Below, in pieces: positions 1 through 43,966 of a stretch of 43,966 nt of DNA. Source of the DNA: a virus. The DNA lies in the IMG/VR virus record IMGVR_UViG_3300011102_000097, positions 1 through 43,966 of that record. The stretch is one strand, 5' to 3'. Position numbers and translations under genes: made by a program. Positions within the stretch are counted from its first letter, which is position 1. Every line of letters starts with the position of its first letter. The notes below the pieces were generated by a model that searched no databases, had not been told where the DNA came from, and saw only the letters and a list, made by a program, of their open reading frames with translations.

Positions 1-123
1 AGCTCAACCCAGCGCGTCGGGATCACCTGGAAGGGGTCGTCCTCTATACCGGCCTGGAAGTCGCCCAGCAGCATCTGGCTGCGCAGGGGCTCGGGCAGCG
101 CCTGCAACTGCGCCATGTAGCCG
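1..123. repeat. Terminal direct repeat, left copy (identical to 43844..43966)
   Basis: Base-by-base comparison shows 1-123 equals 43844-43966. The repeat lies inside the terminase large-subunit frame, so it is a circular or terminal-redundancy overlap rather than a mobile-element repeat. Confidence 0.95.
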
Positions 124-947
124 GTCGAGACCAGGAACGGGTTGTCGGTCACACGCGAGGGTATGAACGTGCGCGACTCAGGGCGCACGATGTCCTCGGG
201 CCTGTGCTCTCGCGGGTCGAAGTCGTAGCAGCGCTCGCCGCCCACGAGCACGAACGGGCGCGGGTCATCATCGAGCACCCAGACGTCCTCGCCCGTGACT
301 GGGTCGACGTAGACGTAGCGCAGCTGGCCGGGTGCTGACGGGTAGAGCGCGTGCTTCTTGTCGAGCCACGGGCCGAAGAAGTCGATCACCCAGCGCCCCT
401 CGGCCGTGGTCGGCGGGTTGAACGTCAACAACGTGCGCGTGCGCTGGCCGGGCCTGGTGGTCCGCACCCAGCCCTTGACGAAGCGCACCTGCTGCTCGAG
501 GAAGTTCGCCGCCTCGTCGATCACCAGCAAGTCCTTGGGTCGGCCCTGGTACTTGGTCTCGTCGCCCAGGTTCGGCATGGAGTTGAACTCGATCTGCCGG
601 TCGTCGTCGCCGCGATACACGGGCGGGTTGCCGGTGATCTGCTCCCGGCTGCCCAGGATCTCGGCCAGGCGGTCGATGATGCCCTTGAGCTGCGGGCCCT
701 CGCGGCGGAACACCTGCGTGCGGTGGTGCTGCGTGAGGGCCAGCCCGAGCGCCAGGTCGGTCTTGCCGCCACCCGCGGCGCCGCCGAAGCCGATCACGTC
801 GGCCTCGGACTCGTAGGCCATGGTCTGCGGACCTGGCAACGGGCGCCAGCGGCGCTCGGCCAGGTCCGCCGCGATCAGCGCGTCGAGCTCCTCGCGCTCG
901 GCCGGGGTCAGGTAGCGCTCGAGGTCGCGGACCTGCTGCGGTGTCAT
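1..947 (-). CDS. terL: Terminase large subunit, N-terminal ATPase part (runs off the left edge, continues at 43966..43180; 536 aa when joined through the repeat)
   Basis: My translation from ATG 947 reads MTPQQVRDLERYLTPAEREELDALIAADLAERRWRPLPGPQTMAYESEADVIGFGGAAGGGKTDLALG... Walker A is GFGGAAGGGKT (about 759-791) and Walker B is LLVIDEA (about 511-531). It is missing from the ORF track because it has no stop inside the window edge. The frame is continuous with ORF 43180..43959. Confidence 0.9.
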   Translation of the reverse strand, partial: MTPQQVRDLERYLTPAEREELDALIAADLAERRWRPLPGPQTMAYESEADVIGFGGAAGGGKTDLALGLALTQHHRTQVFRREGPQLKGIIDRLAEILGSREQITGNPPVYRGDDDRQIEFNSMPNLGDETKYQGRPKDLLVIDEAANFLEQQVRFVKGWVRTTRPGQRTRTLLTFNPPTTAEGRWVIDFFGPWLDKKHALYPSAPGQLRYVYVDPVTGEDVWVLDDDPRPFVLVGGERCYDFDPREHRPEDIVRPESRTFIPSRVTDNPFLVSTGYMAQLQALPEPLRSQMLLGDFQAGIEDDPFQVIPTRWVE

Positions 948-1030
948 TTGCGGAAGACGTCGGCCACCCAGGCGCCAAGCAGCACGGCCACCACGATCAC
1001 GGGCAGGATCTCGAGGGCGAGCAGGATCAT
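944..1030 (-). CDS. 28-aa single-TM peptide between terS and terL
   Basis: ATG 1030 overlaps the terS stop (ATGA) and its TGA overlaps the terL ATG (ATGA). Translation is MILLALEILPVIVVAVLLGAWVADVFRK. It is below the ORF-track size cutoff. Confidence 0.4.
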   Translation of the reverse strand: MILLALEILPVIVVAVLLGAWVADVFRK

Positions 1031-1596
1031 GCGAGGTCTCCGAAGTCGTCCTGCTCGGCCTGCTCGGCCTGCTCGGCCTTGCGCCGCTGGGCGATCGCGA
1101 GCAGCTGCGCCACGCGGGCCGCCTTGGTCGTCTCATCGGCATGGGCCACAGGGCCACCATCGGCGCCCGTGAGCTCTGTGCGGTCGGCGTAGACCTTCTT
1201 GCGCCGACCTTTGAGGATCAACGCCAGCAGTGCGTCGCTGTGCTTGCGCACCGTGAGGGGCACGGGCTGGCCGTTGGCGTCCAGCACGGGGCGGTAGTGC
1301 TCCTTGCCATCGTCGTCGACGTAGCGCTCGTACAGGTAGCTCAGGCGCCCCTGGTGCACGACGGGCTCCTCGTAGCCAACCACAGCCCGCCTGAAGGCCT
1401 CCTGCTCGGCCCGGTCGACGCCCTCCTCCATGGCCTCGTCCCAGGCCTTGGCGAACTCCTCGTCGGCTTCCCGGGCGCGCCAGGCGGTGACGCGGTTCAC
1501 GCCCGCCGCTTTGCAGGCGTGGCTGATCACGGGCACTTCGGCCAGTGCCAGGAGAAACAGCGCCTTCCAGTCGTAGGGCTTTTGGTGGTAGGTCAT
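1027..1596 (-). CDS. terS: Terminase small subunit (position-based call)
   Basis: 189-aa ORF immediately upstream of terL. It has an N-terminal HTH-like segment (VISHACKAAGVNRVTAWRAR) and a charged C-terminus with (AEQ)x3. Confidence 0.75.
   Translation of the reverse strand: MTYHQKPYDWKALFLLALAEVPVISHACKAAGVNRVTAWRAREADEEFAKAWDEAMEEGVDRAEQEAFRRAVVGYEEPVVHQGRLSYLYERYVDDDGKEHYRPVLDANGQPVPLTVRKHSDALLALILKGRRKKVYADRTELTGADGGPVAHADETTKAARVAQLLAIAQRRKAEQAEQAEQDDFGDLA
1051..1077. repeat. Perfect 9-bp tandem repeat (ctgctcggc)x3 in the terS 3' end
   Basis: Read directly from the sequence. It encodes AEQAEQAEQ on the minus strand. Confidence 0.9.
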
Positions 1597-1602
1597 GCCC
1601 GG

Positions 1603-1634
1603 AATCTAGCTCGCTGCTGCAATCACACGGACAC
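1603..1634 (-). promoter_or_regulatory. Candidate late promoter PL-a: GTGTCCGTGTGA-N14-TAGATT
   Basis: The minus-sense sequence is GTGTCCGTGTGA TTGCAGCAGCGAGC TAGATT CCGGGC ATG(terS). It is one of five copies with identical 14-nt spacing. Only 6 nt separate the hexamer from the ATG and there is no SD, so the mRNA would be near-leaderless. Confidence 0.55.
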
Positions 1635-1871
1635 GCGCGCCACGCGGGCGACGGCCTGGCCACGGCGCCGGCCAGTCGCGATGTGTGCAATGCACGACTT
1701 GCTCACGTCGAACTTGGCCGCCACCTCGGCGTAGCTCAGGCCAGCGTCCAGCAGGGCCAGGGCCTGCTCGACTTCATGGTCCAGGAGCTTGGCCCGCGGA
1801 TGGCCCTCGCCGATGCGCCGGCCGTTCTCGTTGAACGCGATGGACTTCTGCATGTCCAGTCCTATCTGCAA
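1623..1871 (-). CDS. Small HTH DNA-binding protein (candidate late regulator)
   Basis: 82-aa ORF with helix-turn-helix GLSYAEVAAKFDVSKSCIAHIATGRR. The second ATG at 1853 has the better SD (AGGA), so the start may be 1853. It sits at the head of the late arm after an AT-rich gap. Confidence 0.7.
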   Translation of the reverse strand: MQIGLDMQKSIAFNENGRRIGEGHPRAKLLDHEVEQALALLDAGLSYAEVAAKFDVSKSCIAHIATGRRRGQAVARVARVSV

Positions 1872-2028
1872 AATTTGCGTGTTCGTTGTCTTGCGCTGTG
1901 CCTCCGCCGCGGAGGTGTCGGGTAAGTCGGCTTTTTACCCCCCGTTTTCCCTATTACTCTCTTAGAGTTTGATTTCTATAGAGCCGATAGTAGAAAAAGG
2001 GTGTTTTTACCAGACAAACCCGACACTT

Positions 2029-4584
2029 TCAGTCTTCGAGAAGCCGCAGTCCCTTGAACACAACCGCGTCGCGCCGCTTGCCGCCGCCGCACGGCAGCTT
2101 CTTGGTGACTTTCTGCACGCTGATGACTGCACGTTCGACTTCCTGCGAGAACCGAATCTTGCTCAGCGCGTGGAACCCCGCCTCCCCACACCACGTCCTG
2201 TAGGCGTCGTACAGGCCCCCGAACCCGCCAGCCAGCGGCACCTCGAACTCGTCGCCGATCTCGCAGCACTCGCTGATGAACTGCCCCACGCGGTCCTGTT
2301 CGGCCTGGTAGTCCTTCGACGCGGCCAGGACGGCGTCAGGCGGTTGCAGGCCGTCCTGGAACCACGCGCGGGCGCCCTCGACGACCCAGGTCAGCACGCC
2401 CTGCAGCTCCGCCTTCAACCGCTCGGCGATGCGGGTGTCCTTCACGAAGTGCGCGCGGCCGGCGTTGACCTCCTCGGCGCTGCCAAACCTCGCCAAATAG
2501 GGCACCAGCAGGACGCGGCGCCAGATGCCGTTGTCTTGACCCTTGACGATCGGCTTGTGGTTGGTCAGCAGTTGGAGCTTGTGGGTCGGCTCGAACTCGA
2601 AGAAGTCGGCGCGCATGAACCGGGCCTTGATCTTGTCGGAGCCCGTCAGCTGCTTGACGGTGTCTTCCTTCAGGTGGCCGCCCTCCCCCGTCTCGTGCGC
2701 GGTGACCATGCGCCGGCCAAACAGGTCCGCTATCTCTGTGGGGTGCCGATCATTGCCGCTGCCCACCAGCAAGCCAGGCGCGGCCGTGGCGGCGTAGTCC
2801 CCCAGTACATCGGCGACGGTGTCCAGGATCGTGCTCTTGCCGTTGCTGCCCTGCCCGTAGTGCACGACGAACGCCTGCTCGCGCGTGCTACCTGTGGCGC
2901 AGTACCCGAACCACCGCTGCAAGAACTGCGCCAGCGGTCGCGTCGTCAGGCCCTCCTCGAGCGTCACCCGTGCCACCACTGTCTCCCATGTCTGCGACCG
3001 CACCGCCGGGTCGTAGGCCACCGGCACCAGCTTGGTGATGAAGTCCGAGGGGTCGTGGGGTTTGAGCTCGCCCGTGCGCAAGTCCACCGTGCCGTTGGTG
3101 CAGTTGAGCAGCCACTGGTTGCGGTCGATCTGGTCCTCGTCGACGGCAAGCATCTTCTTGGCCAAGCCAACGGCCGCGTCGATGGTGCTCTTCATTTCCG
3201 ACTTCTTGGCCCACTTCTTGAGCGCATCGGCCACGCCCATGTTGAGTTTCGCCTCATCCTCGTTGTTGGTCGGCTTTGCGAGCCACGCATCGGCCTCGGC
3301 GTGAATGATCTTGGACAGCTTGCAGGCGCAGCGGTACACCTCGCCTTCGTCCTTCTCCCAGCGCATGCCGGTCCATGCGTACCACTGGCCGGCGACCACA
3401 ATCAGTCGTTTGCCGAACTTGTCGACGATGCGCCGGGCGTTGGCCTGGTCTGTGGTCAGGTGCTGCGCCTCGGGGACGCCCCTGCCCTTGCGCGAGCCCT
3501 TCGGCGCGGCGCCCGTTACCGGCCCCTCGGTGCCCGTTCCCTTGACGTTATCGGCACTGACGTCCTCGAAGTCGTTGATCACCTCGTCCACGCCCAGGCG
3601 GGCCAGGAACATGCCGCGCGTTCGGTCGGCGCACGACGCGTGCAGGCACTTGAAGTGCCCAACCGCAAAGCCCCCCGTGTTGGGTGGGAAGTAGACCGTC
3701 GAGCTCTCGCCAGACTCGGTGGTGTGCTCGGCCGAGAACGGGCAGACGATGTTCAGTCCGCCATCGCTGCGCTGCGACTTCACCAGGCCCTGGTCGTAAA
3801 GCGCCTGGGCGATCGGGTCTTCGGCCACAACCTCGCGCAGACGCGCGCCACGCCCGCCGCTGCCGCCCGAGGCCTGCGCCAGCAGCGCCTCGTCGATCTC
3901 GAGCACCACCTCGTCGCCAAACAGCCCCGGCACCAGCCCCGAACGCTCGGCAAACGGGTCGACCTGCCCCGGCTCGAACACCGGCAAAGAGGTGTAGTGC
4001 ACCTGCACCGGGTTGAACAGCGCCAGGTCGGCCTTCAAGCCCGTGGCCTTGGCCCAGGCCCTGAGCTGCGCCGAGGTCAACGGCTTCGCCAGCCAGAACC
4101 ACAGGTGAGCGCGCAGCTCCGAGCCCTTGCTGGGGTGCCCTGCGCTGTTGGAGAGCTGCCAGTGGTAGCCAGCCGCACGGAACGGCTCGGGCAGCATTGT
4201 GAACACGAACTCGTCGATCGCGCTGCGCGGGTCTTCCATCGCGTCAGAGCACAGCGGCTCGAACCCGTCGACGTCGATCAGCACGGTGTGCAAGGGCTGG
4301 TCGTCGAAATAGTCCAGAGACCGCCGCACCTTGCCAGGCTGGAACCCAACCGGATCGCGTTCGCGCGCAAGAGCATCACCCACGTACTTGCCGCGGATGA
4401 TGCACGCCTTGGGCTGCTCCTGCAGCTCGGTGAGCAGCCGCGACAGCTCGGTCAGGCCGTTGACCTGGCGCTCCTCCAGCGTGAAGTACTTCGCCTCGCC
4501 GTAGGGGGTGATCGTGCCGTCAGACTTCCAGGTCTTGGCCATGAGCGCCACGGGGTGGCGCAGGACGCTGATGGTGTCGCTCAT
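2029..4584 (-). CDS. DNA primase-helicase (P4/D5-type, VirE-like)
   Basis: 851 aa. Zinc-binding CPFSAEHTTESGESSTVYFP...HFKCLHASC is followed by Walker A VVHYGQGSNGKSTILD. I moved the start from track position 4638 to ATG 4584 (MSDTISV), which overlaps the upstream stop as ATGA. Confidence 0.9.
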   Translation of the reverse strand: MSDTISVLRHPVALMAKTWKSDGTITPYGEAKYFTLEERQVNGLTELSRLLTELQEQPKACIIRGKYVGDALARERDPVGFQPGKVRRSLDYFDDQPLHTVLIDVDGFEPLCSDAMEDPRSAIDEFVFTMLPEPFRAAGYHWQLSNSAGHPSKGSELRAHLWFWLAKPLTSAQLRAWAKATGLKADLALFNPVQVHYTSLPVFEPGQVDPFAERSGLVPGLFGDEVVLEIDEALLAQASGGSGGRGARLREVVAEDPIAQALYDQGLVKSQRSDGGLNIVCPFSAEHTTESGESSTVYFPPNTGGFAVGHFKCLHASCADRTRGMFLARLGVDEVINDFEDVSADNVKGTGTEGPVTGAAPKGSRKGRGVPEAQHLTTDQANARRIVDKFGKRLIVVAGQWYAWTGMRWEKDEGEVYRCACKLSKIIHAEADAWLAKPTNNEDEAKLNMGVADALKKWAKKSEMKSTIDAAVGLAKKMLAVDEDQIDRNQWLLNCTNGTVDLRTGELKPHDPSDFITKLVPVAYDPAVRSQTWETVVARVTLEEGLTTRPLAQFLQRWFGYCATGSTREQAFVVHYGQGSNGKSTILDTVADVLGDYAATAAPGLLVGSGNDRHPTEIADLFGRRMVTAHETGEGGHLKEDTVKQLTGSDKIKARFMRADFFEFEPTHKLQLLTNHKPIVKGQDNGIWRRVLLVPYLARFGSAEEVNAGRAHFVKDTRIAERLKAELQGVLTWVVEGARAWFQDGLQPPDAVLAASKDYQAEQDRVGQFISECCEIGDEFEVPLAGGFGGLYDAYRTWCGEAGFHALSKIRFSQEVERAVISVQKVTKKLPCGGGKRRDAVVFKGLRLLED

Positions 4585-4901
4585 TTGGCCCCCCGTTCGG
4601 CGCGGGCCTGCTTCTCGGCCAGCGCAGCCAGCTTGCATGCCAGATCGCCGGCCGCGCTAGAGGCCCGCGCAGCGATCGCCTTCCAGAAAGTAGACTCGAC
4701 GCTGGCAAGCTCAGCACGAGCGGCCACGTAGTGGTCCTTCCTGATGGGGATAGAGTCTGCGATCAGCACTGGCAAGACCTGGGTGGCGCACGCCCCGCAG
4801 CAGTAAACGGTCTCGTGGGGTCCGTGCCACTCGCCACCAGAAAAGTCGCTGGAATGTCCCTTGCCGCAAAAGCTGCAACGGTCAGACGAGAAGGATTTCA
4901 T
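4581..4901 (-). CDS. ClpX-type C4 zinc-ribbon protein, 106 aa
   Basis: N-terminus RCSFCGKGHSS...VYCCGAC resembles the ClpX N-terminal zinc-binding domain motif (CSFCGK...C-x2-C). It is followed by an Ala-rich helix. The gene is translationally coupled to the primase (ATGA). Confidence 0.65.
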   Translation of the reverse strand: MKSFSSDRCSFCGKGHSSDFSGGEWHGPHETVYCCGACATQVLPVLIADSIPIRKDHYVAARAELASVESTFWKAIAARASSAAGDLACKLAALAEKQARAERGAK

Positions 4902-4909
4902 TTGGCGCT

Positions 4910-4994
4910 TTCAAAAAGGCCACTGGGTGGGGGCAGGACGGTTGAAAGCGCCAACCTCCCCCGCGTGTACGGGGTCCGTCCTGCCCCCACCCAG
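4910..4994 (-). terminator. Strong intrinsic terminator (19-bp perfect stem plus U tract) inside the leftward operon
   Basis: CTGGGTGGGGGCAGGACGG (4923-4941) pairs perfectly with CCGTCCTGCCCCCACCCAG (4976-4994). The 34-nt loop holds a second hairpin (CCCCG-N6-CGGGG). In minus sense the stem is followed by TGGCCTTTTTG. Confidence 0.7.
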
Positions 4995-5062
4995 GGGCAC
5001 ACGAACAAAAACGAGGCTGGCAGACCGAAGTGTAGCGCCGTCTGCCAAGACTGCAAGCGCCG

Positions 5063-5236
5063 TCAGACCCGGCGGCCGTACTTGCGCAGGAAGGCACTGG
5101 CGAACCGAACCTCGCCGCGCGCGCGGGCGAGCTCGGTGTATTCGCAGACCCACTCGGTGCGCTCGCGGCGCACCAGGCGCACGGCGTTGCCGCTGGGCAG
5201 GCGGACGTGCATGCCGGCGCGCAGGGTATCAATCAT
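5063..5236 (-). CDS. 57-aa early protein, unknown function
   Basis: My translation is MIDTLRAGMHVRLPSGNAVRLVRRERTEWVCEYTELARARGEVRFASAFLRKYGRRV. Codons are GC3-rich. The ATG overlaps the upstream stop by 8 nt (ATGATTGA). It is below the ORF-track cutoff. Confidence 0.55.
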   Translation of the reverse strand: MIDTLRAGMHVRLPSGNAVRLVRRERTEWVCEYTELARARGEVRFASAFLRKYGRRV

Positions 5237-5357
5237 CGGGGAGCCCTCCCTCGCTGTCGTCGGGCTGATCGTCCCGCGCGATGACCATCAGCGCTACAGT
5301 GAAGAAGCCGGCCAGGTAGCAGAACCAGCACAAGAGCAGCAGCTGCCACCAGCTCAC
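5229..5357 (-). CDS. 42-aa TM peptide
   Basis: The GTG start overlaps the stop of the Cro-like gene (GTGA). Translation is VSWWQLLLLCWFCYLAGFFTVALMVIARDDQPDDSEGGLPDD, a single TM helix plus an acidic tail. Confidence 0.4.
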   Translation of the reverse strand: MSWWQLLLLCWFCYLAGFFTVALMVIARDDQPDDSEGGLPDD

Positions 5358-5683
5358 AGGCCGAGCTCCAGTTGGCGCGCGTCGACGATCGGGAACTCAG
5401 ACACGACCGCCTGCTCGCCCAGACAGCGGTGCGCGAAGTCGCAGGACCGGCAGGCCTCGCACAGGTCGGTGCGGTAGACGATCGGCAGACGCCCTTTGCT
5501 GGCCCGAGCCATGAGGCGGGTCTCACGTTCGATGGCCTGGGCGCGCTCGGCCGAGGCGCTGCGGTGACCCGAGGCCAGCTGGTACAGCACCCCGCGGGAG
5601 GTGCCAATGCGTTGGGCGAGCAGCTCTTGTTCGTCAACGGTGGCCGCGGCCATCCATCTGCGCATGGGGGTGATGGTTTTCAT
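5354..5683 (-). CDS. Cro/YdaS-like HTH transcriptional regulator with Cys-rich C-terminus
   Basis: 109 aa. The HTH is ELLAQRIGTSRGVLYQLASGHRSAS and the C-terminal motif is CEACRSCDFAHRC. It is the first gene of the leftward arm. There is no SD, and the ATG lies 7 nt after a TGCTAAACT extended -10. Confidence 0.8.
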   Translation of the reverse strand: MKTITPMRRWMAAATVDEQELLAQRIGTSRGVLYQLASGHRSASAERAQAIERETRLMARASKGRLPIVYRTDLCEACRSCDFAHRCLGEQAVVSEFPIVDARQLELGL

Positions 5684-5690
5684 GGGCGGA

Positions 5691-5712
5691 AGTTTAGCAG
5701 AACGTACAGCTA
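5691..5712 (-). promoter_or_regulatory. Candidate leftward early promoter (extended -10 TGCTAAACT) with an 18-bp imperfect palindrome
   Basis: The minus-sense sequence TAGCTGTACGTTCTGCTAAACT-TCCGCCC-ATG implies a leaderless or near-leaderless transcript. TAGCAGAACGTACAGCTA (5695-5712) is symmetric at 14 of 18 positions. Confidence 0.5.
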
Positions 5713-5792
5713 TTGCAGCAAGTAGGTGGCCACCGCCCGTGGTGGCGCAGCAGAAAGCCCCTGCGCTCTAGTCGGGTTCTGCGTGTTCGTTT

Positions 5793-5808
5793 TAGCAAGT
5801 GCTACAAT
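5793..5808 (+). promoter_or_regulatory. Candidate early promoter PE1: palindrome TAGCAAGTGCTA overlapping extended -10 TGCTACAAT
   Basis: Read directly. It lies 37 nt upstream of ATG 5846. About 45 nt (GTTTTAGCA..TGCTA.AATTCGCTCAACGCAAC.ACGA) are shared with PE2. Confidence 0.6.
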
Positions 5809-5845
5809 TCGCTCAACGCAACGACGAAACCTGAAGGAGCAAGAC

Positions 5846-6097
5846 ATGCCCGGCTGCGTAATCCGTGATGCAGACTTTCGCCCCGTTAAGCGGTCCAGTT
5901 CCCTGCGCGGCATCCTCGACTACAGCCGCGACCATGCCGTGGAACGGGTGGAGCTGTACGAGTCCGCGCTACTGCTCGGCGTCACCTGGGCGAACGGTGC
6001 GTCGACCCTTGTCAGCTTCGCCGACGCAAAGGTGATGCGCCGGTGGGCCGAGGCGCGGAAATGCTTCAAAGGCGCGACGTTCAAGTACCACGACTAA
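5846..6097 (+). CDS. Early protein, 83 aa, unknown function
   Basis: In frame with track ORF 5726..6097. I moved the start to ATG 5846, which has SD GAAGGAG and lies downstream of PE1. The protein ends ...FKYHD and is followed by TAAAGGAG. Confidence 0.7.
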   Translation: MPGCVIRDADFRPVKRSSSLRGILDYSRDHAVERVELYESALLLGVTWANGASTLVSFADAKVMRRWAEARKCFKGATFKYHD

Positions 6098-6106
6098 AGG
6101 AGCAGC

Positions 6107-6334
6107 ATGGAAGCCAAACTCATCCTCAACATCGGCCTGAACCGCGCCAGCGGTGGTGCCATCCCCGCCGAGCAGGCCCGCCAGGCCCTGGCCGCCAACG
6201 AGTTCTTGATCGTGCGCGACGCAGTGCTTGAGTCCGACACCGAGCCCACGCTCGTGGCTGAGGTGACCAGCCTGAACGCAGACCCCTTCGTCATCCTGCA
6301 GCTGCTGTACTGCGTGGCCGAAGACCTCGACTAG
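6107..6334 (+). CDS. Early protein, 75 aa as annotated; the frame continues past TAG
   Basis: SD AAAGGAG precedes the start. The ORF stops at TAG 6332-6334, but the same frame stays open to TAA 6479-6481. Confidence 0.7.
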   Translation: MEAKLILNIGLNRASGGAIPAEQARQALAANEFLIVRDAVLESDTEPTLVAEVTSLNADPFVILQLLYCVAEDLD

Positions 6335-6481
6335 GACTGCATCGCTGTCTACCGCGAGCTCACCGGTGGTGGCGCCCTGATCGGCCCCCGCGCTGCTGAG
6401 TGGGGCCCGTTCAACCATGAGTTCTTCCTGCTGCTCGACGGCAGCCGCCTGTCCGAAGTCGCCGCGCCCAGCGCCGCTTAA
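6335..6481 (+). other. In-frame, coding-looking continuation after TAG (48 codons: DCIAVYRELTGGGALIGPRAAEWGPFNHEFFLLLDGSRLSEVAAPSAA)
   Basis: I translated this codon by codon. It has no internal ATG or GTG start and no SD, codons are GC3-rich, and it ends just before PE2. Confidence 0.5.
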
Positions 6482-6518
6482 AACCCCACACAGCAGTCGG
6501 GTATTGACCCTGATGTTT

Positions 6519-6534
6519 TAGCACCTGCTATAAT
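6519..6534 (+). promoter_or_regulatory. Candidate early promoter PE2: palindrome TAGCACCTGCTA overlapping extended -10 TGCTATAAT
   Basis: Read directly. TTGACC at 6504-6509 is a possible -35 with a 19-nt spacer. The element lies 34 nt upstream of ATG 6569. Confidence 0.6.
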
Positions 6535-6568
6535 TCGCTCAACGCAACAACGAGACCCGGAGAGCAAC

Positions 6569-6700
6569 ATGGCAAAACCCATCAACCGCTGCCGCACACG
6601 GCTGCTCGTCCGACGGCTCGAGGTGTTCCTCGACTGCGCGCTGGCCACGGCCATCGGCGTAGGCCTTGCCTGGTTGCTGGTCGCCTGGTGGTCTTCCTGA
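6569..6700 (+). CDS. 43-aa membrane peptide
   Basis: SD GGAGAG precedes the start. Translation is MAKPINRCRTRLLVRRLEVFLDCALATAIGVGLAWLLVAWWSS, a basic N-terminus plus a TM helix. It is the first ORF after PE2 and is below the track cutoff. Confidence 0.45.
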   Translation: MAKPINRCRTRLLVRRLEVFLDCALATAIGVGLAWLLVAWWSS

Positions 6701-6785
6701 CCGCCCGGATCATCCTCGGCAGCCAACCCTGACCAACCTCTACCAACCGGCCGTCTCGGCGGCCCCACCCAGAAGGAGCGACATC

Positions 6786-7103
6786 ATGCTGATCCTGACC
6801 ATCAAAGCCACCACCACGACCGACACCATCGAGAATGCCATCCCCTTCCGGGACATGCGTGAGCACGCCATCACGCTGCGCGACATGGAACTGGACGGGG
6901 CCCTGATCCCCGAGGACTACGAGGAGGTCGCCGCCGAGCTGCACGAGATCGACGGCGTGCTGGTCCTCTGGTCCCCGGAATTCGGGTATGCCTACGTCAA
7001 CGAGGATGGGCCAGGTGCCGGCGACAGTCTGATGATCGAGCAGTACGAGTGCCCGACACCTGAGCACGCTGCCCGCGTCTGGCGTGGCACCGCGGACGCC
7101 TGA
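6786..7103 (+). CDS. Acidic early protein, 105 aa
   Basis: In frame with track ORF 6666..7103. I moved the start to ATG 6786 (SD GAAGGAG). The sequence is rich in D and E. Confidence 0.7.
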   Translation: MLILTIKATTTTDTIENAIPFRDMREHAITLRDMELDGALIPEDYEEVAAELHEIDGVLVLWSPEFGYAYVNEDGPGAGDSLMIEQYECPTPEHAARVWRGTADA

Positions 7104-7125
7104 ATCCGCCGTCAACCAACTATCT

Positions 7126-7143
7126 GGGCCGCCCAGGCGGCCC
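7126..7143 (+). promoter_or_regulatory. Intergenic GC hairpin GGGCCGCC-CA-GGCGGCCC
   Basis: 8-bp perfect stem between two early genes, with no U tract. A near-identical hairpin lies at 7389-7404. Confidence 0.5.
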
Positions 7144-7166
7144 CCGACCAACAGGAGCACACGGGC

Positions 7167-7373
7167 ATGACCACCGAGAAGATGACTGAGAACGCGGCGC
7201 AGTATCTGATCGTCGTTTACCGCACCGAGTATACGGCGGACGGGCTTCCTCGCAGCGTGCGCCACGCCCAGTTCGGCGCCAGAACGTGGGCGGAAGCTTT
7301 GAAGATGATGGCCGAGGCCAACAAGCTGAAAAAAGCCGATCCCAACTTGTACGTCAACCTGAACCGGGTCTGA
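7167..7373 (+). CDS. Early protein, 68 aa
   Basis: ORF track entry with SD AGGAG 9 nt upstream. Confidence 0.65.
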   Translation: MTTEKMTENAAQYLIVVYRTEYTADGLPRSVRHAQFGARTWAEALKMMAEANKLKKADPNLYVNLNRV

Positions 7374-7388
7374 GCAACACCCACCACG

Positions 7389-7404
7389 GGCCGCCTCGGC
7401 GGCC
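7389..7404 (+). promoter_or_regulatory. Intergenic GC hairpin GGCCGCC-TC-GGCGGCC
   Basis: 7-bp stem directly after the 7373 stop and before SD AAAGGAG of the next gene. Confidence 0.5.
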
Positions 7405-7422
7405 ACCCAAAAGGAGCGCATC

Positions 7423-7746
7423 ATGAAAGGCACCGACAAGCAAATTTCCCTTGCCAAGGCTTGCATCGAGGGCGCCAAGGCATGGTACAGCCAGCCTTAC
7501 ACCATGCCCAGCGGCATGGTGACCAAGCTGGACCGCGAGGGGCGCCAGCTCGCCGCGATCGAGGTGATCGAGGCCATCGAGCGCGGCGACCAAGACGCGG
7601 CCGAATCGGCTTACGAGAATGCCGCGCCCTGGGTCAGCCGGTGCGTGGTCTTTGATGGCGAGGCCCCCGCCATTGACGCCGCCAGCGTGATCGACGCGCT
7701 TAAGAAGGCGTACTACTGCGCCAAGGACAATGGCTTGGTCGCCTGA
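7423..7746 (+). CDS. Early protein, 107 aa
   Basis: ORF track entry with SD AAAGGAG. Confidence 0.7.
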   Translation: MKGTDKQISLAKACIEGAKAWYSQPYTMPSGMVTKLDREGRQLAAIEVIEAIERGDQDAAESAYENAAPWVSRCVVFDGEAPAIDAASVIDALKKAYYCAKDNGLVA

Positions 7747-7784
7747 CCGCCGCGCGGCCCTTGTAAAAGTTTTCTCCCGCCCTG

Positions 7785-7800
7785 TAGCACGTGCTATACT
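7785..7800 (+). promoter_or_regulatory. Candidate early promoter PE3: palindrome TAGCACGTGCTA overlapping extended -10 TGCTATACT
   Basis: Read directly. It lies 39 nt upstream of ATG 7840. Confidence 0.55.
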
Positions 7801-7839
7801 TCTGTCTCACCAACTGCTAAACCGCCGAAAGGAATCGAA

Positions 7840-8067
7840 ATGCAGGATCTCGACGTCATCGCCCGCAACAACGCCAAGGCCGCGGAGGCGCACGCCCTCA
7901 AGACCAGCGCCGCCGGCAAGTACGGGGTCGCCAAGTACATCGGCCTGAACTTCCACAGCTACGAAGACTTCGACACCGAAGCCGAGCGCAACGCCGCCGC
8001 CACCGCCTGGAACAACGAGGCCCCCGGCCGTCGCACCGTGCTGCACAACCCCATCACCAACGCCTGA
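7840..8067 (+). CDS. Early protein, 75 aa
   Basis: ORF track entry with SD AAAGGAA. It is the first gene after PE3. Confidence 0.7.
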   Translation: MQDLDVIARNNAKAAEAHALKTSAAGKYGVAKYIGLNFHSYEDFDTEAERNAAATAWNNEAPGRRTVLHNPITNA

Positions 8068-8078
8068 AAGGAGCAACG

Positions 8079-8522
8079 ATGTCCCTCGAGCAAGCCCTGG
8101 CCGAGAACACGGCCGCCATCCGCGAACTGATCGCAGCCCTCAACCAAGCCGCCCCTGTCCTGGGAAACGCCAAAGCGTCGTCCCCCACGCCGGCTGCCCA
8201 GGCTGCCGCTTCCCCCGCTACTGCAACGAAGCCCGCTGCGTCCGAAAAGAAGACCCCCGCTTCGGGCACGTCGGCCACCACGAGCTCTGCCGGTGCAAGT
8301 GGTGCAGGTGAGGGCGACGCCGCGGCGTCTACCACTGCATCCTCCGTCGACTACCCGACGCTGCAGAAGGCGGTGTTTGCCCTGGCCGGCAAGAGCCGTG
8401 AAGCAGCTGCCGCTGTCGCCAGTTCCTTCGGCGTGAAGACGTTCAAGGATCTGCCCGCCGACAAGTGGGCCGCCGCTCTCGCTGCGGTGAACGCCAAGCT
8501 GACCGAACTCGAAAGCGCCTGA
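8079..8522 (+). CDS. Protein with Ala/Ser/Thr/Pro-rich linker, 147 aa
   Basis: ORF track entry with SD AAAGGAG. It sits directly before the nuclease gene. Confidence 0.7.
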   Translation: MSLEQALAENTAAIRELIAALNQAAPVLGNAKASSPTPAAQAAASPATATKPAASEKKTPASGTSATTSSAGASGAGEGDAAASTTASSVDYPTLQKAVFALAGKSREAAAAVASSFGVKTFKDLPADKWAAALAAVNAKLTELESA

Positions 8523-8524
8523 CC

Positions 8525-9832
8525 ATGAACGCACCCGCCCACTCGTACTGGAGCGCCTCGAAGTTCGAGTCGATCATGCTCTGCCCGGGCAAGATCGTGC
8601 TCGAGGACGGCGCGCCAGACAACACCAGCGGCTACGCCGCCGAAGGCACCGCTGCGCACCAGGTGCTCACCTGGGCACTGCAGGAGGATCGTCCTGCCAG
8701 TGCGTACATCGGCCGCCAGATCACCCTGGACCGTGCGGGCAAGCTTTGCGAGCCGGTTGACGCCGTCTACACCTACGAGGTGGACCCGGAGATGGCCGAG
8801 CACGTCCAGGTCTGCGTCGACTACGTCAACGACCTGCGTGGTGACGACGGCGTGGTGTTCGCGGATATCCGCGTCAACTACTCGAGCTACCTCGACGTGG
8901 CCGAGGACACCGCCTGGGGCACCGCCGACGTGATCGTGGCCCGCGGCAATGAGCTCATCGTGGTCGACTTCAAGTACGGCCGCGGTGTCGAGGTCGACGC
9001 CGAGAAGAACCCCCAGATGTCGCTGTATGGTCTCGGCGCCCTGCAGGCCTACCAGGGCCTGGTCGCAGACTTCGAGCGCGTGCGTATGGCCATCGTCCAG
9101 CCCCGCGTCAAGCGCGCACCCAGCGAGTGGGACTGCAGCGTCGAGGAGCTCGAGGCCTGGGGCCGCAGCACGGCGCGCAGCGCGGTGGCCAGCTGCATGC
9201 TCGCCGCGCAGACGCGCGTCGACAAGGCCTGGCAGGAAACCTTCCTGCGCCCTGGTGAGAAGCAGTGCAAGTTCTGCAAGGCCAAGGACACCTGCCCCGC
9301 CTTGCGCGCCGAGGTCGCCAGCACCGTCGCCCCCGTTGGCGCCACGCCGGCCAGCCCCGACGAGTTCGCCGAGCTTGAGGTGGCGACGAGTGAAGCGCTC
9401 AAGCACGCGGACGAGACCTGGCTGTCGGTCGCCCTGGGCAAGGTCGACCTGATCGAAGACTGGTGCAAGGCCGTGCGCGCCGAAGCCGAGCGCCGGCTAC
9501 TGGCCGGCGAGCCCGTGCCGGGCTGGAAGCTCGTGCAAGGCAAGAAAGGCGCGCGCCAGTGGCAAGACGCCAAGGTCGCCGAGGAGACGCTCAAGGCCAT
9601 GCGCGTCAAGGCCGAGGACATGTACGAGCTGAAGTTGATCAGTCCGACGACGGCCGAGAAGCTGCACAAGGCCGGCACGATAGGCCCCCGCCAGTGGTCG
9701 AGGCTGCAAGACCTCATCGTCCAAAACGAGGGCAAGCCGCACGTGGCGCCCGAATCCGACTCTCGCCCGGCGCTGGTGGTCACGCCGGTGGTCGAGGAGT
9801 TCACCGACCTGACCGCCAACGATCTCGCCTAA
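8525..9832 (+). CDS. PD-(D/E)XK, Cas4-like recombination nuclease (DUF2800-type)
   Basis: 435 aa starting at ATG 8525 (MNAPAHSYW). The core is IVVDFKYGRG. An N-terminal Cys (IMLCPG) plus C-terminal CKFCKAKDTC give the four-Cys pattern of Cas4/AddB-type nucleases. It precedes the SSB and PolA genes, as in the common phage module. Confidence 0.85.
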   Translation: MNAPAHSYWSASKFESIMLCPGKIVLEDGAPDNTSGYAAEGTAAHQVLTWALQEDRPASAYIGRQITLDRAGKLCEPVDAVYTYEVDPEMAEHVQVCVDYVNDLRGDDGVVFADIRVNYSSYLDVAEDTAWGTADVIVARGNELIVVDFKYGRGVEVDAEKNPQMSLYGLGALQAYQGLVADFERVRMAIVQPRVKRAPSEWDCSVEELEAWGRSTARSAVASCMLAAQTRVDKAWQETFLRPGEKQCKFCKAKDTCPALRAEVASTVAPVGATPASPDEFAELEVATSEALKHADETWLSVALGKVDLIEDWCKAVRAEAERRLLAGEPVPGWKLVQGKKGARQWQDAKVAEETLKAMRVKAEDMYELKLISPTTAEKLHKAGTIGPRQWSRLQDLIVQNEGKPHVAPESDSRPALVVTPVVEEFTDLTANDLA

Positions 9833-9856
9833 CCCTAGCCCTGAAAGGAAACCACC

Positions 9857-10432
9857 ATGTCTGCAACCAAGCCCATCGGCCGCATCCTGCTCAAAGACGT
9901 GCGCCTGGCATTCCCCAACCTGTTCGAGGCCGTCACCGTCAACGGCGACGGCAAGCCCCGCTTCAGCGCCACGCTGATCCTCCCGCCGGACCACCCTCAG
10001 CTCGATGAGATCCGCAGCAAGCAAGAGGCCGTGGCCCGGGAGAAGTGGCGCGACAAGGCCGCCGCGATCCTGCGTGGCCTGGAGAAGCAGGACAAGCTCG
10101 CGCTGCACGACGGTGACACCAAAGTCAACTACGACGGCTTCGCCGGCAACTTCTTCGTCAGCGCCGCGGCTCAGGAAAACGCCCCGCCCACCGTCATCGA
10201 CCGCGACCGCTCGCCGCTGTCTGCGAAGTCTGGCCGACCCTACGCTGGCTGCTACGTCAACGCATCGATCGAGCTGTGGGCACAGGACAACGCCTACGGC
10301 CAGCGCATCAACGCGCAGCTGCGTGGCATTCAGTTCTACCGCGACGGCGATTCGTTCAGCGCTGGCCGCCCGGCCGACGCCGACGAGTTCGATGACGTGA
10401 GCGAAGGCGCTGACGCAGAGGACTTCGCGTAA
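9857..10432 (+). CDS. ssDNA-binding protein (DUF2815 / gp2.5-like)
   Basis: 191 aa with the acidic C-terminal tail DEFDDVSEGADAEDFA typical of SSB tips. Its position between the nuclease and the polymerase fits this call. Confidence 0.8.
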   Translation: MSATKPIGRILLKDVRLAFPNLFEAVTVNGDGKPRFSATLILPPDHPQLDEIRSKQEAVAREKWRDKAAAILRGLEKQDKLALHDGDTKVNYDGFAGNFFVSAAAQENAPPTVIDRDRSPLSAKSGRPYAGCYVNASIELWAQDNAYGQRINAQLRGIQFYRDGDSFSAGRPADADEFDDVSEGADAEDFA

Positions 10433-10438
10433 GCGCAC

Positions 10439-10460
10439 GGGGCTTCGGCCCCTTGTGCTT
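10439..10460 (+). terminator. Weak intrinsic terminator GGGGC-TTCG-GCCCC plus TTGTGCTT
   Basis: 5-bp GC stem with a UUCG tetraloop, 7 nt after the SSB stop. Confidence 0.5.
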
Positions 10461-10489
10461 CGAGGGCCGCGTGCGGCCTTCGAAACACA
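10454..10489 (+). promoter_or_regulatory. Long hairpin TGTG-c-TTCGAGGGCCGC-gt-GCGGCCTTCGAA-a-CACA
   Basis: 12-bp stem (one G-U pair) extended by 4 more base pairs. Read directly. Confidence 0.6.
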
Positions 10490-10534
10490 ACGGGGAGCCC
10501 TAACTCCTACCGGGCCGGCCGCTCGGTGAAAGAA

Positions 10535-10630
10535 GATCAGTTGGCTAAGCAGGTCGCTCCCGTAGCGAATTGACGGCGCCTGTAGTGCTTGCACCCGCGG
10601 GCTCTGAAACATAAGGCGGGCAAACTGATC
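10535..10630 (+). other. 96-nt element closed by GATCAGTT/AACTGATC with two internal hairpins (possible structured RNA or ori-like element)
   Basis: The outer stem is 8 bp. The inner stems are TCGCT-CCCGT-AGCGA and TTGC(a)CCCGC...GCGGGCAA. There is no ORF. Confidence 0.3.
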
Positions 10631-10657
10631 CTGGCCTGACACCCCGGAAAGACGGGG

Positions 10658-10706
10658 GTTCTTTGGCGAGCTGGTCACCAGCCTGATGGCCGCCTCACCA
10701 AAGAAC
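10658..10706 (+). promoter_or_regulatory. 5'-UTR hairpin GTTCTTTGG...CCAAAGAAC just upstream of the polymerase start
   Basis: 9-bp stem enclosing the inner hairpin GCTGG-TCA-CCAGC. It ends 13 nt before ATG 10720, next to the weak SD GAGAG. Confidence 0.5.
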
Positions 10707-10719
10707 ACGAGAGCACGAC

Positions 10720-12846
10720 ATGACCATCCTCTGGCTCGACACCGAGACCTTCAGTGAGTGCGACCTCAAGACCGCGGGCACGCACCGCTACGCCGAGCAC
10801 CCCAGCACCGAGATCATCGTGGCTCAGTGGGCGCTCGACGATGGCGAACCGGAGGTCGCTGACTGCACCGGCCGCAAACAGCCGAAGCGCCTGCTGGCCC
10901 TGCTCGAAGACCCGACGATCACCATCGTCGCGCACAACTCCATGTTCGACCGCACGGTGCTGCGCCACGTCTGGGGCCTCGACATCCCGGTCGAGCGCTG
11001 GCAGGACACCATGATCAAAGCCATGGCCCACGGACTGCCTGGTGGCCTGGGCGCGATCGGCCAGATCGTGGGCCTCGAGGATGATCAGGCCAAGGACAAG
11101 CGCGGCCGCGAGCTGATCCAGCTCTTCTGCAAGCCGCGCCCGAAGGGTAGCAAGCTGCGCCGCGCCACGCGCGAGACGCACCCGAAGGAGTGGGCCGAGT
11201 TCCTCGAGTACTCGCGCCAGGACATAGTCGCCATGCGCGCGATCGACCGGCGCCTGCCCACCTGGAACTATCGCGCTGGCCACCCTGAGCTGGCCCTCTG
11301 GCACCTCGATCAGCGCATCAACGACCGCGGCGTGGCCGTCGACCTCGATCTCGCCCGTGCGGCGATCGATGCGGTGGACGCGGAGCAGAAGCGACTGAAG
11401 GCCGAGGTGGTCGAGGCCACCAACGGCCTGGTAGCCAGCGCCAGCAAGCGCGACCAGCTGCTCGCGTTCATCTGCGCCGAGTACGGTGTCGACCTGCCTG
11501 ACTTGAAGGCCGACACCGTGCGCCGCCGGCTGGAAGACCCGGAGCTGCCCGAGGGTGTCAAGGTGCTGCTGTCGTTGCGCCTCGAGTCGACCAAGACCTC
11601 GACCGCCAAGTACAAGGCCCTGCTCAACGCCACCAGTGGCGACGGCCGGCTGCGCAACACACTGCAGTTCGCCGGTGCTACCCGAACCGCACGCTGGGCC
11701 GGGAGGATCTTCCAGCCGCAGAACATGCCCCGACCCGACATCGGCCTGGTGGCCGACCACTTCCAGGTTCCGTTCAAGAAGGCGGAGGACATGCTGGTCG
11801 ACTACCTCGACCAGGGTGTCGAAGCGCTCAAGGGTGGCTACGCCGACGTGGTGTTCGACAACATCATCGGCCTGACCGCCAACGCGGTGCGCGGCTGCAT
11901 CGTGGCGCCGCCGGGCAAGAAGCTCGTGGTCGCCGACCTGTCCAACATCGAGGGCCGGGGCCTGGCGTTCCTGGCCGGCGAGCGCTGGAAGCTCAAGGCC
12001 TTCGCCGACTTCGACAACGGCACTGGCGAAGACCTCTACAAGGTGGCCTACGGCCGTTCGTTCAACGTCGACCCCAAGGAAGCCACCGGGCAGAAGCGCC
12101 AGATCGGCAAGGTGATGGAGCTCGGCCTGGGCTACGAGGGCGGCGTGGCTGCCTTCCTGACGTTCGCCGCGGTCTACGACATGGACCTCGAGGAGCTGGC
12201 CAAAGCGGTCTACGGCACCGCCTCAGCGCAAGCCCTGAGCGATGCTCAGGGCATGTGGCAGTGGGCCCTCAAGAACAAACGCACACTGGGCTTGCCAGAG
12301 CACGTCTACGTGGCCTGCGAGGTGCTCAAGCGCGCCTGGCGCGATGCGCACCCGGGCACCACAGCGCTGTGGGCCGCAGCCGCCGAGGCGGTGCGCCTGG
12401 CCATCCGCAACCCGGGCGAGACGTTCCCGATCGGCCAGCACCTGAAGGCGCGCCGCGATGGTGCCTGGCTGCGCATCCGCCTGCCTTCGGGCCGCTACCT
12501 CTGCTACATCAACCCAGACGTCGACGACAAGGGGCAGATCACCTACTTCGGGGTGAACCAGTACACGCGCCAGTGGGGGCGCATCAAGACCTACGGCGGC
12601 AAGCTGGTCGAGAACGCCACCCAGGCCTTCGCCCGCGACGTGCTGGCCCACAACATGCCCGCGATCGAGCAGGCCGGCTACGAGATCGTGCTGTCGGTGC
12701 ACGACGAACTGCTGACCGAGACCCTCGACGAGGAGCGCTTCAGCGCGGACGAACTCGCTCGGCTGATGGCCACCGTGCCGCCGTGGGCCAAGGGTATTCC
12801 CCTAGCTGCTGCCGGCTTCGAGACCTACCGCTATCGAAAAGGTTGA
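10720..12846 (+). CDS. Family-A DNA polymerase with 3'-5' exonuclease domain
   Basis: 708 aa. Motifs are ExoI LWLDTETFSE, motif A VVADLSNIEGR, motif B KRQIGKVMELGLGYEGG and motif C LSVHDELL. Confidence 0.93.
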   Translation: MTILWLDTETFSECDLKTAGTHRYAEHPSTEIIVAQWALDDGEPEVADCTGRKQPKRLLALLEDPTITIVAHNSMFDRTVLRHVWGLDIPVERWQDTMIKAMAHGLPGGLGAIGQIVGLEDDQAKDKRGRELIQLFCKPRPKGSKLRRATRETHPKEWAEFLEYSRQDIVAMRAIDRRLPTWNYRAGHPELALWHLDQRINDRGVAVDLDLARAAIDAVDAEQKRLKAEVVEATNGLVASASKRDQLLAFICAEYGVDLPDLKADTVRRRLEDPELPEGVKVLLSLRLESTKTSTAKYKALLNATSGDGRLRNTLQFAGATRTARWAGRIFQPQNMPRPDIGLVADHFQVPFKKAEDMLVDYLDQGVEALKGGYADVVFDNIIGLTANAVRGCIVAPPGKKLVVADLSNIEGRGLAFLAGERWKLKAFADFDNGTGEDLYKVAYGRSFNVDPKEATGQKRQIGKVMELGLGYEGGVAAFLTFAAVYDMDLEELAKAVYGTASAQALSDAQGMWQWALKNKRTLGLPEHVYVACEVLKRAWRDAHPGTTALWAAAAEAVRLAIRNPGETFPIGQHLKARRDGAWLRIRLPSGRYLCYINPDVDDKGQITYFGVNQYTRQWGRIKTYGGKLVENATQAFARDVLAHNMPAIEQAGYEIVLSVHDELLTETLDEERFSADELARLMATVPPWAKGIPLAAAGFETYRYRKG

Positions 12847-12848
12847 TG

Positions 12849-12864
12849 TAGCATCTGCTACAAT
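12849..12864 (+). promoter_or_regulatory. Candidate promoter PE4: palindrome TAGCATCTGCTA overlapping extended -10 TGCTACAAT
   Basis: It starts 3 nt after the polymerase stop and lies 34 nt upstream of ATG 12899. Confidence 0.55.
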
Positions 12865-12898
12865 CCACGAATCGCCAACCCAAGTGAAAGGAGCCCCG

Positions 12899-13054
12899 AT
12901 GAACACCTCGGCACTGCGACGTGTGCGCAAGCTCTTCAACGTGCCACACGTTCCTGCGCACATCAACCGCCACAACCAGCGCCAGTGGGTGCGCAGTGTT
13001 CGCCAGCTCGGCGACCGCTGGCTCTTGGCCAAGCCGGTGGAGCGCCGCGCATGA
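12899..13054 (+). CDS. Basic 51-aa protein
   Basis: SD AAAGGAG precedes the start. Translation is MNTSALRRVRKLFNVPHVPAHINRHNQRQWVRSVRQLGDRWLLAKPVERRA. The stop overlaps the next ATG (ATGA). It is below the track cutoff. Confidence 0.55.
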   Translation: MNTSALRRVRKLFNVPHVPAHINRHNQRQWVRSVRQLGDRWLLAKPVERRA

Positions 13055-13251
13055 ACTGGTACGCCCATGACTGCAACCAGGGCCACGACTGTCCGGCGCG
13101 CGTGGCCAAGATCGGCCGCAGGGACTACGCCAAAGAGCCCTACCCGCCCAGCCCCGCGTCGCGCTACCTCAAGCACCTGGCCAAGTGGGTGCTGGTCTGC
13201 ATCGCTGCGGCGTTCTTCGCCATCCTGACGTTGGTGGCCGCCCATGCGTGA
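13051..13251 (+). CDS. 66-aa protein with C-terminal TM helix
   Basis: In frame with track ORF 12985..13251. The start is ATG 13051 (MNWYAHDCNQGHDC...) and the TM segment is WVLVCIAAAFFAILTLVAA. Confidence 0.55.
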   Translation: MNWYAHDCNQGHDCPARVAKIGRRDYAKEPYPPSPASRYLKHLAKWVLVCIAAAFFAILTLVAAHA

Positions 13252-13555
13252 GTGCGACATCGAAAGCTACCTGGTCAAGCGGGTGAAAGCCATGGGCGGC
13301 GAGGTGCGCAAGGTCCAGTGGATCGGCCGCAACTCGGCGCCCGATCGGCTGGTGATGCTGCCGAAAACGCCGCACCACGGGCCCCGCACTGTCTGGGTGG
13401 AGCTCAAGAACCCCGAGACCGTCAAGACATTTCCGGCCAACGCGCGTGAGCGCGCCCAGGCCAGGGAGCACAAACGCATGCGCGAGCTCGGCCAGCGTGT
13501 CGAGCTGGTCGGCACGCTCGAGGCCGTCGAGGAGATTCTGTCGTGGACGAACTGA
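13244..13555 (+). CDS. VRR-NUC domain nuclease
   Basis: 103 aa. ...APDRLVML...VWVELKNP gives the D...E-x-K signature. Size and context are typical for this family. Confidence 0.8.
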   Translation: MRECDIESYLVKRVKAMGGEVRKVQWIGRNSAPDRLVMLPKTPHHGPRTVWVELKNPETVKTFPANARERAQAREHKRMRELGQRVELVGTLEAVEEILSWTN

Positions 13556-14034
13556 TCGAACGCATCCGCAAGCACGTCGTCGAGGAGGGCGACTGCTGGA
13601 ACTGGACCGGCGCACTGCAGTCCTGCGGCGCGGTGCCCACCATGCACTACAAGCGCAAGGTCGGCGCCGTGCGCCGCTTCATCCTGCTGGAGCGAGGCGT
13701 AGACCTCGGCAAGCGCCTGGCGACCTACACCTGCGGCAACTCGCTCTGCGTGAAGCCTGAGCACGTCGCGCCGGCCAGCCGCCGCGTGGTCCAGGTGCGC
13801 AGCGCCAAGGAGCTCGCCTACCCGAGCAACCCGGTGCGCCGCAAGAAGCTGTCGGATAAAGCGCGGAAGCGCGCCAAGCTCACGCCCGAGCTGGCCCGTC
13901 AGGTGCGCGAGGCCGAGGGCACGCAGGACAGCATTGCCGCGCGGTTCGGGATCTCCCAGGCCACCGTGAGCGCCATCAAGCGCGGCAAGACCTGGAAGGA
14001 CTACACCAACCCGTTTGCGGGGCTTGTTCGATGA
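13543..14034 (+). CDS. HNH-type endonuclease with C-terminal HTH
   Basis: GTG start with SD GAGGAG. Motifs are GDCWNWTG ... CGNSLCVKPEHV. The C-terminal HTH is DSIAARFGISQATVSAIKRGKTW. Confidence 0.75.
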   Translation: MDELIERIRKHVVEEGDCWNWTGALQSCGAVPTMHYKRKVGAVRRFILLERGVDLGKRLATYTCGNSLCVKPEHVAPASRRVVQVRSAKELAYPSNPVRRKKLSDKARKRAKLTPELARQVREAEGTQDSIAARFGISQATVSAIKRGKTWKDYTNPFAGLVR

Positions 14035-14339
14035 CCAGCCGCATCAGACCCGACGCGACCTTCGTCGCGCAGCAGGCGGAGCGCATGCGCGAGCTGCTGC
14101 ACCAGCGCGCGACGCTGCCACGTGAGGATCTCGAGTACGTCGTCGAGACCGTGGCCAAACTCAAGGACGAACGGCTCAAGGCCTGCGTCGCCGAGCTTAT
14201 TGGCTGGGGCGACGACGAGCGCGCGGAGATCGAGACGTTCGTGGCGATCGCCATCGAGGTCATGAAGAAGACCAACGTCTCGAAGCTGCGCGAGGCCGCG
14301 AGGACGGTCGAGCTGCGCTACTACATGAAGGAGAAGTAA
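14031..14339 (+). CDS. Hypothetical protein, 102 aa
   Basis: ORF track entry, coupled to the upstream gene by ATGA. Confidence 0.65.
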   Translation: MTSRIRPDATFVAQQAERMRELLHQRATLPREDLEYVVETVAKLKDERLKACVAELIGWGDDERAEIETFVAIAIEVMKKTNVSKLREAARTVELRYYMKEK

Positions 14340-14340
14340 C

Positions 14341-14919
14341 GTGCCAACAAACACCACCATGGACCTCGAAGAATTCCACAGCCAACTCGCCGACGCGCCG
14401 GTGAGTTTCCACCGCAAGCTGCGGGACTATTTGCGAAACCCGACCGAGCGCAACACTTACTACATCGCAGGGTATATCGCGGCGCTGGAGGATGCGCGAC
14501 TGTTCAAAACCGCCGACGCCGCCAGTTATTGGCTGGCCGTCATCGGTAGCGCGGAGCGCGACTCCGCTACGAGCAACGCCCTGCTAGCCGAGATGGACAA
14601 CCCGCCCGCCGGCAGCGCACAGGCCGCCGAGATCAAGGCACTGCGGGAGGCTCTGGCAGTTCTGAAGGCCGAGAACGAGATGCTGCGCAAAGTGCTGAAA
14701 GACGCCGACAACGAGCTGGATTGGCTCGACGAGGAGGTGGACACGTGCGACCACTCGGTCGGAGTGTGTATGTGCTCGTACCGGGACATGCGGCGAAAGA
14801 TGAAAGCCACGCTGTTCCCCGCCGGACCGACCCATCAGCGGGGCAATGCAGACATCGCTTTGCTGGTGTTCGTGGTGATGTGTGCTGTGTGGCTCGTCCT
14901 TATCGGCGCAATGGGCTAG
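14341..14919 (+). CDS. Coiled-coil protein with C-terminal membrane anchor, 192 aa
   Basis: GTG start 7 nt after AAGGAG. A heptad-like segment (IKALREALAVLKAENEMLRKVLKDADNEL) is followed by the terminal TM helix IALLVFVVMCAVWLVLIGAMG. Confidence 0.65.
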   Translation: MPTNTTMDLEEFHSQLADAPVSFHRKLRDYLRNPTERNTYYIAGYIAALEDARLFKTADAASYWLAVIGSAERDSATSNALLAEMDNPPAGSAQAAEIKALREALAVLKAENEMLRKVLKDADNELDWLDEEVDTCDHSVGVCMCSYRDMRRKMKATLFPAGPTHQRGNADIALLVFVVMCAVWLVLIGAMG

Positions 14920-14963
14920 CTTCCTGGAAGTGGACTTTGAGGGTTGAACGAAGGAGAACAGCA

Positions 14964-15050
14964 ATGCGTCTGACATTCGCCGGAAAGTTCTGGGTGGCCT
15001 ATGGAGCCTTAATCGTCGCGGCGCTGTTGGCGCTGCTCTGGATCGCGTGA
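14964..15050 (+). CDS. 28-aa TM peptide
   Basis: SD AAGGAGA precedes the start. Translation is MRLTFAGKFWVAYGALIVAALLALLWIA. Confidence 0.4.
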   Translation: MRLTFAGKFWVAYGALIVAALLALLWIA

Positions 15051-15072
15051 TGACTGTCCACGGAGGTGCGCA

Positions 15073-15369
15073 ATGACTGATCTGATCGATAGGCTGCGGG
15101 CGGAGGTGGAGAGACTGACGCTAGAGATGGTCCGCCTGAGGCGGCAGTACGACGAGCAGACCGCCTGCGTTATCGTGCATCGCGGATCGGCGCTTGCGTG
15201 CAGCGATGCCATGCGTACCGCCTATTATGACGAGCGCCGCCGTGCCGAGCGGCTGGCGGAGGCGTTGCGGCACCAACGCTGGTGCCGAACGTGTGCAGAG
15301 GACGGCTGGGAGAGCTGTGAGGAGGGGCGCAAGAATGACGCCCTGCTGCGCGACCAGGAGGATGTATGA
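15073..15369 (+). CDS. Coiled-coil protein with C-terminal H-C-C-C motif (paralogue module A), 98 aa
   Basis: SD GGAGG precedes the start. The protein ends AERLAEALRHQRWCRTCAEDGWESCEEGRKNDALLRDQEDV, almost identical to the C-terminus of 16701..17663. Confidence 0.7.
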   Translation: MTDLIDRLRAEVERLTLEMVRLRRQYDEQTACVIVHRGSALACSDAMRTAYYDERRRAERLAEALRHQRWCRTCAEDGWESCEEGRKNDALLRDQEDV

Positions 15370-15980
15370 GCAATGACCGCTACGAACGCATCCGCAAGGC
15401 GTTGGAGGGCTTGCGCGAGCGATGCGCGCAGGAGGCGGAGCGCATCACTGCTCGCCGCAGGGCGGTGGCCGCGATGACAAACAACGAGGCGGTGAAACCG
15501 TGCAAAGTGGCCGCCGCAATCCGCAAGATTGACGTGCAGCAGTACTACGAGTGCGCGGCGAGGGAGATCAAAGCGCTGCGGGCGGAGCGGGACGCGCTGA
15601 AGGCCGAGATCGAGGAGCTGCAAAGCGTCTGCGCCGAGGCGTACCAAGTCGTCGGGTTGCTGCTGGATAAGCAGGGCCTGTTTCAGTCGGAGAAGGCGGA
15701 GAAGATCATGGACAACCTCAGCCAGTTCCGCAAGGTACACGACGATGTGCTCCCTTGGCCAGAAGTGGAAGCAGTTTGCGGCCGCGTGCGTCAAGTCCAG
15801 GAAGGTAGACCGATGAAGGGCCGCGAGATGCAACGCGCCATCCGCGAGGCGTTGAGTCGCGCGCACCAGACGGCCATGGAGCAGACCCTCAGGGCACGGG
15901 TGCCCGAATGCGCAGAGTTCGCGGGGATTGCTCAAGACTTGGATTTTGTCGTCGCCGCCCTGCGCGAGAGGCTGGGGTGA
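15366..15980 (+). CDS. Coiled-coil protein, 204 aa
   Basis: ORF track entry, coupled to the upstream gene by ATGA. It ends ...AALRERLG, like 17656..18042. Confidence 0.7.
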   Translation: MSNDRYERIRKALEGLRERCAQEAERITARRRAVAAMTNNEAVKPCKVAAAIRKIDVQQYYECAAREIKALRAERDALKAEIEELQSVCAEAYQVVGLLLDKQGLFQSEKAEKIMDNLSQFRKVHDDVLPWPEVEAVCGRVRQVQEGRPMKGREMQRAIREALSRAHQTAMEQTLRARVPECAEFAGIAQDLDFVVAALRERLG

Positions 15981-15998
15981 AGGCATGAAGGAGCAAGC

Positions 15999-16130
15999 AT
16001 GACCACCGCGCTTGAGCAGTCCGACAGCCATGCACGCATCTGTTCCAAGCTAGCCGAGCAGCACAAAAGCGACCCCGTGCTGTTCGCTGCGCTCACGGAC
16101 GCTGCGGAACCTCGCCCGTACCACGACTAA
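15999..16130 (+). CDS. 43-aa protein
   Basis: SD GAAGGAG precedes the start. Translation is MTTALEQSDSHARICSKLAEQHKSDPVLFAALTDAAEPRPYHD. Its 3' end plus the downstream SD repeat the 18-mer found at 6085-6102. Confidence 0.45.
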   Translation: MTTALEQSDSHARICSKLAEQHKSDPVLFAALTDAAEPRPYHD

Positions 16131-16142
16131 AGGAGAAGCCAA

Positions 16143-16406
16143 ATGCACGAAAAATACTTCGTCTCGCTTGCCACCGAAATTTACCAGATCCCCGACAAAT
16201 GGGTACGCCAGCATGTGGCGCGTGCCGTGGCGCGTGCGTGTATGCGGGTCAATCCGCGCTTCAATATGCAGTTGTTCCTTACCGCATGCGACGCGGTTTG
16301 GCCCTCGGCCCCAAAAGCCATGACTGACTGCTGCGAAAAAAACTGCGAGGCGCTGGAATCGCATGCCAGCATGCCGAAGCGGACGGAACAGGAGAACAAA
16401 GCATGA
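16143..16406 (+). CDS. Hypothetical protein, 87 aa
   Basis: ORF track entry with SD AAAGGAGAAG. Confidence 0.65.
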   Translation: MHEKYFVSLATEIYQIPDKWVRQHVARAVARACMRVNPRFNMQLFLTACDAVWPSAPKAMTDCCEKNCEALESHASMPKRTEQENKA

Positions 16407-16708
16407 ACAGGATCAACGACGGCGGACCGGCTTTCCCTGGCCAGTGGTACGACTTCCAGCCATGCACTGGGGATCAGGTCGTGCGCGAGCAATGGAGTGG
16501 CATGACCCTGCGCGATGCGATGGCGATGTCCGTGCGACTGCCGGATGAATACAGCGCGAAATGGGGTGAGGCATTGATAGGCGAACAGCACCCAAGTGAG
16601 GTCGAGCCGGTGTCTGTTCACATCGATTGGTGGATGCGCGTCGAAGCGGTCTACCGTTACCGCATGGCCGACGCCATGCTCAAGGCACGGGATGCGAGCA
16701 ATGACTGA
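16403..16708 (+). CDS. Hypothetical phage protein with GGPAFP motif, 101 aa
   Basis: ORF track entry, coupled by ATGA. The N-terminal DGGPAFPG...GMTLRD pattern recurs in many uncharacterised phage proteins, as I recall. Confidence 0.7.
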   Translation: MNRINDGGPAFPGQWYDFQPCTGDQVVREQWSGMTLRDAMAMSVRLPDEYSAKWGEALIGEQHPSEVEPVSVHIDWWMRVEAVYRYRMADAMLKARDASND

Positions 16709-17663
16709 CGACATCAAACTCCCGCCGCTGCCGCCACTGTGGATTGTTCCGAGCGTGGAGCCAGTTGACTACCCTGAAGTTGCGCAAGCCCTTATGGACT
16801 ACGCCCGAGCCGCTGTCGAAGCCGACCGCATTAAGCAAGAGGATTACATCAACGACGACCGGGATCAACTACGTGCTGAGATCGTGGCGCTCAAAGGGAC
16901 TATTGCTGATCTCGAGGCCGACCGCCTGCGCAGGGGCGAGCCGGTGGCGCAGCAGCCTGTCGAGGGCGAGGAAATCATGGTCAACGCAGCGCACGACGTA
17001 TACACGCTCCCGCTGCAACCGTCAGGGCTGTCGAGCGGCCCGCGATTCGTTGTGCATGTGCCGGGGCCCGAAGCGCAGGGCGGCGGGAAGGCCGCGCCCC
17101 CGAGCGCGCCCGTGGGGGCTGCCGAGGACATGGTGCTGGACGCCATCGAGCGGCGCGAATCGAGCGCCCCCGTGGGGGCGGGCGGGAAGATGGCAGAGGT
17201 CGTTCGCTTCCTGATGGGCGAGGCTCCGCTAGAGGGCAGGTGGTTCGATGAACCTGGCGGCCCGCACGTCGGGGGCGCGTACTGGTGGCGCAAGCACCTG
17301 ACCGACGCCCTCGCCCAGCAGCCCGCAGCCCGCCCACCGAAGCCGACGGAGTGCATGAACGGGTGCCCCGACCGCCAAGTATGCGACCACTGCCAATGGC
17401 CGCCCGGTCCTGACCAGCAGACCGCAGCCGTGGATGGGTCGGACGCACAGGCCGCCGAGATCGAGGCGCTGCGGGCGGAGGTGGCCGAGTGGAAGCGCGT
17501 TGCCGCCGCGCGGGGCGAAGCCGAAGCCCGAGCCGAGCGGCTGGCGGAGGCGTTGCGGCACTCACGATGGTGTCGGACGTGCGCTGAGGACGGCTGGGAG
17601 AGCTGCGAGGACAGCAGCAAGAACGACGCCCTGCTGCGCGAACAGGAGAAAGGCCGTGGATGA
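16701..17663 (+). CDS. 320-aa protein with coiled coils, Pro-rich linkers and C-terminal H-C-C-C motif (paralogue module B)
   Basis: In frame with track ORF 16596..17663. The start is ATG 16701 (MTDDIKLPPLPP), overlapping the upstream stop. The C-terminus is AERLAEALRHSRWCRTCAEDGWESCEDSSKNDALLREQE. Confidence 0.7.
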   Translation: MTDDIKLPPLPPLWIVPSVEPVDYPEVAQALMDYARAAVEADRIKQEDYINDDRDQLRAEIVALKGTIADLEADRLRRGEPVAQQPVEGEEIMVNAAHDVYTLPLQPSGLSSGPRFVVHVPGPEAQGGGKAAPPSAPVGAAEDMVLDAIERRESSAPVGAGGKMAEVVRFLMGEAPLEGRWFDEPGGPHVGGAYWWRKHLTDALAQQPAARPPKPTECMNGCPDRQVCDHCQWPPGPDQQTAAVDGSDAQAAEIEALRAEVAEWKRVAAARGEAEARAERLAEALRHSRWCRTCAEDGWESCEDSSKNDALLREQEKGRG

Positions 17664-18042
17664 GTTGATCGAGAAGTTGCGGTCCGTGCAGTGGGAAGTG
17701 ACCGACGATAACGACTGGGATAGCTGGTGCGTGTACGTGGATATGCGCCCGGACGATTTTGAAGCCCTGCTCACCGAAGCCGCCGCCGCCCTCGAAGCGG
17801 CGCGGGAGGATGCGTACGTTGCGCTGGTGGTCGATATCCGGGTCGCGTGCGGCGACAACGGCAAGCGGTCGCAGCCGGAGCTGGTGGAATACATCCGAGG
17901 GCTGGCGCGGGACGCGGAGCGGTATCGGTGGCTGCGGGATCGGGAAATTCCCGAGTGGCTGGACCTGTGGCACCAAAATCCGGATCGCATCGACGCCGCC
18001 ATCGACGCCGCCCTGCGCGAGCGGCTTGGGGAAGGGGCCTGA
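17656..18042 (+). CDS. Hypothetical protein, 128 aa
   Basis: GTG start 6 nt after AGGAGA, overlapping the upstream stop. The sequence runs VDELIEKLRSVQWEV... to ...AALRERLGEGA. The upstream part of track ORF 17434..18042 is an Arg/Pro-rich out-of-context frame. Confidence 0.6.
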   Translation: MDELIEKLRSVQWEVTDDNDWDSWCVYVDMRPDDFEALLTEAAAALEAAREDAYVALVVDIRVACGDNGKRSQPELVEYIRGLARDAERYRWLRDREIPEWLDLWHQNPDRIDAAIDAALRERLGEGA

Positions 18043-18043
18043 C

Positions 18044-18763
18044 ATGATCTACACCACCCTCGCCCGTATTCGCGCGCATTCGCCATCCGCCGATGTCTGG
18101 AGCAAGTTGCTCACTCACCTGGGCAAGGCCGCAGCCGACGATGAGCCCCTGGCCTACAGCGCCATCCTGGATGCCGTAGGTCTTGACGATGCGCTCTGGT
18201 GCCTGCGAGCCGAGCCGCAGCACGCCGACATCTGGCGGATGTACGCCGTGCGCGCCGCTCGCAGCGTGCAGCATCTTATGAAAGATGAGCGCAGCCTACG
18301 GGCGCTGGATATTGCGGAGCGTCATGCGCGTGGCGAGGCGACAGACTCGGAACTGGACGCCGCCCGGGACGCTGCCTGGAACGCTGACTGGGACGCTGCC
18401 GGGGCCGTCGCCGGGGCCGCTGCCTGGGCCGCAGTCTGGGGCGCTGCCTGGCACGCTGCCTGGCACGCTGCCAGGGTTGCTGCCCTGACCGCTGTCCGGG
18501 CCGCGGCCATGGCCGCCGCCTGGGATGTTGCCTGGGCTCAGTTGGCCGCTGACTTTCGCGCGCTGCTGGCGTCTCACGAAGCGCTGCCGGGCGAAACCTG
18601 CGCGCTCAACGAATGGGGGGACACCATCGCCGCCCTGCGCGAGCGGCTGGCGGATGCGTTGCGGGAGGCGCAACCATTCATCGGCTGGACTGGGAGCTAC
18701 CCCGAGCTGCACGCCAAGATCGACGCCCTGCTGCGCGACCAGGAGGAAGGAGGGCAGCGATGA
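18044..18763 (+). CDS. Ala/Trp-repeat alpha-helical protein, 239 aa
   Basis: Start is ATG 18044, 1 nt after the upstream stop. The N-terminus is ...DDEPLAYSAILDAVGLDDALWCLRA. The core is AARDAAWNADWDAAGAVAGAAAWAAVWGAAWHAAWHAARVAA. The C-terminus shares ALRERLADALRE...IDALLRDQEE with its neighbours. Confidence 0.7.
   Translation: MIYTTLARIRAHSPSADVWSKLLTHLGKAAADDEPLAYSAILDAVGLDDALWCLRAEPQHADIWRMYAVRAARSVQHLMKDERSLRALDIAERHARGEATDSELDAARDAAWNADWDAAGAVAGAAAWAAVWGAAWHAAWHAARVAALTAVRAAAMAAAWDVAWAQLAADFRALLASHEALPGETCALNEWGDTIAALRERLADALREAQPFIGWTGSYPELHAKIDALLRDQEEGGQR
18352..18530 (+). repeat. Degenerate periodic repeat (units like gacgctgcctgg / gccgctgcctgg)
   Basis: Read directly. It encodes the (D/A)AAW repeats of the 18044..18763 protein. 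Confidence 0.7.
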
Positions 18764-19188
18764 AGCGCAAGGCTGGCTCAGTCCACTGGCTGGACCGCTC
18801 TCTTGTTCTCGGTCCATATCTGTGCCTGTGCACCACAGAGGAGGACTACCACGCGGCGCTGGACTGCCTCAAGGTACCGGCCCTTCAGCGAGGGCCTTGG
18901 GTTGGCGCGCGCGCCGACGCAACCACTCATTTGTTGGGGAACCAGGAGAACAACTTGGTCGCTGTCGTTTGCTTGGGCGATGTTAGCCAGAGATCTCACG
19001 TTGACGTAGCCGCCTTGCTGGTCCACGAGGCCGTGCACGTGTGGCAAGCGTTTTGCGAGCACATCGGTGAGAAGTCGCCAAGCAGTGAGTTCGAGGCATA
19101 CAGCATTCAGCGCATCACCCACGAGCTGTTAAGCGCGTTCGCCCAGCAGTCGGAGCGTCGCGCCCAAGTACAAGAGAGGTCAACATGA
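18760..19188 (+). CDS. Mini HExxH protein (putative zinc metallopeptidase), 142 aa
   Basis: Start is ATG 18760, overlapping the upstream stop (ATGA). The motif is ALLVHEAVHVWQAFCEHIGE...EFEAY. The upstream part of track ORF 18613..19188 is not needed. Confidence 0.6.
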   Translation: MKRKAGSVHWLDRSLVLGPYLCLCTTEEDYHAALDCLKVPALQRGPWVGARADATTHLLGNQENNLVAVVCLGDVSQRSHVDVAALLVHEAVHVWQAFCEHIGEKSPSSEFEAYSIQRITHELLSAFAQQSERRAQVQERST

Positions 19189-19562
19189 TCGACGGCGCCC
19201 GCGTCCTATCAACGCGCAGCACCCCCTACGGCTTCAAGCGGCGGCGCTACCAGCTCGCGGACGGCCGGCGCATCACCACCTACGAGGTGCCCTACGCCAT
19301 CCTGAGCCACCTGGGAGCCGCCAGACTGCGCGAAGCCGTGCAGAAGTGGCAGCGCGGCGAATGCGCGAGGAGCCAGGCTCATGCGCGCCGCCAGCGCATC
19401 ATCGCGCTGTTGGTTCAGGGCTGGAAGCCTACCGCCATCGCGCACGAAGTGGGCATCACCGAGCAGCGCGTGCGCCAGATCCGCGCTGAGTGGCGCAAGG
19501 AGCTAGGCGAGATCGACAACACAGCCTCGGTGCCGTTTTACAAGTTGGAGAATCTGTCATGA
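19185..19562 (+). CDS. HTH protein, sigma region-4 / LuxR-like (candidate middle/late regulator), 125 aa
   Basis: ORF track entry, coupled by ATGA. The HTH is RIIALLVQGWKPTAIAHEVGITEQRVRQIRAEW. Confidence 0.7.
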   Translation: MIDGARVLSTRSTPYGFKRRRYQLADGRRITTYEVPYAILSHLGAARLREAVQKWQRGECARSQAHARRQRIIALLVQGWKPTAIAHEVGITEQRVRQIRAEWRKELGEIDNTASVPFYKLENLS

Positions 19563-19969
19563 TCCGCAACATTCTCATTGGCGCCGCGCTCTTGGCTGTT
19601 GCCGACCTTGCCGCCGCCCAAACTGTCGGCCTGCACCTGGGCAGCGTGCACCTGCCGAAGCGCGACTACAACAACACCAACCCCGGAGCCTATGTGCGCT
19701 TTGACAACGGGCTCACCCTTGGCGGCTACTACAACAGCGAGCGCCGGGCCTCGTTCTACGCCGGCTACACCCACAGCTTTGGCCCCGTGGACGTAACTGT
19801 TGGCGCCATCACCGGCTACGAGCGCGCCGCCGTCACGCCGATGCTGGTGCCCAGTGTGCGCCTGTTCGAGATCGGCCGCGTCGGCGTGCGGCTGGCCTTC
19901 CTGCCGAAGATCGAGAAGAACGGCGCGCACGTGGTGCACGCGATGGTCGAGTGGGCGGGCGTGAAGTGA
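19559..19969 (+). CDS. Secreted or outer-membrane beta-rich protein with signal peptide, 136 aa
   Basis: Start is ATG 19559 (ATGA overlap). The signal peptide is MIRNILIGAALLAVADLAAAQ. The mature part shows an alternating hydrophobic pattern with aromatic girdles (GAYVRF, GGYYNS, FYAGY). Confidence 0.65.
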   Translation: MIRNILIGAALLAVADLAAAQTVGLHLGSVHLPKRDYNNTNPGAYVRFDNGLTLGGYYNSERRASFYAGYTHSFGPVDVTVGAITGYERAAVTPMLVPSVRLFEIGRVGVRLAFLPKIEKNGAHVVHAMVEWAGVK

Positions 19970-21369
19970 CCCGGCGCGCGTACACCCCTCGCCCCTACGC
20001 CGTGGTGGCCACCGAGCACCTGAATGCGCACGAGCGCTGCGCATTGTGGGCAAAGCCGGGGATGGGCAAGACCGTGATCACCATGACCTGGCTCGACACG
20101 CTGCACAACATCGTTGGCGAGAGCGCCCCCACCCTGGTGCTGGCGCCGCTGCGCGTGGCGCGCGACACCTGGGCCAGCGAGGCGCAGAAGTGGGACCACC
20201 TGCGCGGGCTCGATGTCGTGCCGGTCATTGGTGACGCGAGGCAGCGCACCGCGGCCCTGCGCCGGGACGCCCAGGTCTACACCACGAACTACGAGAATCT
20301 GGTCTGGCTGCGCGACCACTTCCAGAACCACGGCCGCGCGTGGCCGTTTCGCACGGTGGTGGCCGACGAGTCGACCAAGCTCAAGGGCTTTCGCCTGCGT
20401 CAGGGCGGCGTGCGGGCCCAGGCCATCGGCCAGGTGGCGCACAAGCATGTGCGCCGGTGGATCAACCTTACCGGCACACCGGCCAGCAACGGGTTGGAAG
20501 ACCTGTGGGGGCAGACCTGGTTCCTCGACGCGGGCCAGCGCCTTGGCCGCACGTTCAGTGCGTTCCGTGACCGGTGGTTCAGGCCCACCAGGCAAGGCCA
20601 GTTCCACCAGTGGCGCCCCCTCGAGCATGCGGCCGATGAGATCCACGAGCGGCTGTCTGACATCTGCCTGACGCTGGACCCCAAGGACTGGTTCGACCTG
20701 CACGACCCGATCGTCAACGTGATCGAGGTCGAGCTGCCCAGGGCGGTGCGCGTCAAGTACCGCGAGATCGAGCGCGAGCTGTTCACGATGTTCGACACCC
20801 AGGAGGTCGAGGTCTTCAACGCCGGGGCCAAGTCGCTCAAGTGTCTGCAGCTGGCCAACGGCGCCGTGTACCTGGACCCGGACAAGTACGGGTCCGACCA
20901 GTTTGTCGAGGTGCACAGCGAGAAGCTGGACGCCCTCGAGGAGCTCGCAGACGAGACCGGCGACGATCCGCTGCTGGTGGCCTACCAGTTCCGCAGTGAC
21001 CTGTGCCGCCTGCTGAAGCGCTTCCCGGACGCCCTGGACCTCTCGCGCAAGGACCACCTCGAGGCGGCCAAGGCCGGTCGTGGCAAGATCTGGCTGGGCC
21101 ACCCGGCCGGCATGGGCCACGGCATCGATGGCCTGCAGGAACATTGCAACACGCTGGTGTTCTTCGCCCAGGACTGGAACCTCGAGTACCACGACCAGAT
21201 CCTTGAGCGCGTGGGACCGATGCGGCAACTGCAGGCTGGCAAGAACCGGCCTGTTTTCGTTCACTACATCGTGGCGCGCGACACGATCGATGAGGTCGTT
21301 ATGACCCGTCGTGATTCAAAGCGCGATGTGCAGGACCTCCTGCTTGAGTACATGAAAGGAAGAAAATGA
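19966..21369 (+). CDS. SNF2/DEAD-like superfamily-2 helicase
   Basis: Motif I is AKPGMGKTVITM and motif II is VVADESTKLK. The C-terminal helicase lobe follows. The start is either GTG 19966 (GTGA overlap) or GTG 19951. Confidence 0.88.
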   Translation: MTRRAYTPRPYAVVATEHLNAHERCALWAKPGMGKTVITMTWLDTLHNIVGESAPTLVLAPLRVARDTWASEAQKWDHLRGLDVVPVIGDARQRTAALRRDAQVYTTNYENLVWLRDHFQNHGRAWPFRTVVADESTKLKGFRLRQGGVRAQAIGQVAHKHVRRWINLTGTPASNGLEDLWGQTWFLDAGQRLGRTFSAFRDRWFRPTRQGQFHQWRPLEHAADEIHERLSDICLTLDPKDWFDLHDPIVNVIEVELPRAVRVKYREIERELFTMFDTQEVEVFNAGAKSLKCLQLANGAVYLDPDKYGSDQFVEVHSEKLDALEELADETGDDPLLVAYQFRSDLCRLLKRFPDALDLSRKDHLEAAKAGRGKIWLGHPAGMGHGIDGLQEHCNTLVFFAQDWNLEYHDQILERVGPMRQLQAGKNRPVFVHYIVARDTIDEVVMTRRDSKRDVQDLLLEYMKGRK

Positions 21370-21647
21370 CGACCGACGTCGATGCAACCCTGGTTGAGCG
21401 CGGCAGCCGCTACGGCAAGTTCAAAGACCACGCCAAGATCACGCAAGAGCTCAAGCGGGCGATCTTTCGCCACATGGAAACCGTGAGCAAGGTCGAGCTC
21501 GACGATGACCAGCTCGAGGCCCTCGAGATGATCTGCCACAAGATCGGCCGCATCGTGAACGGCGACCCCGACTATGCCGACAGCTGGGTCGACATCGCAG
21601 GCTACGCCAAGTTGGTGGCCGACCGCCTGGAAGGAGTCGAGCGGTGA
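21366..21647 (+). CDS. Conserved small phage protein, 93 aa (resembles DUF6378-type proteins, from memory)
   Basis: ORF track entry, coupled by ATGA. It has the ERGSRYGKFKDHAKI pattern. Confidence 0.6.
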   Translation: MTTDVDATLVERGSRYGKFKDHAKITQELKRAIFRHMETVSKVELDDDQLEALEMICHKIGRIVNGDPDYADSWVDIAGYAKLVADRLEGVER

Positions 21648-21701
21648 GCGTGTTCGACGACCAGGCCCCGCCCAGCTTGGCCCGACTGTTGGAGCAGTGC
21701 C

Positions 21702-21914
21702 ATGGTGGATGAAGTAGACCGCGCAAGCCAGGAGGTCGAGTACTGCCAGGCCGAAGCGCTGCGCCTGCGGCGCCCCGCTGGTCCTGTCGCCAACGGCCGC
21801 TGCCACTACTGCGACGAGCCGGTGCCCGACGGCATGCGGTGGTGCGACATCAACTGCCGCGACGCCTGGGAAGCGCTGATGCGCCGCTGTTCAGGGCGTG
21901 GTTTTGGCAGGTGA
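21702..21914 (+). CDS. TraR/DksA-type zinc-finger protein, 70 aa
   Basis: SD GGAG precedes the start. Motifs are DRASQEVEYCQAEAL...CHYCDEPVPDGMRWCDINC. It is the last gene of the rightward arm. Confidence 0.65.
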   Translation: MVDEVDRASQEVEYCQAEALRLRRPAGPVANGRCHYCDEPVPDGMRWCDINCRDAWEALMRRCSGRGFGR

Positions 21915-22415
21915 GCAGCTCAAGGACTGCCGCTCCGCCCACAGCGCTCTGGCATCGGCAGCGTGACGTTCAGCCGCTTCTGCGAGCTCTCCAACCAGTC
22001 GCACACCTTCGCCCAGTACGTCCCCGAGGGCACCAGCTCGGGCCTCACCGCCGGGGGCGGAAGCTCCGCCGGCTGGACCACTACCGGCGGCGTAGGCGGC
22101 GAAGGCGTTGCGCACGCCGTCAAGATCACGGCGCAGGCTGTCAGCAGTGCGGCGCAGAGCCGCCTTTTCCTCTTCGTGAGCACGTCGGACCTCCTCGGCC
22201 GCTCTGGCCTGTTGCTCCTGGTGGCGGCGCAGCGTCTCGGAGGCTTCCAGGGCCGCCTGGGCAGCCGCCGCGTTGATGCGGTCGCGCTCGGCCCGGGTCT
22301 GCGCGTGCGACTCGCGCTCGGCGCTCAAGCGCAGCGACTGCACCCCGAGCGCCACGAGTGCGGCCACGAGTGCGAGCACCATGCCGTTGCGGTAGAGCCA
22401 GGCGAGCGGGTTCAT
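21891..22415 (-). CDS. Rz: i-spanin (Rz-like)
   Basis: Start is ATG 22415, overlapping the endolysin stop (ATGA). It has an N-terminal TM helix (MVLALVAALVALGV) followed by charged coiled coil. It is the last gene of the lysis cassette. Confidence 0.8.
   Translation of the reverse strand: MNPLAWLYRNGMVLALVAALVALGVQSLRLSAERESHAQTRAERDRINAAAAQAALEASETLRRHQEQQARAAEEVRRAHEEEKAALRRTADSLRRDLDGVRNAFAAYAAGSGPAGGASAPGGEARAGALGDVLGEGVRLVGELAEAAERHAADARALWAERQSLSCSPAKTTP
21920..22183 (-). CDS. Rz1: o-spanin (Rz1-like lipoprotein) embedded in the +1 frame of Rz
   Basis: 87 aa. Lipobox LLTAC / ILTAC|A is followed by the Pro-rich mature part TPSPPTPPVV. It lies entirely within Rz. Confidence 0.75.
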   Translation of the reverse strand: MLTKRKRRLCAALLTACAVILTACATPSPPTPPVVVQPAELPPPAVRPELVPSGTYWAKVCDWLESSQKRLNVTLPMPERCGRSGSP

Positions 22416-22894
22416 GCTGCAGCCACGCCGATCTGGATCGCCACCTGCGCGGGGTGGCCGGCGAACAGCGCCGCCTCGGCCGCGCGTCGACGGATCAGCC
22501 CGCGCGTGACCTTGCCGTTGGCGCGCGTCCAGCGCATGAACTGCGCCCGCGCACCGGCGAAGTCGCCACGGTTGACCATGCGCAGCAGCGTCGAGGATCG
22601 CAGGTTGGCCAGCCCCACGTTGTAGGCGAAGCACACCAGCGCGTCGAACTGGCGCTGGGTGATCGAGACCTTGACCGCCGCGCGCACGCCCGGCTCGAAC
22701 TCTTGCGCCAGGCGCCGCTCGAACCGGGCGTCGGCCTCCTCCTGCGTGATCTTTAGGCCGGGCACCACGTCAGGCCCGGTGTCGCCCCAGCCGATGGTCC
22801 ACGGCGCGCCGCCCGTGGCTGGGTCCGGGTATGCCTCCAGCCGGCAGGACTCGAAGTAGTGCAGCAGTGCGATGCCGTCGGCAGATGTCTTCAT
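22412..22894 (-). CDS. Endolysin, GH24 (T4/lambda-type) lysozyme
   Basis: Start is ATG 22894 (MKTSADGIALL), overlapping the upstream stop. YFESCRLEAYPDPATGGAPWTIGWG carries the E...D...T catalytic pattern. Confidence 0.88.
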   Translation of the reverse strand: MKTSADGIALLHYFESCRLEAYPDPATGGAPWTIGWGDTGPDVVPGLKITQEEADARFERRLAQEFEPGVRAAVKVSITQRQFDALVCFAYNVGLANLRSSTLLRMVNRGDFAGARAQFMRWTRANGKVTRGLIRRRAAEAALFAGHPAQVAIQIGVAAA

Positions 22895-23205
22895 CCCCGC
22901 CCTTTCGTGTCGAGTGGGTCGGGCGCCTCGAAGTCCGTGATGCGTCGCAGTGGGTGCCCGGCACGGCGCAGGCGCAGCGCGTAGCCGAGCACGACCACCA
23001 CCAGGCCCAGGTGCACCACCGCGAGTGCGCGCGGGATTGCCACCCAGTCGCCGGTCCACGACATCGCCGCGATGCCGAAGAACCCGAGCGCCATGGACGA
23101 CAGCCCCAGCTTGGCCACCAGCCCCTCGTGGACGCGTGGGTGCATGATCAGGGCCATGATCAAAAGGCAGATCAGACCCGACACGACGGCGTTGAGTACG
23201 GCCAT
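22891..23205 (-). CDS. Membrane protein, 3 TM (second holin or antiholin candidate)
   Basis: 104-aa ORF between the holin and the endolysin, with three hydrophobic helices. Confidence 0.6.
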   Translation of the reverse strand: MAVLNAVVSGLICLLIMALIMHPRVHEGLVAKLGLSSMALGFFGIAAMSWTGDWVAIPRALAVVHLGLVVVVLGYALRLRRAGHPLRRITDFEAPDPLDTKGRG

Positions 23206-23206
23206 G

Positions 23207-23524
23207 TCAGTCCTTTCGGGTCGTCCAACTGTCGATGATGCGGGTCACACTGGTTTCACGGATGCCCTGGATGACAGCCGCGGCGATCGACAGCCCGAGC
23301 ATACCGAGTGCGAAGCCAAGGAAGCCCAGCATCTGAGGTGACAGATCCCACCACGACACGATGGCGGGGGCGGTGTAGTAGGCCAGCACGCCGCCGGCCC
23401 CGAGATTCGTGACCCGCTCCAACCAGGTCAGGCCGGGCACGAACTTCAAGCCGACGAGCGCGCCGAGCACGCCCGCCACGAACGGGTGTCCTGCGAGATC
23501 GAGGAAGGTGGGTGGGTTCGTCAT
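23207..23524 (-). CDS. Holin (3 TM)
   Basis: Start is ATG 23524 (MTNPPTFLDLAG...). The track start at 23560 is a TTG inside the tailspike 3' end. It has three TM helices and a charged C-terminus. Confidence 0.7.
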   Translation of the reverse strand: MTNPPTFLDLAGHPFVAGVLGALVGLKFVPGLTWLERVTNLGAGGVLAYYTAPAIVSWWDLSPQMLGFLGFALGMLGLSIAAAVIQGIRETSVTRIIDSWTTRKD

Positions 23525-23541
23525 TGCTCTACGATCTCTTG

Positions 23542-25938
23542 CTACCCAAGTGTCGCCCAAGTACCACTGCTGGCCTTGTAGCCCTCGTAGTTCCCGGTCG
23601 TGGAGTTGTATATGATCATGCCGTTGACTTTGTTCGGCAACGCATCACGCTGGGCAGTCGTAACCACCGCCGCGACTGCCGAAGGCACGTTGAATCGGTA
23701 GTAATAGCCGTCCAGCGCGTCAAAATCGAAAATTCCAAGCGCGGAGGACAGCTTGCCGTACCTAAAGGCAATGTTCCCGTTTTCTAGAATTCTGTTTTCG
23801 GCAATACTCCCAGTAACACCATTTGCTTTAATCTGGCGCTCATCTCTCAAGCCTGCAGTCGCGCCGTTACGGCGAGCGCTGTTTCCGAAGGCGTTTGTGC
23901 CTTTGACAACCTCAAGTCCGCCAGTCGTGCCGGTTGTGATGTTACGAATTGCTGGCGTACGAAGCGTTCCGTTAGCGTCGAGCGATGTGCCGATTTCACT
24001 ACCTATCAACGTCCACGCCTCGCTAAAAACGTAGGCGTACCGCGTCGATTGCGAGAAAAGCCCGGTGACTTCACTCTCAATCACGTTGAATAGTTCAATT
24101 CCGTCACCGTCGAACGAACTCGCGCCAACTGAACCGCCGTTGACGTAGCTTTTGAACGAAGACCTCAAAAACGGCAAATCGGCGGTACCAAGAATAACGC
24201 ACGACTCCGAACCACCCAATGAGGTTCGGGCGTTACTAAATCCCTCGAAATAGTTTCCGATCACGTCGAGCGAGCGGCCCGCAATGATTGCGTTTGTTGC
24301 CCCGTTGTACTCAGACGTATTGCCGGCGATAAAGCCAGCCTGAACGCTCTCAACCTGAAAACCTTCGGCCCCGTTCAGCGAGAACCAGTTTCCTGTGAAA
24401 CAGAAGGCGTTATTGCCGTCAGTGTCGGTCGGCGATGTTGCGTGAAACCATCCTCCGCGTCCGCCGTTGTTCGTCACACGATTTCCGCTGAACTCATAAG
24501 ACCAGCTTTCATAGAGGTCAATGCCATCGCCAGTAGCGCCGCGGATCTCGCAATCGCGCACGACGCACTGACGTGTGAAGCGCTCAAGCTGTAGACAATT
24601 TAGCGCCAATGAATTGCCGTCCAGTCTCCAGCCGATAATTTTCACATTCTCAAGTGACTTGTTCGGAATCGACCGGTTTGCGAGTAGCGACCTGATAATC
24701 GGCCCGGCGCTATTGGCCCGAAGGGTGGCGCCGTACCCAGAAAAATAGCGGTCGTCGTCGTTTAAATCGAGCGTCGATACTGAGTAGATTTTTCCCGGCA
24801 GGCCCTTCACTACGCGGCAGAACGTGAGGCACGCCAAGATCGCAGCCGTGTCGTCTGCAACGCCGTTGCCAACCGCACCAAACCACTCAACAGGAACCTC
24901 GTCTGCTGATCTTTCCCAACGGCCGTTCGCCGGAAGGCTGTTTGGCTGGATAACCGTACCGCCATTGTCGGCATTCGTGCTGGACGGAACCCACAGGAAG
25001 GCGCTGCCACCGCCGTCATTGGGGGTGTAGTACCCCTCAACATAAACCACGGTCTTGCGCGAAGGGACCGGGAGCGCTCGAAGCGACGCAATGCTGTCAA
25101 CACGCGCCACTGCGTTGGCGACAAGGGCTGCACCGTTGCTGGGGTCAGTGGTGTCGGCGAGATCTGTCCGCAGCCCAGGGTCGCCTCCAGCAGCCGGCAA
25201 ACCCTCGCCGTAGCGCACCAGTAGTTCGGCGCCCACACCGGGCGGTACGGTCGTCACGATGTTGCCGGCGACCAGCGTGTAGTCGACGCCCGGCGTGAGT
25301 ACCAGGCCGTCGAGCGACACGTCGGTGTTGCCGATCGTGACCGGGTCGACGGTCAAGGGGAACGTGTCGGTGACACCGTCGCCGGTGAACACCTGATGGC
25401 GGTAGTTGGCGAACGCCAGTGCCGTGGCGATCTGCGACAGCGGGAAGTTCTGCAGCCCTGTTTCGGCGTTGTTCCAGCCTATCAGCGCGTTGCTCTGCGG
25501 GCTCGGCAACGCCGAGTTGGCGTTCGACGACACCGGCGCGCGCAGCGTGCGATCCATCTCCTCGCGCAACTGCTGGATCTGCATCGTGGTGCGGTCGAGT
25601 TGGTTTTCGAGCGCAAGCGGGGAGAAGTTTCCGCCACTCGGCAGATCCAGGGCCTGGTCGTAGTCGATGTTGCCGATGATCGACAGCACACTGCCAGACG
25701 GCAGCGGCGAGCCGCTGATTGGGTAGTTGACGGTGCCGCCCGGGCTTGTGTCCTGGTTGGGGTTCAGGGTGACTGTGTAGTCGGAGTTGAGCACCAGGAC
25801 GGTCTCAACGCCCGCGCTGTTGGCGATGACCACCTTGATATCGGTGGGGGCGAACACCTTGAACGCGAACGGAAACGACGTCGTCACGCCATTGCCCAGC
25901 AGCGGGCCGGCCTTGCGTGGAGTGGAAGGGATCGTCAT
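23542..25938 (-). CDS. Tailspike / tail fibre with pectate-lyase-like beta-helix
   Basis: 798 aa. An N-terminal anchor domain is followed by VEWFGAVGNGVADDTAAILACL at the start of a right-handed beta-helix-type domain. It is the last structural gene before lysis. Confidence 0.85.
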   Translation of the reverse strand: MTIPSTPRKAGPLLGNGVTTSFPFAFKVFAPTDIKVVIANSAGVETVLVLNSDYTVTLNPNQDTSPGGTVNYPISGSPLPSGSVLSIIGNIDYDQALDLPSGGNFSPLALENQLDRTTMQIQQLREEMDRTLRAPVSSNANSALPSPQSNALIGWNNAETGLQNFPLSQIATALAFANYRHQVFTGDGVTDTFPLTVDPVTIGNTDVSLDGLVLTPGVDYTLVAGNIVTTVPPGVGAELLVRYGEGLPAAGGDPGLRTDLADTTDPSNGAALVANAVARVDSIASLRALPVPSRKTVVYVEGYYTPNDGGGSAFLWVPSSTNADNGGTVIQPNSLPANGRWERSADEVPVEWFGAVGNGVADDTAAILACLTFCRVVKGLPGKIYSVSTLDLNDDDRYFSGYGATLRANSAGPIIRSLLANRSIPNKSLENVKIIGWRLDGNSLALNCLQLERFTRQCVVRDCEIRGATGDGIDLYESWSYEFSGNRVTNNGGRGGWFHATSPTDTDGNNAFCFTGNWFSLNGAEGFQVESVQAGFIAGNTSEYNGATNAIIAGRSLDVIGNYFEGFSNARTSLGGSESCVILGTADLPFLRSSFKSYVNGGSVGASSFDGDGIELFNVIESEVTGLFSQSTRYAYVFSEAWTLIGSEIGTSLDANGTLRTPAIRNITTGTTGGLEVVKGTNAFGNSARRNGATAGLRDERQIKANGVTGSIAENRILENGNIAFRYGKLSSALGIFDFDALDGYYYRFNVPSAVAAVVTTAQRDALPNKVNGMIIYNSTTGNYEGYKASSGTWATLG

Positions 25939-25942
25939 GGGA

Positions 25943-25984
25943 GGGGGCTCCTGCGTACTGCGGGAATGGTACGCAGGAGCCCCC
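25943..25984 (-). promoter_or_regulatory. 16-bp perfect hairpin whose 3' arm contains the tailspike SD
   Basis: GGGGGCTCCTGCGTAC (25943-25958) pairs with GTACGCAGGAGCCCCC (25969-25984). In minus sense AGGAG sits 9 nt before ATG 25938 and inside the stem. There is no U tract. Confidence 0.6.
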
Positions 25985-25997
25985 TGCTCACGGACAC
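25966..25997 (-). promoter_or_regulatory. Candidate late promoter PL-e: GTGTCCGTGAGC-N14-TACCAT
   Basis: It starts 1 nt after the stop of the 2267-aa gene. The -10-like hexamer lies in the hairpin loop region. Confidence 0.5.
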
Positions 25998-25998
25998 A

Positions 25999-28900
25999 TC
26001 AAGGCGTCCGGCTCTCAGGACTGGCCGTACCCGTCACCAGCCCCCGGGCCAGATCCACCGGCCCGGTGGGCTCGATGCGCCCGTCGGCCATGCCGGCGAG
26101 GTAGCCGGCGGGGCGCGCTGCCGCGTAAATCGGCAGACCGGTGATCAGCGTCGCGGCAGCCGCTACGTCGCGCACGGCCTTCTGCGCGCTGCCGTCGTCG
26201 ATGATCGCCTTGTAGACGCTGGCCGGAGCGCTCACGGCGGACTCCAGCAGCGACACCGCGGGCGACAGCGAGAACTTGTCGTCGGCCGGGTTGTCGTTGA
26301 ACCGGTTGACCACGAGCTGCGCCGCTTGGCCCACGATCGGCACCTGGGCGGTCAGGCCCCGCAGCGTGCCCATACCGAACACGGCCATCAGCCAGTCGTC
26401 CAGGTAGCCGTCGTCGTCCTCGTCCTCGGGGCCGCCACGGAACGCCAGGGCGATCGCCTCGGCCACCCAGATCGGCACCAGGAGCCCGGCGAGCGCCACA
26501 TACAGCAGGCGCCCCGCACCCTTGCGCAGGCCCATCTCGTCCACGATCTGCTTCATCGCGGTGGCGTTGGTGTTCGCCATCATGTTGAAGTAGCTCACGA
26601 ACTGCGTGAACAGGCGCGCGTAGGCCGGGCCGCTCTCGAACCGGCTGATGTCCTCGGGCAGCGTCGTGCCCTGGGTCTGGCGGATCACGCCGTCGGCAAA
26701 GCGCACGGCGTCCTTGTGGCTCATCTGCTGCTCGATGGCCTGGTTGTAGGCGGCAGTCCAGATGATCGGGCTCATGGTGTTGTCGACCGCGGCCTGCATG
26801 AAGTAGGCGTGGCGCTGGGTCCAGGCTTGGGCCTTTTCCAGTACGGTCGCGTTGACCAGGATCTGCTCGACGGCGTCGTTCATGGCGGCCACCTCGTTGA
26901 GCATGCGGTTGCGCATGAACGCCGACGCCGTGGCGACTTGCTCCTTCATCGCCTTGGGGTCAGCGATGAACGAGGCGGTGGCCTTCATCATGAGCGAGGG
27001 CTTGACCTTGACCGCGGCCAGCGAGAAGCCGGTGATCTGCTGGAACGTGTTCGAGAGGTTCGCGAACATGAGCGCCATGCCGGCGCGCGAGCGCGCGGCC
27101 GACAGGAAGCGCGAGAGCTTGCGGTCGCCCGCCACCGGGGTCTCGACGATCTGCTTGGCGGCGCGGTTCAACCAGGGGATCAGCATGCCCTCGTAGGCGC
27201 CCGGGTCGATGCGGTCGAGCGCGTAGCTCACGCGCTTGTTCGTGAGCAGACGGCGCACATCGGTGACCGGGCCCTGCATGTACGAGAACAGCAGCACCTT
27301 GTCCATGTGCTGGGCCAGCGCGCGCAGGTCGAGCAGTAAAGGTTTGTTGTACTCGACGCGGGCCTTGGTGAAGCCGCGGGGGCTGGCCGGGAACGCGTAA
27401 GCCATGGACTCGTTTTCGGCCTCGGCCAGCTCACGCAGCTTCGCGTCTTTCACCAGGCGCGAGTCGGTCTGGGCCGGGACGTAGCCGCCGCGGTAGCTGC
27501 CGAACGGGGTGTCGAACGGGGTGGCCGTGACCTCGGCGAAGTAGCGGCCGAACACCTTGCGGTGCGTCTCCTGGGCCCGCGGCTTCATCTCCTCGAGCAA
27601 ATCCCACACACCCTGAGCGAAGTCGTAGTGCGCCTTCTCGAGCTTGCCCTCGTTGATCATGCGCGCGATGAACGCGTCCCAGCGGCTGGTGTCGAGGGTG
27701 CCGTCCTCCCGCTCGGTGGCCCAACCGCGGCCGAGCAGGAGCTTGCGCTTGTTGGACTCGTTGCCGGTGTGCAGGATCGCGTGCAGCAGCTCGGCCTGCC
27801 CGCTGTCGCGAGCGTTGCCGAAGGTGTAGCCGAGCTCAGGCGCGGGGATCTCGCCCGGACGGATGACGTGCGAGACGCTTTCGACCAGCGCGGTGAAGCG
27901 CTTGCGGTAGTCGACGCGCGCGGCGCGATAGGCGTCGGCCGCCTCCTTGATCGGCCGGAACACGAGCCGCAGGAACGGGCCGCCGAACTTGCCGTCCATG
28001 CGCTCGGCCCACTGCTCGACGCGCGAGAGGATGGCCTTGGCGAACTGCAGCTTGATCCCCGCCTCCTCGCGGTCGGTGATCGCGGCGCGCTCGCCCGGGA
28101 TCTCGGTCGGGATGCCGATCTCCTCCATGCGCGCGAGCAGCTCATCGGCGGCGTCTTCGATGTCGAGGAGGTTGCCGTCGACTTCCATCTGCCGCGAGCG
28201 CTTGGCCAGCTCCCACATGGCGCGCAGCTCGTCGTTCAAGCCGCGCAGCTCCTCTAGCGTCAGCTCGTCCAGGGGCTTGGCGTTCAGCAGAGCGCTGTCG
28301 ACGCTGGGTTTGAGCGCGGCGTACATGGCCGGGTCGTTCTTGGCCACGGTCTCCATGTAGGCGAGCGCGGACTTCTCGAGCCGCGGCGCCACGCCGTAGG
28401 CGGCCAGGATGGCGCGCATCGCGTTGACGACGTCGGGGTCGCGCCCCTTCTCCACTGTCTTCTCGTCGCTGCCCTTAGTGACCTTGCGGAAGAACTCGAG
28501 CGTCTTCTTCACCTCGGCCTGGGCGTCCTGCAGCGCCTTGGCGGCGTAGTTGTTCAGGAGCTGGTCGCGCTTGGCCTGCACGGCCTCCACGGTCTTGCCC
28601 TCTGCGGTGAGCTGCTGCCAACGCTTGCCGGCCCGGCCCTCGGCGGCGCGATGCTGCCAGGCGGCGTTCTTCAGATCCTTGATGCGGCGACGTGCAGCCA
28701 GGTTGAGCCCGAACTGCTTGGCCGCCTCGACCACGGCGTTGACCGTGATGGGCCGGCCGCGCGCGTCGGTGCGCCCGGTGTCCAGGCGCTGGTTGATCAT
28801 CTCCGCCTGGCTCTTCAGCTCGGTGGCGAGCGCCCGCGCCCGGGCCTCGTTGTGCACGGCCTCGTTCGCTGCGGCCTCGCGCGCCTCGGGCGTGGCGAGG

Positions 28901-31900
28901 TCACCATAACGCTCGAGCATGCGCTGGTCGGTCATGCCTTCGATCACCTCGTTGATCGGCTGGGCGTCCAGGAGCGCGCGCACCAGTTGGTCGCCAGAGG
29001 CGAAGCCGAACATGTCGGCCACCAGGTCCGGGTGCAGTCCTTCCTTGCTGGTCATCCCGCGCAGACGCGTGAGATCCGGGCGACCCAGCATGGTCTCGGG
29101 GTACATCTCGGCCAGGGCTGCGGTGGAGAGCCGGTAACCCTTCTCGGCCTTCACCAGGTCGCCGGTCTCAGGGTCGACGGTCTCGCCCTTCTTGAGCCAG
29201 CGCATGGCCCGGTAGATCGGCTGCTGCTCGACCTCGGCGCGCACCTCGGACTCGACCTCTTTGCGGAGCTTGGCGGCCTGCTTCTGCAGCGCCTTGAGCG
29301 CCTTGTTGCGAGCGTTGACCGTCCACTTCAAGTCGCGCAGCGACCGCGCCTGCAGCTTCTCGATGGCCTCGTTGGTGGCCTCGAAGTCGGGCAGCATGCC
29401 GGCAGCCTCCTCGGCCTGGGCGATCTGCTCGTCGGTGGCGATCAGGCGGTCGAACACCTGGCGGATGTCGTCGCCAAGCTGCAGGTTGCGGCCTTGCATG
29501 AACTGCTTCAGGCTCTTGTAGACGTTGACCAGCCAAGACCGGAAGCGGCGGAACAGCGGCTGCAGCTCTTGGCTCGGGGCCTTGCCCTCGAACAGGTACT
29601 GCTCGAACGACTCCGCCCAGCGCTCGTGATACGGGCGCTTCTGCTCGAGCGTGTAGCTGTTCCAGGTCTCGAGATCCGGCACGCCGAACCACTTGAGCGT
29701 GGTGGCCATGTCGTCCTTGATTTGCTGCGGCGCGTCGGGTTGGCTCGCGAGATCGGCCAGCACCTCGAGGAAGAAGTGCCCGCTCTCGTGCAGGAACGTC
29801 GAGAGGTCTGCGGTCTCGTTCAGCGTGATCAGCAGCTGCTCGGGGTTGAAGGTGCCCCGCGGACCTTGCTTCAGGATGTTGGGGTCGGCCGGGTCGAACG
29901 TGCCGCGGTTGCCGGTGGCGCTCTTGATCTGCTCGGGGCGGAAGACGATGATGGCATCGAATGTGCCTCGATCGTTGTCCCAGTCAGGCAGGCGGGCACC
30001 GTCATATCCAGCAGCCTCAATGCTGGCCTGGAGGTCGCGCCAGCGTTCGGCGGACCAGTCCCCCTCGTAGTCGAAAAGCCGGCCTTCGAGAACCGCGTCC
30101 ACGGGGTCGATGTCCTCGCCGCTCTGGCGGTCAATCCACTCGTCCCAGTTTTTCGCCCACTCGCGGATGAATGCGCGCCCTTCCTTGCTGCGCGGGTCGA
30201 AGAGCTTTTCCGCTTTCAAGTAGAACGAGCGTGGCTCGGTCATGGACCAGTTGTTTTTCGCCGCATAGGTGCTTGCTATGTCCCGATCCGGGGTGAAGAA
30301 GAATGCTTTTTCCCGCGTCATGCGGCGGTCAAAAACGGTGAAATCCTCGCCACTGCCCTCTCCGCGATAGACCGCCAGCGGCTTGCCGTTGGCGTCCACC
30401 ACCTTGCTGTCACCGAACCAGCGCCAGAAGTTGCGGATGCCTTCTTCGGTCGGGTGGATCGGCTGGCCAGCGCTGTTGCGGGTCGGGCGCTGCACGCCGT
30501 CCACTTCGATGGTCTCGGGCAACCCATCCGCCGATAGCGCAACGCCCTCGCTCTGGTTCGCCATCGCCCCGACATCGCCACCCTGCTCCAGCGGTCGCTC
30601 GCGGTTGATCACGCCCTTCTCGCGCAGGCGCGCGACCATGCGCTCGCCGTCGGCGGTCTGCTTGCGCCCAGGCATGATGTCGTAGCCGGCCTCGCGGGCG
30701 GCGCGGTACATCGCCTCGGCCAACCCTCGGCGGCGGTAGGCGGGCGCCACAATCGTGTTCTCAGCAGCGAGCGTGTTGCCCTGCACCGCGAAGTCGATCA
30801 TGCCGCGGCGGTTGCCGTCGGTGGTGCGCGCCTCGACAATTACCGAGAGCTGGCGATCGGCGCCCATACCGAGCACCTCCCGGCGCAGCGTGATGTTGAA
30901 GCGCTCACCCTGCGCGTCGGTGTAGGTGGTCTCGAAGGTGGGGGCGGCGACCGAGCCTTGCTCCAGCTCCTGGTCTGGCATGTCGGCGGCCCGACCCTCG
31001 ACGGTCAGGCCGCGGTCGGCATTGTAGGCCTGCCCGCCGGGCGACTTCGCGGCCACCTTCAACTGGTAGCGCTCGTAGAGCTCCTGCGGGGTCAGGCCCA
31101 CGCGCGCGGCCATGGTCGAGAAGAAGTTCGCCTGCAGCGTGGCGTAGGCCTCGTTCACGTCGGGCGTGAACCGGCCGGTCTGGTTGAGCTGGTCCAGGAT
31201 GGCTTGCTGCACGGCCTGGGCGCTCTGCTGCCAGGCGGCGGTGTCAGCAGCCTGCTTGAGCACGCGCTCGGCGTCTTGCGCCAGCAGCTGGGCGGTGAGC
31301 TCGGCCTCGGCGCGCGAAGGTGCGTTCGGGCGCATGCGAGCGTGGTCATTCAAGATCTGCTCGAGATCGGTGCCCGGCGCCACCGTGAGCACATCGGCCA
31401 TCGGGATGGCCACGGTGCTGTTGGCCTCGAGCGCGCTGGGCAGCGCCTCGCGCACCGAGTCAGGCAGTTGGGCCAGGAGCTCGGGCGGCAGTTGATTGAG
31501 CACCTCGGCGTCGACGTAGATCTCCTTCTTGGCGCCATCGTTCGCGTCGACCACGCGCTGAATGTGGCTGCGGAACTGCTCGGGGCTGCGGGCGCGCAGC
31601 ATCGAGGCGGCGGCGAGCTGCAGCTGCTGCTGAAACAGATCCTGCTCATAGACCAGCGACTGGTTGCTCGCGGTCTCGACGATCTTGTTGATGGCCTTGA
31701 TCGTGGAGGTCTGCACGCCCACGCCCACGAGCGTGGCGATGAACGTCTGGTAGGCAGCCTCTGGGCGCTCGTTGATGAACTCGGCCAGGGTCTTGTCCGG
31801 GTTCAGGTTCATCCACTCGTTGAAGTCCTGGGCCAGGGTCGTGACCTGCTCGGTCCAGCCCTCGCTCAGGGCCTGGCGGCCGATCGTCTTCAGCAGCCCG

Positions 31901-32802
31901 GTGTTGGCGGCGATGTCGCCGAACAGCTTGCTGGCCGGGATGCGCTCGAACAGGTACTCGAACGCGGCCTCGGGGATGGCGTAGGTGAGCGACTGCACTG
32001 AGGTGCGGCCCTGCTCGCGGGCGCGCATGTACGCGTCTGCACCCACGCCCGTGGCCATGGTGCCGGCCACGGCGGCGGCAGCCTGGTTGGCGGTGCTCCA
32101 CAGCCCCCGGGCCAGACCCAGCGGCAGCAGCGCCAGGTTGGTGCCCGACGACTGCAGTCCGGACTTCACGGCCCGGCCGGTGCTCGACTCGGGCTGGAAT
32201 CCGAGCGCGTCGCGCGCTTCCTTGCTGCGGTTGGCGAGCCCACGCATGTCGCGCGCGCCCGACTGCCAGCCCACCAGGTCGTAGAGCGTGCCGGCGACGT
32301 TGAAGATCATCTCGCCGACGCCGGCGGTGGCGCCGAGCCCGACGTCGACGGCTGCGCCGGCCAGATCCTTGGGCAGCCCGCCCTTGCCGTCGGCGCCCAT
32401 GACGTAGGCGACACCCCGGCCTACCGAGCGCTCGAGGTTCTTGAGCGTGTCGAGGTCATCGACCGAGGTGGCGGCGAAGGTCGGGTCGACCAGCTGCCGG
32501 TAGAGCACCGGCGACTCCTCGGCCAGCCTGACCAGGTCGATCGCGCGGGCGCGTTCCTTGACGCGCAGTTCCTCGAGGTTGCGCTCGATAACAGGCAGCG
32601 GCAGGCCTGAGGTTTGCGACAGGCGCAGACGCTCGGCGGCGAGGTCCGGGTCGTCCTTGAGGGCGGCCTCGATCACCGTGCGGGCGCGGTTTTGCTGCAA
32701 CAACTGTTGCTCGCGTGCCAGGGGCAGGTAGGGGTTGTCCTGCTCGTCTTGGCCTTGGGTTTGCTGTGCGCGCTCCTGCGCCAGGCGCAAATAGTCGGTC
32801 AT
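25999..32802 (-). CDS. Giant internal virion / ejection protein of polyvalent type (GNAT + ART-like + HExxH modules), 2267 aa
   Basis: It is the longest ORF, coupled by ATGA to the upstream internal-virion gene. It has helical and TM-rich ends and three enzyme-like modules in the middle (listed as separate features). Confidence 0.9.
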   Translation of the reverse strand: MTDYLRLAQERAQQTQGQDEQDNPYLPLAREQQLLQQNRARTVIEAALKDDPDLAAERLRLSQTSGLPLPVIERNLEELRVKERARAIDLVRLAEESPVLYRQLVDPTFAATSVDDLDTLKNLERSVGRGVAYVMGADGKGGLPKDLAGAAVDVGLGATAGVGEMIFNVAGTLYDLVGWQSGARDMRGLANRSKEARDALGFQPESSTGRAVKSGLQSSGTNLALLPLGLARGLWSTANQAAAAVAGTMATGVGADAYMRAREQGRTSVQSLTYAIPEAAFEYLFERIPASKLFGDIAANTGLLKTIGRQALSEGWTEQVTTLAQDFNEWMNLNPDKTLAEFINERPEAAYQTFIATLVGVGVQTSTIKAINKIVETASNQSLVYEQDLFQQQLQLAAASMLRARSPEQFRSHIQRVVDANDGAKKEIYVDAEVLNQLPPELLAQLPDSVREALPSALEANSTVAIPMADVLTVAPGTDLEQILNDHARMRPNAPSRAEAELTAQLLAQDAERVLKQAADTAAWQQSAQAVQQAILDQLNQTGRFTPDVNEAYATLQANFFSTMAARVGLTPQELYERYQLKVAAKSPGGQAYNADRGLTVEGRAADMPDQELEQGSVAAPTFETTYTDAQGERFNITLRREVLGMGADRQLSVIVEARTTDGNRRGMIDFAVQGNTLAAENTIVAPAYRRRGLAEAMYRAAREAGYDIMPGRKQTADGERMVARLREKGVINRERPLEQGGDVGAMANQSEGVALSADGLPETIEVDGVQRPTRNSAGQPIHPTEEGIRNFWRWFGDSKVVDANGKPLAVYRGEGSGEDFTVFDRRMTREKAFFFTPDRDIASTYAAKNNWSMTEPRSFYLKAEKLFDPRSKEGRAFIREWAKNWDEWIDRQSGEDIDPVDAVLEGRLFDYEGDWSAERWRDLQASIEAAGYDGARLPDWDNDRGTFDAIIVFRPEQIKSATGNRGTFDPADPNILKQGPRGTFNPEQLLITLNETADLSTFLHESGHFFLEVLADLASQPDAPQQIKDDMATTLKWFGVPDLETWNSYTLEQKRPYHERWAESFEQYLFEGKAPSQELQPLFRRFRSWLVNVYKSLKQFMQGRNLQLGDDIRQVFDRLIATDEQIAQAEEAAGMLPDFEATNEAIEKLQARSLRDLKWTVNARNKALKALQKQAAKLRKEVESEVRAEVEQQPIYRAMRWLKKGETVDPETGDLVKAEKGYRLSTAALAEMYPETMLGRPDLTRLRGMTSKEGLHPDLVADMFGFASGDQLVRALLDAQPINEVIEGMTDQRMLERYGDLATPEAREAAANEAVHNEARARALATELKSQAEMINQRLDTGRTDARGRPITVNAVVEAAKQFGLNLAARRRIKDLKNAAWQHRAAEGRAGKRWQQLTAEGKTVEAVQAKRDQLLNNYAAKALQDAQAEVKKTLEFFRKVTKGSDEKTVEKGRDPDVVNAMRAILAAYGVAPRLEKSALAYMETVAKNDPAMYAALKPSVDSALLNAKPLDELTLEELRGLNDELRAMWELAKRSRQMEVDGNLLDIEDAADELLARMEEIGIPTEIPGERAAITDREEAGIKLQFAKAILSRVEQWAERMDGKFGGPFLRLVFRPIKEAADAYRAARVDYRKRFTALVESVSHVIRPGEIPAPELGYTFGNARDSGQAELLHAILHTGNESNKRKLLLGRGWATEREDGTLDTSRWDAFIARMINEGKLEKAHYDFAQGVWDLLEEMKPRAQETHRKVFGRYFAEVTATPFDTPFGSYRGGYVPAQTDSRLVKDAKLRELAEAENESMAYAFPASPRGFTKARVEYNKPLLLDLRALAQHMDKVLLFSYMQGPVTDVRRLLTNKRVSYALDRIDPGAYEGMLIPWLNRAAKQIVETPVAGDRKLSRFLSAARSRAGMALMFANLSNTFQQITGFSLAAVKVKPSLMMKATASFIADPKAMKEQVATASAFMRNRMLNEVAAMNDAVEQILVNATVLEKAQAWTQRHAYFMQAAVDNTMSPIIWTAAYNQAIEQQMSHKDAVRFADGVIRQTQGTTLPEDISRFESGPAYARLFTQFVSYFNMMANTNATAMKQIVDEMGLRKGAGRLLYVALAGLLVPIWVAEAIALAFRGGPEDEDDDGYLDDWLMAVFGMGTLRGLTAQVPIVGQAAQLVVNRFNDNPADDKFSLSPAVSLLESAVSAPASVYKAIIDDGSAQKAVRDVAAAATLITGLPIYAAARPAGYLAGMADGRIEPTGPVDLARGLVTGTASPESRTP
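29776..29790 (-). other. HESGH zinc-metallopeptidase motif (aa 1005-1009)
   Basis: The reverse complement of 29776-29790 is CAC GAG AGC GGG CAC. The protein context is ADLSTFLHESGHFFLEVL. Confidence 0.7.
29908..30480 (-). other. ADP-ribosyltransferase-like (ART-PolyVal-type) module (aa ~775-965)
   Basis: KPLAVYRGEGSGEDFTVFD...KAFFFTPDRDIASTYA...AIIVFRPEQIKSATGNRGTFDP matches the domain as I remember it. No profile search was run. Confidence 0.55.
30598..30930 (-). other. GNAT acetyltransferase-like module (aa ~625-735 of the giant protein)
   Basis: IDFAVQGNTLAAENTIVAPAYRRRGLAEAMYRAAREAGYDIMP carries the R-x-x-G-x-A acetyl-CoA motif. I checked the coordinates against the DNA (CGC CGA GGG TTG GCC GAG at 30732 downward). 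Confidence 0.7.
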
Positions 32803-34418
32803 TTAGCGGTGCCTTTCTTGCCGGCGAGGTACATCTCGACGATGGCTTGTTCGGTGACGAGCTGGCCGGTGGCCTGCAGGGCCTGGATGATCTGGCGGCG
32901 GTCGATCGCAGGCACGGAGGACACGAGCACGTTCTTGCCGTTGACGCGCACGTAGGCCTTGTCCATCTCCTCAGGCGTCAAGAGCACGACCGGTTTCTCG
33001 GGGTCGCGGCCCCACTCATCAACGTACACCTTGTCGAGCATCACGCGGTCGACGATCGCTTGCTTCTCGTCCGCGGTCAGATCCTTCCCGCCCTTGGCGG
33101 CGGAGGCGGCGCGCACGCGGCGGTCGATCTCGCCGGTCAGCTTGACTGCGGTCTCGGGGTCTTTCTTCGGATCGACGCCCAGGTTCACCAGCGCGTTGCG
33201 GATGCGCGCCTCGTCTGTGAGCATGGTGTCTTGCTTGACGCCCCCAGTGCGCAGAGCGTCCTGGAGGTCGAGCAGCCGCTCCATGTCGGAGGGGCTGATC
33301 TTCTCGACGTAGGCGCGCAGGTCGACCTTCTCGCCGTTGGCGAGCTTCTCGCGCAGGTCAATGTAGGTGGCGACGTCAGTCTTGACCGGAGCGCCGGTGG
33401 CCAGGCGCTCGGCGCGGGCGCGTTGCGCCTCCTGCAGTTGCACGCGCTCGCGCCCGGACATCTGCAAGAGGATCGCCTCGGGGATCTTCTTGCCTTGGGC
33501 GAAGAGCTGCCAGGCCTGGTCGGCGGCGGCGTTCTCGCGCTCCTGCTCGGCCTGACGCACCAGCGCGTGGTTGTTGCGGATCTGGGTGAGCGTCTTCTCT
33601 CGGCGCGCGGGGTCCGTGATCTTGGCCGCCTCGGCGAGCTGGTCGCCAAGCGGCTTGTTGGCCACGCTGGCGGCGAACTGGGCGGCGAACTGGTTGTCGG
33701 CCTCGGCCTTGAGCACCTGCTCGACACGGGCCTGATGCGCGAAGTTGACCTCGGCTTTGTTGGCGTCGTAGTAGGCCTGGGCGGCCTCGGCGTTGCTCTC
33801 GGCCAGCTTGGTGATCTGGGCCAAGTGCATGGCCGAGAGGTTCTTCAGCGCCTCGGCCTGCACCTGCTCGGTGGTCCAGCCCTTGCGCGCGCCGAGGATC
33901 GCGGCCTTCTCGCGGATCTGCTGCGCGGCGCTCGCGACATCGCCCGAGGTCACGCCGAACTGGATCGTGGTCGCAACGTCGGCGGCGTAGGTCTCGTCCG
34001 CGAAGCGCTCTTTCTCGGCGTTGACGAATGCACCCACCGAGTTGATCGCCTGCAGGCGCTTGGTGGCCAGGCTCTTGCTGACCAACGCCCGGGCGCGCGG
34101 GTCGAGCTCCTTGCCATAGGTCTCGGCGGCTTTGGCCCACCACTCTTCGGCGGCCGGGCCGTAGCCGTCGACGTTCTGCCCGCGGTATTGCTGGCGCGCC
34201 TGGGCGTCCCACCTCAACCACTCGCTGGTGATCTTGGCCTCGGCGTCAAACGCTTTGGCCTGGGCCTCGCGCAGGTCGATGCGGTCGGCGACATCGGCCA
34301 CGCGCATCAGCGCCTCGCCGGCGCGCATCAAGTCGCGGCCGACATCGGGCGCACGCTGAAAACCACCCTCGAGCGCTTGCTCGCGGACGCGCGGTTCGTA
34401 GGTTGGAACGACCGGCAT
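32799..34418 (-). CDS. Internal virion / ejection protein, 539 aa, alpha-helical
   Basis: ORF track entry, adjacent to the upstream gene and coupled by ATGA to the giant gene. The call is position-based. Confidence 0.7.
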   Translation of the reverse strand: MPVVPTYEPRVREQALEGGFQRAPDVGRDLMRAGEALMRVADVADRIDLREAQAKAFDAEAKITSEWLRWDAQARQQYRGQNVDGYGPAAEEWWAKAAETYGKELDPRARALVSKSLATKRLQAINSVGAFVNAEKERFADETYAADVATTIQFGVTSGDVASAAQQIREKAAILGARKGWTTEQVQAEALKNLSAMHLAQITKLAESNAEAAQAYYDANKAEVNFAHQARVEQVLKAEADNQFAAQFAASVANKPLGDQLAEAAKITDPARREKTLTQIRNNHALVRQAEQERENAAADQAWQLFAQGKKIPEAILLQMSGRERVQLQEAQRARAERLATGAPVKTDVATYIDLREKLANGEKVDLRAYVEKISPSDMERLLDLQDALRTGGVKQDTMLTDEARIRNALVNLGVDPKKDPETAVKLTGEIDRRVRAASAAKGGKDLTADEKQAIVDRVMLDKVYVDEWGRDPEKPVVLLTPEEMDKAYVRVNGKNVLVSSVPAIDRRQIIQALQATGQLVTEQAIVEMYLAGKKGTAK

Positions 34419-35003
34419 TCACCACCCCCGGTAGGTGTACCACTTGTCGGCCACCTGCCCGGCCCCGGTCAGCAGCGTGCTACCGGCCGAGAGCCATGGG
34501 CGCTGGGAGAGCGCTTCGGCCTGGAAGCTGCTGGACTGGCTGCGCCGGGCGAAGGCTTCCTTGCGCGCGTTGGTGCGCACGGTGGCGACATCGTACTCGC
34601 CGAAGAAATCGGTCTGGTCTTGCAGGTCGGCGGCGGTGCCGTAGGTCAGGTCCAGCCCCTTGGCGGCCAAGCTCACGCGCTGCGCGCTTTTGGTGGCGGC
34701 CACCCGCCGTCGCAGCTCGGCAGCCTCGCGCTCACCACGGCGCAGCGCGTCTTCGGCCTGCAGCTCGGCCAGCTTGGCGTTGCGCGCGGCGACCTCGCCG
34801 GCGACTTTGGATTGTTGGTAGGCACCGATCGCCGAGATGGCGGTGCCCGCGGCGGAGAGCCCCAGGCTCAGCATCTGGGCGGTGGTCATGCCGGCAGCGG
34901 CGGTTCCCGCAGCGGCGGCAGTGCCGGCTGCAGCAGCGGTGCCAGCCGCCGCGGTGCCACCGAACCAAGAGCCAATGGCGGCGAGTGCTGCCGGTGCACA
35001 CAT
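34419..35003 (-). CDS. Internal virion protein (T7 gp14-like position) with GTAAA(A) repeats, 194 aa
   Basis: N-terminus GGTAAAGTAAAAGTAAAAGTAAAG is followed by a hydrophobic helix and a coiled coil. Confidence 0.65.
   Translation of the reverse strand: MCAPAALAAIGSWFGGTAAAGTAAAAGTAAAAGTAAAGMTTAQMLSLGLSAAGTAISAIGAYQQSKVAGEVAARNAKLAELQAEDALRRGEREAAELRRRVAATKSAQRVSLAAKGLDLTYGTAADLQDQTDFFGEYDVATVRTNARKEAFARRSQSSSFQAEALSQRPWLSAGSTLLTGAGQVADKWYTYRGW
34890..34960. repeat. Imperfect ~15-nt periodic repeat encoding GTAAA(A) units
   Basis: Read directly from 34886-34965. Confidence 0.6.
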
Positions 35004-35005
35004 GG

Positions 35006-35482
35006 TCAGGCTCGCATTTCAAATGGGTGGAAGGGCTCGCCCAGCGGGCCGTAAGGCACGGCCTCGTGCAGCGTGAACCCCAACCGGCGCAACCATCGCA
35101 CGCTGGTGGTGTTCTTCGCGTGCACGTAGTTCACCAGATGGGGGAACATCTTCAGCATTCGGGAAATGTACTCGGGGGTCCGGCGGACAAGGATACGCTG
35201 GTGTCGTTCGAGCACGGGCGTGCCGAGCATCCAGGGCGAGCCGATACCGGTGAGCGCGTTGATCGGGGCCACGCCGAAGATCGCGGCGAGATCGCCGTCC
35301 GCCAGGCCGGTCCAGCACAGCGCCGAGCGGTCCACGCTCGAGGCGATGCTGGCGGCGATGTCGGGGTGCCCGTAGGCCTGGCACTCGGCCAGGTCGGAGG
35401 CGCGCAGGTTGGCAAAAAGCCGGGCAGCATCGCCCGGCTCGGTGGGCCGGATCAGGACATCAGCCACCGGTCTGGACCTCAA
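35006..35482 (-). CDS. Acetyltransferase-fold / T7 gp13-like virion protein, ~153-158 aa
   Basis: The pattern is ...LCWTGLADGDLAAIFGVAP...SPWMLGT...LVNYVHAKNTTSVRWLRRLGF. The track start is TTG 35482. GTG 35467 with GAGG upstream is the more likely start. Confidence 0.6.
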   Translation of the reverse strand: MRSRPVADVLIRPTEPGDAARLFANLRASDLAECQAYGHPDIAASIASSVDRSALCWTGLADGDLAAIFGVAPINALTGIGSPWMLGTPVLERHQRILVRRTPEYISRMLKMFPHLVNYVHAKNTTSVRWLRRLGFTLHEAVPYGPLGEPFHPFEMRA

Positions 35483-37769
35483 GCGTCATCGACAGCACCG
35501 TGAGCGGCAGCGGCAGATCCTGGCGCACGCATACGGCGCCGTCCTGGTTCCAGCTCGGGTCGATGGAGAGCGTGAGCTCGCCGTCGCGCAGCGCGGGCGG
35601 CGAGCCGTAGGGGTCAGTGACGGCGCGCGCCGGATACTCGCGCAGGCGGTCGAACGCGGGGCCGGCCTTGACGAGCGAGGACTGCGCCACGCGCAGGTGC
35701 ACCTTGTTGACGTTCTTGACCGTGCCCTGCCCTGCGGCCTGCGCGCTCTCGAGCACCAACGGCAGCGTGCGCAGGTCGGAGACCATCGGCAGGCCGACGT
35801 GGACCTTGCTCGCGGGGTAGTCGAGCGTGATCGCCCCGCCCGACACCACGCGCTGCGGGTGCACGGCACCATCGGCCAGGATGTCGACCGTCTTGCCTTC
35901 AAGGTGCTCGAGACCCGAGAGCGTCGTGACGGGCGGCCCGTCGTAGGTGAGCCCTGAGTCGACGAAGAACGCATCGGCCGGGTCCGTGAACAGGCGCGAG
36001 CGCAGGCGCTCGATGTAGCGCAGCGCGGTGCCGCCGATCGTGCGGCGCACCACCGCGTAGAGCACGTCCTCATTGTTCTCGGGGACGACGCACACCGACT
36101 CGAACGCGCCGTCGGTGTCGTGCGCGTGCCAGCCGTAGACCTGCTGGTCGGGCACGTAGGTCATGCCGAGCAGCACGCCGTCGTTGCGCACGGCCCAGCA
36201 GATCGAGTCGGGCGCACGGCTGTAGGCCAGGTCGGTGATCGTGAACCCGTTGAACCGATGCGGCGCCATGATCGAGGCGTCGACAGAGCGGTAGGCATTG
36301 GCCTCCCAGTTGTAGGAGAGCTCACGAATCCGCGAGCCCTGGGCCTGCACGTAGAGGATCGAGCCCGTTGTCACCACCGGCTGCACGTTGCTGGCGCCGG
36401 CGTACCCCTGGGGCTTGATCGTCACGGTCGTGGGCGTGATCGCGGGCGCCCCGTCGGAGTAGATACGGAACTCACCGCCCGCGGTGAACGCGATCAGGTC
36501 GGAGAGCGCGACCAGGTGGCGGACCCTGTTGTACTGGCCGGATGCAATGCGCAGCTCCATGCCGTCGGCATCCCGCGAGGGGATCGAGCTCGTCAGGTTC
36601 GACTCGGTGCCGGTGCGCGTGGCCCACAGCACTTGGGGTTTGTTGTCGCTGCCGGCAAACCAGCGGCGCTGCTCGTGGTAGGTCGTGGCGGCCGGGTAGT
36701 CGCCGGTGCCAGCGTTCAGCGCGATGATGTTCTCGGGCGGCGACTGCGTGGTGTCGGGCAGCACGTTGTCGTCGATGACCGAGAACTGGGGTATCGAGGC
36801 GGTGCCGGTGTTGGCGCTGCTCGTGGCATCGGTGACCGACTCGTAGGTGAACGTGGTCGGGCCCGTGACCGTGATCACCCAGGCGCCGTCCAGGCTGGGC
36901 ACACCGGTACCCTCGATCAGCACCAGGTTCTCGTTGGCAAAGCCGTGCGGGGTGGTGGTGGTGACGGTGACGGTCTTGTCGCCTGCACCGGGTCGGTTGA
37001 TGGTGGCGATCGTTTTGGTGGTGGCGCCGGTGTTGGGGTGAGCCTGACCAATGAAGCCGTAGATACCCCCGCGCAGCTTGTAGACGTTGTAGCGCGTGTT
37101 GCCGCCTACCGCGGACCAACTGATGGTGTTGTAGTTGCCGGCCAGCGTGAGGTTGTTGCTCGCAGCCTTGGGCTCAGAGGGCAAGGATTCCGTGACGCCG
37201 TCGTCGGCCACGGTGGTGACCACGTACTTCTGCGTGGTCTTGTTTTGGTTGTTGGCGACAGTGGCCGTCACGGCCACATCGGTCGGTGCGTTAGCGGGCG
37301 GGGCGAACGACAGCGTGGTGAGCACCCAGTTGGTGGCGCCCAGGCGCTTCAACTCGCGGGTAGCGTAGCTCGGGTGCGTGATCGTGATCACGTCCGCCGA
37401 CTGCGCGTAGTGCAGGTCGAAGAGGTCGGCGCCCTGGTAGGGGCTCGAGATCTGGTACGGCAGGTCCGTGACCGGGTCGAGCAGTGTGGCACCCCCGATA
37501 TGGAAGCGGATGTACTGGTGGCCGAACTCGAGCACCGCAGTCTGGTCGGCGCTGAAGGTGAACGGGATCAGGCGCACGGGGTGGGACGAGTCGCCCGCGG
37601 CGCGGATGAACTCGAAGCCAGGCCGGCGCGCGGCGGGCCCGTGCGGCAGCGTGATGAAGTTGCGCGCGAGCGCGAGGCCGGTCTGGTACTTGACCAGGTC
37701 CAGGCGACCGGCCAGCTCGGGCGTGATCTCGCCGCCAGCGAATGAGCGGAGCAGGAACTTGGTGCTCAT
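35460..37769 (-). CDS. Tail tubular protein B-like (nozzle)
   Basis: 769 aa with N-terminus FLLRSFAGGEITPELAGRLDLVKYQTGLALARNFITLPHGPAARRPGF, typical of podovirus gp12-type proteins as I recall. Confidence 0.7.
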   Translation of the reverse strand: MSTKFLLRSFAGGEITPELAGRLDLVKYQTGLALARNFITLPHGPAARRPGFEFIRAAGDSSHPVRLIPFTFSADQTAVLEFGHQYIRFHIGGATLLDPVTDLPYQISSPYQGADLFDLHYAQSADVITITHPSYATRELKRLGATNWVLTTLSFAPPANAPTDVAVTATVANNQNKTTQKYVVTTVADDGVTESLPSEPKAASNNLTLAGNYNTISWSAVGGNTRYNVYKLRGGIYGFIGQAHPNTGATTKTIATINRPGAGDKTVTVTTTTPHGFANENLVLIEGTGVPSLDGAWVITVTGPTTFTYESVTDATSSANTGTASIPQFSVIDDNVLPDTTQSPPENIIALNAGTGDYPAATTYHEQRRWFAGSDNKPQVLWATRTGTESNLTSSIPSRDADGMELRIASGQYNRVRHLVALSDLIAFTAGGEFRIYSDGAPAITPTTVTIKPQGYAGASNVQPVVTTGSILYVQAQGSRIRELSYNWEANAYRSVDASIMAPHRFNGFTITDLAYSRAPDSICWAVRNDGVLLGMTYVPDQQVYGWHAHDTDGAFESVCVVPENNEDVLYAVVRRTIGGTALRYIERLRSRLFTDPADAFFVDSGLTYDGPPVTTLSGLEHLEGKTVDILADGAVHPQRVVSGGAITLDYPASKVHVGLPMVSDLRTLPLVLESAQAAGQGTVKNVNKVHLRVAQSSLVKAGPAFDRLREYPARAVTDPYGSPPALRDGELTLSIDPSWNQDGAVCVRQDLPLPLTVLSMTLEVQTGG

Positions 37770-38401
37770 GCGCGGACCGCCAGCAGCGTGGGTTGCGGCA
37801 GCGACTCGGCGCTCGAGGCGTTGGCGCTCGCGGTGGCGGACACGTCAGCGAGCGCAAGTGCGCGCTGGCGCATGCCGTCGCCCACGCGCACGCCCTCGTT
37901 GCCTTTGATGATAGGCCCGGCCAGGTAGCTGGCCAGCAGGTAGGACAGCGCGCTGATGAAGCTCGCCGGGAACTTGGTCGAGTCGGTCACGTCTTGCACG
38001 TAGACCAGCACCGCGTCGGGTTCGTTGGTGAAAATCACGTCGCCCTCGACGTCAAACGAGGCGCTGCCGCTATCGTCGGCGTGGGGGTCAACCACCAGGT
38101 CCTGGGTGAACACCGTGACGGCGATCGAGGGGCGCAGGATGCGCAGCGCACGCAGGCAGTTCGATGGCTTGGCGTAGGCGTAGGCCCAGCCCGTGCTGGG
38201 GTTGGTGACCTCGGCCAGGGGGGCGCGCTTGAGTGAAAACGCCCAGTTGCCGGGCTCGAGCAGCTCGGTGCGGGCGAGATCGTAGAACATGGCGCAGTGG
38301 CCGGCCTCGACCGAGCCGTCGGGCGGGCTGATCGACGAGACGCGGGCCTCAGAGCCGATGTGGCTCAGGGCCATGTTGCAGATCTGGACGACTGAGGCCA
38401 T
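37766..38401 (-). CDS. Tail tubular protein A-like (adaptor)
   Basis: 211 aa with N-terminus VVQICNMALSHIGSEARVSSISPPDGSVEAGHC. It is coupled by ATGA to the nozzle gene. Confidence 0.6.
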   Translation of the reverse strand: MASVVQICNMALSHIGSEARVSSISPPDGSVEAGHCAMFYDLARTELLEPGNWAFSLKRAPLAEVTNPSTGWAYAYAKPSNCLRALRILRPSIAVTVFTQDLVVDPHADDSGSASFDVEGDVIFTNEPDAVLVYVQDVTDSTKFPASFISALSYLLASYLAGPIIKGNEGVRVGDGMRQRALALADVSATASANASSAESLPQPTLLAVRA

Positions 38402-38420
38402 GGCAATTCTCCTGGCCGCC

Positions 38421-38458
38421 AGTGTAGGCGCGGGGGTCTAGGACACGGACACGGACAC
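38421..38458 (-). promoter_or_regulatory. Candidate late promoter PL-d: (GTGTCC)x3-N14-TACACT
   Basis: The minus-sense sequence is GTGTCCGTGTCCGTGTCC TAGACCCCCGCGCC TACACT GGCGGCCAGGAGAATTGCC ATG. It lies directly after the capsid-operon terminator. Confidence 0.6.
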
Positions 38459-38460
38459 GC

Positions 38461-38495
38461 AACAGAAAAGGGGCTCCACAAAATGGAGCCCCTTT
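38461..38495 (-). terminator. Intrinsic terminator after the capsid gene block
   Basis: The stem is AAAGGGGCTCCA / TGGAGCCCCTTT (12 bp) with a 5-nt loop. In minus sense it is followed by TTTTCTGTTG. Confidence 0.85.
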
Positions 38496-38516
38496 GGTGC
38501 AGTCAGCGTCTGCCGA

Positions 38517-38744
38517 TCAGGCCAGGTCGGCCTTCTCGCTGTGGACCTGGACGAAGGTCTTGCTTTCGCCCTTGCCCGCTTGCGACAGGGTGCGCGGTTC
38601 CGGCTTGCCCGGTTTGGCCGGCGGCTTGACGCTGTCGGCGGGCGCGGCCCACGAGGCCTTGAACCCCTCGGGCACGTCCACCACATCGCCCACACGAACG
38701 CGAGCGCCGTTGTAGAAGGCCGGGCTGATGGCGGTCACTTTCAT
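38517..38744 (-). CDS. Hypothetical virion-module protein, 75 aa
   Basis: ORF track entry with a Lys/Pro-rich C-terminus. It is the last gene before the terminator. Confidence 0.6.
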   Translation of the reverse strand: MKVTAISPAFYNGARVRVGDVVDVPEGFKASWAAPADSVKPPAKPGKPEPRTLSQAGKGESKTFVQVHSEKADLA

Positions 38745-38756
38745 GCGGTCACCTCA

Positions 38757-39212
38757 TCAGGCCTGGAACGGGGCGTCGTAGCTCTTCCACTTCGCCACGT
38801 CGTGGGTCAGGAAGGCGTTGATCTTGCCGCCGGTGAAGGCCGCGGTGCCGGTGGTCTGCAGGATGCCGAGGTAGCGCTCGTAGGCGACACCTTCCGTCGG
38901 CAGCGGGATCGCGGCCAGGACCGCGCCAGCGGCCATCTCGGAGATGGTGAAGGCCTTGGTCTGCAGGTGCACGGAGGCGGTGCCAGTGGTGTCGATGCTG
39001 GCGCTTTCGTCGGAGGCCAGCGTGAACTGAGCCGTGGCAGCACCTCCCGAGGTGGGCTGCGTGTCGACCGTGATCACCAGGTACAGCGGTTCGCCGTTGC
39101 CGACGTCGCGGGCCGTGCCCAGGTCGATCTGATCGCCGATCAGGTAGGTGCCAGGAGCCCCGGTGTTCAGCGCGGTGGCGTCGCAGAACTCGTTGCGCTT
39201 GTCGAGAATCAT
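38757..39212 (-). CDS. Capsid cement/decoration protein (Bbp16-like, from memory of Bordetella phage BPP-1)
   Basis: 151 aa starting MILDKRNEFCDATALNTGAPGTYLIGDQIDLG. It lies directly after the major capsid gene and has SD AAAGGAAAG. Confidence 0.65.
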   Translation of the reverse strand: MILDKRNEFCDATALNTGAPGTYLIGDQIDLGTARDVGNGEPLYLVITVDTQPTSGGAATAQFTLASDESASIDTTGTASVHLQTKAFTISEMAAGAVLAAIPLPTEGVAYERYLGILQTTGTAAFTGGKINAFLTHDVAKWKSYDAPFQA

Positions 39213-39244
39213 GGTGCTTTCCTTTCAGGGTTCAGAGCTGCGAC

Positions 39245-40237
39245 TTAGACGACGCGGGCCTCGGTGTTGACCAAGGCGTCGGTGCGGCGCACCGGGATGT
39301 CGTCGAAGGTCATCACGCGCTCGCCGGCGACGGTTTCCCAGGTCAGGTTGCTCGAGATCTTCTCGAGGATGCCAAGACGCAGCTTCTCACGCAGGCGGCG
39401 GTTCATGTAGAACGCGGCGCGGCCCTTGCCCAGCTCGGGGATGCGCTCGGTGGCCTGGATCATCCAGTCGATGATGTTCTTGGTGTTGGCGACCGTGTTC
39501 AGCTCGGACAGGTCGATGTTGGCGATGCGCACGAAGTAGCGCCAGTCGCGGATGGTCAGACCGGCGTCCCAGCGGTAGTGCGTGCGGTAGGCCTCCATGC
39601 GGCCGCCGTTGCCGTCGACGTTCTCGACCGTCACCTGGCCCTTGTCGGTCATCTGCAGCCCGGCGGTGGAGCCCTTGGGGTAGATGCCGTGGCCGGTCTG
39701 GGGGCCCCACACGCACAGCCAGATCGAGGTGTTGTCGGAACCCGTGCCGCCAGCGTCGATGATGTTGTCGCCGTTCTGGGCGGACAGCGAGTTGTAGCGC
39801 GGGGCCAGGCCGGTGAAGGCTTCAGGCTCGGTGCCCTCGTTGCCGTAGAACAGCGTGGAGGCCATCTCCTGGCTCATGGCCTCGATGTGGGCAGCATCTT
39901 CGGACAGGCGGAAGGCGGCGGTGTTGCCGTTCAGGTCGGCCAGGGCCTTGTCGACCTCCGCGTAGGCCTCCAGCATGCCGCAAGAGTCGGTCACCTGGAC
40001 GGTGGTCGACTTGGTGGGTTGAACGCCGCCGTACAGCTTGCGCCAGGTCGGGGTGGGCAGGCCGGTGCGGATGGTGGTGCGGTGGCCGGTCGGCAGGTTG
40101 CCTTCGACGAAAGTCAGGTCGTCCAGCACCGGGTTGACCGCGTTGAGGATCTCGACGATCGCTGCGATCTTGCCATCGGGGTCGAGGCGCTTGGCGACAT
40201 CGAGCAGCGTCGGGTTGTTTGCGGCGAGAGCAGCCAT
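39245..40237 (-). CDS. Major capsid protein (BPP-1 Bbp17-like HK97 fold)
   Basis: 330 aa, lying after the scaffold gene. The codon usage looks like that of a highly expressed gene. This is a family recollection, not a search result. Confidence 0.85.
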   Translation of the reverse strand: MAALAANNPTLLDVAKRLDPDGKIAAIVEILNAVNPVLDDLTFVEGNLPTGHRTTIRTGLPTPTWRKLYGGVQPTKSTTVQVTDSCGMLEAYAEVDKALADLNGNTAAFRLSEDAAHIEAMSQEMASTLFYGNEGTEPEAFTGLAPRYNSLSAQNGDNIIDAGGTGSDNTSIWLCVWGPQTGHGIYPKGSTAGLQMTDKGQVTVENVDGNGGRMEAYRTHYRWDAGLTIRDWRYFVRIANIDLSELNTVANTKNIIDWMIQATERIPELGKGRAAFYMNRRLREKLRLGILEKISSNLTWETVAGERVMTFDDIPVRRTDALVNTEARVV

Positions 40238-40247
40238 GGTTTGCCTT

Positions 40248-40856
40248 TCAGTTCATGTTGGGGAACAGCGTCTTGGCCGGGTCGTTTGCGGTGCCGCTTT
40301 TCGGCGCGCCGCCCACGAATCGGTCTTCACTGATCGCTTTGCCGACCTTGTAAAACGCACGAATGACTTCCGGGTGGTTTCCGAGACCGGTGGCGTTCAG
40401 AACGTCACGCAGCCCAGGAGTCCCGAATGCTTCGAGCGCTTTGCGTGCGACGCCGAGGTTTTCCGCGAGCTTGTCGCCACCGATCTCACTGTCGGTTTTG
40501 ACCTGCTCGGCCCACGACTCGACGAGCTTGGCGTGCGCCTCGACTTGACGCTGCGCCATCTTGGCGCCGACGTCGGCGAGTTTCTGCGCCGCGGCTTGGT
40601 CGAGCTTGAGCTCCTTGGCAATCGCGGTGAACTCGGCGGCAGCCGCCTGGTCGAGTTCCACCCCCTCGGGCATCTTCAGGTCGTAGGCCTCGGGCACCGC
40701 CGGTTCGGCGGCTTTCGGGGCCTGCGCGCCTGCAGCAGCAGCGTTGGCCGAAGCCGGTGCCGCTGTGCCCGCTGCGGGTGCAGCATTGCTCACAGCGTTG
40801 GTCGGCTCCCCAGCGTCGTTGGAAGGTGTGCCGGTGGCCGCAATCGTGTCAGTCAT
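40248..40856 (-). CDS. Scaffolding protein
   Basis: 202 aa. An Ala/Pro-rich N-terminus is followed by PEAYDLKMPEGVELDQAAAAEFTAIAKELKLDQAAAQKL. It sits between the portal region and the capsid gene. Confidence 0.7.
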   Translation of the reverse strand: MTDTIAATGTPSNDAGEPTNAVSNAAPAAGTAAPASANAAAAGAQAPKAAEPAVPEAYDLKMPEGVELDQAAAAEFTAIAKELKLDQAAAQKLADVGAKMAQRQVEAHAKLVESWAEQVKTDSEIGGDKLAENLGVARKALEAFGTPGLRDVLNATGLGNHPEVIRAFYKVGKAISEDRFVGGAPKSGTANDPAKTLFPNMN

Positions 40857-41172
40857 CTCTGGTCCTTCCGTGCTCCTTGAGCACTTTCATGAACCCGTCG
40901 GGCGACGCCTCGATGAGCTCCGCGGTCAAGAACAGGCCCATGTGCCGCTTGCCTTCGTTGAACGCCATAACGCTGCCGCTGTGGCTGAAGGAACTGCGGT
41001 ACACGCCCGCCTCGTCCAGGAGCCGCGTTACGATGCGGCGCCCTTGCGGGTGACCCAGCAACCAACGAAGATCCTCCAGCTCTTTGCGTCGGCGCTCGCG
41101 CGCCCCCGCCTCTTCGGCTTCGGCGTCGCGTTCCAGGCGCTTCAGGTCTGTCGGATCGTCGTAGGCTGCCAC
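40849..41172 (-). CDS. Small head-module protein, 107 aa (Bbp19-like, from memory)
   Basis: GTG start with no SD, 7 nt after the TACATT hexamer of PL-c. It contains ...MAFNEGKRHMGLFLTAELIEASPDGF. Confidence 0.55.
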   Translation of the reverse strand: MAAYDDPTDLKRLERDAEAEEAGARERRRKELEDLRWLLGHPQGRRIVTRLLDEAGVYRSSFSHSGSVMAFNEGKRHMGLFLTAELIEASPDGFMKVLKEHGRTRDD

Positions 41173-41179
41173 GGTTGCG

Positions 41180-41211
41180 AATGTAGCGCGCGCCTTCTAG
41201 CTCACGGATAC
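41180..41211 (-). promoter_or_regulatory. Candidate late promoter PL-c: GTATCCGTGAGC-N14-TACATT
   Basis: It starts 8 nt after the portal stop. It has one mismatch to the 9-mer core and the same 14-nt spacing. Confidence 0.5.
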
Positions 41212-41219
41212 GACCGGGC

Positions 41220-42914
41220 TTATTCGCCGATCATCCGCGGGCTCGGCGAGTCGTAGCCCATGAGCCCACCCAGCAGGTCCTGCAAGTTGTCGGTGTCGAT
41301 CTCGCTCGCGGTCTTCGCAGACTCCACCACCTGCGGGGCGGCGGCCGCGGCCTGCTGCGCCTGCATGGCAGCGGCGCGCTGCTGGCGCAGGGCGGCGACC
41401 TGGTCGTCGGGCACGATGATCTTCGGGTCCACGCCGTAGGCCTCGCCGTAGTTGTCGACCACCTGGTCGAAGTCGATTTTGTCGAGCACGTCGGGCCTGA
41501 CCGCGGCCATCTGGCTCACAACGCCGAGCAGGCGGTCCGTGCCCTGAGTGGCCACCGCACGCTGAGCCTGCGCCAGCACGCTGATGAACTCGACGTTGAG
41601 CTCCATGCCCTCGAGCTCGGGCGGCGCCTCCGGCAGGATGCCGGCGCGGTTGGCGTAGTCGAACGTGATGTCGATCAGCGGGGATAGCAGCTCGTTGTGC
41701 AGACGCTCGAGCACGGGGCCGAGCATCAGCAGCTTCTCCTCGTGGCGCTCGGCCACCTCGGTGGCAGTGATGCCCGAGCGATTGTCGTTCGCGAGCATCA
41801 GGAACAGGTCGGCGTAGTAGGCCGAGCGGATGCGCTCGCGCACGTCATGGATGTCGAGCAACAGGTGCTCCAGGTTGAGCTGCACCTCGAACGCCGAGCG
41901 CACGCCTTGGCCTTGGCCCACGCTGTCGACGTAGAACACGCCGCCGGGCAGGCGGGCCTTGGCGGCCTCTTTGTACTTGGTCGGCACCTGCAGTGGGGGG
42001 TTGACCTGGTAGTCGATCGCCTGCCCCTTGCGCAGCTGCTGGTGTTGCAGCTGCTTGACATCACCCAGACACTCCATACCAGGGCTGGTGCCGTAGACGT
42101 CATTGCCGGTCACGACCCAGCGCGGGGCCAGGGCGGGGAAGCGCTCGAAGCCCGACTCGCTCAGGAACTTGTCGGCCTGGTCCTTGCCCGGCTCCAGGTA
42201 GATCGAGGCAAAGCGCATGTTGCGCGCGTCGCGCTTGCTCAGATCGCGGTTCTTGCGCGGCTCGATCATGTGGATGACGTCCACCCACGCGTCGTAGTTG
42301 CCGCGGTTGAACAGGTCGCGCACGGTCTGGCTGCAGTTGTCCTTGCCAAACTGCTCGACCATCTGCGCCACGGTCATCTGAAACTCGCGGCACAACGTGT
42401 CGACCTCGCCCTTGCTGTTGGTCGCGAGCGCGTACTCGCCCACCGTCAGCGGGTAGTGATGGATCACGTTGTCGAAGTCGGGCAACACGATCGCGCAGGC
42501 GGTGCCGAACAGGCCCAGCTCCTCGTAGATCGTGTGCAGGGTGCGGTAGGTGTTGGAACTCGCGAAAATCGCGCGCAGCAGGTCGGCGACGTCGTGCAGC
42601 CAGGTCTTGACCGGGCCCGACTCCATCAGGTCCTTGTCTTTGATCTCGAGGCGGAACCAGGGGCGCGCCGGGCTCGTCACGCCCGACATCAGGCCGGCGG
42701 CCAGCGTGCGGGCGCCGAACACGGCGGTGTTGTCCAGGATGTGGTTGGTGCGCTTGTCGCCGCGGTTGCGGTCGGTGACGACAAAGCGCCCGGCGCGCGG
42801 CTGCTGGTACTCACTGATCTCGCGCCAGTGAGTGATCCAGCTCGCGCGCTCTTTCCACAGCGCGCTCTTGCGCGCGAGGATGCGCTGCCGTTGGTTTACC
42901 GGCTTGCCGTCCAT
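41220..42914 (-). CDS. Portal (head-to-tail connector) protein
   Basis: About 564 aa. The N-terminus is MDGKPVNQRQRILARKSALWKERASWITHWREISEYQQPRAGRF and ...SPARPWFRL is typical of podovirus connector proteins. The start is ATG 42914 (TGATG overlap) or GTG 42917. Confidence 0.88.
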   Translation of the reverse strand: MDGKPVNQRQRILARKSALWKERASWITHWREISEYQQPRAGRFVVTDRNRGDKRTNHILDNTAVFGARTLAAGLMSGVTSPARPWFRLEIKDKDLMESGPVKTWLHDVADLLRAIFASSNTYRTLHTIYEELGLFGTACAIVLPDFDNVIHHYPLTVGEYALATNSKGEVDTLCREFQMTVAQMVEQFGKDNCSQTVRDLFNRGNYDAWVDVIHMIEPRKNRDLSKRDARNMRFASIYLEPGKDQADKFLSESGFERFPALAPRWVVTGNDVYGTSPGMECLGDVKQLQHQQLRKGQAIDYQVNPPLQVPTKYKEAAKARLPGGVFYVDSVGQGQGVRSAFEVQLNLEHLLLDIHDVRERIRSAYYADLFLMLANDNRSGITATEVAERHEEKLLMLGPVLERLHNELLSPLIDITFDYANRAGILPEAPPELEGMELNVEFISVLAQAQRAVATQGTDRLLGVVSQMAAVRPDVLDKIDFDQVVDNYGEAYGVDPKIIVPDDQVAALRQQRAAAMQAQQAAAAAPQVVESAKTASEIDTDNLQDLLGGLMGYDSPSPRMIGE

Positions 42915-43111
42915 CACTGCCCGAGCAGGGTCGTGCGTCCGGTGGTCAGCGCGCCCTGGGGCACGCCCGAGGGGCCGGTGAGCAGTGAGCCGCCCGCCAT
43001 GCCAGTGCGGTTACGGCGTGCGCTCGCCCGCAGGTTGGCGCTGTCGGGTTGCTTGACCTCTTGCGGAGGCGGCGGGGGCGGCGGAATGTCGGGGCTTTTG
43101 GCCAGGCACAT
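42914..43111 (-). CDS. 65-aa poly-proline protein
   Basis: ATG 43111 lies 8 nt after AGGAG. Translation is MCLAKSPDIPPPPPPPQEVKQPDSANLRASARRNRTGMAGGSLLTGPSGVPQGALTTGRTTLLGQ. The upstream part of track ORF 42914..43387 overlaps terL and is rejected. Confidence 0.6.
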   Translation of the reverse strand: MCLAKSPDIPPPPPPPQEVKQPDSANLRASARRNRTGMAGGSLLTGPSGVPQGALTTGRTTLLGQ

Positions 43112-43139
43112 TGGTCGGACTCCTATCGATAGCACCCGC

Positions 43140-43171
43140 ATTGTGCGGGCCGCCCAAGGCGACACGGACAC
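43140..43171 (-). promoter_or_regulatory. Candidate late promoter PL-b: GTGTCCGTGTCG-N14-CACAAT
   Basis: It lies in the 68-nt gap between the terL stop (43180) and ATG 43111. The hexamer sits in a small hairpin, CCCGCA-CAA-TGCGGG. Confidence 0.5.
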
Positions 43172-43179
43172 GCCGGAGA

Positions 43180-43966
43180 TCAGAGCCGGCTGTACGGGTC
43201 CCACTCCAGCGCGTTGTCCGGTGCAGCCTCCCGCTCGATGTAGCGCAGCTGGTGCACCTTTGGTGTGTCCATGAGCGCCAGAATCAGCGCACTCGCGCGG
43301 TCGGGCGAGCGCCCCACGCGCTTGATGATCTCCTCGCGCGACTCGACCTTGATCGTCATGCCGGAGAGCTCCCACCGGGGCGCGCACAGCTCCTTGAGCA
43401 GGTCGGGGTCGGGCGGCAGCGCGATCCCGTTGTTGGCCTCGGGGTCCAGGGCCTCACGCATCTGCCACCAGAGCTGGCTGCGCAGGTTGAAGAACGTCAG
43501 GCGCCCGGACTTGTCGCGCGCGGTTGCCTTCTCGCTCACGTTGACGCCGTACACCGGCTGCCCCGCATCGCTCAGCACGTCGTAGGGGCTCGCACCCACG
43601 CCGACCACGTCCAGGTGGATCGGTGCATGGTCGCGGTGCTCGCCGATCACCAGCCCCGCCACCTTGCGCCCGTTCGGCGTCTCGCTGCCCGGGTAGAGCT
43701 TGAGCCGGTCGAACCAGAGCTCGGTGTCGTCGTTCTTGTAGCGGGTCGCGATGACCGTGTTGTCCTTGCCCCCTCGCGCCACGTCGACACCCATCGACAT
43801 GAGCTCGCCCTTGCGTGCGCGCTCGCGCCAGCGCTCCTGGGCGAGCTCAACCCAGCGCGTCGGGATCACCTGGAAGGGGTCGTCCTCTATACCGGCCTGG
43901 AAGTCGCCCAGCAGCATCTGGCTGCGCAGGGGCTCGGGCAGCGCCTGCAACTGCGCCATGTAGCCG
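43180..43966 (-). CDS. terL: Terminase large subunit, C-terminal nuclease part (continuation of 947..1)
   Basis: Track ORF 43180..43959 starts at an internal Met. The frame is open to the window end and is identical to bases 1-123. It contains ...MSMGVDVARGGKDNTVIA... and the C-terminal RNaseH-like segment. Confidence 0.9.
   Translation of the reverse strand, partial: GYMAQLQALPEPLRSQMLLGDFQAGIEDDPFQVIPTRWVELAQERWRERARKGELMSMGVDVARGGKDNTVIATRYKNDDTELWFDRLKLYPGSETPNGRKVAGLVIGEHRDHAPIHLDVVGVGASPYDVLSDAGQPVYGVNVSEKATARDKSGRLTFFNLRSQLWWQMREALDPEANNGIALPPDPDLLKELCAPRWELSGMTIKVESREEIIKRVGRSPDRASALILALMDTPKVHQLRYIEREAAPDNALEWDPYSRL
43844..43966. repeat. Terminal direct repeat, right copy (identical to 1..123)
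   Basis: Same comparison as the left copy. The window ends exactly where the identity ends. Confidence 0.95.

Follow-up and report, generated by a model that had tools for sequence, protein, structure and literature searches.

Genes and features at the locus

The window analysed here, the whole stretch of 43,966 nt, carries on its minus strand a block of structural genes arranged in the gp13-gp17 order of T7 around one giant gene (Table 1). The giant gene is a real open reading frame of 2267 aa running from ATG to stop, and it is the longest of the window, the runners-up having 920 and 869 aa. The initial annotation had already singled it out as the largest gene, and its reading frame and all the motif positions quoted there agreed with our recomputed coordinates. 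Its start codon and the stop codon of the gene upstream share the sequence ATGA; the upstream product, a 539-aa protein devoid of Cys, is translationally coupled to the giant gene, had no match in a Pfam search and showed no homology to BPP-1 Bbp11 that BLASTP could detect. The giant gene stands among late/virion genes, with internal virion protein genes on one side and the tail fibre gene on the other. By gene order this is the slot of T7 gp16, in agreement with the position of a T7-like ejected core protein proposed earlier. The match of the protein to PHROG 9880 covers aa 982-2262, and its homologues comprise Bbp10 of phage BPP-1 and 213 metagenomic proteins. A megablast search for a near-identical known phage returned none, the best DNA match reaching 76% identity over 335 bases.

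Table 1. Position of the giant gene, its parts and its structural neighbours in the window (aa numbering is that of the 2267-aa protein unless another protein is named).
Feature	Position (nt)	Strand	Basis
Portal	41220-42917	-	Structural gene order
Major capsid protein	39245-40237	-	Structural gene order
Tail tube A	37766-38401	-	Structural gene order
Tail tube B	35460-37769	-	Structural gene order
158-aa T7 gp13-like protein	35006-35482	-	Pfam PF11090, 24.2 bits against a cut-off of 25 (slightly under threshold)
194-aa internal virion protein, IVP-B (T7 gp14) position	34419-35003	-	PHROG 418 'internal virion protein', E = 5e-30
539-aa protein, IVP-C (T7 gp15) position	32799-34418	-	PHROG 10475 over aa 260-535 of this protein; ATGA overlap
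Whole giant gene, probable IVP-D (T7 gp16-like) internal virion/ejection protein of polyvalent architecture	25999-32802	-	ORF, PHROG 9880, homology
Constant N-terminal scaffold, aa 1-598	31009-32802	-	Local BLAST coverage and DNA identity
LPD22 domain, aa 40-127	32422-32685	-	Pfam PF18834, 58.4-61.4 bits against a cut-off of 28.6
Variable effector cassette, 380 aa, aa 599-978 (GNAT+ART)	29869-31008	-	Coverage collapse among relatives
Minimal GNAT-like acetyltransferase module, aa 616-741	30580-30957	-	Sub-threshold Pfam, AF2, Foldseek, profile-found relatives
ART-PolyVal ADP-ribosyltransferase-like module, aa 803-969	29896-30396	-	Pfam PF18760, 67.2-71.7 bits against a cut-off of 31.2
Codon CGC of R813, at the family strand-1 histidine position	30364-30366	-	ART alignment
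Constant C-terminal scaffold, aa 979-2267, starting PRGTFNPEQLL	25999-29868	-	Coverage by relatives and conserved start motif
HExxH domain, aa 979-1110	29473-29868	-	Invariant residues and AF2 model
Single strongly hydrophobic TM-like helix, aa 2099-2121, LLYVALAGLLVPIWVAEAIALAF	26440-26508	-	Kyte-Doolittle
Tail fibre/spike, next after the giant gene	23542-25938	-	Structural gene order

Constant scaffolds and an exchangeable cassette

Comparison with relatives divides the protein into three parts. Among the 119 listed relatives, as compared by local BLAST, 80 cover the extreme N-terminus and 111-119 cover aa 51-575; this scaffold includes an LPD22 domain that was absent from the initial annotation and is present too in Bbp10, CP2 gp25 and DC33. 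The C-terminal scaffold is covered by 106-119 of the 119 (at least 113 up to aa 2250) and is common to phages of eight distant host groups. Between the two, coverage drops to 8-60 of 119, and the middle segments of the relatives range from 53 to 1676 aa with a median of 874. The domains found there are ART-PolyVal, DUF7178, PBECR5, PBECR1, LPD37, DUF3293 together with Zeta toxin, RadC-JAB or ParB. The exchange is seen at the DNA level in contig L011, which matches the giant gene at 89% identity as far as codon 592 and again, at 93.4%, from codon 977 on, with no DNA alignment between these two codons: its cassette differs despite 89-93% identical flanking DNA. Judged from these alignments, aa 599-978 is a cassette that is exchanged, apparently by recombination, between two constant scaffolds.

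The tetrapeptide L-x-Q-G occurs exactly three times in the giant protein, each time at a module junction (aa 613, 738 and 977), and across 120 relatives its density is 0.99 per 1000 aa in cassettes versus 0.31. As a general rule for joints or cleavage sites between modules it was discarded, because nearly all of this excess comes from one fixed junction, the start of the C-terminal scaffold.

The HExxH domain

The C-terminal scaffold starts, right after the cassette, with a domain whose HESGH motif (aa 1005-1009, 29776-29790) is the sole HExxH of the giant protein. This motif is invariant in 120/120 metagenomic homologues and in 8/8 homologues from isolated phages at 25-41% identity, and in an alignment reaching down to 41% identity H1005, E1006, H1009, H1059, E1060, A1063, E1067 and Y1095 are all invariant. 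The AF2 model, with block-mean pLDDT of 91-98 over aa 1000-1099, predicts a β-hairpin, the HExxH helix (aa 1000-1019) and, separate from it, a later helix (aa 1052-1072) which carries H1059, E1060, A1063 and E1067 (29602-29628). Just a two-stranded hairpin precedes the active-site helix in this model, whereas a zincin combines a three-stranded sheet with the active-site helix and a helix that bears the third-ligand Glu.

Searches on sub-segments retrieved no Pfam peptidase at E <= 10, in a library which we take to contain the MPTase-PolyVal model, and NCBIfam was also empty. The family profile had no match among PDB sequences; with the predicted model, Foldseek found no zincin or peptidase in the PDB (best E = 0.29) and uncharacterised homologues only in BFVD. 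An HMM of the core of the domain gave no cross-match with other polyvalent giants that have an HExxH of their own. Those other HExxH-bearing giants also come without a Pfam MPTase match. Since neither a profile nor a zincin fold was matched, we describe the site as a peptidase-like motif and not as a demonstrated MPTase-PolyVal domain: the motif assigned in the initial annotation stood, exactly in place and invariant, whereas the family name given to it did not. The picture of three enzymatic heads on one protein had to be given up as well, because the HExxH domain does not vary and goes with the constant scaffold; it is no third head that can be swapped.

The domain is most likely a zinc hydrolase that would process the polyprotein in cis and free the payload. 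The domain lies right behind the cassette junction, and the conserved 'Q-G-P-R-G-T-F' at its start adjoins the hairpin; both fit such a role, and the invariance of the general base E1006, and not just of both His, points to catalysis and not to mere metal binding. Less probably, the domain has no part in self-processing and is either an effector protease or hydrolase whose targets during penetration are envelope or cytoplasmic proteins of the host, or a structural metal site that the core protein needs in order to fold or assemble. Consistent with this alternative, the domain, as part of the constant scaffold, is kept even in relatives that are nearly cassette-less, which argues for a role independent of the payload; no known peptidase profile or fold matched; and the 120 relatives yielded no cleavage-site motif common to the family. 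The N4 virion RNA polymerase and ArdC, moreover, are delivered unprocessed despite such domains (Iyer et al. 2017, PMC5512222).

The ART-PolyVal and GNAT-like modules of the cassette

The match to PF18760, a Tox-ART-HYD2-like family, spans the full-length profile (1-140) and lies well above the cut-off, so that the ART-PolyVal domain first recognised in the translation is borne out. Its segments include AVYRGEGSGEDFTVFD (aa 810-825), KAFFFTPDRDIASTYA (aa 832-847) and IIVFRPEQIKSATGNRGTFDP (aa 951-971). The initial annotation had also asked that the catalytic residues be conserved, and here the ART module departs from its family: the strand-1 histidine, the H of H-Y-D, is lacking and R813 stands in its place. 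His fills this column in each of the 41 remaining modules of the protein family, and in 111 of all 121 sequences. The Y846 column contains 79 Y and 20 F among the 121 sequences and the D934 column is conserved in 114 of them; from this conservation, we infer that they correspond to the published strand-2 Y and strand-5 D. With the canonical histidine missing, the activity of the module is uncertain. The Arg is, however, common to the six nearest relatives (P0121-P0126, 42-60% identity), which suggests a variant rather than decay, and the Arg clade retains the other ART motifs FFFTP..IA..YA, GYDG and QIKS. In ARTs of the R-S-E clade an Arg at the strand-1 position is the residue that binds NAD+, and the change at R813 therefore need not inactivate the module.

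The second module is a truncated GNAT of about 110 aa. Four GNAT-clan Pfam models match aa ~655-706 with E = 1.7e-5 to 0.12, all under their cut-offs (25.3 against 30 for Acetyltransf_CG, 20.9 against 27, 20.3 against 20.7 and 12.8 against 23.6); the three best have E = 1.7e-5 to 7e-4, and sub-threshold matches of this kind recur in 5/5 module homologues. The AF2 model is of moderate confidence (pLDDT 74.8), and the top 50 Foldseek matches in the PDB are all GNATs (probability 0.95-1.00, E = 9.5e-4 to 4e-2), among them YjdJ (5i0c, target-normalised TM 0.57) and RimI (5isv), with modest TM-scores of 0.33-0.57. The segment RRRGLAEAMYRAA (aa 690-702, 30697-30735) contains motif A, RRRGLA (R690-R-R-G-L-A695, 30718-30735), which fits (Q/R)-x-x-G-x-(G/A) and is placed by AF2 between the predicted fifth strand and the next helix, the GNAT criterion being the β4-α3 junction. 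Written as Y-R-x-x-G-x-A, the motif shows no variation at Y, R, G and A throughout the module-family alignment. A word-indexed homologue search with the GNAT segment found nothing, not even its own protein; an exhaustive search with the module profile yielded 351 representatives, and the short relatives P0272, P0312, P0321, P0327 and P0342 score above the Pfam GNAT cut-offs. The module was also found in LPD38-type giants. Predicted fold and transitive homology support the GNAT call at the level of the fold; the GNAT core proposed earlier is backed by the AF2/Foldseek result and by relatives above the cut-offs, while the module of the giant protein misses these cut-offs itself.

We consider it unlikely that the cassette domains are catalytically dead passengers, with the ART a pseudo-enzyme, the truncated GNAT a binding or structural element and the whole protein purely a channel-forming core. 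The substitution of the family histidine by R813 and a GNAT that stays under every Pfam cut-off and is without the N-terminal α1-α2 region would agree with it, as would relatives that manage with cassettes as short as 53 aa, which makes the payload dispensable for the core function. Against it, seven sequences at 42-60% identity keep the Arg along with every other ART motif, and P0231, P0232 and P0239 acquired the same His to Arg change in a second event; motif A of the GNAT is invariant, and minimal GNATs such as E. coli YjdJ (5i0c) do fold as proteins.

Relation to ejection proteins

Neither phmmer with the whole protein nor a profile of the whole family gave a link to T7 gp16 or a match to a solved structure or PDB sequence; T7 gp16 structures were presumably among the PDB sequences searched. 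As there is no direct match to a solved structure, the link to IVP-D rests on Bbp10 and on a published HMM-HMM analysis. The homology with BPP-1 Bbp10 covers aa 36-598 and 982-2244 (BLASTP E = 8e-71 and 2e-147), and Bbp10 appears as an IVP-D (T7 gp16) homologue of the epsilon15 subgroup in Table 2 of the HMM-HMM matching study of Hardies et al. (2016, PMC4819975). The same authors described that IVPs can host domains destined for the cytoplasm, such as the virion RNA polymerase of N4 within IVP-D (Hardies et al. 2016, PMC4819975). Bbp10 itself is not reported from virions in the BPP-1 paper, whose virion analysis concerns two capsid bands only.

The composition of the protein adds to this. It has no Cys in its 2267 aa, and neither do 110 of 120 relatives, whereas the replication proteins of the same phage contain 1-2.2% Cys and the free-standing ART and GNAT relatives 0.29-0.38%; T7 gp15 and gp16, which are experimentally known to be ejected, have 0 Cys each. 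Such depletion would count toward an ejection route. Of the clearly hydrophobic helices described before, one survived the Kyte-Doolittle analysis: aa 2102-2120 reach a 19-residue mean of 2.17, and no other segment attains 1.5 or more. Gly and Ala are abundant in the N-terminal 400 aa (22% G+A), which are not transmembrane-like on this scale.

The giant gene is likely to encode the IVP-D (T7 gp16-type) core/ejection protein of an epsilon15/BPP-1-like podovirus, a chassis for delivery whose payload can be exchanged, and in this ~44 kb short-tailed phage the giant protein is probably injected together with the DNA. In the scenario that we infer, the scaffolds (aa 1-598 and 979-2267) would package the protein into the capsid core and form a trans-envelope conduit, and ejection would take place at infection ahead of or with the DNA. 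The cassette would then enter the cytoplasm and acetylate and ADP-ribosylate host targets before any phage gene is expressed, the purpose being host take-over or a pre-emptive disarming of defences.

Very improbable, in our view, is that the protein stays behind when the next host is infected and does its work within the capsid or the cell that produces it, as a late modifier of phage or host proteins or as an assembly factor. Expression from the late operon does imply a high level in the producer cell; on the other side stand its synteny and homology with ejected proteins, the extreme cysteine depletion in common with T7 gp15 and gp16, and the finding of a polyvalent protein, gp47, inside virions of phi24B. 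The GenBank labels on Bbp10, OANV1 gp16, Nsp-JY18 and Caulobacter phage homologues, which would make it a lysin or a 'crystallin beta/gamma motif' protein, deserve hardly any credence, since Pfam, PHROGs and NCBIfam show no muralytic or crystallin domain and the labels were apparently copied from the original Bbp10 record.

Comparison with known systems

By its domain content the giant protein qualifies as polyvalent under the concept of Iyer, Burroughs, Anand, de Souza and Aravind (2017, PMC5512222), as the initial annotation had proposed: one polypeptide combines LPD22 and ART-PolyVal, two families defined in that article and both above the Pfam threshold, with a GNAT-like module and an HExxH domain. 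In polyvalent proteins of (pro)phages, according to the article, one GNAT family is typically found beside the ART (Iyer et al. 2017, PMC5512222). The likeness consists in unrelated enzymatic domains within one late-expressed phage polypeptide. The ART-adjacent GNAT family was reported mainly from gammaproteobacterial (pro)phages; the published ART site is H-Y-D, where the giant protein has Arg for H, and its HExxH domain matches no Pfam family.

The closest described protein is BPP-1 Bbp10 (NP_958679), which shares both scaffolds at 32-34% identity over the two homologous regions, the LPD22 domain, the invariant STFLHESGHFFLE motif and a gene order of identical synteny. Its cassette is a PBECR1 nuclease-like domain and not GNAT+ART, and BPP-1 differs as a temperate phage with a diversity-generating retroelement. 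With T7 gp15 and gp16 the giant protein has in common the slot that follows the small internal virion proteins and precedes the tail fibre gene, as well as the absence of Cys, and like gp16 it is the largest virion protein of its own phage. T7 gp16, in contrast, is annotated with an N-terminal transglycosylase domain and no cytoplasm-directed enzymes, and a direct sequence match was not found. The N4 virion RNA polymerase, gp50, is another giant IVP-D-related protein with an embedded, cytoplasm-destined enzyme that is delivered with the DNA; it has a metallopeptidase domain, and ART is fused to it in relatives (Iyer et al. 2017, PMC5512222). It differs in that the payload is an RNA polymerase and that it is reported to be packaged unprocessed. 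For the ART module, T4 Alt offers a functional model, as a capsid-packaged, injected ADP-ribosyltransferase which acts on host proteins at entry, although it belongs to the R-S-E clade (Alt/VIP2) and is a separate small myovirus protein, not part of a channel-forming one. Finally, gp47 of phi24B, a polyvalent giant of a short-tailed phage with 2811 aa, was found in virions by proteomics and proposed as an ejection protein (bioRxiv 10.64898/2026.04.10.717836); its scaffold is a different one, made of LPD5, LPD1, LPD38 and a MuF-C peptidase.

In view of the GNAT-ART combinations (Iyer et al. 2017), the IVP-D proteins hosting other domains (Hardies et al. 2016) and phi24B gp47, the earlier statement that none of this type has been characterised was too strong. 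The giant protein is a good example of a kind of protein already described, and not a new one.

Meaning for the podovirus core-protein family

Current concepts are left unchanged by these results, polyvalent proteins having been published in 2017 and IVP-D proteins with embedded cytoplasmic domains in 2016. A broader reading, which we hold to be doubtful as a whole, is that this podovirus core-protein family constitutes a modular effector-delivery chassis with a built-in HExxH release protease and with an Arg-variant clade of ART-PolyVal. Invariant scaffolds would then flank a defined insertion point into which unrelated enzymes are swapped by recombination; the HExxH domain would be a previously unmodelled, family-specific one; and the Arg-variant active site would converge on that of the R-S-E toxins and may differ in substrate. 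If the ejection scenario given above is right, an acetyltransferase and an ADP-ribosyltransferase would be delivered before phage transcription, at the earliest point for disabling defences or redirecting the host machinery. The cassette is all that separates phages with ~90% identical flanks, so that a comparison of their host ranges could serve to map payload function; in this way the family would provide a natural experiment. The sharp and conserved insertion point also suggests that phages may be engineered for the delivery of chosen proteins.

Giant gene and genomic setting

The giant gene forms an intact open reading frame from ATG to stop, the largest of the window, and its start codon overlaps the stop codon of the upstream gene in an ATGA. 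All the motifs quoted by the initial annotation were found in its product where it had placed them. At ~44 kb, the window appears to be an almost complete phage genome. Replication proteins (primase, exonuclease, DNA polymerase, helicase) are encoded on one side. The minus strand carries a T7-like structural block encoding, in order, the portal, the major capsid protein, tail tube A, tail tube B, a T7 gp13-like protein (24.2 bits, cut-off 25), an internal virion protein, the 539-aa protein, the giant protein and a tail fibre or spike of beta-helix type. The genes for gp13-gp17 of T7 follow one another in the same order, in line with the T7-like position proposed for the giant gene.

Coordinates of the features of the giant protein and of its upstream neighbour
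Feature	Nucleotides	Residues	Remark
Giant gene	25999-32802 (-)		2267 aa
539-aa protein	32799-34418 (-)		position of IVP-C (T7 gp15 type)
N-terminal scaffold		1 to ~598	
LPD22		40-127	Pfam, 58-61 bits, cut-off 28.6
Variable region		~600-975	
GNAT-like module, modelled part		615-750	
ART-PolyVal		803-969	Pfam, whole profile, 67-72 bits, cut-off 31.2
C-terminal scaffold		~976-2267	
HESGH motif	29776-29790	1005-1009	sole HExxH of the protein
Second insertion point	~29674-29680	~1041-1043	in the HExxH domain
Hydrophobic helix		2099-2121	single, strongly hydrophobic

Both scaffolds of the giant protein are shared with Bbp10 of phage BPP-1 (E = 8e-71 and 2e-147) and the gene neighbourhoods are alike. 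Hardies et al. (2016, PMC4819975) described Bbp10 as the BPP-1 homologue, in the epsilon15 subgroup, of the internal virion protein IVP-D (T7 gp16); a direct sequence link between the window protein and T7 gp16 was not reproduced. Among the large ORFs scanned, a terminase fragment was present at the contig end and no phage RNA polymerase was seen. Because of this and of the homology with Bbp10, we assign the phage to the epsilon15/BPP-1-like podoviruses rather than to the T7-like Autographiviridae. A G+C content of ~66% and a nearest cultured relative that infects Limnohabitans suggest a freshwater betaproteobacterium as host.

The 539-aa protein matched only a PHROG labelled 'endolysin', through its C-terminal half. 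It presents no Pfam domain and no detectable resemblance to Bbp11 of BPP-1, a protein that possesses a transglycosylase; none of the proteins of the window's ejection module yielded a muralytic domain. Homologues of the giant protein are labelled in GenBank 'crystallin beta/gamma motif-containing protein', 'lysin' or 'lysis protein', labels that no profile search we made supported. The 39 kb record of Limnohabitans phage DC33, which contains a giant protein of podovirus type, is filed under Inoviridae, and this filing looks wrong.

Constant scaffolds and exchanged cassette

A word-indexed search returned 213 matches to the giant protein, mostly on contigs of 40-46 kb, and local BLAST against 119 relatives among the matches listed revealed a three-part coverage pattern. 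Nearly all of these 119 relatives matched the two scaffolds and very few the region between them, its GNAT part being covered by 8-24 relatives and its ART part by ~36-60. The cassettes found there measure 53 to 1676 aa (median 874) and their widely differing domains comprise ART-PolyVal, DUF7178, PBECR5, LPD37, DUF3293 with a Zeta toxin, RadC-like JAB and ParB; Bbp10 has PBECR1 in this position.

The limits of the cassette are seen at the DNA level on the contig encoding the homologue P0003. This contig shares 89% identity with the window over the upstream genes and as far as codon 592, and 93.4% over a second stretch that starts at codon 977 and reaches the tail fibre gene. No DNA alignment was obtained between codons 592 and 977, an interval of 1276 codons on this contig versus 384 in the window. 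GNAT and ART therefore constitute a cassette swapped by recombination among otherwise near-identical phages.

The HExxH site had been counted as one of three enzymatic heads; it lies in the constant C-terminal scaffold and is not one of the exchangeable heads. This scaffold invariably starts with Q-G-(P/A)-R-G-T-F-(N/S)-P and the HExxH helix comes 20 residues further on, so that the HExxH domain is a fixed part of the chassis, directly after the insertion point. The second insertion point lies between the two motif-bearing helices of this domain, where the homologues P0002, P0004, P0005, P0038, P0241, P0251 and P0259 present an extra ~120-200 residues.

The HExxH domain

The HExxH motif is invariant in 120/120 metagenomic relatives and in all eight translated homologues from isolated phages (BPP-1, Xanthomonas CP2, Limnohabitans DC33, Caulobacter Jess A, Pseudomonas AF, a Vibrio phage, Nostoc Nsp-JY18 and Octadecabacter OANV1), whose identity is only 25-41%. 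An alignment of 31 sequences added W1047, H1059, E1060, A1063, E1067 and Y1095 to the invariant residues. The structural model of the domain is confident (block-mean pLDDT of 91-98 over aa 1000-1099) and consists of a two-stranded hairpin, the HExxH helix and a later helix with H-E-x-x-A-x-x-x-E. An HExxH followed ~50 residues on by E-x-x-A-E-x-F is an arrangement that we take to resemble that of gluzincins, for example anthrax lethal factor. The motif was correctly placed in the initial annotation and is invariant, but its attribution to MPTase-PolyVal, or to a solved zincin fold, found no support: no peptidase family matched in Pfam (E <= 10) or NCBIfam, the PDB contained no sequence match, and no structural match in the PDB was significant, the best (E of 0.29) being unrelated helical proteins. 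We consider it very probable that the site has a function and is hydrolase-like.

A second, different HExxH, additional to that of the scaffold, is present inside the variable region of Xanthomonas phage CP2 gp25 (L002, aa 926, VVLHEVLHGV) and of Pseudomonas phage AF gp16 (L005, aa 807, VVMHEVQHAIQ); CP2 gp25 gave no peptidase match in Pfam.

LPD22, GNAT and ART modules

The N-terminal scaffold contains an LPD22 domain overlooked by the initial annotation, which Iyer et al. placed among possibly enzymatic domains (PMC5512222).

The GNAT assignment is more delicate. Four GNAT-clan models of Pfam matched the motif A region with E values of 1.7e-5 to 0.12, all under the curated cut-offs, as were four homologous modules for the Pfam GNAT models. 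The AlphaFold2 model (mean pLDDT of 74.8) shows five strands, then a helix, a strand and a helix, and its best 50 Foldseek matches in the PDB were all GNAT acetyltransferases (probability 0.95-1.00), including the minimal E. coli YjdJ and RimI; these matches are modest (E of 9.5e-4 to 4e-2, TM-scores of 0.33-0.57). An exhaustive profile search found the module in 351 representative proteins, several short ones of which exceed the Pfam GNAT cut-offs. On the basis of the fold model, the PDB matches and these relatives, we accept the module as a predicted truncated GNAT of ~110 residues, whose motif A (R-R-R-G-L-A) is intact, though the window module itself stays under every Pfam cut-off.

The GNAT-like module was also found in giant proteins with other scaffolds (P0250, P0270 and P0253), among them LPD38-type scaffolds and a protein of 4133 aa that also contains InPase and SNF2-like helicase domains; the module moves from one polyvalent chassis to another. 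LPD38 is reported in phi24B gp47 too (bioRxiv 10.64898/2026.04.10.717836). In tblastn, the GNAT-like module weakly matched (E = 1e-3, 30% identity) aa 1553-1668 of g067 from Cellulophaga phage phi14:2 (L012 6001-6348), in the C-terminal part of this 1797-aa, MS/MS-confirmed virion protein of a crAss-like phage. It has one cysteine and adjoins g066, annotated, likewise from MS/MS proteomics, 'Catalytic RNA polymerase subunit'.

The ART-PolyVal assignment proved sound. Its active site comprises a His on strand 1, a Tyr on strand 2 and an Asp on strand 5 (Iyer et al., PMC5512222). The window module retains Y846 and D934; its strand-1 motif is V-Y-R-G-E, whereas 41/42 aligned ART modules of the protein family have (V/M)-Y-H-G-T. 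Its nearest relatives in a module-only search are free-standing proteins of 179-301 aa (42-60% identity), and all six nearest have Arg at the His position. They share the signature [YWF]-R-G-[DE], F-D-R, R-E-x-A-F-F-F-T-P and G-Y-D-G-A-x-L-P-D-W-D. Over all sequences, this column is His in 111 and Arg in 10, with at least two origins of Arg. The pattern suggests a variant clade kept by selection rather than decay. Arg at this position is the NAD+-binding residue of the R-S-E toxin clade; the activity of the window module remains putative.

P0121, the closest ART relative, is encoded among 15 called genes arrayed head to tail (L009 1479-14896 and L010, Logan contigs from SRR29782982 and SRR29782974). 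At least 11 of the 15 are ART-PolyVal genes in their own right (188-986 aa), several with 4-base overlaps; most have the canonical Y-H-G-T and P0121 has Y-R-G-D. Iyer et al. (2017, PMC5512222) reported a single protein with 12 ART copies, whereas the copies are separate genes here.

Cysteine depletion

Cysteine content of the giant protein and of reference proteins
Protein	Cysteine
Window protein (2267 aa)	0
539-aa upstream neighbour	0
120 relatives	cysteine-free in 110/120; 0.007% overall
Replication proteins, same phage	1.0-2.2%
T7 gp15 and gp16 (experimentally ejected)	0
Free-standing ART-PolyVal proteins	0.29%
Short GNAT-like proteins	0.38%

Other proteins of the same phages contain 0.4-2.2% cysteine, and this independent compositional signature supports the ejection route. 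The cassette is as depleted as its carrier, which would match a payload that unfolds, passes the tail channel and crosses the oxidising periplasm. Cysteine is also nearly absent from BPP-1 Bbp11 and Bbp12 (L001 bbp10-12).

Proposed mechanism and significance

As the most likely account, we propose that a few copies of the giant protein are packaged in the capsid core and ejected upon adsorption. The constant scaffolds, including the hydrophobic helix, would contribute to an envelope-spanning conduit, and the cassette would reach the cytoplasm, where GNAT and ART may modify host targets ahead of phage transcription; T4 Alt is a functional precedent for such early modification (PMC5512222). The HExxH domain may free the payload by cleaving the polyprotein in cis, and both self-processing and unprocessed delivery have been discussed for peptidase domains of polyvalent proteins (Iyer et al., PMC5512222). 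No cleavage motif was found family-wide, and the domain is kept in relatives with almost no cassette, so that it may instead be an effector or play a structural role.

The proposal that no protein of this type had been characterised is contradicted by descriptions of ART, GNAT and LPD domains in polyvalent proteins (Iyer et al. 2017, PMC5512222), of IVP-D proteins with embedded cytoplasmic domains (Hardies et al. 2016, PMC4819975) and of a polyvalent giant in phi24B virions (2026 preprint, bioRxiv 10.64898/2026.04.10.717836). The window protein belongs to a known class and is of modest interest, and its first interpretation is corrected on three points. Specific to it are a sharply bounded cassette exchange between near-identical phages, documented at the sequence level, a predicted and unmodelled HExxH domain, invariant at the cassette junction, an ART assigned to the Arg-variant clade, and a cysteine-free signature that reaches the payload as well. 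The absence of cysteine may offer a cheap predictor of ejected phage proteins.

Follow-up and report, generated by a model that had tools for sequence, protein, structure and literature searches.

A bipartite motif conserved along the late arm of BPP-1-like podophages suggests late promoters with a phage-specific box at the -35 position

The late genes of this phage are preceded by copies of a short bipartite motif, in which an asymmetric 9-mer (GTRTCCGTG) stands at a fixed distance upstream of a hexamer resembling the -10 box of sigma70 promoters, and this raises the question of whether the copies drive late transcription and, if so, what reads a 9-mer that occupies the place of the -35 hexamer. 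The window (the whole stretch of DNA that was analysed, 43,966 bp, 66% G+C) has identical first and last 123 bp and is thus a complete phage genome, assembled as a circle of about 43.8 kb. It is the genome of a BPP-1-like podophage, syntenic with BPP-1, SR18 and DC33, and no close DNA relatives of it were detected among isolated phages. Its late arm runs on the minus strand in the order HTH gene, terS and terL (which spans the window ends); a 65-aa gene and portal; a 107-aa gene, protease/scaffold and major capsid protein; tail tubular proteins A and B, internal virion proteins and a 2267-aa protein; and finally tailspike and holin. Motif sites are present in all gaps of the late arm longer than 45 nt, and from the evidence set out below we consider it very probable that six such sites act as late promoters. 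The sites and their neighbouring elements are the following.

1623..1853, minus strand: gene of HTH82, a small helix-turn-helix (HTH) protein of 76 aa from the ATG at 1853 (82-aa open reading frame, 1623-1871)
1594..1634, minus strand: putative promoter a (terS), 9-mer GTGTCCGTG at 1634-1626, 17-nt spacer, hexamer TAGATT at 1608-1603
43133..43171, minus strand: putative promoter b (65-aa gene and portal), 9-mer at 43171-43163, hexamer CACAAT at 43145-43140
41170..41211, minus strand: putative promoter c (107-aa gene, protease/scaffold and major capsid protein), 9-mer GTATCCGTG at 41211-41203, hexamer TACATT at 41185-41180
38461..38495, minus strand: intrinsic terminator, stem GGGGCUCC/GGAGCCCC, 7-nt loop, U-tract
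38414..38458, minus strand: putative promoter d (tail tubular proteins A and B and onward), functional 9-mer at 38452-38444, hexamer TACACT at 38426-38421
35158..35198, minus strand: putative sixth promoter, GTATCCTTG at 35198-35190, N17, hexamer TACATT at 35172-35167
25936..25997, minus strand: putative promoter e (tailspike, holin), 9-mer at 25997-25989, hexamer TACCAT at 25971-25966

The original prediction had placed five copies, a to e, on the minus strand with one exact distance between a 12-mer and the hexamer, and all five were recovered at their positions with the spacing exact. The pattern GTRTCCGTG-N18-A-N3-T has five matches in the window, each of them on the minus strand, against a mean of 0.03 per shuffle (0 of 100 shuffles reached five). 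The exact 9-mer is confined to these loci in the window; 9-mers with one mismatch, with 21 observed and 17.6 expected, are by themselves at chance level, so that the signal is carried by the bipartite layout. Scanning of both strands with a weight matrix, suggested along with the prediction, was performed with a matrix trained on 140 unique sites from relatives, the window being left out. The highest scores on the minus strand belong to these five (d 34.2, a 30.7, c 29.3, b 29.0, e 18.2) and to a sixth site with 22.9. The eye scan had reported no further full copies, which does not hold, as this sixth and conserved copy lies at 35198..35167. Equally good matches on the plus strand, which would have spoken against the idea, did not appear, the top score there being 10.8. 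The matrix maximum per shuffle averaged 5.5 and reached 19.3 in the highest single shuffle, so site e, which scores lower than this, is not above chance by score alone.

As had been claimed, copies a and c come very close to the starts of their genes: the ATG of terS (1596-1594) stands 6 nt past hexamer a, with the predicted +1 at the A of that ATG, and the GTG of the 107-aa gene (41172) stands 7 nt past hexamer c, so that the mRNA from c would be leaderless or carry a 1-nt leader. The 9-mer of site a doubles as coding sequence, and the last codons of the HTH gene, V-S-V-stop, are indeed this copy. Sites b and d are followed by ribosome-binding sites: b has a predicted +1 near 43133 and a 28-nt leader with GGAG before the ATG at 43111, to which the start of the 65-aa gene had to be corrected, and d has a predicted +1 near 38414 and a 19-nt gap containing a ribosome-binding site ahead of its ATG (38401). 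The motif at d is present where it was predicted, with a shift in register; the 9-mer that fits the -10 box is 38452..38444, and an additional GTGTCC creates an overlapping second 9-mer at 38458..38450. Directly upstream of d, the terminator that ends the head-gene transcript folds at -25.7 kcal/mol (z = -5.1; 0 of 200 shuffles equal), and a terminator of this strength implies that the tail genes need re-initiation. It was missed by the consensus promoter/terminator scan because A-U pairs lengthen its stem.

The sixth site is internal to the gene of a 158-aa internal virion protein and lies upstream of the ejection-protein genes, with an in-frame ATG at 35160, 6 nt past its hexamer. It is kept in 21 relatives, again with an ATG 6 nt past the hexamer; BPP-1 is without it. 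Its codons are rare (CGT 9% of Arg, CTT 4% of Leu, ATT 11% of Ile), and it is through the use of these rare codons that the site is preserved within a coding region.

A check of conservation in related genomes had also been proposed, and it bore the prediction out, as the motif is kept at matching positions and is specific to the late strand. A search with the portal protein brought up 198 IMG/VR relatives; 80 loci among them (L001-L080, 68-93% amino-acid identity) were retained, with 158 exact 9-mers on the late strand and 3 on the opposite strand. The logo of 168 unique sites gives a hexamer T/c-A-C/a-A/g-A/c-T with A2 in 153 and T6 in 151, a spacer fixed at 17 nt, and a preference for C then A at the predicted -1/+1, 6-7 nt past the hexamer. 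One sublineage has an 18-nt spacer with the hexamer unchanged, and a tolerance of 17-18 nt is what would be expected of -35/-10 spacing. Loci further removed have GTATCCGTG, GTGTCCATG or TATCCATG as the 9-mer. Matching positions hold 29 sites at terS, 66 at the 65-aa gene, 66 at the 107-aa gene and 31 at a 211-aa tail gene. The start codon comes 6-7 nt past the hexamer in 27 of the 29 homologous terS sites and 6-9 nt past it in 53 of 66 for the 107-aa gene; these codons are ATG (39), GTG (28) and TTG (5), hence the first base is nearly always a purine. Relatives of site e were retrieved separately with the C-terminus of the 2267-aa protein, and TACCAT is kept at the matching position before the tailspike gene in most of these loci (L084-L116).

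The hexamers had been read as sigma70 -10 boxes, and this reading is upheld by the A2/T6 signature at 17-18 nt and its strand-specific conservation; A2 (-11) and T6 (-7) are present in 6/6 window sites. No TTGACA-like -35 occurs at 16-18 nt, where TCCGTG matches one of six bases, and the consensus promoter scan called 0/6 sites. The promoter reading thus draws its support from a conserved A2/T6 at 17-18 nt, which is the -10 signature of a sigma70-family factor, and from start codons at the predicted +1 in several lineages. Since the start codons of terS and the 107-aa gene stand 6-7 nt past the hexamer, their mRNAs are expected to be leaderless, and we infer that transcripts from a, from c and probably from the internal site would begin at the first base of the start codon. 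GTG at many of the predicted leaderless starts counts against the model; in E. coli it is a poor leaderless start. RNA structure as an account of the motif was ruled out, as b and c fold no better than shuffles and neither Rfam nor tRNA searches gave matches.

The same geometry is repeated with other 9-mers in BPP-1, SR18, DC33 and prophages of Thiobacillus and Cupriavidus. The BPP-1 copies (NC_005357, minus strand) have 9-mers starting at 26293, 24131, 20746 and 6184, and the mRNAs from those at 24131 and 20746 are predicted to be leaderless, starting with the ATG. The 9-mers of the prophages come from a refined motif search, the first automatic motif finder having been too noisy. The forms found are listed here.

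Window clade: GTRTCCGTG
BPP-1: GTGCCCGTG
SR18: GTGCGCATG
DC33, zth2-2 and MW202722: GTACCCGTA
Prophages: GTGCACGTA, GTGCCCGTW, GTGCACATA and GTATACGTA

If a BPP-1-like regulon is taken to need two things, a late-strand motif (GTRYNYRTR, 17-18 nt, TAnnnT) and an HTH gene of the Bbp27 family preceding terS, it is found in the window, BPP-1, SR18, DC33, zth2-2, MW202722 and the prophages, and is absent from epsilon15 and Vibrio phage PS25B.1. Two other loci (L125 and L128) hold tandem arrays of three different 9-mers, an element of a different type. As the 9-mer varies by lineage and the -10 hexamer is constant, a phage factor probably reads the 9-mer.

Two candidate trans factors had been named, and they fared differently: the HTH gene upstream of terS co-occurs with the motif, and the other, a 125-aa protein (19185-19562), is not conserved. 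We regard the former, HTH82, as the likelier specificity factor for the 9-mer, on sequence grounds and with reasonable rather than firm confidence. Its gene stands at the end of a leftward primase operon, and a homologue lies directly upstream of terS in 53/53 loci with enough flank, a position held even at loci with a non-homologous primase or terS. It is the only small DNA-binding gene common to the window, BPP-1 and SR18, the homologues being Bbp27 in BPP-1 (49% identical, labelled 'endonuclease' in RefSeq), gp003c in SR18 and the open reading frame 7138-7398 in DC33. HTH82 matches Pfam HTH_38; the Pfam matches obtained were generic ones (HTH_38, HTH_23 and HTH_7), and NCBIfam gave no family. 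When the 76-aa protein was used in tblastn against the phage collection only the BPP-1 group passed, and because so short a query was insufficient a family HMM was needed. Combined with a motif count, this HMM found both protein and motif, each time on one strand, in five of seven phage genomes (BPP-1, SR18, DC33, zth2-2 and MW202722) and neither in the other two (epsilon15 and Vibrio phage PS25B.1).

An AlphaFold2 model of HTH82, of moderate confidence (pLDDT 79), has N-terminal beta strands, a three-helix HTH at residues 25-60 and a C-terminal strand. Foldseek returned no match for it at E <= 0.001; its weak fold matches are the Pax paired domain, Hin, Mos1 and NarL, all monomeric HTH domains, and an asymmetric 9-mer is consistent with a monomeric HTH. 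Covariation was followed across 82 unique HTH82-family proteins and 26 9-mer variants. Where the core of the 9-mer is CG[CT], helix 3 reads ST[VI]xDI in 7/7, and the Asp at that place is found in 0/41 combinations with CAC, CAT, CCC, TAC or TCC cores and in a single case with TGC; the TCC core is paired with Cys54 in 14/16. Entropy-normalised mutual information with the core is 0.70 for helix 3 vs 0.61 elsewhere (Mann-Whitney p = 0.0009), a link that is correlational and confounded by shared ancestry. Since one TCC-type 9-mer can go with rather different recognition helices (SKSCIAHIATG, SKGCIWKIVQG and SKSCARWICTG), recognition follows no simple code. The dual coding at the terS-promoter 9-mer recurs in the family, where the C-terminus of the candidate activator is V-X-V with X tracking the motif (VSV for GTGTCCGTG, VHV for GTGCACGTA and VPV for GTGCCCGTA). 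The partial literature search found no function for Bbp27 and no description of BPP-1-type late promoters, and an earlier mention is possible.

The sites might also be late promoters with another phage protein as reader of the 9-mer, be it a small early one, for instance the 125-aa HTH_23 protein, or an unrecognised protein of sigma-like or sigma-remodelling type, and with HTH82 serving in packaging or as a repressor, an alternative that we consider unlikely. The 125-aa protein does have a sigma-region-4-like HTH, a weak PHROG match to 'late transcriptional activator' (E = 8e-4) and a sub-threshold match to the C-terminus of an ECF sigma; many early ORFs are without assigned function, and the link between HTH82 and the motif is correlational. 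Yet BPP-1 and SR18, with the same promoter layout, lack any homologue of the 125-aa protein, no other small regulator is common to the family, and HTH82 and the motif co-occur in 7/7 genomes tested, with the helix tracking the core. The 125-aa protein, for which two IMG/VR relatives were found, on other contigs, was rejected as the factor for its lack of conservation. It also counts against HTH82 as the factor that a small HTH gene beside terS could instead serve DNA packaging.

We assign a very low probability to the reading in which a host alternative sigma factor or the unaided host holoenzyme would suffice. Such a reading fits the host-like appearance of the -10-like hexamer and the content of the genome, which was said to have no RNA polymerase gene, rightly so, since Pfam and PHROGs scans of the ORFs gave neither an RNA polymerase nor a sigma domain. 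The 869-aa protein was ruled out as a hidden RNA polymerase, being a D5-type primase/helicase in both databases, and the rest of the large ORFs code for the DNA polymerase, exonuclease, helicase or structural proteins. A hidden sigma factor was likewise ruled out, none appearing in Pfam, PHROGs and NCBIfam scans; Sigma70_r2 had no match in the ORFs, and sub-threshold region-4-like HTH matches were limited to the 125-aa protein and an HNH endonuclease, the latter being the 163-aa HTH-bearing protein, which was thereby dismissed as a sigma. The remaining ORFs are of replication or structural type or have no matches in Pfam and PHROGs. Against a host-only reading, the 9-mers of two Thiobacillus prophages, L120 and L124, differ (GTGCACGTA and GTGCCCGTW), which argues against a host sigma factor, and they differ between lineages as well; the TCCGTG at -35 shares one base with TTGACA, and the motif is limited to the phage late strand. 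To our knowledge, TAnnnT is unlike the -10 elements of ECF, RpoH, RpoN or FliA promoters.

That the 9-mer is instead a non-promoter DNA or RNA signal (repressor operator, antitermination or processing site, packaging or replication signal) with an incidental hexamer is highly improbable, for although the tandem 9-mer arrays of L125 and L128 resemble operator arrays, site e lies inside a strong hairpin and GTGTCC is repeated in tandem at d, this reading has to contend with an A2/T6 signature kept at a constant 17-18 nt by about 90% of the 168 unique sites, start codons at the predicted +1 in several lineages, the re-initiation required past the terminator before d, unstructured b and c without an Rfam match, and six sites where lambda Q-type antitermination has one promoter.

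At site e the predicted +1 lies near 25959 and the ATG at 25938, and the site falls within a 16-bp perfect inverted repeat (25984-25969 and 25958-25943), in which the promoter spacer pairs with the tailspike ribosome-binding site to give a hairpin of -43 kcal/mol (z = -7.2). For 13 of 19 sequences (window and relatives), RNA that spans 9-mer and ATG has folding energies of about -29 to -42 kcal/mol, against -0.4 to -5 kcal/mol for RNA begun at the predicted +1. These values come from folding sequence by sequence; the RNAalifold consensus was uninformative, as MAFFT misaligned the shifting stems. BPP-1 has an equivalent hairpin arrangement before bbp9, with a U-tract. We infer from these folds that read-through transcripts may end there or be poorly translated and that those started at e would be translatable.

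Taken as a whole, the model that we hold to be probable is one in which a host -10 box and a 9-mer read by HTH82 would together make up six late promoters. The host RNA polymerase holoenzyme would recognise the sigma70 -10 hexamer (T-A-c-a-a-T), and the asymmetric, lineage-specific GTRTCCGTG at about -38 to -30 would stand in for the -35 hexamer. A monomer of HTH82 would bind this 9-mer and, as an activator, recruit or stabilise the polymerase in replacement of the -35 function. As the HTH82 gene is at the end of the primase operon, accumulation of its product would turn on the six transcription units, namely terS/terL; the 65-aa gene and portal; the head genes up to the terminator; the tail genes; the ejection genes from the internal promoter; and tailspike with holin. 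At e, read-through RNA would mask the tailspike ribosome-binding site in the hairpin, and RNA starting at e would be without the 5' arm of that hairpin. Directly observed are the sequence features with their conservation, geometry and covariation; the transcription starts, the identity of the activator and its polymerase contacts are deduced from these. More speculatively, HTH82 could represent a minimal, single-protein form of sigma appropriation, a -35-bound monomer docking at sigma region 4, the beta-flap or the alpha C-terminal domain and thereby giving each phage a re-tunable private -35, a possibility that we put forward with considerable doubt. If this were true, lineages would re-tune the -35 through a few helix residues (Asp with the CGC core, Cys with the TCC core), and the same regulon would yield leaderless late mRNAs, with the terS-promoter 9-mer encoded in the C-terminal codons of the activator.

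If true, the model would explain late-gene timing in the BPP-1-like podophages, for which no late regulator was assigned in the literature searched. Among its members are BPP-1 as the model DGR phage, phages of Caulobacter and Limnohabitans, prophages of Thiobacillus, Cupriavidus and Massilia, and hundreds of genomes from freshwater and soil metagenomes, and so widespread a layout lends itself to direct testing in cultured phages. A common small HTH protein that has no name or is labelled 'endonuclease' or 'response regulator' would thereby acquire a function that experiments can check. The at least 26 9-mer variants with their variant recognition helices offer a natural series for the specificity evolution of -35-replacing activators and a possible source of orthogonal promoter-activator pairs. 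The leaderless geometry would also fix the start codons of terS and the 107-aa gene, and suggests that the annotated terS start of BPP-1 is too far upstream.

Among known systems, several can be set apart on gene content. Phage RNA polymerase promoters of the T7-like or N4-like type differ in that no phage RNA polymerase gene was found here, and phage or ECF sigma promoters in that no sigma gene with a region-2 domain was found. Lambda Q-type antitermination works from a single promoter; here the promoters are six and dispersed, no ORF matches the Q family, and one promoter re-initiates directly past a terminator. The RinA/Ltr activators of Gram-positive phages are encoded by a small gene directly upstream of terS and switch on the packaging, morphogenesis and lysis genes (PMC3152322, PMC3753634). 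The candidate activator gene likewise adjoins terS on its upstream side at 53/53 loci, but it has no RinA, ArpU or Ltr membership in Pfam or NCBIfam, the hosts of the BPP-1-like group are Alpha- and Betaproteobacteria, and against essentially one late promoter before terS in those phages, six are spread along the late arm here.

Promoters that combine a good -10 with a weak or missing -35, and that depend on an activator site overlapping or next to the -35 region, are known from P2 (Ogr), Mu (Mor and C) and P1 (Lpa) and, for host activators that take the place of the -35, from PhoB at pho boxes. The present sites share with them a -10 box with an activator-type site at the -35 region. The sites of Ogr, Mor and C are dyad-symmetric and further upstream and that of P1 is an inverted repeat near -22, whereas here an asymmetric 9-mer stands exactly at the -35 position, and no protein homology with the P2, Mu or P1 systems was found. 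The analogy to MotA, Ogr and Mu C drawn in the original prediction would accordingly be one of mechanism only, without detected protein homology. The layout also resembles the MotA/AsiA middle promoters of T4, in which the host sigma70 -10 is kept, a phage-specific asymmetric box replaces the -35, and several promoters form one temporal class; here too a monomeric phage DNA-binding protein would read the box. The two differ in the box itself, which is at -38 to -30 here and centred near -30 in T4 with another sequence, and in the protein, as no ORF has a Pfam or PHROG match to MotA or AsiA and the candidate is a single 76-aa HTH protein. With its phage-specific box in place of the -35 and its host -10 box, this putative late-promoter class would be a new variant of the activator-dependent type.

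The first 123 bp of the window (1-123) were identical to its last 123 bp (43844-43966), and the contig therefore represents a complete, circularly assembled genome of approximately 43,843 bp in which one late gene runs across the contig ends.

1160 down to 1, then 43959-43180, minus strand: terL, spanning the contig ends

We looked at the region upstream of the HTH gene, which encodes the proposed activator of the late promoters, and two features were delineated there.

1872-2028, minus strand: locally A+T-rich gap separating the HTH gene from the replication gene
1878-1868, minus strand: palindrome GCAAATTTTGC, 15-25 nt 5' of the HTH gene ATG

The matching gap in the uncultured relatives L002-L062 carried dense, lineage-specific iterated repeats in both orientations flanking an A+T-rich core, such as TGCAAC/GTTGCA, GAAGG/CCTTC, CCCTGAAAC and GTAGGG, and the repeat type seems to change along with the upstream replication module. 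The gap looks like an iteron-bearing replication origin. The palindrome, located just 5' of the ribosome-binding site of the HTH gene, was kept across lineages and takes the form GTGCAAA-N2-3-TTTGCA in relatives; it may act as an operator governing expression of the proposed activator.

In the prophage-like elements L125 and L128, which are of different architecture, the HTH homologue was preceded by arrays of 9-mers.

L125, 6977-7060: tandem array of three different 9-mers, 19-30 nt spacing
L128, 8440-8520: tandem array of three different 9-mers, 19-30 nt spacing

Examples of these 9-mers are GTGCCCGTA, GTGCACGTA and GTGCGCGTA. Both arrays lie 5' of the HTH homologue, and the last 9-mer of each is followed by N17 and a hexamer, with an ATG 6 nt further on in L125.

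Within the window, we identified one plus-strand and one internal minus-strand site, the former being the top plus-strand match (score 10.8) to the weight matrix built from 140 unique sites of relatives.

5775-5816, plus strand: TTCTGCGTG-N17-TACAAT, 5' of the rightward genes within the divergent early control region
35158-35198, minus strand: internal promoter-like site, with an in-frame ATG 6 nt further on

The plus-strand site probably represents an early promoter whose -35 box is weak, and its partial likeness (CGTG) to the late 9-mer may be due to chance. Leaderless transcription from the internal site would give a product made up of the last 50 aa of the 158-aa internal virion protein, and would also cover the downstream ejection genes.

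The replication arm carried an inserted gene whose product had no counterpart in BPP-1 or the syntenic Caulobacter phage SR18.

13543-14034, plus strand: HNH homing-endonuclease-like protein of 163 aa, carrying an HTH at its C-terminus

Among the relatives, Limnohabitans phage DC33 (PQ492659.1) is assigned to the Inoviridae by the taxonomy line of its GenBank record. Its 39-kb genome, which has portal, capsid and tail genes, is that of a BPP-1-like podophage.

Promoter e, which precedes the tailspike gene, overlaps a potential hairpin in which the promoter spacer pairs with the tailspike ribosome-binding site.

25943-25984, minus strand: perfect 16-bp inverted repeat

Of the 19 sequences compared (window and relatives), 13 retained the hairpin with altered stems, and BPP-1 has an equivalent hairpin with a U-tract ahead of bbp9 (record positions 6126-6186). 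In BPP-1, terS is annotated to start at 26318, upstream of the 9-mer of its own promoter (26293, minus strand; region 26254-26336), and the real BPP-1 terS start is probably a leaderless ATG about 60 nt downstream of the annotated one.
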